Assembly: GCF_044647545.1 (NCBI RefSeq)
Contig: NZ_CP172818.1
Direction: 5' to 3' (one strand)
Length of the DNA: 64,000 nucleotides
From: Escherichia coli
Lineage (GTDB): Bacteria > Pseudomonadota > Gammaproteobacteria > Enterobacterales > Enterobacteriaceae
Shown here in pieces: positions 1-64,000 of this stretch. The position numbers and the translations under genes were made by a program. How positions within the stretch are numbered: the stretch's first letter is position 1; every line of letters starts with the position of its first letter. The notes beneath the pieces are model-generated. The model worked only from the letters and a program-made list of their open reading frames with translations, ran no database searches and was not told where the DNA came from.

Positions 1-1871
1 GAATTTTATCAGCGTTCGATTAACGAACCGGAGCAGTTCTGGGCCGAGCAGGCCGTGTATTGACTGGCAGACGCCCTTTACGCAAACGCTCGATCACAGC
101 AATCCGCCGTTTGCCCGTTGGTTTTGTGAAGGCTGAACCAACTTGTGCACAACGCTATCGACCGCTGGCTGGAGAAACAGCCAGAGGCGCTGGCGCTGAT
201 TGCCGTCTCTTCGGAAACAGAAGAAGAGCGCACCTTTACCTTTCGTCAGCTGCATGACGAAGTGAACGCGGTGGCCTCAATGTTGCGTTCATTGGGCGTG
301 CAGCGTGGCGATCGGGTGCTGGTGTATATGCCGATGATTGCCGAAGCGCATATTACTCTGCTGGCCTGCGCGCGCATTGGCGCTATTCACTCGGTGGTGT
401 TTGGGGGATTTGCCTCGCACAGCGTGGCGGCGCGAATTGATGATGCTAAACCGGTGCTGATTGTCTCGGCTGATGCCGGAGCGCGCGGTGGCAAAATCAT
501 TCCCTATAAAAAATTGCTCGACGATGCGATAAGTCAGGCGCAGCACCAGCCACGCCATGTTTTGCTGGTGGATCGCGGGCTGGCGAAAATGGCGCGCGTC
601 AGCGGGCGGGATGTCGATTTCGCGTCGTTGCGCCATCAACACATCGGCGCGCGGGTACCGGTGGCGTGGCTGGAATCCAACGAAACCTCCTGCATTCTCT
701 ACACCTCCGGCACGACCGGCAAACCTAAAGGCGTGCAGCGTGACGTCGGCGGATATGCGGTGGCGCTGGCGACCTCGATGGACACCATTTTTGGCGGCAA
801 AGCGGGCGGTGTGTTCCTTTGTGCTTCGGATATCGGCTGGGTGGTGGGGCGTTCTATATCGTCTACGCGCCGCTGCTGGCGGGGATGGCGACTATCGTTT
901 ACGAAGGATTACCGACCTGGCCGGACTGCGGCGTGTGGTGGAAAATCGTCGAGAAATATCAGGTTAGCCGGATGTTCTCAGCGCCGACCGCCATTCGCGT
1001 GCTGAAAAAATTCCCTACCGCTGAAATTCGCAAACACGATCTCTCGTCGCTGGAAGTGCTCTATCTGGCTGGAGAACCGCTGGACGAGCCGACCGCCAGT
1101 TGGGTGAGCAATACGCTGGATGTGCCGGTGATCGACAACTACTGGCAGACCGAATCCGGCTGGCCGATTATGGCGATTGCTCGCGGTCTGGACGACAGGC
1201 CGACGCGTCTGGGAAGCCCCGGTGTGCCGATGTATGGCTATAACGTGCAGTTGCTTAATGAAGTCACCGGCGAACCGTGTGGCGTCAACGAGAAAGGGAT
1301 GCTGGTGGTGGAAGGGCCGCTGCCGCCGGGGTGTATTCAGACCATCTGGGGCGACGACGGCCGCTTTGTGAAGACTTACTGGTCGCTGTTTTCCCGCCCG
1401 GTGTACGCCACCTTTGACTGGGGCATCCGTGACGCTGACGGTTATCACTTTATTCTCGGGCGCACTGACGATGTGATTAACGTTGCCGGGCATCGGCTGG
1501 GGACGCGCGAGATTGAAGAGAGTATCTCCAGCCATCCGGGCGTTGCCGAAGTGGCGGTGGTTGGGGTGAAAGATGCGCTGAAAGGGCAGGTGGCGGTGGC
1601 GTTTGTCATTCCGAAAGAGAGCGACAGTCTGGAAGATCGTGATGTGGCGCACTCGCAAGAGAAGGCGATTATGGCGCTGGTGGACAGCCAGATTGGCAAC
1701 TTTGGCCGCCCGGCGCACGTCTGGTTTGTCTCGCAATTGCCAAAAACGCGATCCGGAAAAATGCTGCGCCGCACGATCCAGGCGATTTGCGAAGGACGCG
1801 ATCCTGGAGATCTGACGACCATTGATGATCCTGCGTCGTTGGATCAGATCCGCCAGGCGATGGAAGAGTAG
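1..1871 (+). pseudogene. prpE: propionyl-CoA synthetase (AMP-forming acyl-CoA synthetase), 5'-truncated by window edge and frame-disrupted
   Basis: Translation is acyl-CoA synthetase-like (YTSGTTGKPKG motif ~696-731; C-terminal SGKMLRR). Frame is broken: stop at 61-63 in entry frame, TGA at 134-136 in the continuing frame, frame changes near 146-148 and 850-854; ORF fragments 145-1005 and 819-1871 overlap in different frames. Confidence 0.8.
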
Positions 1872-1875
1872 GTTA

Positions 1876-2050
1876 TTGTCGGATGCGTCGCGCGGCGCAT
1901 CCGGCACTGGTGCCGATGCCTGATGCGACGCTGACGCGTCTTATCATGCCTACGGACCTGAACCGTAGGTCGGATAAGGCGCTCGCGCCGCATCCGACAC
2001 CATGCTCAGATGCCTGATGCGACGCTGACGCGTCTTATCAGGCCTACCCA
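1876..2050. repeat. cluster of REP-like palindromic units (BIME-like)
   Basis: Repeated GCCGGATGCG...CGCATCCGAC / GCCTGATGCGACGCTGACGCGTCTTATCAGGCCTAC palindromes typical of enterobacterial REP elements. Confidence 0.6.
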
Positions 2051-2117
2051 CTGTTTTTACACCGATAATTTTTCCCCCACCTTTTTGCACTCATTCATAT
2101 AAAAAATATATTTCCCC

Positions 2118-2133
2118 ACGAAAACGATTGCTT
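2118..2133 (+). promoter_or_regulatory. PurR-box-like operator upstream of codB
   Basis: acgaaaacgattgctt resembles the PurR operator consensus (aCGcAAaCGtTTtCnT); position fits the codBA promoter. Recollection-based. Confidence 0.4.
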
Positions 2134-2199
2134 TTTATCTTCAGATGAATAGAATGCGGCGGATTTTTTGGGTTTCAAACAGCAAAAAGGGGGAATTTC

Positions 2200-3455
2200 G
2201 TGTCGCAAGATAACAACTTTAGCCAGGGGCCAGTCCCGCAGTCGGCGCGGAAAGGGGTATTGGCATTGACGTTCGTCATGCTGGGATTAACCTTCTTTTC
2301 CGCCAGTATGTGGACCGGCGGCACTCTGGAACCGGTCTTAGCTATCATCAATTCTTTCCTCGCAGTTCTCATCGGTAATCTTCTCCTCGGTATTTACACT
2401 TGATTTCTCGGTTACATTGGCGCAAACCGGCCTGACCACTCATCTTCTTGCTCGCTTCTGGTTTGGTGTTAAAGGCTCATGGCTGCCTTCACTGCTACTG
2501 GGCGGAACTCAGGTTGGCTGGTTTGGCGTCGGTGTGGCGATGTTTGCCATTTCGGTGGGTAAGGCAACCGGGCTGGATATTAATTTGCTGATTGCCGTTT
2601 CCGGTTTACTGATGACCGTCACCGTCTTTTTTGGCATTTGGCGCTGACGGTTCTTTCGGTGATTGCGGTTCCGGCTATCGCCTGCCTGGGCGGTTATTCC
2701 GTGTGGCTGGCTGTTAACGGCATGGGCGGCCTGGACGCATTAAAAGCGGTCGTTCCCGCACAACCGTTAATTTCAATCTCGCGCTGGCGCTGGTTGTGGT
2801 CATTTTCTGGTGGGTACGCTCGCCGCTGGCGCCTTTTGTCCGGTTTGGTCGCAATGCCAAACTGGCGGTGCTGGTGGCGATGGTGGCCTTTTTCCTCGGC
2901 AACTGGTTGATGTTTATTTTCGGTGCAGCGGGCGCTGCGGCACTGCGCATGGCGGATATCTCTGATGTGATGATTGCTCAGGGCCTGCTGCTGCCTGCGA
3001 TTGTGGTGCTGGGGCTGAATATCTGGACCACCAACGATAACGCACTCTATGCGTCGGGTTTAGGTTTCGCCAACATTACCGGGATGTCGAGCAAAACCCT
3101 TTCGGTAATCAACGGTATTATCGGTACGGTCTGCGCATTATGGCTGTATAACAATTTTGTCGGCTGGTTGACCTTCCTTTCGGCAGCTATTCCTCCAGTG
3201 GGTGGCGTGATCATCGCCGACTATCTGATGAACCGTCGCCGCTATGAGCACTTTGCGACCACGCGTATGATGAGTGTCAATTGGGTGGCGATTCTGGCGG
3301 TCGCCTTGGGGATTGCTGCAGGCCACTGGTTACCGGGAATTGTTCCGGTCAACGCGGTATTAGGTGGCGCGCTGAGCTATCTGATCCTTAACCCGATTTT
3401 GAATCGTAAAACGACAGCAGCAATGACGCATGTGGAGGCTAACAGTGTCGAATAA
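2200..3455 (+). pseudogene. codB: cytosine permease, frame-disrupted
   Basis: GTG start at 2200 with upstream SD; N-terminus MSQDNNFSQGPVPQSARKG. Gene is split into four ORF fragments (2200-2403, 2417-2647, 2638-2910, 2796-3455): premature TGA 2401-2403 and frame changes near 2404-2430, ~2636 and ~2770. Confidence 0.8.
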
Positions 3456-4728
3456 CGCTTTACAAACAATTATTAACGCCCGGTTACCAGGCGAAGAGGG
3501 GCTGTGGCAGATTCATCTGCAGGACGGAAAAATCAGCGCCATTGATGCGCAATCCGGCGTGATGCCCATAACTGAAAACAGCCTGGATGCCGAACAAGGT
3601 TTAGTTATACCGCCGTTTGTGGAGCCACATATTCACCTGGACACCACGCAAACCGCCGGACAACCGAACTGGAATCAGTCCGGCACGCTGTTTGAAGGCA
3701 TTGAACGCTGGGCCGAGCGCAAAGCGTTATTAACCCATGACGATGTGAAACAACGCGCATGGCAAACGCTGAAATGGCAGATTGCCAACGGCATTCAGCA
3801 TGTGCGTACCCATGTCGATGTTTCGGATGCAACGCTAACTGCGCTGAAAGCAATGCTGGAAGTGAAGCAGGAAGTCGCGCCGTGGATTGATCTGCAAATC
3901 GTCGCCTTCCCTCAGGAAGGGATTTTGTCGTATCCCAACGGTGAAGCGTTGCTGGAAGAGGCGTTACGCTTAGGGGCAGATGTAGTGGGGGCGATTCCGC
4001 ATTTTGAATTTACCCGTGAATACGGCGTGGAGTCGCTGCATAAAACCTTCGCCCTGGCGCAAAAATACGACCGTCTCATCGACGTTCACTGTGATGAGAT
4101 CGATGACGAGCAGTCGCGCTTTGTCGAAACCGTTGCTGCCCTGGCGCACCATGAAGGCATGGGCGCGCGAGTCACCGCCAGCCACACCACGGCAATGCAC
4201 TCCTATAACGGGGCGTATACCTCACGCCTGTTCCGCTTGCTGAAAATGTCCGGTATTAACTTTGTCGCCAACCCGCTGGTCAATATTCATCTGCAAGGAC
4301 GTTTCGATACGTATCCAAAACGTCGCGGCATCACGCGCGTTAAAGAGATGCTGGAGTCCGGCATTAACGTCTGCTTTGGTCACGATGATGTCTTCGATCC
4401 GTGGTATCCGCTGGGAACGGCGAATATGCTGCAAGTGCTGCATATGGGGCTGCATGTTTGCCAGTTGATGGGCTACGGGCAGATTAACGATGGCCTGAAT
4501 TTAATCACCCACCACAGCGCAAGGACGTTGAATTTGCAGGATTACGGCATTGCCGCCGGAAACAGCGCCAACCTGATTATCCTGCCGGCTGAAAATGGGT
4601 TTGATGCGCTGCGCCGTCAGGTTCCGGTACGTTATTCGGTACGTGGCGGCAAGGTGATTGCCAGCACACAACCGGCACAAACCACCGTATATCTGGAGCA
4701 GCCAGAAGCCATCGATTACAAACGTTGA
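3445..4728 (+). CDS. codA: cytosine deaminase
   Basis: GTG start at 3445 ([14 protein letters not shown]...), 427 aa, 11-bp overlap with codB end; amidohydrolase motifs (HIHLD). Confidence 0.9.
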
Positions 4729-4750
4729 ACGACTGGGTTACAGCGAGCTT

Positions 4751-5150
4751 AGTTTATGCCGGATGCGGCGTGAACGCCTTATCCGGCCTACGTAGAGCAC
4801 TGAACTCGTAGGCCTGATAAGCGTAGCGCATCAGGCAATTCCAGCCGCTGATCTGTGTCAGCGGCTACCGTGATTCATTCCCGCCAACAACCGCGCATTC
4901 CTCCAACGCCATGTGCAAAAATGCCTTCGCAGCGGCTGTCTGCCAGCTGTAGTTTATGCCGGATGCGGCGTGAACGCCTTATCCGGCCTACGTAGAGCAC
5001 TGAACTCGTAGGCCTGATAAGCGTAGCGCATCAGGCAATTCCAGCCGCAGACCTGTGTCAGCGGCTACCGTGATTCATTTCCGCCAACAACCGCGCATTT
5101 ATCCAACGCCATGTGCAAAAATGCCTTCGCGGCGGCTGTCTGCCAGCTAT
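4751..5150. repeat. 200-bp direct tandem duplication (two copies, ~96% identical) containing REP-like palindrome and the 3' end of cynR
   Basis: Copy 1 at 4751-4950 and copy 2 at 4951-5150 align base-for-base with ~7 mismatches; copy 2 overlaps the last ~86 bp of cynR. Confidence 0.8.
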
Positions 5151-5964
5151 TTTTCCGCCGCAACAAAACCGCCGTTCTCTCCAGTAGTGGCGGGGCAAGA
5201 GAAATAGCTTTAAGCCCGTCATGTTGTGTGGCAATCGCTGCTGGTAACAATGTGGAAAGGGAAGTGCGGCGAATCAGCTCCAGAACCGCGCTAATTGAGT
5301 TCGCCTCAATGACCACCTGTGGATGTAGCCCCGCTTTCTCGCAGTAGTGGTCAATTTGCTCTCTGGTGGCAAATTCCGCGCTGAGCAGGACCAGTTTTTC
5401 ATCATGCAAGCGACTCAACGCCACCTGTTCATGGACGGCCAGCGGATGATGTTGCGCCACGACTAACGCTAAACTTTCTGTCAGTAAAGGAATTGCCTCC
5501 AGCTCCGGCGAATGCACAGGCGCGAAGGCAATCCCAACGTCCAACTCGTCGCGGCAAAGCATATCCTCGATTTTCTCCTGCGACATTTCCTGTAGCTGGA
5601 GCGTGATGCTGGGATAGCGCGCATAGAAATCCGCCATTAAGGGGCCGATAAAGTAGCTCGTAAAGGTGGGGGTGACGGCGATACGCAGCGATCCTCGCGT
5701 CAGATCGGCAACATCATGAATCGCCCGTTTACCCGCCCCCAGTTCCTGTAACGCCCGGCTGGCGTACTGTCGCCAGACTTCTCCTGCATCAGTGAGACGA
5801 ATCGTTCGCCCGCTACGGTCAAACAGCGGCACGCCTAAACTCTCCTCTAACTGGCGAATCTGCTGGGAAAGCGCAGGTTGGGAGACGTGCAACGCACTGG
5901 CGGCACGGGTGAAGCTGCCATGTTCAGCCACGGCAAGAAAATAATTGATATGTCGAGAGAGCAT
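5065..5964 (-). CDS. cynR: LysR-type transcriptional regulator of the cyn operon
   Basis: 299-aa ORF starting [40 protein letters not shown] (LysR HTH), divergent from cynT. Confidence 0.9.
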
Positions 5965-6072
5965 TCGCAACCTATAAGTAAATCCAATGGAACTCATCAT
6001 AAATGAGACTTTTACCTTATGACAATCGGCGAGTAGTCTGCCTCTCATTCCAGAGACAGACAGAGGTTAACG

Positions 6073-6732
6073 GTGAAAGAGATTATTGATGGATTCCTTA
6101 AATTCCAGCGCGAGGCATTTCCGAAGCGGGAAGCCTTGTTTAAACAGCTGGCGACACAGCAAAGCCCGCGCACACTTTTTATCTCCTGCTCCGACAGCCG
6201 TCTGGTCCCTGAGCTGGTGACGCAACGTGAGCCTGGCGATCTGTTCGTTATTCGCAACGCGGGCAATATCGTCCCTTCCTACGGGCCGGAACCCGGTGGC
6301 GTTTCTGCTTCGGTGGAGTATGCCGTCGCTGCGCTTCGGGTATCTGACATTGTGATTTGTGGTCATTCCAACTGTGGCGCGATGACCGCCATTGCCAGCT
6401 GTCAGTGCATGGACCATATGCCTGCCGTCTCCCACTGGCTGCGTTATGCCGATTCAGCCCGCGTCGTTAATGAGGCGCGCCCGCATTCCGATTTACCGTC
6501 AAAAGCTGCGGCGATGGTACGTGAAAACGTCATTGCTCAGTTGGCTAATTTGCAAACTCATCCATCGGTGCGCCTGGCGCTCGAAGAGGGGCGGATCGCC
6601 CTGCACGGCTGGGTCTACGACATTGAAAGCGGCAGCATCGCAGCTTTTGACGGCGCAACCCGCCAGTTTGTGCCACTGGCCGCTAATCCTCGCGTTTGTG
6701 CCATACCGCTACGCCAACCGACCGCAGCGTAA
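6073..6732 (+). CDS. cynT: carbonic anhydrase (beta class)
   Basis: 219-aa ORF, GTG start; beta-carbonic-anhydrase motifs (CSDSR, HSNCG). Confidence 0.9.
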
Positions 6733-6744
6733 CCTTATTTTTAA

Positions 6745-7233
<489 letters not shown>

Positions 7234-7265
7234 CAGCCATGCGCAACCATCAAAAGACGTTCACG

Positions 7266-8420
7266 ATGCTGCTGGTACTGGTGCTGATTGGTCTTAATAT
7301 GCGACCACTGCTCACCTCCGTCGGGCCACTGCTACCGCAATTGCGCCAGGCGAGCGGAATGAGCTTTAGCGTGGCTGCCCTGTTGACCGCTCTGCCGGTG
7401 GTTACCATGGGCGGGCTGGCGCTGGCCGGAAGCTGGCTTCATCAGCATGTCAGCGAACGTCGCAGTGTCGCCATCAGTCTGTTGCTGATTGCCGTCGGTG
7501 CATTGATGCGTGAGCTTTACCCGCAAAGTGCGCTGCTGCTTAGCAGCGCACTGCTTGGTGGGGTGGGGATCGGCATCATTCAGGCGGTGATGCCTTCGGT
7601 GATTAAACGGCGGTTTCAGCAGCGCACGCCACTGGTGATGGGGCTGTGGTCCGCGGCTCTGATGGGCGGCGGTGGGCTTGGTGCCGCCATAACGCCCTGG
7701 TTAGTTCAACATAGCGAAACCTGGTATCAAACACTCGCCTGGTGGGCGCTGCCTGCCGTTGTTGCGCTCTTTGCCTGGTGGTGGCAAAGCGCCCGCGAGG
7801 TCGCCTCTTCCCACAAGACAACAACCACTCCGGTTCGCGTGGTATTCACTCCCCGCGCGTGGACGCTGGGTGTTTACTTCGGTCTGATTAACGGCGGTTA
7901 CGCCAGCCTGATTGCCTGGTTACCCGCTTTCTATATTGAGATTGGTGCCAGCGCGCAGTACAGCGGTTCCTTACTGGCATTGATGACGCTTGGGCAAGCC
8001 GCAGGAGCTTTGCTGATGCCTGCTATGGCTCGCCATCAGGATCGGCGCAAACTGTTAATGCTGGCGCTGGTGTTACAACTGGTGGGGTTCTGCGGCTTTA
8101 TCTGGCTGCCGATGCAATTGCCGGTATTGTGGGCGATGGTGTGTGGGTTAGGTCTGGGCGGCGCGTTTCCGCTCTGTTTGCTGCTGGCGCTCGATCACTC
8201 TGTGCAACCGGCTATTGCTGGCAAGCTGGTGGCGTTTATGCAGGGAATCGGTTTTATCATCGCCGGGCTTGCCCCGTGGTTTTCTGGCGTGCTGCGTAGT
8301 ATCAGCGGCAATTACCTGATGGACTGGGCATTTCATGCGCTGTGCGTCGTTGGGCTGATGATCATAACCCTGCGTTTTGCACCAGTACGTTTTCCGCAGC
8401 TGTGGGTCAAAGAGGCATGA
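7266..8420 (+). CDS. cynX: MFS cyanate transporter
   Basis: Hydrophobic multi-TM ORF; 384 aa from ATG 7266 (an upstream in-frame ATG at 7239 would give 393 aa). Confidence 0.85.
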   Translation: MLLVLVLIGLNMRPLLTSVGPLLPQLRQASGMSFSVAALLTALPVVTMGGLALAGSWLHQHVSERRSVAISLLLIAVGALMRELYPQSALLLSSALLGGVGIGIIQAVMPSVIKRRFQQRTPLVMGLWSAALMGGGGLGAAITPWLVQHSETWYQTLAWWALPAVVALFAWWWQSAREVASSHKTTTTPVRVVFTPRAWTLGVYFGLINGGYASLIAWLPAFYIEIGASAQYSGSLLALMTLGQAAGALLMPAMARHQDRRKLLMLALVLQLVGFCGFIWLPMQLPVLWAMVCGLGLGGAFPLCLLLALDHSVQPAIAGKLVAFMQGIGFIIAGLAPWFSGVLRSISGNYLMDWAFHALCVVGLMIITLRFAPVRFPQLWVKEA

Positions 8421-8520
8421 TGCGACGCTTGTTCCTGCGCTTTGTTCATGCCGGATGCGGCTAATGTAGATCGCTGAACTTGTAGGCCTGATAAGCGCAG
8501 CGTATCAGGCAATTTTTATA
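8421..8520. repeat. REP-like palindromic element between cynX and lacA
   Basis: GCCGGATGCGGC / GCCTGATAAGCGCAGCG palindromic units. Confidence 0.5.
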
Positions 8521-8522
8521 AT

Positions 8523-9134
8523 TTAAACTGACGATTCAACTTTATAATCTTTGAAATAATAGTGCTTATCCCGGTCGTTTATTTCGCGAATAACCCGACA
8601 AGGAACGCCAGCCGCCACGACGTTTGGTGGAATGTCTTTTGTGACGATACTACCCGCGCCAATAACAGAATTATCCCCGATGGTGACGCCTGGATTAATA
8701 ACCACATGACTTCCGATCCAGACGTTATTGCCAATCGTTATCGGAAAAGAGTACATCTCGCCGTTTTTTCTCAATTCATGGTGTACAGGGTGTCCCGTAA
8801 CGGAAAGAGTAACGTTGGGTGCAATCAGTACGTTATCACCGATTGTTACCGTGTAGTCATCGACAATGGTTAAATTGAAATTTGCATAAAAATTGCGGCC
8901 TATATGGATGTTGGAACCGTAAGAGAAATAGACAGGCGGTTCTACCCAGGCGTTTTCCCCTACCGTGGCAAACATTTCTTTAATCAGGCTTTCTCTTTTT
9001 TCAACTTCTGATGGATGCGAGTGATTAAACTCATACATTAACGTTTTCCCACGAAGTCTTTTTTCCGGTAAGCCTTCGCACATATCGGTAAATAGCTTGC
9101 CTGCTCTTATTCTTTCGGTCATTGGCATGTTCAA
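8523..9134 (-). CDS. lacA: galactoside O-acetyltransferase
   Basis: 203-aa hexapeptide-repeat acetyltransferase; start is TTG (complement at 9132-9134) giving LNMPMTER, consistent with the known unusual lacA start. Confidence 0.9.
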   Translation of the reverse strand: MNMPMTERIRAGKLFTDMCEGLPEKRLRGKTLMYEFNHSHPSEVEKRESLIKEMFATVGENAWVEPPVYFSYGSNIHIGRNFYANFNLTIVDDYTVTIGDNVLIAPNVTLSVTGHPVHHELRKNGEMYSFPITIGNNVWIGSHVVINPGVTIGDNSVIGAGSIVTKDIPPNVVAAGVPCRVIREINDRDKHYYFKDYKVESSV

Positions 9135-9199
9135 TGCGATCACTCCGTTATGATATGTTGGTCGGATAAGGCGCTCGCGCCGCATCCGACATTGATTGC

Positions 9200-10498
<1,299 letters not shown>

Positions 10499-10504
10499 TT
10501 ATTA

Positions 10505-13617
<3,113 letters not shown>

Positions 13618-13623
13618 TCACAC

Positions 13624-13690
13624 AACATACGAGCCGGACGCATAAAATGTAAAGCCTGGGGTGCCTAATGAGTGAGCTGACTCACATTAA
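13624..13690 (-). promoter_or_regulatory. lacP: lac promoter (-10 at 13624-13629, -35 at 13648-13653) and CAP/CRP site (13666-13690)
   Basis: Reverse complement gives TTTACA...TATGTT spacing and a TGTGAGTcAGCTCACT CRP site; several substitutions versus the K-12 sequence as recalled. Confidence 0.75.
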
Positions 13691-13701
13691 TTGCGTTGCG
13701 C

Positions 13702-14784
13702 TCACTGCCCGCTTTCCAGTCGGGAAATTTGTCGCGCCAGCTGCATTAAAGAATCTGCCAACGCCTGGGGAGAAGCGGTTTGCGTATTGGACGGAAGGGT
13801 GGTTTTTCTTTTCACCAGTGAGACGGGCAACAGCTGATTGCCCTTCACCGCCTGGCCCTGAGAGAGTTGCAGCAAGCGGTCCACGCTGGTTTGCCCCAGC
13901 AGGCGAAAATCCTGTTTGATGGTGGTTAACGGCGGGATATAACACGAGCTGTCTTCGGTATCGTCGTATCCCACTACCGAGATATCCGCACCAACGCGCA
14001 GCCCGGACTCGGTAATGGCGCGCATTGCGCCCAGCGCCATCTGATCGTTGGCAACCAGCATCGCAGTGGGGACGATGCCCTCATTCAGCATTTGCATGGT
14101 TTGTTGAAAACCGGACATGGCACTCCAGTCGCCTTCCCGTTCCGCTATCGGCTGAATTTGATTGCGTGTGAGATATTTATGCCAGCCCGCCAGACGCAGA
14201 CGCGCCGAGACAGAACTTAATGGACCTGCTAACAGCGCGATTTGCTGGTGACCCAATGCGACCAGATGCTCCACGCCCAGTCGCGTACCGTCTTCATGGG
14301 AGAAAATAATACTGTTGATGGGTGTCTGGTCAGAGACATCAAGAAATAAAGCCGGAACATTAGCGCAGGCAGCTTCCACAGCAATGGCATCCTGGTCATC
14401 CAGCGGATAGTTAATGATCAGCCCACTGACGCGTTGCGCGAGAAGATTGTGCACCGCCGCTTTACAGGCTTCGACGCCGCTTCGTTCTACCATCGACACC
14501 ACCACGCTGGCACCCAGTTGATCAGCGCGAGATTTAATCGCCGCGACAATTTGCGACGGCGCGTGCAGGGCCAGACTGGAAGTGGCAACGCCAATCAGCA
14601 ACGACTGTTTGCCCGCCAGTTGTTGTGCCACGCGGTTGGGAATGTAATTCAGCTCCGCCATCGCCGCTTCCACTTTTTCCCGCGTTTTCGCAGAAACGTG
14701 GCTGGCCTGGTTCACCACGCGGGAAACGGTCTGATAAGAGACACCGGCATATTCTGCGACATCGTATAGCGTTACTGGTTTCAC
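13702..14784 (-). CDS. lacI: lactose operon repressor
   Basis: 360-aa ORF with GTG start (complement at 14782-14784), VKPVTLYDVAEYAGVSYQTVSRVVN HTH; C-terminal residues differ slightly from K-12 as recalled. Confidence 0.95.
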   Translation of the reverse strand: MKPVTLYDVAEYAGVSYQTVSRVVNQASHVSAKTREKVEAAMAELNYIPNRVAQQLAGKQSLLIGVATSSLALHAPSQIVAAIKSRADQLGASVVVSMVERSGVEACKAAVHNLLAQRVSGLIINYPLDDQDAIAVEAACANVPALFLDVSDQTPINSIIFSHEDGTRLGVEHLVALGHQQIALLAGPLSSVSARLRLAGWHKYLTRNQIQPIAEREGDWSAMSGFQQTMQMLNEGIVPTAMLVANDQMALGAMRAITESGLRVGADISVVGYDDTEDSSCYIPPLTTIKQDFRLLGQTSVDRLLQLSQGQAVKGNQLLPVSLVKRKTTLPSNTQTASPQALADSLMQLARQISRLESGQ

Positions 14785-14860
14785 ATTCACCACCCTGAAT
14801 TGACTCTCTTCCGGGCGCTATCATGCCATACCACGAAAGGTTTTGCGCCATTCGATGGTT

Positions 14861-15694
14861 TCAGCGTAAATGCACGCCGCTTCGCCTTCCCGCTACCAGA
14901 ATAGCCTGCGATTCAACCCCTTCTTCGATCTGTTTTGCCACCCGTTGCAGCGCCGGAAGATGCTTTTCCGCTGCCTGTTCGATGGTCATTGCGCTCGCCA
15001 TATACACCAGATTCAGACAGCCAATCACCCGTTGTTCACTGCGCAGCGGTACGGCGATAGAGGCGATCTTCTCCTCCTGATCCCAGCCGCGGTAGTTCTG
15101 TCCGTACCCCTCTTTGCGCGCGCGCGCCAGAATGGCTTCCAGCTTTAACGGTTCTCGTGCCAGTTGATAGTCATCACCGGGGCGGGAGGCTAACATCTCG
15201 ATTAATTCCTTGCGTTCTTGTTCCGGGCAAAAGGCCAGCCAGGTCAGGCCCGAGGCGGTTTTCAGAAGCGGTAACCGTCGCCCGACCATTGCCCGGTGAA
15301 AAGATAAGCGGCTGAAACGATGGGTGGTTTCGCGTACCACCATTGCATCAACATCCAGCGTGGACACATCTGTCGGCCATACCACTTCGCGCAACAGATC
15401 GCCCAGCAGTGGGGCCGCCAGTGCAGAAATCCACTGTTCGTCACGAAATCCTTCGCTTAATTGCCGCACTTTGATGGTCAGACGAAAACTGTCATCGGAG
15501 GTACTGCGCCGGACATATCCCTCTTCCAGTAACGTCTCCAGCAGTCGCCGCACAGTGGTGCGATGCAGGCCGCTGAGTTCCGCCAGCAGCCCGACGCTGG
15601 CACCGCCGTCAAGTTTATTTAACATATTTAATAACATTAGACCGCGGGTTAAGCCGCGCACGGTTTTGTATTCCGTCTGCTCATTGTTCTGCAT
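14861..15694 (-). CDS. mhpR: IclR-family transcriptional activator of the mhp operon
   Basis: 277-aa ORF from MQNNEQTEYKTVRGLTRGLMLLNML (IclR HTH), divergent from mhpA. Confidence 0.9.
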   Translation of the reverse strand: MQNNEQTEYKTVRGLTRGLMLLNMLNKLDGGASVGLLAELSGLHRTTVRRLLETLLEEGYVRRSTSDDSFRLTIKVRQLSEGFRDEQWISALAAPLLGDLLREVVWPTDVSTLDVDAMVVRETTHRFSRLSFHRAMVGRRLPLLKTASGLTWLAFCPEQERKELIEMLASRPGDDYQLAREPLKLEAILARARKEGYGQNYRGWDQEEKIASIAVPLRSEQRVIGCLNLVYMASAMTIEQAAEKHLPALQRVAKQIEEGVESQAILVAGRRSGVHLR

Positions 15695-15727
15695 ATTAAT
15701 TGACATTTATATAGTTAAAACAACGTT

Positions 15728-15742
15728 GTGCACCTGGTGCAC
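15728..15742. promoter_or_regulatory. MhpR operator palindrome in the mhpR-mhpA intergenic region
   Basis: Perfect inverted repeat gtgcacc-t-ggtgcac; matches the reported MhpR binding palindrome (recollection). Confidence 0.6.
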
Positions 15743-15884
15743 ATTCGGGCATGTTTTGATTGTAGCCGAAAACACCCTTCCTATACTGAGCGCACAATAA
15801 AAAATCATTTACATGCTTTTAACAAAATAAGTTGCGCTGTACTGTGCGCGCAACGGCATTTTGTCCGAGTCGTGAGGTACTGAA

Positions 15885-17549
15885 ATGGCAATACAACACC
15901 CTGACATCCAGCCTGCTGTTAACCATAGCGTTCAGGTGGCGATCGCTGGTGCCGGTCCGGTCGGGCTGATGATGGCGAACTATCTCGGCCAGATGGGCAT
16001 TGACGTGCTGGTGGTGGAGAAACTCGATAAGTTGATCGACTACCCGCGTGCGATTGGTATTGATGACGAGGCGCTGCGCACCATGCAGTCGGTTGGCCTG
16101 GTCGATAATGTTCTGCCGCACACTACGCCGTGGCACGCGATGCGTTTTCTCACCCCAAAAGGTCGCTGTTTTGCTGATATTCAGCCAATGACCGATGAAT
16201 TTGGCTGGCCGCGCCGTAACGCCTTTATTCAGCCTCAGGTCGATGCGGTAATGCTGGAAGGATTGTCGCGTTTTCCGAATGTGCGCTGCCTGTTTTCCCG
16301 CGAGCTGGAGGCCTTCAGCCAGCAAGATGACGAAGTGACCGTGCACCTGAAAACGGCAGAAGGGCAGCGGGAAACGGTCAAAGCCCAGTGGCTGGTGGCC
16401 TGTGATGGTGGGGCAAGTTTTGTCCGTCGCACCCTGAATGTGCCGTTTGAAGGTAAAACTGCGCCAAATCAGTGGATTGTGGTAGATATCGCCAACGATC
16501 CGTTAAGTACGCCGCATATCTATTTGTGTTGTGATCCGGTGCGCCCGTATGTTTCTGCCGCGCTGCCTCATGCGGTACGTCGCTTTGAATTTATGGTGAT
16601 GCCGGGAGAAACCGAAGAACAGCTGCGTGAGCCGCAAAATATGCGCAAGCTGTTAAGCAAAGTGCTGCCTAATCCGGACAATGTTGAATTGATTCGCCAG
16701 CGTGTCTACACCCACAACGCGCGACTGGCGCAACGTTTTCGTATTGATCGCGTACTGCTGGCGGGCGATGCCGCGCACATCATGCCGGTGTGGCAGGGGC
16801 AGGGCTATAACAGTGGTATGCGCGACGCCTTTAACCTCGCATGGAAACTGGCGTTGGTTATCCAGGGGAAAGCCCGCGATGCGCTGCTCGATACCTATCA
16901 ACAAGAACGTCGCGATCACGCCAAAGCGATGATTGACCTGTCCGTGACGGCGGGCAACGTGCTGGCTCCGCCGAAACGCTGGCAGGGTACGTTACGTGAC
17001 GGCGTTTCCTGGCTGCTGAATTATCTGCCGCCAGTAAAACGCTACTTCCTCGAAATGCGCTTCAAGCCGATGCCGCAATATTACGGCGGTGCGCTGGTGC
17101 GTGAGGGCGAAGCGAAGCACTCTCCGGTCGGCAAGATGTTTATTCAGCCGAAAGTCACGCTGGAAAACGGCGACGTGACGCTGCTCGATAACGCGATCGG
17201 CGCGAACTTCGCGGTAATTGGCTGGGGATGCAATCCACTGTGGGGGATGAGCGACGAGCAAATCCAGCAGTGGCGCGCGTTGGGCACACGCTTCATTCAG
17301 GTGGTGCCGGAAGTGCAAATTCATACCGCACAGGATAACCACGACGGCGTACTACGCGTGGGGGATACGCAAGGTCGCCTGCGTAGCTGGTTCGCGCAAC
17401 ACAATGCTTCGCTGGTGGTGATGCGCCCGGATCGCTTTGTTGCCGCCACCGCCATTCCGCAAACCCTGGGCAAGACCCTGAATAAACTGGCGTCGGTGAT
17501 GACGCTGACCCGCCCTGATGCCGACGTTTCTGTCGAAAAGGTAGCCTGA
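15885..17549 (+). CDS. mhpA: 3-(3-hydroxyphenyl)propionate hydroxylase (FAD monooxygenase)
   Basis: 554-aa ORF with N-terminal FAD-binding GxGxxG ([12 protein letters not shown]). Confidence 0.9.
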
Positions 17550-17550
17550 T

Positions 17551-18495
17551 ATGCACGCTTATCTTCACTGTCTTTCCCACTCGCCGCTGGTGGGGTATGT
17601 CGACCCGGCACAAGAGGTACTCGATGAGGTCAATGGCGTGATTGCCAGCGCCCGCGAGCGTATTGCGGCTTTCTCCCCTGAACTGGTGGTGCTGTTTGCG
17701 CCAGATCACTACAACGGCTTTTTCTATGACGTGATGCCACCGTTCTGTTTAGGCGTTGGAGCGACGGCAATTGGTGATTTCGGCAGTGCGGCAGGTGAGC
17801 TGCCCGTGCCTGTGGAGCTGGCGGAGGCCTGTGCGCATGCCGTCATGAAGAGCGGGATCGATCTTGCCGTTTCTTACTGTATGCAGGTGGACCACGGGTT
17901 CGCCCAGCCGCTGGAGTTCCTGCTCGGTGGGCTGGATAAGGTGCCAGTTCTGCCTATGTTCATCAACGGTGTCGCCACGCCGCTGCCCGGTTTCCAGCGT
18001 ACCCGCATGTTGGGGGAAGCCATTGGACGTTTCACCAGCACTCTCAATAAACGCGTGCTGTTCCTTGGGTCCGGTGGGCTTTCCCATCAGCCGCCGGTGC
18101 CAGAACTGGCGAAAGCCGATGCCCATATGCGCGACCGTCTATTGGGGAGCGGGAAAGATTTACCCGCCAGTGAGCGCGAATTGCGTCAGCAACGGGTGAT
18201 TAGCGCCGCTGAGAAGTTTGTTGAGGATCAGAGAACGCTGCATCCGCTCAACCCGATTTGGGATAACCAGTTCATGACTTTGCTGGAGCAGGGACGCATA
18301 CAGGAACTGGATGCCTTCAGTAACGAAGAGCTTTCCGCCATTGCCGGAAAGTCGACACATGAAATCAAAACCTGGGTCGCCGCTTTTGCCGCTATTTCTG
18401 CGTTTGGCAACTGGCGTAGCGAAGGGCGTTATTACCGCCCAATCCCGGAGTGGATTGCCGGATTTGGCTCGTTAAGCGCCAGAACAGAGAACTGA
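17551..18495 (+). CDS. mhpB: 2,3-dihydroxyphenylpropionate 1,2-dioxygenase (extradiol)
   Basis: 314-aa [22 protein letters not shown]...; 1-bp spacing from mhpA. Confidence 0.9.
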
Positions 18496-18512
18496 ATATG
18501 CAGGAGAAGATG

Positions 18513-19379
18513 ATGAGTTATCAGCCACAAACCGAAGCCGCCACCAGCCGTTTTCTGAATGTAGAAGAAGCGGGTAAAACGCTGCGCATCCATTTTAATG
18601 ACTGCGGACAAGGCGACGAAACTGTTGTCCTGCTGCATGGTTCCGGCCCGGGTGCTACTGGCTGGGCGAACTTCAGCCGCAATATCGATCCGCTGGTAGA
18701 GGCGGGCTATCGGGTGATCCTGCTGGATTGTCCGGGTTGGGGCAAGAGCGATTCGATCGTTAATAGTGGTTCGCGATCGGATCTTAATGCACGAATCCTG
18801 AAAAGCGTGGTGGATCAACTGGATATCGCCAAAATCCACCTGCTGGGCAACTCGATGGGTGGCCATAGTTCTGTGGCGTTCACCCTTAACTGGCCGGAGC
18901 GCGTCGGCAAACTGGTGCTGATGGGCGGCGGTACGGGCGGCATGAGTTTGTTTACGCCGATGCCAACCGAAGGTATTAAGCGACTGAATCAGCTTTATCG
19001 TCAGCCGACTATCGAAAACCTGAAGCTGATGATGGATATCTTCGTTTTTGATACCAGCGATTTGACCGACGCCCTGTTTGAAGCGCGTCTGAATAATATG
19101 CTGTCGCGCCGCGATCACCTGGAAAACTTCGTTAAGAGCCTGGAAGCCAATCCGAAACAGTTCCCGGATTTTGGCCCACGGCTGGCGGAAATCAAAGCGC
19201 AAACCCTGATTGTCTGGGGGCGCAACGACCGCTTTGTGCCGATGGATGCGGGTCTGCGTCTGCTGTCCGGCATTGCCGGTTCTGAACTGCATATCTTCCG
19301 CGACTGTGGTCACTGGGCGCAGTGGGAACATGCCGACGCTTTCAATCAACTGGTGCTGAATTTCCTCGCACGCCCTTAA
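18513..19379 (+). CDS. mhpC: 2-hydroxy-6-ketonona-2,4-dienedioate hydrolase (alpha/beta hydrolase)
   Basis: 288 aa from ATG 18513 with SD aggag at 18502-18506; GNSMGG nucleophile elbow. Confidence 0.9.
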
Positions 19380-21141
<1,762 letters not shown>

Positions 21142-21145
<4 letters not shown>

Positions 21146-22155
21146 ACGATAAAAAACTTTATATCTCGGACGTCACGTTGCGTGATGGTATGCACGCCAT
21201 TCGTCATCAGTATTCATTGGAAAACGTTCGCCAGGTTGCCAAAGCACTGGACGATGCCCGCGTGGATTCGATTGAAGTGGCCCACGGCGACGGTTTGCAA
21301 GGTTCCAGCTTTAACTATGGTTTCGGCGCACATAGCGACCTTGAATGGATTGAAGCGGCGGCGGATGTGGTGAAGCACGCCAAAATCGCGACGTTGTTGC
21401 TGCCTGGAATCGGCACTATTCACGATCTGAAAAATGCCTGGCAGGCTGGCGCGCGGGTGGTTCGTGTGGCTACGCACTGTACCGAAGCTGATGTTTCCGC
21501 CCAGCATATTCAGTATGCCCGCGAGCTCGGAATGGACACCGTTGGCTTTCTGATGATGAGCCATATGACCACGCCGGAGAATCTCGCAAAGCAGGCAAAG
21601 CTGATGGAAGGCTACGGTGCGACCTGTATTTATGTGGTGGATTCTGGCGGTGCGATGAACATGAGCGATATCCGTGACCGTTTCCGCGCCCTGAAAGCAG
21701 TGCTGAAACCAGAAACGCAAACCGGCATACACGCTCACCATAACCTGAGTCTTGGCGTGGCGAACTCTATCGCGGCGGTGGAAGAGGGCTGCGACCGAAT
21801 CGATGCCAGTCTCGCGGGAATGGGCGCGGGCGCAGGTAACGCGCCGCTGGAAGTGTTTATTGCCGCCGCGGATAAACTGGGTTGGCAGCATGGGACCGAT
21901 CTCTATGCGTTAATGGATGCCGCTGACGACCTGGTGCGTCCGTTGCAGGATCGTCCGGTACGAGTCGATCGCGAAACGCTGGCGCTGGGATACGCCGGTG
22001 TTTACTCCAGCTTCCTGCGTCACTGTGAAACGGCGGCGGCGCGTTATGGCTTAAGCGCGGTGGATATTCTCGTTGAGTTGGGCAAACGCCGGATGGTTGG
22101 CGGTCAGGAGGATATGATCGTCGATGTGGCGCTGGATCTGCGCAACAACAAATAA
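21142..22155 (+). CDS. mhpE: 4-hydroxy-2-oxovalerate aldolase
   Basis: 337-aa ORF overlapping mhpF by 4 bp. Confidence 0.9.
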
Positions 22156-22329
22156 TGATGACTGCCGAGAACGTGCATTTTGTATGCCCATCCCAGCACG
22201 ACTGCCGGATGTAAACGCCTTGTTCGGCCTACATTTTCTTCGCCTGTAGGCAGTCATTAAATGGTTCTGATTACGCGGCTGGCAATGTATCAGCCGCGAT
22301 TCACCTGCACTCGCAACGAGGTTCATCTT

Positions 22330-23541
22330 ATGTCGACTCGTATCCCTTCATCATCTTCATCCCGCCTGATGCTGACCATCGGGCTTTGTTTTTTGGTCGC
22401 TCTGATGGAAGGACTGGATCTTCAGGCGACTGGCATTGCGGCGGGTGGCATCGCCCAGGCTTTCGCACTCGATAAAATGCAAATGGGCTGGATATTCAGC
22501 GCCGGAATACTCGGTTTGCTACCCGGCGCGCTGGTTGGCGGAATGCTGGCGGACCGTTATGGTCGTAAGCGTATTTTAATTAGCTCAGTTGCGCTGTTTG
22601 GTTTGTTCTCACTGGCAACGGCGATTGCCTGGGATTTCCCCTCACTGGTCTTTGCGCGGCTGATGACCGGTGTCGGGCTGGGGGCGGCGTTGCCGAATCT
22701 TATCGCCCTGACGTCTGAAGCCGCAGGGCCACGTTTTCGTGGGACGGCAGTGAGCCTGATGTATTGCGGTGTTCCCATTGGCGCGGCGCTGGCGGCGACG
22801 CTGGGTTTCGCGGGGGCAAACTTAGCATGGCAAATGGTGTTTTGGGTCGGTGGTGTGGTGCCGTTGATTCTGGTGCCGCTATTAATGCGCTGGCTGCCGG
22901 AGTCGGCGGTGTTCGCTGGCGAAAAACAGGCTGCGCCACCACTGCGTGCGTTATTTGCGCCAGAAACGGCTACCGCGACGCTGCTGCTGTGGTTGTGTTA
23001 TTTCTTCACTCTGCTGGTGGTCTACATGTTGATCAACTGGCTACCGCTGCTTTTGGTGGAGCAAGGATTGCAGCCATCGCAGGCGGCAGGGGTGATGTTT
23101 GCACTGCAAATGGGTGCGGCAAGCGGGACGTTAATGTTGGGCGCATTGATGGATAAGCTGCGTCCAGTAACCATGTCGCTACTGATTTATAGCGGCATGT
23201 TAGCTTCGCTGCTGGCGCTGGGAACGGTGTCGTCATTTAACGGTATGTTGCTGGCGGGATTCGTCGCGGGGTTGTTTGCGACAGGTGGGCAAAGCGTTTT
23301 GTATGCCCTGGCACCGTTGTTTTACAGTTCGCAGATCCGCGCAACAGGTGTGGGAACAGCCGTGGCGGTAGGGCGTCTGGGGGCTATGAGCGGTCCGTTA
23401 CTGGCCGGGAAAATGCTGGCATTAGGCACTGGCACGGTTGGCGTAATGGCCGCTTCTGCGCCGGGTATTCTTGTTGCCGGCCTGGCAGTGTTTATTTTGA
23501 TGAGCCGGAGATCACGAATGCAGCCGTGTGCAGATGCCTGA
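22330..23541 (+). CDS. mhpT: MFS transporter for 3-hydroxyphenylpropionate
   Basis: 403 aa from ATG 22330 (MSTRIPSSSSS...), multi-TM; the ORF extends upstream to 22261 but this start fits the known length. Confidence 0.85.
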   Translation: MSTRIPSSSSSRLMLTIGLCFLVALMEGLDLQATGIAAGGIAQAFALDKMQMGWIFSAGILGLLPGALVGGMLADRYGRKRILISSVALFGLFSLATAIAWDFPSLVFARLMTGVGLGAALPNLIALTSEAAGPRFRGTAVSLMYCGVPIGAALAATLGFAGANLAWQMVFWVGGVVPLILVPLLMRWLPESAVFAGEKQAAPPLRALFAPETATATLLLWLCYFFTLLVVYMLINWLPLLLVEQGLQPSQAAGVMFALQMGAASGTLMLGALMDKLRPVTMSLLIYSGMLASLLALGTVSSFNGMLLAGFVAGLFATGGQSVLYALAPLFYSSQIRATGVGTAVAVGRLGAMSGPLLAGKMLALGTGTVGVMAASAPGILVAGLAVFILMSRRSRMQPCADA

Positions 23542-23642
23542 CGCGCCTTATTAAGCAGGGGCGAAAGGGACTTCCCCCCAATACACCTACGGCGTTTACA
23601 GGTATACTCGCTAAAAATTATTCAGCGGGTTTGGAAACAAAG

Positions 23643-24182
23643 ATGGCAAAACTTACCTTACAAGAGCAGTTGCTCAAAGCAGGATTAGTCACCAGCAAAA
23701 AAGCGGCGAAGGTCGAGAGAACGGCGAAAAAATCGCGCGTTCAGGCGCGTGAAGCTCGGGCGGCGGTAGAAGAAAATAAAAAGGCACAGCTTGAGCGTGA
23801 TAAACAGCTTAGTGAGCAGCAAAAACAAGCGGCGTTGGCGAAAGAATATAAAGCTCAGGTGAAGCAGCTTATCGAAATGAACCGGATCACCATTGCCAAT
23901 GGCGATATCGGTTTTAACTTTACCGATGGCAATCTGATTAAGAAGATTTTTGTCGATAAGCTCACACAAACGCAGTTGATTAATGGTCGTCTGGCGATTG
24001 CACGTTTGCAGATCGATAACAATAGCGAAGGTGAATACGCCATTATTCCCGCCAGCGTTGCCGATAAAATTGCTCAGCGTGATGCCAGCAGTATTGTGTT
24101 GCACAGCGCGCTCAGCGCCGAAGAGCAGGATGAAGACGATCCGTATGCTGACTTCAAAGTGCCTGATGATTTGATGTGGTAA
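23643..24182 (+). CDS. yaiL: conserved protein of unknown function (DUF2058-like)
   Basis: 179 aa from ATG 23643 (MAKLTLQEQLLKAGLV...), Lys/Glu-rich N-terminal half. Confidence 0.8.
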   Translation: MAKLTLQEQLLKAGLVTSKKAAKVERTAKKSRVQAREARAAVEENKKAQLERDKQLSEQQKQAALAKEYKAQVKQLIEMNRITIANGDIGFNFTDGNLIKKIFVDKLTQTQLINGRLAIARLQIDNNSEGEYAIIPASVADKIAQRDASSIVLHSALSAEEQDEDDPYADFKVPDDLMW

Positions 24183-24199
24183 ACATTGATAAATCGTGT

Positions 24200-24340
24200 G
24201 CAGCACCCACACCAGCCAGCAAGAGCGGATAAGGCGTCCGCCCACCGGCAGCGTGCATCCTGATGACGCTTTGCATCTATCATCCTAGTTTCCAGAAATA
24301 GGATAAGGCGTTCACGCCGCATCCGGCAGTCGTGCACTAT
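24200..24340. repeat. REP-like palindromic elements between yaiL and frmB
   Basis: GGATAAGGCGTTCACGCCGCATCCGGCAG-type units. Confidence 0.5.
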
Positions 24341-24342
24341 TA

Positions 24343-25176
24343 TCAACGCATATTCAGTTTATTGGCGTGGTACGCAATATGCTCGCCAATAAAACTGGAG
24401 ACAAAATAATAGCTGTGATCATAACCCTCGTGATAACGGATTAACGTCTTGATATTCATCTCCTGGCAGATCTTTTCAAGATTTGAAGTCCGCAGCTGTT
24501 CTGCGTAAAAATCATCACTCAACCCCTGATCAACCATTATTTCCGCAACGCGTTGACCTTGTGAAATAAGGCTCACCGGATCGTAATCCAACCAGGCTTC
24601 TTTATTTTCACCAAGATACGCGGCAAAGGCTTGCTGTCCCCACGGTACTTGCGATGGGGAGACAATGGGCGAAAACGCCGAGACGCTGGCATATTCATCT
24701 GGGTTACGTAACGCCAGCACCAGCGCGCCCAGCCCGCCCATAGAATGACCCGATATCGACTTTCTTGCCGTTGCTGGAAAATGTTTCAGCACTAAATCTG
24801 GTAGCTCGCTGCGGATGTAGTCATACATTTTGAAATGTTCATTCCACGGCGCTTGTGTTGCGTTCAGGTAGAACCCGGCACCTTGCCCGAGATCGTAACG
24901 GTCGGCATCTGCGACATGACTGCCTCGCGGACTGGTGTCTGGCGCAACAACAATAATGTTGTGCTCCGCCGCGTAACGTTGCATCCCCGATTTAGTAATG
25001 AAATTCTGCTCGTTGCAGGTCAGGCCCGAAAGCCAGTACAGCACCGGTAATTTTTCATTCCCGGCTTTTGGTGGGAGATAGACGCCGACATTCATTTCAC
25101 ATTTCAGTGATTGGGAATAATGCCGATACACATTTTGCCAGCCGCCAAAGCTGGCATGTTTTTCAATGAGTTCCAT
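24343..25176 (-). CDS. frmB: S-formylglutathione hydrolase
   Basis: 277-aa esterase with GHSMGG motif. Confidence 0.9.
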   Translation of the reverse strand: MELIEKHASFGGWQNVYRHYSQSLKCEMNVGVYLPPKAGNEKLPVLYWLSGLTCNEQNFITKSGMQRYAAEHNIIVVAPDTSPRGSHVADADRYDLGQGAGFYLNATQAPWNEHFKMYDYIRSELPDLVLKHFPATARKSISGHSMGGLGALVLALRNPDEYASVSAFSPIVSPSQVPWGQQAFAAYLGENKEAWLDYDPVSLISQGQRVAEIMVDQGLSDDFYAEQLRTSNLEKICQEMNIKTLIRYHEGYDHSYYFVSSFIGEHIAYHANKLNMR

Positions 25177-25267
25177 CAGTCATTATCTCACGGTTAATCC
25201 CCCGGACGGCTGCCCGGGGAGAGTATTAAGAACCCCGTCTGAACTGGACGGGTAAACCTGCGGGAAA

Positions 25268-26407
<1,140 letters not shown>

Positions 26408-26411
26408 TCAG

Positions 26412-26687
26412 CTATTTAAGATAGGCACGAACCAGTTCAATAGTGTCGTCAACGGATTGGCTGACTTCGCGGCTGTAGCAGTCATTTCGGTCAAACGTTT
26501 CCCGGATATGGCTTTCAAGCACTTCTGCCATCAGCCCGTTAGCCGCGCCCCGAACGGCAGCGATCTGTTGGAGTATGGCACGGCATTCGGCATCACCCTC
26601 CAGCGACCGTTCCAGAGCATCAATTTGCCCCCGAATACGACGAACTCGAGTAAGGACCTTTTTCTTCTCTTCCGGAGTACTGGGCAT
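26412..26687 (-). CDS. frmR: formaldehyde-responsive repressor (CsoR/RcnR family)
   Basis: 91 aa from [30 protein letters not shown]...; first gene of frmRAB. Confidence 0.9.
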
Positions 26688-26713
26688 TTCGCACCTCATC
26701 ATCTGCACGCAAT

Positions 26714-26762
26714 ATACTATAGGGGGGTATGCTATATGTCAATGCATACCCCCCTATAGTAT
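26714..26762. promoter_or_regulatory. frmR operator/promoter: 19-bp perfect inverted repeat with G6/C6 tracts
   Basis: atactataggggggtatgc (26714-26732) and gcatacccccctatagtat (26744-26762) lie immediately upstream of the frmR start. Confidence 0.7.
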
Positions 26763-26871
26763 ATAACACTGGAGAATAAAATTTATCCGGTGAATGTAGT
26801 CGGATAACAAAAAGGAAAGAGGGGCCTAATCGACAGGGAAGGCCGCCCCGGATAGCGGGCGGCAGAAGCAA

Positions 26872-27645
26872 TCAGAATTTCCAGGTCAGATGGGCTGCAA
26901 GTTGCAGACCGTTATAATCATCGGTTGGGGTGTCGTACCACACTTTACCTGCCGTCAGCCCGAGATTAAGTTGCTCAGTCAGCGGTTGAATACGTTGCAG
27001 ACTGACGCTCTTCATGCTGCCGTAGCGTGTTTCTGGCGTCCAGTCATAGGTGTAAGCGCCTGTTCCGCGGCTTAGCCATAGTTGCGTATAACCAGTGCCG
27101 CGCGGGTCATTCAGACGCACGGAAATCATATTGCTGTAACTACCACCTGCATCGCTGGAGTCATAATGGGTATAGCGGTAGCTGGAGATCACCGGGCCAG
27201 TATAGAGGGATACGCCGCCTTGCCAGGCATCGACTTCGACATCATCGTAATATTTAGTGTAGCGATAACCGGTCGTGAAAAGCGTTTTTGGCAACAGGGC
27301 CAGGTTAATATCCTGACGAAAATCCTGGCGGGCAAAGACCGGCGTATTATCCGCAAAGGCAATACCCGTTCGGGTTGTCAGCCAGTTATTCCATTTATAC
27401 CAGACCGCACCCTGACCGCGAGTGGCATTGAAATGTTCAGTTTCATAATCACGACGCCCCTGGGAAAGATTAAAAAGCAGCGTTGCGTTTTCAACTTTCG
27501 CCACCAGTTCAGCATACGCTAAATTACGATTGCCATGATCGCCAGAATAATCGGTAAAATCGTAGCCCGCGGTAATGGAAGTTAACCCGGCATAAGCGGG
27601 CAATGTGCTAAAAATGGCCGCCGCTAATAACGTCCGTTTTATCAT
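26872..27645 (-). CDS. yaiO: outer-membrane beta-barrel protein
   Basis: 257-aa ORF with signal peptide (MIKRTLLAAAIFSTLPAYA) and C-terminal aromatic residue (…HLTWKF). Confidence 0.85.
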   Translation of the reverse strand: MIKRTLLAAAIFSTLPAYAGLTSITAGYDFTDYSGDHGNRNLAYAELVAKVENATLLFNLSQGRRDYETEHFNATRGQGAVWYKWNNWLTTRTGIAFADNTPVFARQDFRQDINLALLPKTLFTTGYRYTKYYDDVEVDAWQGGVSLYTGPVISSYRYTHYDSSDAGGSYSNMISVRLNDPRGTGYTQLWLSRGTGAYTYDWTPETRYGSMKSVSLQRIQPLTEQLNLGLTAGKVWYDTPTDDYNGLQLAAHLTWKF

Positions 27646-27646
27646 T

Positions 27647-28203
27647 TTAATCTCCTGTACGGATAAGTTCTTGTCGGAGTGAATAAGTTCCGGTAGGTAA
27701 ATTACGTTCTACAATCACGCGCGGGCCAAGTTGCGTGTTCGGGGAAATAATTCGCCCAGGCAAAATAATAACTTGTACGCCAAGGCGTGAACGCTGTCCG
27801 ATATAACAACCTAATTTATCGCATCCGGTAGCGATAATTCCCTCTGGAGTTCGAACAGACACGGGCTGTTCATCCAGACGATGATTACTGGTACGTACTT
27901 GTGCGCCCAAATATGCCTGGTTTGCGACTACCGAGTCGGCAATAAAACATTGCGGACCAATCGTTGCTTCCGCTTCAATAACCGCATTTTTAATTTCGGT
28001 GGCGAAACCAATTTTTACGCCATTGCTGATTATTGTGCCAGGACGAATAAACGAAATTACCTATCAGGCAGTTTGCGCCAATCACTACCGGACCCTGAAT
28101 AACGGCACCGTGACAAATACGGGTATTCGCGCCGATAACAACTTCACCTGCAGTTTCATCAATAATTACCTGGTCTGCAATCTGAATATTTTTCTCTTTA
28201 ACA
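27647..28203 (-). pseudogene. yaiX: hexapeptide-repeat acyltransferase, frameshifted
   Basis: Hexapeptide repeats (VIGANTRICHGAVIQGPVVIGANCLIGN) continue in another frame (IRPGTIISNGVKIGFA...) with the switch near 28040-28060; no IS element at the break. Confidence 0.7.
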
Positions 28204-29400
28204 TTAAGCTTCAGAAAGTTTTTCAGTTCCTGTGACAGAAGGTTGGGAATAAGCGGTTGACGCTTCCACCAGTGCGGAATAGCGGGTGGGTTTGTCGCGC
28301 TGAGGTTCGCGTCCAGTAAAAAAGGCAATAAGTCCATAAATAATCCAGATGGCATAAGCTAATAATACATACACAACGGAAAGCGGCGCTAAAGGCACCA
28401 ACAACCAGCAACGATGAAACCAGGCGCTAAAAGCACCAATAACACAAACTACGCCGACCCAGATAAGCGGAAACATTGCCAACACCACACCATGCGGCCC
28501 GGTGGTGATGAATTCATTAAACCAGGTAGTGAGATAAATCCCAACGCCATAAAGCACAACCAACAGCATAGGAAATATACTGAAGATACCGAAGCGGCTA
28601 AATAAAAGTCTTTTATGCAGGCGCATACAGACCGCGTAGCCCACAATCCAACGCCGCCAGCGACGCCATTCCTCACGCGGGCTGTTGCATTCCTGTGGGT
28701 ATACGATGCAGCGATTCGCCTGCCGAATACGATAGCCGTTTGCCACCAATGTCCAGGTGAGATCAAGGTCTTCGACTTTAGTACGATCAGAGAAACCGAA
28801 CTTACGCAATACATCAGTACGGAACATCCCGCAGGCACCGCTGATAATAAACGGTGCGCCGCCCAGGAGCTGCTGTAGCGTGCGCTTCATAACAATCATC
28901 GGCAACTTTACGGTCGCGCGGATGTGCGGTAACAGCCCCGCGCCTTTCAACGCAGTAGAGGGAATGCCGCCTACGGCATCAGCACCGCGCTCAATTTCTG
29001 CCAGCATATAGCCCATTCCGTCTTGATCGGGCGGAACATAGGTGTCGGCATCACTTAAAAAAACCTGGTCGCAGGTGGCGTAATTGAGGCCATTCATCAG
29101 CGCACCACCTTTACCGGTATTTTTTTGCGTGACGGCAACAAAGCGGTCGCCCCATTTGCGTTTGACTTCCGCCATGACCGCTTCGGTATTGTCCGTGGAG
29201 CCGTCGTTAACGCAAATTACCCGGCAAAAATAAGGGTTACGCAGCAGATTATCCAGTGACTGCGCCAGACACGGGCCTTCGTTATAAGCAGGTATAATGG
29301 CGTCAATACAGCCTTTTTTTTGGCTGGGCTTACGCCTTAACGTACTCAGGAACCATAGCAATATTGCTACGGCCATACAGATAAATATCCAGGTTTTCAT
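28204..29400 (-). CDS. yaiP: membrane glycosyltransferase, family 2
   Basis: 398-aa ORF with N-terminal TM, GT-A signatures (CVNDGSTDNT, SDADTYV) and C-terminal TM helices. Confidence 0.85.
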   Translation of the reverse strand: MKTWIFICMAVAILLWFLSTLRRKPSQKKGCIDAIIPAYNEGPCLAQSLDNLLRNPYFCRVICVNDGSTDNTEAVMAEVKRKWGDRFVAVTQKNTGKGGALMNGLNYATCDQVFLSDADTYVPPDQDGMGYMLAEIERGADAVGGIPSTALKGAGLLPHIRATVKLPMIVMKRTLQQLLGGAPFIISGACGMFRTDVLRKFGFSDRTKVEDLDLTWTLVANGYRIRQANRCIVYPQECNSPREEWRRWRRWIVGYAVCMRLHKRLLFSRFGIFSIFPMLLVVLYGVGIYLTTWFNEFITTGPHGVVLAMFPLIWVGVVCVIGAFSAWFHRCWLLVPLAPLSVVYVLLAYAIWIIYGLIAFFTGREPQRDKPTRYSALVEASTAYSQPSVTGTEKLSEA

Positions 29401-29409
29401 GCAATTTGC

Positions 29410-30081
29410 TCAAAGAATCATTTTATGAATTACAAAGCCTTCACCCAGATCGCTATTGACCTGTTGCCCGCGAAATTGTGCAACTGCACGCAGGCGATCA
29501 TGACGCATATAATCGCGTCGTTCCTGGCTTTTATGTTTTTTTAATGCAGCAAGTTTGACTGTGAAATATTCTTCTTTAACGGATTCAAAAACCTGAGGCA
29601 TAAATGAAAGCCAGGTACTCGGGGTTTCGTAGCCGAGAATTTGTGGAATAGTTCGGCAGGCAACCATTGAGGCTTGATAGACTGCAAGATGATCCTGATG
29701 GCGGTCAGCATCATGCATGGTGTATACACGAATGATTTCTACATCAGACGGAATTTGATTTTTAATGATGTCTTCCAGGGCGGAAATCATATCATTGAGC
29801 TGTAAATGAGCGCGGGTGTCAGCAAAATTAAGATGAATAGTTTGGTGGCACCCTAATATCTTTAGGGCGTTGCGCGATTCTTCATGGCGATCGATTATTC
29901 CATCTGTGCCAGAGTTGCCGGTAGTCATCACCACGGCTGCGATATAAATTCCTTTTTGCGCAAGACGAGCAAGCGATGCGCCACAGCCTAATTCTATATC
30001 GTCAGGATGTGCGCCAATAGCAAGGATACCCTTTCTTTTATTTGCCGAAGAAAGGAGGGCTGAATCTAAAACCTTATCCAC
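29410..30081 (-). CDS. yaiS: PIG-L/LmbE-family deacetylase
   Basis: 223-aa ORF with AHPDDIELGCG motif near the N-terminus; a shorter 185-aa version (start at 29967) would lack this motif. Confidence 0.75.
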   Translation of the reverse strand: MDKVLDSALLSSANKRKGILAIGAHPDDIELGCGASLARLAQKGIYIAAVVMTTGNSGTDGIIDRHEESRNALKILGCHQTIHLNFADTRAHLQLNDMISALEDIIKNQIPSDVEIIRVYTMHDADRHQDHLAVYQASMVACRTIPQILGYETPSTWLSFMPQVFESVKEEYFTVKLAALKKHKSQERRDYMRHDRLRAVAQFRGQQVNSDLGEGFVIHKMIL

Positions 30082-30696
30082 TTAATGACACTCCATTTTA
30101 TTTATTATACTACAAGCACAACGATGCACTCAGAGACGTAATCTCTGGCGCAGCCAGATGCTAATTTATAAGTGTTAAATGTTGCTAATAATTGAAAAGC
30201 CAGGGCTTTCAGATCCGGGGGGGCGACTGGTTAATGTTTTTATGCAATTCATATGTTAAGTGTTTGTATGTTTGGTATGTATAGTTATTTTGTTTTATAC
30301 ATTGTATTTAGATGTGATTTAGTTTGTCAATTAATTGCATTTAAAAAATATGTTCTGTGAACAAGTATTGTTTATATACATTATGTGAATGTAATATGCG
30401 AGTGATTGAGAATGATACAGTGATATATATAATGCGAATATAATAGTTTTATTATATGTATTGATATTGATAGAAATAATGAAGTAATAAATCTCGTAAT
30501 GTGGTTGTTTATGCATCACTAAAATGAAGTGTAGTAATTTTCCCAATTGTTAGAACGGAGTAATTGCATATTTAATCTTTCCTTTGCCGTTTTTTTGCTA
30601 AGAATAAAATCATCTGTGCGATAACGACTAATTCTTTTAATGAATGTTTTTATTCCTGAATACTGCTCCCATAACAAGACAGGGGAGCAGACAATC

Positions 30697-31659
30697 ATGG
30701 CAATTTCATCGCGTAACACACTTCTTGCCGCACTGGCATTCATCGCTTTTCAGGCACAGGCGGTGAACGTCACCGTGGCGTATCAAACCTCAGCCGAACC
30801 GGCGAAAGTGGCTCAGGCCGACAACACCTTTGCTAAAGAAAGCGGAGCAACCGTGGACTGGCGTAAGTTTGACAGCGGAGCCAGCATCGTGCGGGCGCTG
30901 GCTTCAGGCGACGTGCAAATCGGCAACCTCGGTTCCAGCCCGTTAGCGGTTGCAACCAGCCAACAGGTGCCGATTGAAGTCTTCTTGCTGGCGTCAAAAC
31001 TGGGTAACTCCGAAGCGCTGGTGGTAAAGAAAACTATCAGTAAACCGGAAGACTTGATTGGTAAACGCATCGCCGTACCGTTTATCTCCACCACCCACTA
31101 CAGCCTGCTGGCGGCGCTGAAACACTGGGGTATTAAACCCGGGCAAGTGGAGATTGTGAACCTGCAGCCGCCCGCGATTATCGCCGCATGGCAGCGGGGA
31201 GACATTGATGGTGCTTATGTCTGGGCACCGGCGGTTAACGCCATGGAAAAAGATGGCAAGGTGCTGACCGATTCTGAACAGGTCGGGCAGTGGGGCGCGC
31301 CGACACTGGACGTCTGGGTCGTGCGGAAAGATTTTGCCGAGAAACATCCAGAGGTCGTGAAAGCGTTCGCCAAAAGCGCCATCGATGCTCAGCAACCGTA
31401 CATTGCTAACCCAGACGTGTGGCTGAAACAGCCGGAAAACATCAGCAAACTGGCGCGTTTAAGCGGCGTGCCTGAAGGTGACGTTCCGGGGCTGGTGAAG
31501 GGGAATACCTATCTGACGCAGCAGCAACAAACGGCAGAACTGACCGGACCGGTGAATAAAGCGATCATCGATACCGCGCAGTTTTTGAAAGATCAGGGCA
31601 AAGTCCCTGCCGTGGCGAATGATTACAGCCAGTACGTGACCTCGCGCTTCGTGCAATAA
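30697..31659 (+). CDS. tauA: taurine ABC transporter periplasmic binding protein
   Basis: 320 aa from ATG 30697 with signal peptide (MAISSRNTLLAALAFIAFQAQA). Confidence 0.9.
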   Translation: MAISSRNTLLAALAFIAFQAQAVNVTVAYQTSAEPAKVAQADNTFAKESGATVDWRKFDSGASIVRALASGDVQIGNLGSSPLAVATSQQVPIEVFLLASKLGNSEALVVKKTISKPEDLIGKRIAVPFISTTHYSLLAALKHWGIKPGQVEIVNLQPPAIIAAWQRGDIDGAYVWAPAVNAMEKDGKVLTDSEQVGQWGAPTLDVWVVRKDFAEKHPEVVKAFAKSAIDAQQPYIANPDVWLKQPENISKLARLSGVPEGDVPGLVKGNTYLTQQQQTAELTGPVNKAIIDTAQFLKDQGKVPAVANDYSQYVTSRFVQ

Positions 31660-31671
31660 AAGGAGGCGCAG

Positions 31672-32439
31672 ATGCTGCAAATCTCTCATCTTTACGCCGA
31701 TTATGGCGGCAAACCGGCACTGGAAGATATCAACCTGACGCTGGAAAGCGGCGAGCTTCTGGTAGTTCTGGGGCCGTCTGGCTGCGGCAAAACTACGTTG
31801 CTGAATTTGATTGCCGGTTTTGTGCCTTATCAGCATGGCAGCATTCAACTGGCGGGTAAGGGTATTCAGGGACCGGGGGCAGAGCGTGGCGTAGTTTTTC
31901 AGAATGAAGGGCTACTACCGTGGCGCAATGTACAGGACAACGTGGCATTCGGCCTGCAACTGGCAGGCGTAGAGAAAATGCAGCGACTGGAAATCGCGCA
32001 CCAGATGCTGAAAAAAGTCGGCCTGGAAGGGGCGGAAAAACGCTATATCTGGCAGCTTTCCGGCGGTCAACGTCAGCGGGTAGGGATTGCCCGCGCGCTG
32101 GCGGCGAATCCCCAGCTGTTATTACTCGACGAACCGTTTGGCGCGCTGGACGCCTTCACCCGCGATCAGATGCAAACCCTGCTGCTGAAACTCTGGCAGG
32201 AGACGGGCAAGCAGGTGCTGTTGATTACCCACGATATAGAAGAAGCGGTGTTTATGGCGACTGAACTGGTTCTGCTTTCATCCGGCCCTGGCCGCGTGCT
32301 GGAGCGGCTGCCGCTCAACTTTGCTCGCCGCTTTGTTGCCGGGGAACCGAGCCGCAGCATCAAGTCCGATCCACAATTCATCGCCATGCGCGAATATGTT
32401 TTAAGCCGCGTATTTGAGCAACGGGAGGCATTCTCATGA
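31672..32439 (+). CDS. tauB: taurine ABC transporter ATP-binding protein
   Basis: 255 aa; Walker [13 protein letters not shown] signature LSGGQRQR, Walker B LLLLDEP. Confidence 0.95.
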
Positions 32440-33263
32440 GTGTGCTCATTAATGAAAAACTGCATTCGCATCGGCTGAAATGGCGCTGGCCGCTCTCGCG
32501 TCAGGTGACCTTAAGCATTGGCACGTTAGCGGTTTTACTCACTGTATGGTGGGCGGTGGCGGCGCTGCAACTGATTAGCCCGCTGTTTTTGCCGCCACCG
32601 CAACAGGTCCTGGCAAAACTGCTCACCATTGCCGGACCGCAGGGATTTATGGACGCCACGCTGTGGCAGCATCTGGCAGCCAGCCTGACGCGCATTTTGC
32701 TGGCGCTACTCGCGGCGGTGTTGATCGGTATTCCGGTCGGGATCGCCATGGGGCTAAGCCCGACGGTGCGCGGCATTCTGGATCCGATAATCGAGCTTTA
32801 TCGTCCGGTGCCGCCGCTGGCTTATTTGCCGCTGATGGTGATCTGGTTTGGTATTGGCGAAACCTCGAAGATCTTACTGATCTATTTAGCGATTTTTGCA
32901 CCGGTGGCGATGTCGGCGCTGGCGGGGGTGAAAAGCGCGCAGCAGGTTCGCATTCGTGCCGCCCAGTCGCTGGGTGCCAGTCGTGCGCAGGTGCTGTGGT
33001 TTGTCATTTTGCCCGGCGCGCTGCCGGAAATCCTCACCGGATTACGCATTGGTCTGGGTGTGGGCTGGTCTACGCTGGTAGCGGCGGAGCTGATTGCCGC
33101 GACGCGCGGTTTAGGATTTATGGTTCAGTCAGCGGGTGAATTTCTCGCGACTGACGTGGTGCTGGCGGGGATCGCGGTGATTGCGATTATCGCTTTTCTT
33201 TTAGAACTGGGTTTGCGCGCGTTACAGCGCCGCCTGACGCCCTGGCATGGAGAAGTACAATGA
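32436..33263 (+). CDS. tauC: taurine ABC transporter permease
   Basis: 275-aa multi-TM ORF overlapping tauB by 4 bp. Confidence 0.9.
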
Positions 33264-34111
33264 GTGAACGTCTGAGCATTACCCCGCTGGGGCCGTATAT
33301 TGGCGCACAAATTTCGGGTGCCGACCTGACGCGCCCGTTAAGCGATAATCAGTTTGAACAGCTTTACCATGCGGTGCTGCGCCATCAGGTGGTGTTTCTG
33401 CGCGATCAAGCTATTACGCCGCAGCAGCAACGCGCGCTGGCCCAACGTTTTGGCGAACTGCATATTCATCCTGTTTACCCTCATGCCGAAGGGGTTGACG
33501 AGATCATCGTCCTGGATACTCATAACGATAATCCGCCGGATAACGACAACTGGCATACCGATGTGACATTTATTGAAACGCCACCCGCAGGGGCGATTCT
33601 GGCGGCAAAAGAGTTACCCTCGACCGGCGGCGATACGCTCTGGACCAGCGGTATTGCGGCCTATGAGGCGCTCTCTGTTCCCTTCCGCCAGCTGCTGAGC
33701 GGGTTGCGTGCGGAGCATGATTTCCGTAAATCGTTCCCGGAATACAAATACCGCAAAACCGAGGAGGAGCATCAACGCTGGCGCGAGGCGGTCGCGAAAA
33801 ATCCGCCGTTGCTACATCCGGTGGTGCGAACGCATCCGGTGAGCGGTAAACAGGCGCTGTTTGTGAATGAAGGCTTTACCACGCGAATTGTTGATGTCAG
33901 CGAGAAAGAGAGCGAAGCCTTGTTAGGTTTTTTGTTTGCCCATATCACCAAACCGGAGTTTCAGGTGCGCTGGAGCTGGCAACCGAATGATATTGCGATT
34001 TGGGATAACCGTGTGACTCAGCACTATGCCAATGCGGATTACCTGCCACAGCGGCGGATTATGCATCGGGCGACGATTCTTGGGGATATTCCGTTTTATC
34101 GGGCGGGGTAA
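33260..34111 (+). CDS. tauD: taurine dioxygenase (alpha-ketoglutarate dependent)
   Basis: 283-aa ORF, 4-bp overlap with tauC; HxD...H iron-binding residues (WHTDVTF). Confidence 0.9.
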
Positions 34112-34135
34112 ACGGATAACCCGGCATAATGATCA

Positions 34136-35110
34136 TTAACGCAGAATCTTCTTCTCAGCCAAATCCAGCGCAAAGTAGCTGAAAATCAGATCCGCACCCG
34201 CACGCTTAATTGAACCTAAGCTTTCGAGCACGACTTTCTCTTCATCTATAGCACCCGCCAGCGCGGCGAACTTAATCATCGCGTACTCACCGCTCACCTG
34301 ATACGCGCCAATCGACAATTCAGTACGTTCACGCAGCTCACGCACGATGTCGAGGTACGCTCCAGCAGGTTTAACCATCAGGCAGTCTGCGCCCTGGGCT
34401 TCATCCAGCAGTGACTCACGAATCGCCTCACGACGGTTCATTGGGTTCATCTGATAGCTTTTGCGGTCGCCTTTTAATGCGCTTCCGGCAGCTTCACGGA
34501 ACGGGCCATAAAAGGAGGAGGCGAACTTGGTCGAATACGACATAATCGCCGTATCTTTAAAGCCCGCAGCGTCCAGCGCCTGGCGAATCGCTTGTACCTG
34601 GCCATCCATTGCGGCGGAAGGGGCGATGAAGTCTGCACCTGCAGCAGCTGCAACCACGGCCTGCTTGCCTAAATTTTCCAGGGTCGCGTCGTTGTCGACG
34701 CCATGCTCGCACAGCACACCGCAGTGACCGTGAGAAGTGTATTCACAGAAACAGGTGTCTGACATGACGATCATTTCTGGCACGGTCTGCTTGCAGATGC
34801 GCGACATACGCGCCACCAGACCATCTTCCCGCCAGGCATCGCTGCCGGTTTCATCGGTATGGTGAGAGATGCCGAAAGTCATCACGGAACGAATACCGGC
34901 GTTGGCGATGCGTTCAATTTCGCGTGCCAGATGTTTCTCTGGAATGCGCATCACGCCTGGCATGGCTTCAACGGCTTTGTAGTCGTCAATTTCTTCTTCA
35001 ACAAAGATCGGCAACACCAGGTCGTTAAGGCTAAGTGTTGTCTCTTCAAACATAGCGCGCAGCGCAGGAGATTTGCGCAGGCGACGAGGGCGTTGGATTA
35101 AGTCTGTCAT
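34136..35110 (-). CDS. hemB: porphobilinogen synthase (delta-aminolevulinate dehydratase)
   Basis: 324 aa from [24 protein letters not shown]...; active-site lysine region ([10 protein letters not shown]). Confidence 0.9.
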
Positions 35111-37124
35111 GGTCTGCCTGATGTTTGTGGAATCGAGGGGCATAGTATACCTGAAGCAGGGTGGGGATGTTTTACGAAAGTTGTCGCGATGTTGACAAGA
35201 AGAGAATGAATGAGAGGCCAGGACATCTTTGTAATAGAAATAGCAATAATTTCATATTCACTGAAAATATTTTTAATTTTTATTTATAGTCATGGATTAT
35301 TGTTTTTGGGGATTTGGTTGCGTTATCAAAAACGGAATGATTTAAAGTTCATTGGTTATTGATAGATTATTTGTCTGGTTTGTGTGTTTGATATTTTAAA
35401 TGCATATGCTTTAAAAATGGAAATCCTGTTAACTTGTTGAAACATTAAGCCTTTATCAATTTTTTCTTTGTGTGTTCCTCCGTGCTTTATATATGTCCGT
35501 AACCGGACTTCGGGGAAAGAATAATTGAACCATTCCTCAATAACGCCGCATAATCGTTAGCGCGAAACATAATATGTTTTCTATGCATTGATAATTGATG
35601 GATCAACTTATTACGTCCCTGAGGAGGGATGACAAATGCACTCCTGGAAAAAGAAACTTGTAGTATCACAATTAGCATTGGCTTGCACTCTGGCTATCAC
35701 CTCTCAGGCTAATGCAGCGACCTACTGATACCTGGACTTATATCGATAATCCCGTTACAGCACTTGATTGGGATCATATGGATAAGGCAGGCACTGTAGA
35801 TGGCAACTATGTAAACTATAGTGGTTTTGTCTATTACAACAACACCAATGGTGATTTCGATCAGTCCTTTAACGGCGATACCGTTAACGGCACGATCTCA
35901 ACCTATTATTTGAACCATGATTATGCAGACAGTACTGCTAATCAGCTTGATATCAGTAATTCAGTGATTCACGGTTCGATTACTTCTATGCTGCCTGGCG
36001 GTTATTATGATCGTTTTGATGCAGATGGTAATAATCTGGGTGGATATGATTTTTACACTGATGCGGTTGTTGATACACACTGGCGTGATGGTGATGTTTT
36101 CACTTTGAACATTGCTAACACTACTATTGATGATGATTATGAAGCTCTTTACTTCACTGATTCTTATAAAGATGGTGATGTAACCAAGCACACAAATGAG
36201 ACATTTGATACAAGTGAAGGCGTTGCTGTTAATCTTGATGTAGAAAGTAACATCAATATTTCCAATAACTCCCGCGTTGCAGGTATTGCATTATCTCAAG
36301 GTAATACTTACAACGAAACCTACACTACCGAATCTCATACTTGGGATAACAATATCTCTGTAAAAGATTCCACAGTGACTTCGGGTTCAAATTATATCCT
36401 GGATAGCAATACTTATGGCAAAACTGGTCACTTTGGCAATTCTGATGAACCGAGTGATTATGCTGGCCCGGGTGATGTTGCAATGTCCTTTACTGCTTCA
36501 GGTTCCGACTATGCGATGAAGAACAATGTATTCCTCAGCAATTCAACGCTGATGGGTGATGTTGCCTTTACCAGCACCTGGAATAGTAATTTTGATCCGA
36601 ATGGTCATGATTCCAACGGTGACGGGGTGAAAGATACCAACGGGGGTTGGACTGATGATAGCCTCAACGTTGATGAACTAAATCTCACTCTCGATAACGG
36701 AAGCAAGTGGGTTGGTCAGGCAATTTATAACGTTGCTGAAACGTCAGCAATGTATGATGTTGCTACAAACAGCCTTACTCCTGATGCAACATATGAAAAC
36801 AATGACTGGAAACGTGTTGTTGATGACAAGGTCTTCCAGAGCGGTGTATTTAACGTAGCGTTGAATAACGGTTCTGAATGGGATACTACAGGTCGTTCCA
36901 TCGTTGATACCTTGACAGTTAATAATGGTTCTCAGGTTAATGTTTCGGAATCTAAATTAACTTCAGATACTATCGATTTAACTAACGGTTCTTCGCTGAA
37001 CATTGGTGAAGATGGCTACGTTGATACCGATCATCTGACTATTAACTCCTACAGTACTGTTGCGTTGACCGAATCTACTGGGTGGGGGGCTGATTGATCC
37101 TACCCACGTAATATGGACACAGGC

Positions 37125-37991
37125 CTAAGCGAGGTTCTTGTTTTCAAATTGTTCCGGACTGAGGCCGCCACACCAACTGTGCCGCCGCCACCGATTGTAA
37201 TCACATTCGATATAATTAAACACCGTTGCCCGCATTATTTCCCGGCTGATAAAGTGTTCTCCATGGATACATTCCACTTTCAGCGAATGAAAGAAGCTTT
37301 CCACGCAGGCATTATCGTAGCAGCAACCTTTTGCGCTCATACTTCCACGCAGATTATGCCGCTTCAGTTGCGCCTGATAATCTGCTGAACAGTACTGGCC
37401 TCCACGGTCCGTGTGAACGATAACGTTCCGGGGCCTCTTACGCCGCCACAGCGCCATCTGCAGGGCATCGCAGGCCAGTTGCGCCGTCATGCGTGGCGAC
37501 ATTGACCAGCCAATAACGGCACGTGACCACAGGTCAATGACCACTGCCAGATACAGCCAGCCTTCATCTGTACGTAAGTACGTGATGTCTCCTGCCCACT
37601 TCTGGTTCGGGCCACTGGCGTAAAAATCCTGCTCCAACAGATTTTCTGACACAGGCAGGCCGTGTGCGCGGTAGCTGACCGGGCTGAACTTCCGGGAGGC
37701 CTTTGCCCTCAGTCCCTGACGGCGCAGGCTTGCCGCCACGGTTTTTACGTTAAAGGGGTAACCCTGAGCACGCAGTTCATCCGTCAGGCGTGGGGCACCG
37801 TAACGCTGTTTTGACCGGGTAAAAGCCGCGAGGACAACGCTGTCGCAGTGTTGGCGGAACTGCTGACGCGTGCTTATCCTTGTCCGCCGCTGACACCACG
37901 TATACCAGCCGCTGCGGGCCACCCGGAGCACGCGGCACATTGCTTTGATGCTGAACTCAGCCTGATGTTTTTCAATAAAGACATACTTCAT
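37125..37991 (-). CDS. insF: IS3 transposase OrfB (DDE integrase domain), expressed with OrfA by -1 frameshifting
   Basis: 288-aa ORF overlapping insE by 4 bp (ATGA); DDE/integrase-like translation. Confidence 0.9.
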
Positions 37992-38296
37992 TTCAGGCGC
38001 TTCGCGAAGTATGTCGCGGCCTTTTGGAGGATAGCCAGCTCTTCATCCCGTTCTGCCAGCTGGCGTTTGAGACGTGCAATCTCGGTAGACATCTCCAGTT
38101 CACGTTCAGAAGACGTCTGCTGATTTTGCTGTTTACTGCGCCAGTTGTAGAGTTGTGATTCATACAGGCTGAGTTCACGGGCTGCGGCAGTAACACCGAT
38201 GCGTTCAGCAAGCTTCAGGGCTTCACTGCGAAATTCAGGCGAATGCTGTTTACGGGGTTTTTTACTGGTTGATACTGTTTTTGTCATGTGAGTCAC
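37988..38296 (-). CDS. insE: IS3 transposase OrfA (HTH)
   Basis: 102-aa [58 protein letters not shown]... Confidence 0.9.
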
Positions 38297-39166
38297 CTCT
38301 GACTGAGAGTTTACTCACTTAGCCGCGTGTCCACTATTGCTGGGTAAGATCAGATTACAACCTGTACGCCAATACTATCACCGTAACTAACGGCGGTGTA
38401 TTGGATGTGAACGTTGATCAGTTCGATACTGAAGCTTTCCGTACTGACAAACTGGAACTGACCAGCGGCAACATCGCTGACCATAACGGTAACGTAGTAT
38501 CTGGTGTGTTCAATATCGAAAGCAACCGCTTCGTACTTGATGCCGACCTGACCAACGACCGTACCAACGATACTACCAAGTCAAACTACGGTTATGGTTT
38601 AATCGCAATGAACTCTGATGGTCACCTGACCATTAACGGTAACGGCGATAACGACAACACTGCTTCTATCGAAGCTGGTCAGAACGAAGTTGATAACAAC
38701 GGTGACCATGTTGCAGCTGCAACCGGTAACTACAAAGTTCGTATCGACAACGCTACTGGTGCTGGTTCTATCGCTGACTACAACGGCAACGAGCTGATCT
38801 ACGTTAACGACAAAAACAGCAACGCGACCTTCTCTGCTGCTAACAAAGCTGACCTGGGTGCATACACCTATCAGGCTGAACAGCGCGGTAACACCGTTGT
38901 TCTGCAACAGATGGAGCTGACCGACTACGCTAACATGGCGCTGAGCATCCCGTCTGCGAACACCAATATCTGGAACCTGGAACAAGACACCGTTGGTACT
39001 CGTCTGACCAACTCTCGTCATGGCCTGGCTGATAACGGCGGCGCATGGGTAAGCTACTTCGGTGGTAACTTCAACGGCGACAATGGCACCATCAACTATG
39101 ATCAGGATGTTAACGGCATCATGGTCGGTGTTGATACCAAAATTGACGGTAACAACGCTAAGTGGA

Positions 39167-39290
<124 letters not shown>

Positions 39291-39325
39291 CGGTAGCTTG
39301 AGCTACTCTCACTTCAACAACGACC

Positions 39326-39444
<119 letters not shown>

Positions 39445-39454
39445 TACGGCAGCG

Positions 39455-39498
<44 letters not shown>

Positions 39499-39499
39499 A

Positions 39500-39620
<121 letters not shown>

Positions 39621-39640
39621 TTACGACGACTCTAACAACC

Positions 39641-39834
<194 letters not shown>

Positions 39835-39848
39835 TGAAGAAATAGGTT

Positions 39849-40531
<683 letters not shown>

Positions 40532-41689
40532 TCAGGACGCGGGGATGACCAACGGTTTATTCCCGCTCAGTTCGGTCACCAGGTCATTGATGCCATCGCT
40601 CATATTTTTAAAGCGCGTCAATGGCGAACGAGTGACCACCACAAACGCGCCAATATTCTTCTGCGGGATCATCGCCATATAGGTAATGAAACCGCCACCA
40701 CCGCCTGTCTTCTGAATAATCCCTGGACGACCCTCTTTCGGGGCCATATATACCCAGCCTAAACCAAGCGCATCCGCTTTGCCGGGGACATCCATGCCAA
40801 TCACTTTCGTAAACTGCGCTCGCTGATAAATCAACGTCTGCATGCGATCAGCCTGGTTACTGCGCTGATAAAAATCAGATGACAAATACTGCTGCATCCA
40901 GCGCATCATATCGCCAGGCGTGGAATAGACGCCGCCGCTGCCAATTGCCGCCAGCGTGTTATTGCATGGACTGGCACCGCGCTCTGCCACCATTAAACGG
41001 CGGCACTGGTCCGGCGAGGGGGTGTAGGTGGTGTCTTTCATCCCCAATGGACGGGTAATCTGCTCTTCAAACAACTGGGTATAAGGCTTGCCGGAAGCAT
41101 TCGCCAGTGCATCTGCCAGCAGGTCGAACGCAAGGTTAGAGTATGCCGCCTGACTGCCTGGCGCGGCTTTCAGCTTCGCCGTAGAAAGGTATTTCCAGCG
41201 TTGCTCGCGCGTTGGCCAGACAAACACTGGACGATGTGCCGCACCTCCCGGCTGTTCACGGGGCAGGGCACTGGTATGGGTTGCTAGATTCACCAGGGTA
41301 ATAGGCGTGCCATTGTAAGTCGGCACACGTGCGCCTGGTGGAGCATATTTACTTAGCGGATCGTTTAACTTCACGGTCCCCTGGTCGAGCAATTTCACCA
41401 GCATCTCACTGGTCATTAGCTTGGTGAGGGAAGCAATACGCACTACCGAATCCAGCTGCGGGCGAACGTTATTACCAGGTCGCGTTTCGCCATAACTGCG
41501 AAAGACGCGCTGGTTACCGTCGATAACAACCAGCGCCATCCCCGTGGCACCGCTGCCGTAAAAAATATGATCGGCATAACGATCGACAATATCAGAGGCA
41601 AACTCCGGTTCAGTGATCGGCTGCGCCGCATGGACGGAGGTCAATGACGCCGCACACAGCACGGCAGAAAAAAGCAGACTACGTTTCAA
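40532..41689 (-). CDS. ampH: penicillin-binding protein / AmpC-like D-alanyl-D-alanine carboxypeptidase
   Basis: 385-aa ORF with signal peptide and SxxK motif (ASLTK). Confidence 0.9.
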   Translation of the reverse strand: MKRSLLFSAVLCAASLTSVHAAQPITEPEFASDIVDRYADHIFYGSGATGMALVVIDGNQRVFRSYGETRPGNNVRPQLDSVVRIASLTKLMTSEMLVKLLDQGTVKLNDPLSKYAPPGARVPTYNGTPITLVNLATHTSALPREQPGGAAHRPVFVWPTREQRWKYLSTAKLKAAPGSQAAYSNLAFDLLADALANASGKPYTQLFEEQITRPLGMKDTTYTPSPDQCRRLMVAERGASPCNNTLAAIGSGGVYSTPGDMMRWMQQYLSSDFYQRSNQADRMQTLIYQRAQFTKVIGMDVPGKADALGLGWVYMAPKEGRPGIIQKTGGGGGFITYMAMIPQKNIGAFVVVTRSPLTRFKNMSDGINDLVTELSGNKPLVIPAS

Positions 41690-42040
41690 CGGTGGTGTCC
41701 ATAAATTGAATGAAGGTAACTGAGCGTATTTATACTACTCATTGATGGATTGCAAAGGGCGAATTAGTGCAATAATAGTGTTAAAAACGTAACGGCGCGT
41801 AAACACGATCTTTTTCCTGCTCACCAATGCCTGCATTTGTGATCCTGCGCGTGTTAATCCGCTTATGTAAACAATCTTTGGTTTGTGAAATCCGTCGAAA
41901 CAATTCTTATGGTCAGGCTGGCGAACTAAGCGCCTTGCTATGGGTCACAATGGGCGGTTTCATTTGGCTGACGCTTTGTAGCGGTCATGCGGTTAATACA
42001 CAGCAGTTGTTAAAACGATAAGAAGTTAGCAGGAGTGCAT

Positions 42041-43261
42041 ATGTTTAAGTCTTTTTTCCCAAAGCCGGGAACGTTTTTTCTCTCGGCCTTTGTTTGGGCA
42101 TTGATTGCCGTTATCTTCTGGCAAGCCGGTGGGGGTGACTGGGTGGCGCGTATCACCGGCGCTTCCGGGCAGATCCCGATTAGCGCCGCGCGTTTCTGGT
42201 CGTTGGATTTCCTGATTTTTTACGCTTACTACATTGTTTGCGTAGGACTTTTTGCATTGTTCTGGTTTATCTACAGCCCGCATCGTTGGCAATACTGGTC
42301 AATACTCGGTACTGCACTGATCATCTTCGTCACCTGGTTTTTGGTGGAAGTCGGGGTCGCCGTCAACGCCTGGTATGCGCCGTTCTATGATCTGATTCAA
42401 ACCGCGCTAAGTTCGCCGCATAAAGTCACCATCGAACAATTTTACCGCGAAGTGGGCGTCTTTCTGGGGATTGCGCTGATCGCGGTAGTGATCAGTGTGC
42501 TGAACAACTTCTTTGTCAGTCACTACGTGTTCCGCTGGCGTACAGCGATGAACGAATATTACATGGCGAACTGGCAACAACTGCGTCATATCGAAGGTGC
42601 CGCCCAACGTGTGCAGGAAGACACCATGCGTTTTGCTTCAACGCTGGAGAATATGGGCGTCAGCTTTATCAACGCTATCATGACGTTGATCGCCTTCCTG
42701 CCGGTGCTGGTAACGCTCTCCGCACATGTGCCGGAGCTGCCGATTGTCGGGCACATTCCGTATGGTCTGGTGATTGCCGCTATCGTCTGGTCGCTGATGG
42801 GGACCGGATTACTGGCAGTGGTAGGGATCAAACTGCCGGGGCTGGAGTTTAAAAACCAGCGTGTAGAGGCTGCCTACCGTAAAGAGCTGGTTTATGGTGA
42901 AGACGATGCCACGCGCGCGACGCCGCCTACGGTACGCGAGCTTTTTAGCGCCGTACGGAAAAACTATTTCCGCCTCTATTTTCACTATATGTATTTCAAT
43001 ATCGCCCGCATTCTCTATTTGCAGGTCGATAACGTTTTCGGTTTGTTCTTGCTGTTTCCGTCAATTGTTGCCGGTACGATTACGCTCGGCCTGATGACGC
43101 AGATTACCAACGTTTTTGGTCAGGTTCGCGGAGCTTTCCAGTACCTGATTAACTCATGGACCACACTGGTTGAGTTGATGTCTATCTACAAACGTCTGCG
43201 CAGCTTTGAACATGAGCTGGATGGTGACAAAATTCAGGAAGTAACCCATACCTTGAGCTAA
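42041..43261 (+). CDS. sbmA: peptide antibiotic/antimicrobial peptide inner-membrane transporter
   Basis: 406 aa from [28 protein letters not shown]..., multi-TM. Confidence 0.9.
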
Positions 43262-43273
43262 AAAGGAGAAGTA

Positions 43274-44368
43274 ATGTCGCGCGTCAATCATCTATCTTCG
43301 CTGTCATTGTTGGCGGTTCTGGTTTTAGCGGGGTGTAGTAGTCAGGCTCCGCAACCGTTGAAAAAGGGCGAAAAAGCGATAGATGTGGCGAGCGTCGTGC
43401 GGCAGAAGATGCCTGCGAGCGTGAAAGACCGCGATGCCTGGGCGAAAGATCTCGCCACCACGTTTGAAAGTCAGGGGCTGGCACCGACGCTGGAAAACGT
43501 CTGCTCGGTGCTGGCGGTGGCGCAGCAGGAGTCAAATTATCAGGCAGATCCGGCCGTTCCGGGCTTAAGCAAGATCGCCTGGCAAGAGATTGACCGTCGT
43601 GCTGAACGGATGCACATTCCTGCTTTTCTGGTGCATACCGCGCTAAAAATCAAATCGCCAAACGGCAAAAGCTATAGCGAACGGTTAGATTCGGTGCGTA
43701 CTGAAAAGCAATTGAGCGCGATTTTTGACGATCTGATCAGCATGGTGCCAATGGGGCAGACGTTGTTTGGTTCGCTTAATCCGGTGCGCACCGGTGGGCC
43801 GATGCAGGTCAGCATTGCCTTTGCCGAACAGCATACCAAAGGGTATCCGTGGAAAATGGACGGTACAGTCCGTCAGGAAGTCTTCAGTCGTCGCGGCGGG
43901 TTGTGGTTTGGTACTTACCATTTACTGAATTATCCCGCCAGCTATAGCGCGCCGATATACCGTTTTGCTGATTTTAACGCTGGCTGGTACGCCAGCCGTA
44001 ATGCCGCGTTTCAGAACGCGGTCAGTAAGGTCAGCGGCGTGAAGCTGGCACTGGACGGTGATTTAATTCGTTACGACAGTAAAGAGCCCGGGAAAACCGA
44101 ACTGGCAACGCGCAAACTGGCGGGAAAACTGGGGATGAGCGACAGTGAAATTCGCCGCCAGTTAGAGAAAGGGGACAGCTTCTCTTTTGAGGAGACGGCG
44201 CTGTACAAGAAAGTTTATCAACTTGCCGAAGCGAAAACGGGTAAATCACTACCCCGCGAAATGTTGCCTGGCATTCAACTGGAAAGCCCGAAAATCACCC
44301 GCAACCTGACTACGGCCTGGTTTGCGAAGCGCGTAGACGAACGGCGGGCGCGTTGTATGAAACAGTGA
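43274..44368 (+). CDS. yaiW: surface-exposed outer-membrane lipoprotein
   Basis: 364-aa ORF with lipobox (VLAGCSSQ). Confidence 0.85.
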   Translation: MSRVNHLSSLSLLAVLVLAGCSSQAPQPLKKGEKAIDVASVVRQKMPASVKDRDAWAKDLATTFESQGLAPTLENVCSVLAVAQQESNYQADPAVPGLSKIAWQEIDRRAERMHIPAFLVHTALKIKSPNGKSYSERLDSVRTEKQLSAIFDDLISMVPMGQTLFGSLNPVRTGGPMQVSIAFAEQHTKGYPWKMDGTVRQEVFSRRGGLWFGTYHLLNYPASYSAPIYRFADFNAGWYASRNAAFQNAVSKVSGVKLALDGDLIRYDSKEPGKTELATRKLAGKLGMSDSEIRRQLEKGDSFSFEETALYKKVYQLAEAKTGKSLPREMLPGIQLESPKITRNLTTAWFAKRVDERRARCMKQ

Positions 44369-44425
44369 TCAAACAGGAATGTCATGCCAGATAAAGCGTT
44401 TTAGGTCCTATCTGGCAAGTAAATC

Positions 44426-44734
44426 TTACTGGCGGCGATGTCGCCAGTGCAGCCATAGCGCCACTACTGCAAAAATGAGGCAGCCAACTAAAAACGGGAT
44501 CAGCCCGAAAATGGTGCCGACACCTAAACCAATTTCCACCCGTGGGCGACCTGTTTCCTGGACCTGCATTAAGCGCTCATAGACGCCGGGCGCATGCACT
44601 AGCAGGTTCAGCAATTGCGCCCCAGCCCAAAAGCAAAACAGCACAAACAACGCATAGGCAATATTGCCAGGCGTTGAAGAGGCATTGCGATATTTTCCGC
44701 TAAACAGCGATTTTGACAGGGTGAAATCAGCCAT
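44426..44734 (-). CDS. yaiY: inner-membrane protein (DUF2755)
   Basis: 102-aa hydrophobic ORF. Confidence 0.75.
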
Positions 44735-44993
44735 AAAAACCTCCGGAAGTCATCTGCTTCTCTTCTGGTGTGATACCAGCGGCTTATGGCAAGTCTGACA
44801 GGTCATTTAGATTGTCAATATCAGAATCATGGTAAATTGATGTTGGGAATATTCCCGAAGCGTGAATCTTCGTTGTGAGTCACAAAATGGCAACCTTAAG
44901 TTAAATTTATTAACAAATGCGAAAGTGTTGTCTACCCCACAGACAGTTGTTACAGAATATGCAAAGATGTTGTTTTTCGTTAACGGAGCTGCC

Positions 44994-45206
44994 ATGAACT
45001 TGCCTGTAAAAATCCGCCGTGACTGGCACTACTATGCGTTCGCCATTGGCCTTATATTCATTCTTAATGGCGTGGTGGGGTTACTGGGATTTGAAGCAAA
45101 AGGTTGGCAGACCTATGCCGTCGGTCTGGTGACGTGGGTGATTAGTTTCTGGCTGGCGGGGTTGATTATTCGTCGTCGCGATGAAGAAACTGAAAACGCC
45201 CAATAA
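44994..45206 (+). CDS. yaiZ: small membrane protein (DUF2754)
   Basis: 70 aa from MNLPVKIRRDWHYYAFAIGLIFILNGVVGLLGF... Confidence 0.7.
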   Translation: MNLPVKIRRDWHYYAFAIGLIFILNGVVGLLGFEAKGWQTYAVGLVTWVISFWLAGLIIRRRDEETENAQ

Positions 45207-45229
45207 GAATATTACTGGGCGTTTGAATA

Positions 45230-46324
45230 TTACATTGTGGTTTTCAGTGCGTTATCTGCAGCGTGACGCTCCAGCGCCAGCTCAATCAAACGCGTGATCA
45301 GGTCGGTGTAACCCAGACCGCTGGCTTGCCACAACTTCGGATACATACTGATGTTGGTGAAGCCAGGCAGGGTGTTGATCTCGTTGATCACCACTTCGTT
45401 CTCTGGGGTTAAAAACACGTCTACACGCGCCATGCCTGCGCATCCCAACGTTTGATAGGCCTGAACGGCAATCGCCCGGATCTTATCGTTGATTTCTGGC
45501 GCAATGGCTGCCGGAACAACCACTTTCGCGCCATCTTCGTCAATGTACTTGGTGTCGTAGGCATAAAAATCGCTGGTTAGTACGATCTCGCCACAGGTGC
45601 TGGCTTGCGGATTGTCGTTGCCCAGAACTGCGCATTCGATCTCACGACCTTTGATCCCTTGCTCAACGATCACTTTATGGTCGAACTCGAACGCCAGATC
45701 GACGGCAATTGCGTACTGTTCTTCACTGGTTACTTTGCTGACACCAACAGAAGAGCCCTGATTAGCCGGTTTTACAAACAGCGGTAACCCCAGTTTAGAC
45801 TCCACTTCGGCAAAACTGATGTTGTGACGATTAGCGCGCGTCAGGGTAATAAATGGCGCAATGTTCAGCCCGGCATCGCGCAGCAGACGTTTGGTGACAT
45901 CTTTATCCATACAGGCCGCTGAAGCCAGAACATCAGAACCTACAAACGGTAAATTGGCGACCCGCAGCATTCCCTGCAAGGAACCATCTTCGCCCAGCGT
46001 ACCGTGGACAATCGGGAAAATGACATCCACCGTCGGCAACGGCTGACCGTTTTGCGCGTCGATAAGCTGATGTTCATGTTTACCAGGCACCTGCGCAAGG
46101 CTGGTCGCCGAAGGGCGCAACGCAATATGGGCAGGATCGTCTGCATTTAGCAGATAATTGCTGGCATCGCTGACGTGCCATTGCCCTTGTTTATCAATGC
46201 CCAGCAGCACAACGTCGAAGCGACTTTTATCAATGGCATCGACAATGTTTTTTGCCGATTGCAGAGACACTTCATGTTCCGCTGATTTACCACCAAAAAC
46301 GATTCCTACCCGCAGTTTTTCCAT
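45230..46324 (-). CDS. ddlA: D-alanine--D-alanine ligase A
   Basis: 364-aa ATP-grasp ligase ([27 protein letters not shown]...). Confidence 0.95.
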
Positions 46325-46786
46325 CTTAAAAACCTATCCCGTCTAACACAAAGTGCATACATTACCACGACAAAACGGGGGATTCGCGGCCTTCTGACAG
46401 AATGTTGCAATCTTCTGCTGACAAAGCGTGCAACGTACTGGTGAAGAAAGTGCGTTATCTCAATGATGTGCGCAAGATCACAAAAATGATGAACGGGAAG
46501 CTAATTTATTCCTGGCTTGTATGGCCATGCAGTGAGTTTTTTTCTCTTAATTATAAGTTAACGAAGAGAATATATTTCATAACTTTTATTTATAATAAAG
46601 GTTGATAATTAAAAGCCTATATTTTGTGTGGGTAATTATTAAAATAAGAGAAACGTTTCGCTGGTAATCAAACAAAAAATATTTGCGCAAAGTATTTCCT
46701 TTGTCATAAAAATAATACTTCCAGACACTATGAAGTTGTGAAACATAATGTTAACTTCTCCATACTTTGGATAAGGAAATACAGAC

Positions 46787-47047
46787 ATGAAAAATCTCAT
46801 TGCTGAGTTGTTATTTAAGCTTGCCCAAAAAGAAGAAGAGTCGAAAGAACTGTGTGCGCAGGTAGAAGCTTTGGAGATTATCGTCACGGCAATGCTTCGC
46901 AATATGGCGCAAAATGATCAACAGCGGTTGATTGATCAGGTAGAGGGGGCGCTGTACGAGGTAAAGCCCGATGCCAGCATTCCTGACGACGATACGGAGC
47001 TGCTGCGCGATTACGTAAAGAAGTTATTGAGGCATCCTCGTCAGTAA
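46787..47047 (+). CDS. iraP: anti-adaptor protein stabilising RpoS
   Basis: 86-aa [33 protein letters not shown]... Confidence 0.85.
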
Positions 47048-47067
47048 AAAGTTAATCTTTTCAACAG

Positions 47068-47085
47068 CTGTCATAAAGTTGTCAC
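47068..47085 (+). promoter_or_regulatory. Pho box (PhoB binding site) of the phoA promoter
   Basis: ctgtcataaagttgtcac matches the Pho box direct-repeat consensus; -10 tatagt follows at 47096-47101. Confidence 0.85.
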
Positions 47086-47147
47086 GGCCAAGACTTATAG
47101 TCGCTTTGTTTTTATTTTTTAATGTATTTGTACATGGAGAAAATAAA

Positions 47148-48563
47148 GTGAAACAAAGCACTATTGCACTGGCACTCTTACCGTTACTGTTTACCCCTGT
47201 GACAAAAGCCCGGACACCAGAAATGCCTGTTCTGGAAAACCGGGCTGCTCAGGGCGATATTACTGCACCCGGCGGTGCTCGCCGCTTAACGGGTGATCAG
47301 ACCGCCGCTCTGCGTGATTCTCTTAGCGATAAACCTGCAAAAAATATTATTTTGCTGATTGGCGATGGGATGGGGGACTCGGAAATTACTGCCGCACGCA
47401 ATTATGCCGAAGGTGCGGGCGGCTTTTTTAAAGGTATCGATGCCTTACCGCTTACCGGACAATACACACACTATGCGCTGAATAAAAAAACCGGCAAACC
47501 GGACTACGTCACCGACTCGGCTGCATCAGCAACCGCCTGGTCAACTGGTGTCAAAACCTATAACGGCGCGCTGGGCGTCGATATTCACGAAAAAGATCAC
47601 CCAACGATTCTGGAAATGGCAAAAGCCGCAGGTCTGGCGACCGGTAACGTTTCTACCGCAGAGTTGCAGGATGCCACGCCCGCTGCGCTGGTGGCGCATG
47701 TGACCTCGCGCAAATGCTACGGTCCGAGCGCGACCAGTGAAAAATGTCCGGGTAACGCTCTGGAAAAAGGCGGAAAAGGATCGATTACCGAACAGCTGCT
47801 TAACGCCCGTGCCGATGTTACGCTTGGCGGCGGCGCAAAAACCTTTGCTGAAACGGCAACCGTCGGCGAATGGCAGGGAAAAACGCTGCGTGAACAGGCA
47901 CAGGCGCGTGGTTATCAGTTGGTGAGTGATGCTGCCTCGCTAAATGCGGTGACGGAAGCGAACCAGCAAAAACCCCTGCTAGGACTATTTGCTGACGGCA
48001 ATATGCCAGTGCGCTGGCTAGGACCGAAAGCAACGTACCACGGCAATATCGACAAGCCCGCAGTTACCTGTACGCCTAATCCGCAACGTAATGACAGCGT
48101 ACCGACCCTGGCGCAGATGACCGACAAAGCCATTGAATTGTTGAGTAAAAATGAGAAAGGCTTTTTCCTGCAAGTTGAAGGTGCATCAATCGATAAACAG
48201 GATCACGCTGCGAATCCTTGTGGGCAAATTGGCGAGACGGTCGATCTCGATGAAGCCGTACAACGTGCGCTGGAATTCGCTAAAAAGGATGGCAACACGC
48301 TGGTCATAGTCACCGCTGATCACGCCCACGCCAGCCAGATTGTCGCGCCGGACACCAAAGCGCCGGGCCTCACCCAGGCGCTAAATACCAAAGATGGCGC
48401 AGTGATGGTGATGAGTTACGGGAACTCCGAAGAGGATTCACAAGAACATACCGGCAGTCAGTTGCGTATTGCAGCGTATGGCCCACATGCCGCCAATGTC
48501 GTTGGACTGACCGACCAGACCGATCTCTTCTACACCATGAAAGCCGCCCTGGGGCTGAAATAA
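47148..48563 (+). CDS. phoA: alkaline phosphatase
   Basis: 471 aa, GTG start at 47148, signal peptide [21 protein letters not shown], active-site DSAASATAW. Confidence 0.95.
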
Positions 48564-48681
48564 AACCGCGCCCGGCGGTGAATTTTTGCTGTCGGGTGGT
48601 TTTTTTGCTGTTAGCAACCAGACTTAATGGCAGATCACGGGCGCAAACGCTCATGGTTAAAACATGAAGAGGGATGGTGCT

Positions 48682-49002
48682 ATGAAAATAACATTACTGG
48701 TTACCTTGCTTTTCGGACTGGTTTTTTTAACCACCGTCGGCGCTGCCGAGAGAACCTTAACCCCGCAACAACAGCGTATGACCTCCTGTAATCAGCAGGC
48801 GACGGCGCAGGCGTTGAAAGGGGATGCTCGTAAGACCTACATGAGTGATTGCCTGAAGAACAGCAAGTCTGCGCCTGGTGAAAAAAGTTTGACGCCACAG
48901 CAGCAAAAGATGCGCGAATGTAATAATCAAGCAACGCAACAATCTCTGAAAGGTGATGATCGTAATAAGTTTATGAGCGCCTGCCTCAAGAAAGCCGCCT
49001 GA
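48682..49002 (+). CDS. psiF: phosphate starvation-inducible protein
   Basis: 106 aa from MKITLLVTLLFGLVFLTTVGA (signal peptide); internally duplicated TPQQQ...CN.QAT...LKGD..K.YMS.CLK motif. Confidence 0.85.
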   Translation: MKITLLVTLLFGLVFLTTVGAAERTLTPQQQRMTSCNQQATAQALKGDARKTYMSDCLKNSKSAPGEKSLTPQQQKMRECNNQATQQSLKGDDRNKFMSACLKKAA

Positions 49003-49019
49003 TACCTGATAGTGCTAAC

Positions 49020-49055
49020 GGGTGAGCTACGAAAATGGCTCACCCGAAATTTCAT
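49020..49055 (+). terminator. putative intrinsic terminator after phoA-psiF
   Basis: Stem gggtgagc / gctcaccc with 10-nt loop followed by an A/T-rich tail. Confidence 0.45.
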
Positions 49056-49103
49056 ACTTCTGCCTTTAGCCCCGTCTCTATAATTTGGGAAAATTGTTTC
49101 TGA

Positions 49104-50219
49104 ATGTTCCCAAAAATAATGAATGATGAAAACTTTTTCAAAAAAGCGGCGGCGCATGGGGAGGAACCTCCTTTAACTCCTCAAAACGAACATCAGCGAT
49201 CCGGGCTGCGCTTCGCCCGTCGCGTCAGACTACCCCGCGCGGTTGGCCTGGCTGGCATGTTCTTACCGATTGCTTCAACGCTGGTTTCGCACCCGCCGCC
49301 GGGCTGGTGGTGGCTGGTGTTGGTCGGCTGGGCGTTCGTCTGGCCGCATTTAGCCTGGCAGATAGCGAGCAGGGCCGTCGATCCGCTTAGCCGGGAAATT
49401 TACAACTTAAAAACCGATGCAGTATTAGCGGGAATGTGGGTAGGCGTAATGGGCGTAAACGTGCTGCCTTCCACCGCGATGTTGATGATTATGTGTCTGA
49501 ATTTGATGGGGGCAGGCGGCCCCCGTCTGTTTGTCGCGGGTCTGGTGTTGATGGTGGTTTCCTGCCTTGTCACCCTCGAACTGACGGGCATCACCGTGTC
49601 GTTCAATAGTGCGCCGCTGGAATGGTGGCTCTCCCTTCCCATTATCGTCATTTATCCTCTGCTGTTTGGCTGGGTCAGCTACCAGACGGCGACTAAACTG
49701 GCGGAACATAAACGCAGGTTGCAGGTCATGAGTACCCGCGACGGTATGACGGGCGTGTATAACCGACGTCATTGGGAAACTATGTTACGCAATGAATTTG
49801 ATAACTGTCGGCGGCATAACCGCGATGCGACATTACTGATTATCGATATCGACCATTTCAAGAGCATCAACGATACCTGGGGCCATGATGTGGGCGATGA
49901 AGCGATTGTGGCGCTTACCCGACAGTTACAAATAACCCTGCGCGGTAGCGATGTGATTGGTCGGTTTGGCGGCGATGAGTTTGCGGTAATCATGTCCGGT
50001 ACGCCAGCTGAGAGCGCCATTACCGCCATGTTACGAGTGCATGAAGGGCTAAATACATTACGTCTGCCGAATACGCCACAGGTAACTTTACGGATTAGTG
50101 TGGGGGTTGCGCCGCTGAACCCACAAATGAGTCACTATCGTGAGTGGTTGAAATCGGCAGATTTGGCGCTTTACAAAGCAAAGAAAGCCGGACGTAACCG
50201 CACCGAAGTGGCGGCCTGA
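49104..50219 (+). CDS. dgcC: diguanylate cyclase (GGDEF domain) with N-terminal membrane domain
   Basis: 371-aa ORF with RFGGDEFAV motif and N-terminal TM segments. Confidence 0.9.
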   Translation: MFPKIMNDENFFKKAAAHGEEPPLTPQNEHQRSGLRFARRVRLPRAVGLAGMFLPIASTLVSHPPPGWWWLVLVGWAFVWPHLAWQIASRAVDPLSREIYNLKTDAVLAGMWVGVMGVNVLPSTAMLMIMCLNLMGAGGPRLFVAGLVLMVVSCLVTLELTGITVSFNSAPLEWWLSLPIIVIYPLLFGWVSYQTATKLAEHKRRLQVMSTRDGMTGVYNRRHWETMLRNEFDNCRRHNRDATLLIIDIDHFKSINDTWGHDVGDEAIVALTRQLQITLRGSDVIGRFGGDEFAVIMSGTPAESAITAMLRVHEGLNTLRLPNTPQVTLRISVGVAPLNPQMSHYREWLKSADLALYKAKKAGRNRTEVAA

Positions 50220-50235
50220 CGTCCGGCAAAAGTCA

Positions 50236-51045
50236 TCAGGATTTACTGAGTTTTTCTGATTTTTCCATACACTTCGTCATCGCTTCGATCACTGCGGCAC
50301 GGAAGCCTTTCTCTTCCAGTACGCGTACCGCCTCAATGGTGGTGCCTCCCGGTGAGCAGACCATATCTTTCAGTGCCCCTGGATGTTCTCCCGTTTCCAG
50401 CACCATTTTTGCGGAACCCATTACCGCCTGAGCGGCAAATTTATACGCCTGGGCGCGTGGCATCCCGCCCAGCACGGCGGCGTCGGCCATCGCTTCGATA
50501 AACATAAAGACGTAGGCTGGCGAAGAACCGCTCACACCGACCACCGGGTGGATCATCGGCTCGGCAATTACTTCCGCTTCGCCAAAGCAGCGGAAAATAT
50601 TCAGCACATCAGCGGTATCTTCTGGGGTTACCAGCGCGTTTGGCGTTACGGAGGTCATCCCGGCATTAACCAGCGCGGGAGTGTTCGGCATGGCGCGGAT
50701 AATTTTCCGGTCATGGCCCAGCGCGCGGGCAAGCTGGTCGAGTGTGATACCTGCAGCAATAGAAACGACCAGAGAGTCTTTATTCAGGCTGGAGGTGATT
50801 TCGCTAAGCACTTTAATCATGATGCCAGGTTTAACGGCGGCAAAAATGATGTCGGCGATTTGCGCCACTTCTTGCGCCGATTCTGCGGCGTTGATGCCGA
50901 ACTGGTCATGCAGGGCGGCGACTTTATCCGGGGAGGGGGTATATACCCAGATTTGCCCTGGAAGCACCTGACCGCTGGCAATCAGACCGCCGAGAATGGC
51001 TTTTCCCATATTGCCGCAGCCAATAAAACCGATTTTCTTTTCCAT
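50236..51045 (-). CDS. proC: pyrroline-5-carboxylate reductase
   Basis: 269 aa from [21 protein letters not shown] (Rossmann fold). Confidence 0.9.
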
Positions 51046-51164
51046 TGCCTCACTCCTGCCGTGAAATTCATTGTTTTGATAATCGCTGGCAGAAGCATAA
51101 ACAGAACTATGCCGGAAGGCAAAAGCGCGACACAATAGAGGATTACCCAACAAAGGATGACTTT

Positions 51165-51623
51165 ATGACAATTTGGGTGGATGCCGACGCGTGTCCCAAT
51201 GTAATTAAAGAGATTTTGTATCGCGCGGCGGAACGTATGCAGATGCCGCTGGTACTGGTAGCAAACCAGAGTTTACGCGTGCCGCCATCGCGATTTATTC
51301 GTACGCTGCGCGTCGCGGCAGGTTTCGACGTTGCCGATAACGAAATTGTCCGGCAGTGTGAAGCGGGCGATTTGGTGATCACCGCAGATATACCTTTGGC
51401 TGCTGAAGCCATCGAGAAAGGCGCGGCGGCGCTTAATCCACGCGGCGAACGTTACACGCCAGCGACCATTCGTGAGCGCCTGACGATGCGCGATTTTATG
51501 GATACCTTACGTGCCAGTGGGATCCAGACCGGAGGACCAGATAGTCTTTCACAACGTGACCGCCAGGCCTTTGCTGCGGAGCTGGAGAAGTGGTGGCTGG
51601 AAGTGCAACGTAGTCGTGGCTAA
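51165..51623 (+). CDS. yaiI: UPF0178/DUF188 protein
   Basis: 152 aa from [25 protein letters not shown]... Confidence 0.8.
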
Positions 51624-51624
51624 A

Positions 51625-51642
51625 TGTAATTTATTATTTACA
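51625..51642 (+). promoter_or_regulatory. TyrR box in the aroL regulatory region
   Basis: tgtaat-ttatta-tttaca fits TGTAAA-N6-TTTACA; a GTACTAGTT TrpR-like half-site lies further downstream (~51730). Confidence 0.55.
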
Positions 51643-51805
51643 CTTCATTCTTGAATATTTATTGGTATAGTAAGGGATGTATTGAGATTTTCACCTTAAG
51701 TGGAATTTTTTCTTTACAATCGAAATTGTACTAGTTTGATGGTATGATCGCTATTCTCATGACACCGGCTTTCGCCGCATTGCGACCTATTGGGGAAAAC
51801 CCACG

Positions 51806-52330
51806 ATGACACAACCTCTTTTTCTGATCGGGCCTCGGGGCTGTGGTAAAACAACGGTCGGAATGGCCCTTGCCGATTCGCTTAACCGTCGGTTTGTTGA
51901 TACCGATCAGTGGTTGCAATCACAGCTCAATATGACGGTTGCGGAGATCGTCGAAAGGGAAGAGTGGACGGGATTTCGCGCCAGAGAAACGGCGGCGCTG
52001 GAAGCGGTAACTGCGCCATCCACCGTTATCGCCACGGGCGGCGGCATTATTCTGACGGAATTTAATCGTCACTTTATGCAAAATAACGGGATCGTGGTTT
52101 ATTTGTGTGCGCCAGTATCAGTCCTGGTTAACCGACTGCAAGCTGCACCGGAAGAAGATTTACGGCCAACCTTAACGGGGAAACCACTGAGCGAAGAAGT
52201 TCAGGAAGTGCTGGAAGAACGCGATGCGCTTTATCGCGAAGTTGCGCATATTATCATCGACGCAACAAACGAACCCAGCCAGGTGATTTCTGAAATTCGC
52301 AGTGCCCTGGCACAGACGATCAATTGTTGA
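51806..52330 (+). CDS. aroL: shikimate kinase II
   Basis: 174-aa ORF with Walker [10 protein letters not shown]. Confidence 0.95.
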
Positions 52331-52370
52331 TTTTCGAGCGCCTATACTTAACGTTCATCCCGTGAAATAA

Positions 52371-52571
<201 letters not shown>

Positions 52572-52828
52572 CCGCATCAGACTGCTCGGAAGGGATTCTG
52601 AGTGCCACCACAAGGGATCTGCGTCACATTTTTCACAATTCATGTTTTTCAAATAATTAGAATATTAAAGAATAACAATCCATTACTGGAATCATTTGGA
52701 ATCTTTACATTATGCCGTGCAGGTCTGCTGCTACGCTTTTTGTCATTTGTAGCACAGGTAAGTGTCAGCAGTGGTGCTTAGCGCTTGCCCGGTAATTAAC
52801 GACGAAATAAAAGTAAGGTGGAAGAACA

Positions 52829-53506
52829 ATGAGTGCGTCGTTGGCGATCCTGACCATCGGCATTGTACCTATGCAGGAAGTTTTGCCGCTCCTGACAGAA
52901 TACATTGACGAAGATAATATTTCCCATCATAGCCTGCTGGGGAAGTTAAGCCGCGAAGAAGTGATGGCGGAGTACGCGCCAGAAGCAGGCGAAGACACCA
53001 TTCTCACATTATTAAATGACAACCAGCTGGCCCATGTTTCGCGTCGTAAAGTGGAACGAGACCTGCAAGGTGTGGTTGAAGTGCTCGATAATCAGGGTTA
53101 CGACGTCATTATATTAATGAGTACAGCAAACATTAGTAGTATGACCGCGCGTAATACGATCTTTCTTGAGCCGTCGCGGATATTGCCACCGCTGGTTTCC
53201 TCTATTGTTGAAGATCATCAGGTGGGGGTTATCGTTCCGGTTGAGGAGTTGCTGACCGTTCAGGCACAAAAATGGCAAATTTTGCAGAAACCGCCAGTAT
53301 TTTCATTGGGTAACCCCATTCATGATTCGGAACAAAAAATCATTGATGCCGGGAAAGAATTACTGGCAAAAGGGGCTGATGTCATCATGCTGGATTGTTT
53401 AGGATTTCACCAACGTCATCGCGATTTACTGCAAAAACAGCTCGATGTTCCTGTCTTGCTCTCTAACGTATTGATTGCACGGCTGGCTGCGGAATTACTG
53501 GTGTAA
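52829..53506 (+). CDS. aroM: AroM family protein
   Basis: 225-aa ORF in conserved position. Confidence 0.8.
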
Positions 53507-53577
53507 TTTTGCGTGACAGCCAGCGCCTCTGGCCCCTATAGTGAAGTAGATGTTCAACTACCAGACAGGGCCAGTTT

Positions 53578-53862
53578 ATGCTTCAAAGTAATGAGTACTT
53601 TTCCGGCAAAGTGAAATCGATCGGCTTTTCCAGCAGCAGCACTGGTCGCGCCAGCGTGGGTGTTATGGTTGAAGGTGAATACACCTTCAGCACCGCTGAG
53701 CCTGAAGAGATGACGATAATCAGTGGCGCGCTGAATGTGTTACTGCCTGACGCGACCGACTGGCAAGTGTATGAAGCCGGTTCGGTGTTTAATGTTCCCG
53801 GTCACAGCGAGTTTCATCTGCAAGTTGCCGAACCCACCTCTTATCTGTGCCGCTATCTGTAA
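53578..53862 (+). CDS. ppnP: pyrimidine/purine nucleoside phosphorylase (DUF1255)
   Basis: 94-aa [20 protein letters not shown]... Confidence 0.8.
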
Positions 53863-54069
53863 TTCCTCGCCTTCCCCTTGAACGGGAGGGCATTTTTCTG
53901 AAATGTCCTCTCTTTAACCCATAATAATATTTCCTTTGCTGGGATTTTTTCGATTTCCGATATATTCATAATTCATCAAGGTTGATATAAATATCAGCGA
54001 AGATCTCCAGATATTGTTGCGGAACTGGCGACGATAAAAGATAAATCAGATGATGAATGGTGGCGTGCA

Positions 54070-54348
54070 TTGCTGCAAAGTCGCAATGATCATTTGCGCC
54101 AAACGGCATTGCGCAACGCACATACCCCGGTGTTGTTAACGACATTGACTGAGTCTCAGGATCGGTCGCTGGCTATTAATAATCCACAGCTGGCTGCCGA
54201 TGTGAAAACGGTGTGGCTAAAAGAGGAGCCATCATTACTCTTATTTGTCGATCAACCCGCTCTTTCGCAGTTACGGGATTTAGTGAAAATCGGGGCAACG
54301 CGGAAAATTCGCAGTGAAGCGCGTCACCGGCTTGAGGAAAAACAATGA
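54070..54348 (+). CDS. hypothetical protein (possibly ykiA)
   Basis: 92-aa ORF between ppnP and rdgC; no recognisable motif. Confidence 0.35.
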   Translation: MLQSRNDHLRQTALRNAHTPVLLTTLTESQDRSLAINNPQLAADVKTVWLKEEPSLLLFVDQPALSQLRDLVKIGATRKIRSEARHRLEEKQ

Positions 54349-54429
54349 CACAACGCCCCTGGAGCAAGTTACAGCGTAAAACGCATAATATTGCTGCGCA
54401 AAATATTATTGCCCGCCGTAGCGAATAAT

Positions 54430-54495
54430 TATATGCCTGGTGTGGCTTCGTACGCCGGATAAGACGCGGCAGGCGTCGCATCCGGCATTAAAGGT
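54430..54495. repeat. REP-like palindromic element downstream of rdgC
   Basis: CGCCGGATAAGACGCGGCAGGCGTCGCATCCGGCAT palindrome. Confidence 0.5.
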
Positions 54496-54505
54496 AAATC
54501 AGCAA

Positions 54506-64000: not shown

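Follow-up and report, generated by a model that had tools for sequence, protein, structure and literature searches.

A 24-nt tauD-hemB spacer in one Escherichia coli record has probably lost one arm of its relatives' hairpin through a sequence defect

Convergent genes separated by a bidirectional hairpin form a well-known class of junction in Escherichia coli. As far as Ju et al. (2019) are reported in 10.1101/2022.10.23.513370, the bidirectional terminators of such genes are unlike intrinsic terminators and are not Rho-dependent. Wang, Watters, Ju and Liu found that an encoded hairpin is needed for converging polymerases to meet at a defined place (10.1101/2022.10.23.513370). A related kind of intergenic palindrome, the REP element, has been proposed to be a dual 3′UTR regulator, acting both as a partial terminator and as an mRNA stabiliser (Harris et al., 10.64898/2026.03.23.713779). 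Where a REP lies between convergent genes, both genes tend to be more highly expressed, and the presence or absence of REPs among strains was proposed to tune expression (10.64898/2026.03.23.713779).

Here we describe the junction of tauD and hemB in a 64-kb window, the whole stretch of E. coli DNA that was analysed. The last gene of tauABCD, tauD, occupies 33260-34111 on the + strand and encodes a taurine dioxygenase of 283 aa (ORF; Pfam TauD, E 1.8e-74), ending in a TAA stop at 34109-34111; its DNA shows no difference from the annotated tauD of FDAARGOS_497. On the - strand, hemB lies at 34136-35110 and encodes a porphobilinogen synthase of 324 aa (ORF; Pfam ALAD, E 1.9e-135; annotation of an identical sequence). 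Its TAA stop is the reverse complement of 34136-34138, and its ORF extends to an ATG at 35143, the RefSeq start corresponding to 35110. The 3′ ends of the two genes thus face each other across a spacer of 24 nt between the two stop codons (34112-34135), which reads ACGGATAACCCGGCATAATGATCA. The original prediction had named these genes, placed them at these coordinates and counted 24 nt between them, and the ORFs, the Pfam matches and the spacer sequence agree with it on each point.

That prediction also held that no hairpin is visible at the junction, and we found the same, with the qualification of one imperfect fold described below. A scan for a hairpin followed by a T-run, applied to both strands of 33200-35400 and so covering both coding 3′ ends, where the original prediction had allowed that a terminator might lie hidden, returned nothing near the junction; it called two sites elsewhere in that interval, against 2.9 expected in shuffled sequences. 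By the same scan, no compact stem of an intrinsic terminator is present in or around the 24-nt spacer, and no U-rich tract that could follow a stem is found there (tail GGCAUAAUGA). A hairpin encoded on both strands is likewise missing from the window's tauD-hemB spacer, the left arm being absent. Rfam gave no match at E <= 1 for window positions 33000-35600 or for any of three spacer variants. Folds of 151 nt were no more stable than shuffled sequences on either strand (z = +0.63 and -0.38).

The one fold that could be drawn is imperfect and crosses the tauD stop codon (34083-34122, + strand). Its core pairs TCCGTTT (34090-34096) with AAACGGA (34110-34116) in a stem of 7 bp with a 13-nt loop, is partly created by the truncation junction, and is not followed by a U-tract. 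On the + strand this fold has an energy of -13.5 to -15.6 kcal/mol; in the hemB RNA, from the - strand, it reaches about -11 kcal/mol. Hairpins at least this stable are common in the window: -13.5 kcal/mol is reached in 48% of random 124-nt window segments and -16.2 kcal/mol in 27%, so the energy of the fold offers no evidence of function. Because a test based on energy only does not discriminate, weight was put instead on the perfection of the stem, its symmetry on both strands and its conservation. An origin of the AAACGGA arm by template switch from TCCGTTTTA in tauD was considered and rejected, as the copy would read TAAAACGGA, with one A too many.

Close spacing of convergent genes is in itself ordinary. 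Elsewhere in the window, by annotation of an identical reference, the convergent pairs iprA/ampH, adrA/proC and yaiZ/ddlA are separated by 0, 16 and 23 nt, respectively. Each of the five further convergent junctions that were tested has a compact hairpin able to fold on both strands, often straddling the stop codons; adrA/proC, for instance, has GCCGGACGU...ACGUCCGGC (-23.5/-26.7 kcal/mol), and yaiZ/ddlA has AAACGCCCA...UGGGCGUUU. What is odd about tauD/hemB is therefore the absence of a compact hairpin and not the distance between the genes.

Close relatives of the window carry such a hairpin. In FDAARGOS_497 and in ST648 genomes, the tauD-hemB spacer is 39 nt long (GGGGGAAATGCCGGGTTGGATAACCCGGCATAATGATCA) and holds, directly after the stop codons, a GC-rich stem-loop with a perfect 10-bp stem (ATGCCGGGTT-GGAT-AACCCGGCAT) of -16.2 kcal/mol on either strand. 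A U-tract is absent from both strands of this spacer (tails AAUGAUCAUU and UUCCCCCUUA). For any one spacer of 39 nt, the chance of holding a perfect 10-bp stem is about 2e-4, and the whole 64-kb window holds four perfect stems of at least 9 bp with small loops. The 39-nt spacer occurs in 1,819 of 5,426 complete E. coli genomes, and a 79-nt query that includes unique hemB sequence finds one place per genome. Among the variants sampled, changes fall outside the stem only (GGGAG for GGGGG, GAACA for GATCA), and the stem is intact in every sampled spacer of 39 or 40 nt. The E. whittamii spacer has 40 nt; an A-T pair stands where E. coli has the innermost T-A pair, and the loop has one base more. 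The stem is thus preserved by a compensatory change. Judged from these comparisons, the 10-bp tauD-hemB hairpin is evidently a conserved element.

The spacer of these relatives resembles the known systems to different degrees. Like the bidirectional terminators, it lies between convergent genes, forms its hairpin on both strands and has no U-tract; the window spacer differs from them in having lost one arm, so that the hairpin is no longer encoded. With canonical intrinsic terminators the relatives' 39-nt spacer shares the GC-rich stem-loop directly after the stop codons, whereas all forms of the spacer differ from them in having no U-tract on either strand, and the window lacks the stem as well. 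REP elements are, like the tauD-hemB hairpin, intergenic palindromes at gene 3′ ends, and their proposed dual role fits; the stem GCCGGGTT-GGAT-AACCCGGC, however, differs by inspection from the REP sequence GCCGGATG... and from the REPs of the window (GCCGGATGCGGCG...). By analogy with the bidirectional hairpin elements found between convergent E. coli genes, we infer that the hairpin of the 39-nt spacer may mark the 3′ ends that the hemB and tauABCD transcripts have in common, and that it may both cause pausing or termination there and block 3′ exonucleases. The TERMITe supplements contain no 3′-end entry for hemB or tauD, and a full-text literature search on tauD-hemB termination returned a G-quadruplex paper only.

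Other strains carry different sequences at the same place. In K-12-type strains the junction is occupied by an HPG1/BoxC-like repeat, unrelated in sequence to the 39-nt hairpin spacer. We take the HPG1-type repeat at the K-12 junction to resemble the BoxC family. Annotated spacers measure 106 nt in K-12 MG1655 and O157 Sakai and 157 nt in Z1323CEC0004, as against 39 nt in FDAARGOS_497; the three longer ones hold a G-rich motif of the GGGGAGAGGGTTAGGGTGAGGGG type, and most of the remaining genomes, where read, have spacers of 106-157 nt with a G-rich repeat. The K-12 tauD-hemB junction is listed as a member of the HPG1 G-quadruplex/hairpin repeats (PMC5100583), and BoxC is a known E. coli repeat according to the listing in PMC2267715. 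The GGGGAGAGGGTTAGGGTGAGGGG-type motif has no match anywhere in the window with up to three mismatches allowed. The outgroups were E. whittamii, Escherichia sp. E1V33 and Citrobacter, as E. albertii, E. fergusonii and E. marmotae were not returned by the scan. Escherichia sp. E1V33 has a spacer of 203 nt with a variant form of the G-rich motif, and Citrobacter species with the same tauD/hemB convergence have REP-like or other palindromes at the junction.

Compared base by base with FDAARGOS_497, the window has AC (34112-34113) in place of the 17 nt GGGGGAAATGCCGGGTT, a net loss of 15 nt. The lost 17 nt include the left arm of the hairpin, and the right arm AACCCGGCAT remains as an orphan at 34118-34127. 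Over window positions 30500-35200 (4.7 kb), 84 complete genomes, among them ST648 genomes, FDAARGOS_497 and ECONIH1, are 99.7% identical to the window, and the 15-nt gap is the sole difference. The 24-nt spacer is thus best read as a shortened copy of the 39-nt spacer of its own lineage, the ST648/FDAARGOS_497 group; since the window is identical for kilobases on both sides to hairpin-bearing genomes, it represents no older lineage. The suggestion made in the original prediction, that an element present in other strains might have been lost, is supported by this comparison, as the nearest relatives have the 39-nt hairpin spacer and its left arm is absent here.

The shortened form is private to this record. 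Comparison of the spacer across E. coli genomes, which the original prediction had proposed, found the 24-nt form in none of the 5,426 complete genomes. A 331-nt query reached a best identity of 95.7% in this set, with the shortfall wholly due to the 15-nt gap, and a 106-nt junction query gave 1,280 full-length matches, all at 80-90% identity owing to the same gap. The exact junction string had no match in a collection of metagenome contigs. As a positive control, a pattern allowing an insert of 0-30 nt between the same flanks recovered 45 contigs from metagenomes, 43 with a 39-nt spacer, two with a 40-nt spacer and none with the 24-nt form. A TauD protein identical to that of the window is present in thousands of assemblies, and at all four places listed, standing for 36 contigs, tauD and hemB are 39 nt apart.

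Comparison of the whole window with FDAARGOS_497 revealed that the tauD/hemB junction is not the only place at which the record departs from its relatives. Window positions 38501-64000 (25.5 kb) are 100% identical to FDAARGOS_497, and 9302-35722 contains no substitution, which makes zero substitutions over 52 kb; within 9302-35722, private changes occur at four places only, one of them being tauD/hemB. At 22211, 5 nt are lost inside a REP. The convergent yaiL/fghA junction (24203-24310) contains a rearranged REP cluster with nine micro-deletions and an additional 56 nt with a REP copy from which about five single bases are missing. At 28054-28055, an acetyltransferase gene is frameshifted by two 1-nt deletions that lie one base apart. 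Neither the REP form at 22211 nor the yaiL/fghA spacer form has a match among the 5,426 genomes. At the beginning of the window (55-2946), the genome closest to prpE and codB is EC931, from which they are set apart by 27 substitutions and 14 small indels, the indels being mostly deletions, and both reading frames are broken; this stretch reaches at most 99.1% identity among the 5,426 genomes. In the 5.5 kb that follow, only two sites differ. A mixture of FDAARGOS_497-like and EC931-like strains as the source of the prpE changes was rejected, as inspection by eye showed the window to agree with neither at the positions compared.

Zero substitutions, together with more than a dozen micro-deletions that sit at inverted repeats and not at homopolymers, have the look of a locally poor consensus and not of descent. 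The 24-nt form is most likely, though far from certainly, a sequencing or assembly artefact, a reading that we favour because the differences consist of deletions alone and gather at inverted repeats and within three reading frames, in sequence otherwise identical to relatives. The organism itself would then keep the normal hairpin, and its junction would have nothing unusual about it. Inverted repeats are reported to cause missed base calls in nanopore reads, in work that concerned long inverted duplications and not 10-bp stems (PMC7229812). Against an artefact stands the identity of 52 kb to FDAARGOS_497 free of homopolymer errors, which speaks against a generally poor long-read assembly, so that any error process must be local; the loss of 15 of 17 consecutive bases also exceeds typical consensus error. 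Next in likelihood comes a real and very recent deletion private to this strain, which we regard as possible but less probable, and which would leave neither transcript with a defined stop in the spacer. Such a deletion is consistent with the given sequence, which lacks a compact hairpin, with the untouched coding sequences of both tauD and hemB and with the C-rich read-through RNAs described below, and there is precedent in vitro, where removal of the terminator from a convergent template led to varied collision sites and heterogeneous RNA lengths (10.1101/2022.10.23.513370). It is at odds with the absence of the 24-nt form from all the complete genomes, the metagenome contigs and the listed assemblies with an identical TauD, and with the remaining AC, as this is no clean deletion between microhomologies; moreover, the private changes that accompany it are deletions only and are not accounted for by any one natural process, in sequence with zero substitutions in 52 kb.

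Three further readings carry far less weight. It is very improbable that the imperfect fold at 34083-34122 substitutes for the lost hairpin as a terminator or RNA stabiliser: the AAACGGA arm is unique to the truncated form, pairs with tauD codons 34090-34096 and gives the + strand energy reported above, but nearly half of random segments match that energy, a stem of 7 bp around a 13-nt loop would be expected about 0.07 times by chance in the region, the 5′ arm lies inside translated tauD codons with no U-tract behind the fold, and G-U pairs are needed, hence the weaker version on the - strand. That a short spacer free of a hairpin is the normal state of E. coli, with convergent read-through as a built-in interference between sulfur-starvation and heme genes, deserves scarcely any credence. 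The terminator scan does fail to make a canonical hairpin-plus-T-run call at the junction in the 106-nt spacer of K-12 and the 39-nt spacer of FDAARGOS_497 as well, yet in all other sequences examined the spacer is longer and contains the 10-bp hairpin or else a structured repeat. Just as implausible is an ancestral 24-nt form into which the hairpin was inserted in other lineages; the simplicity of the form, and nothing more, speaks for it, against a hairpin spacer common to E. coli and E. whittamii, with its compensatory change, and against the kilobases of identity to hairpin-bearing genomes on either side.

The original prediction had drawn transcriptional read-through or interference from the missing terminator; these would follow only from a truncation that exists in the cell, and its existence there is doubtful. 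Should it exist, hemB transcripts would continue into tauD in the antisense direction, as would tauABCD transcripts into hemB in sulfur-starved cells. The polymerases would then either be stopped by Rho on untranslated C-rich RNA or collide at variable positions, and the resulting 3′ ends would be heterogeneous and the mRNAs less protected. The composition expected for Rho-dependent termination, untranslated, C-rich, G-poor and weakly structured RNA after the stop, is present here. The tauD read-through RNA, antisense to the hemB 3′ end, contains a candidate Rho loading region that is C-rich and G-poor (34125-34358, + strand); in 78-nt windows along some 250 nt the C/G ratio is 1.6-2.3, and most of these values equal or exceed the 95th percentile of the 64-kb window (1.72). 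The first ~100 nt of the hemB read-through RNA (34032-34135, - strand), antisense to the tauD 3′ end, are moderately C-rich, with a ratio of 1.4-1.6 at about the 90th percentile of background. From this composition, Rho acting on C-rich antisense RNA would be the probable backstop if the truncation is real. Expression of tauABCD occurs only under sulfate starvation, and hemB is constitutive, so that head-on collisions would be rare in ordinary growth. The main effect to be expected would be ragged and less protected hemB 3′ ends, with some antisense tauD RNA.

The finding is thus that one arm of a conserved hairpin of a known kind is missing in one record, probably through a sequence defect. 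The junction as such belongs to the well-known class of convergent genes with a bidirectional hairpin, the absence of the hairpin is private to a single record, and the 24-nt spacer is of little general biological interest. A terminator that seems absent from a single sequence should first be looked for in close relatives. In this case the comparison recasts what looked like a peculiarity of regulation as a probable sequence defect, and it draws attention to the other micro-deletions and frameshifts of the record. The strain could also be, though we hold this to be a tentative and rather unlikely prospect, a natural knockout in which the essential housekeeping gene hemB and the starvation operon tauABCD have lost the conserved bidirectional hairpin between them. 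If true, ST648 strains, with kilobases of identical sequence on both sides, would serve as isogenic partners for a comparison that could test in vivo whether hairpins of this kind set the place of polymerase collisions, halt antisense read-through and shield both mRNAs.

Compact hairpins are found at three other convergent gene pairs in the window: iprA/ampH (around 40531, spacer of 0 nt), yaiZ/ddlA (45206-45230, spacer of 23 nt) and adrA/proC (50219-50236, spacer of 16 nt). Each of them folds on both strands, overlaps the stop codons and has a predicted energy within the range of -14 to -27 kcal/mol. At the tauD-hemB junction, a perfect 12-nt palindrome, TAATGATCATTA, with a GATC site inside, occupies 34127-34138 and overlaps the hemB stop codon. 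This palindrome is also present in the 39-nt spacer, and about 16 perfect 12-nt palindromes are expected by chance per 64 kb.

Longer forms of the tauD-hemB spacer constitute a separate class, with lengths of 106, 157 and 203 nt in K-12, Z1323CEC0004 and Escherichia sp. E1V33. The variation in length appears to reflect whether one or two copies of a unit of roughly 51 nt (ACGAG.GTGGACGGTC.CCTCG.GCGGCGAAAGAACGGTGATATAGATGA) are gained or lost upstream of the G-rich HPG1/BoxC-like repeat. Two further records of the junction carry unexpected taxonomic labels. A metagenome-assembled genome labelled Citrobacter sp. HRGM_Genome_0066 has the E. coli 39-nt junction, unchanged across the 293 nt read, and a record labelled Chryseobacterium sp. 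18061 has a junction of the Citrobacter type; mis-binning or contamination is the probable explanation in both cases.

REP sites are altered at two places in the window. The REP cluster at the convergent yaiL/fghA junction (24203-24310) has a form that matches none of the 5,426 complete E. coli genomes searched. It comprises 56 extra nucleotides, including a REP copy that lacks about five single bases, after which the resident REPs carry nine micro-deletions relative to FDAARGOS_497; the sequence on either side of the cluster is 100% identical to that genome. At 22211, the REP between mhpE and mhpT lacks five bases (GCGGC), a form likewise found in 0 of the 5,426 genomes, the best match reaching 94.8% and the gap itself accounting for the shortfall.

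Small deletions are also observed within coding sequence. An acetyltransferase gene lies between yaiO and yaiP; in it, two 1-base deletions, one base apart, at 28054-28055 change CGCATAA to CGAAA and shift the frame, leaving the open reading frame in two pieces (27647-27910 and 27990-28355). At the left end, prpE and codB (1-2950) differ by 27 substitutions and 14 small indels from EC931, the closest genome there, and both genes are frameshifted; the top identity of this tract among the 5,426 genomes is 99.1%. Just 2 sites differ from EC931 in the adjoining 5.5 kb, from codA to cynX. The prpE/codB region has the appearance of either poor sequence quality confined to this stretch or an unusual run of pseudogenes. 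Between codA and cynR lies a tandem duplication of ~200 nt, with copies at 4743-4948 and 4942-5148 that are 96% identical; EC931 has this duplication as well, and its annotation assigns a portion of the repeat to a partial hypothetical gene.

The autotransporter gene (ehaB/yaiT) segment at 35730-38500 is an allele other than that of FDAARGOS_497, spanning 2,771 nt versus 1,603 nt. Over a 12-kb comparison at this locus, the best matches reach 97.6% and are genomes with an annotated IS3-family transposase near the gene.

Sequence comparison indicates that the window is of mosaic ancestry, with a division between 1-9301 and 9302-64000. The left 9.3 kb is nearest to EC931-type genomes and diverges by 1-4% from FDAARGOS_497, whereas the rest of the window is identical to the FDAARGOS_497/ST648 group.
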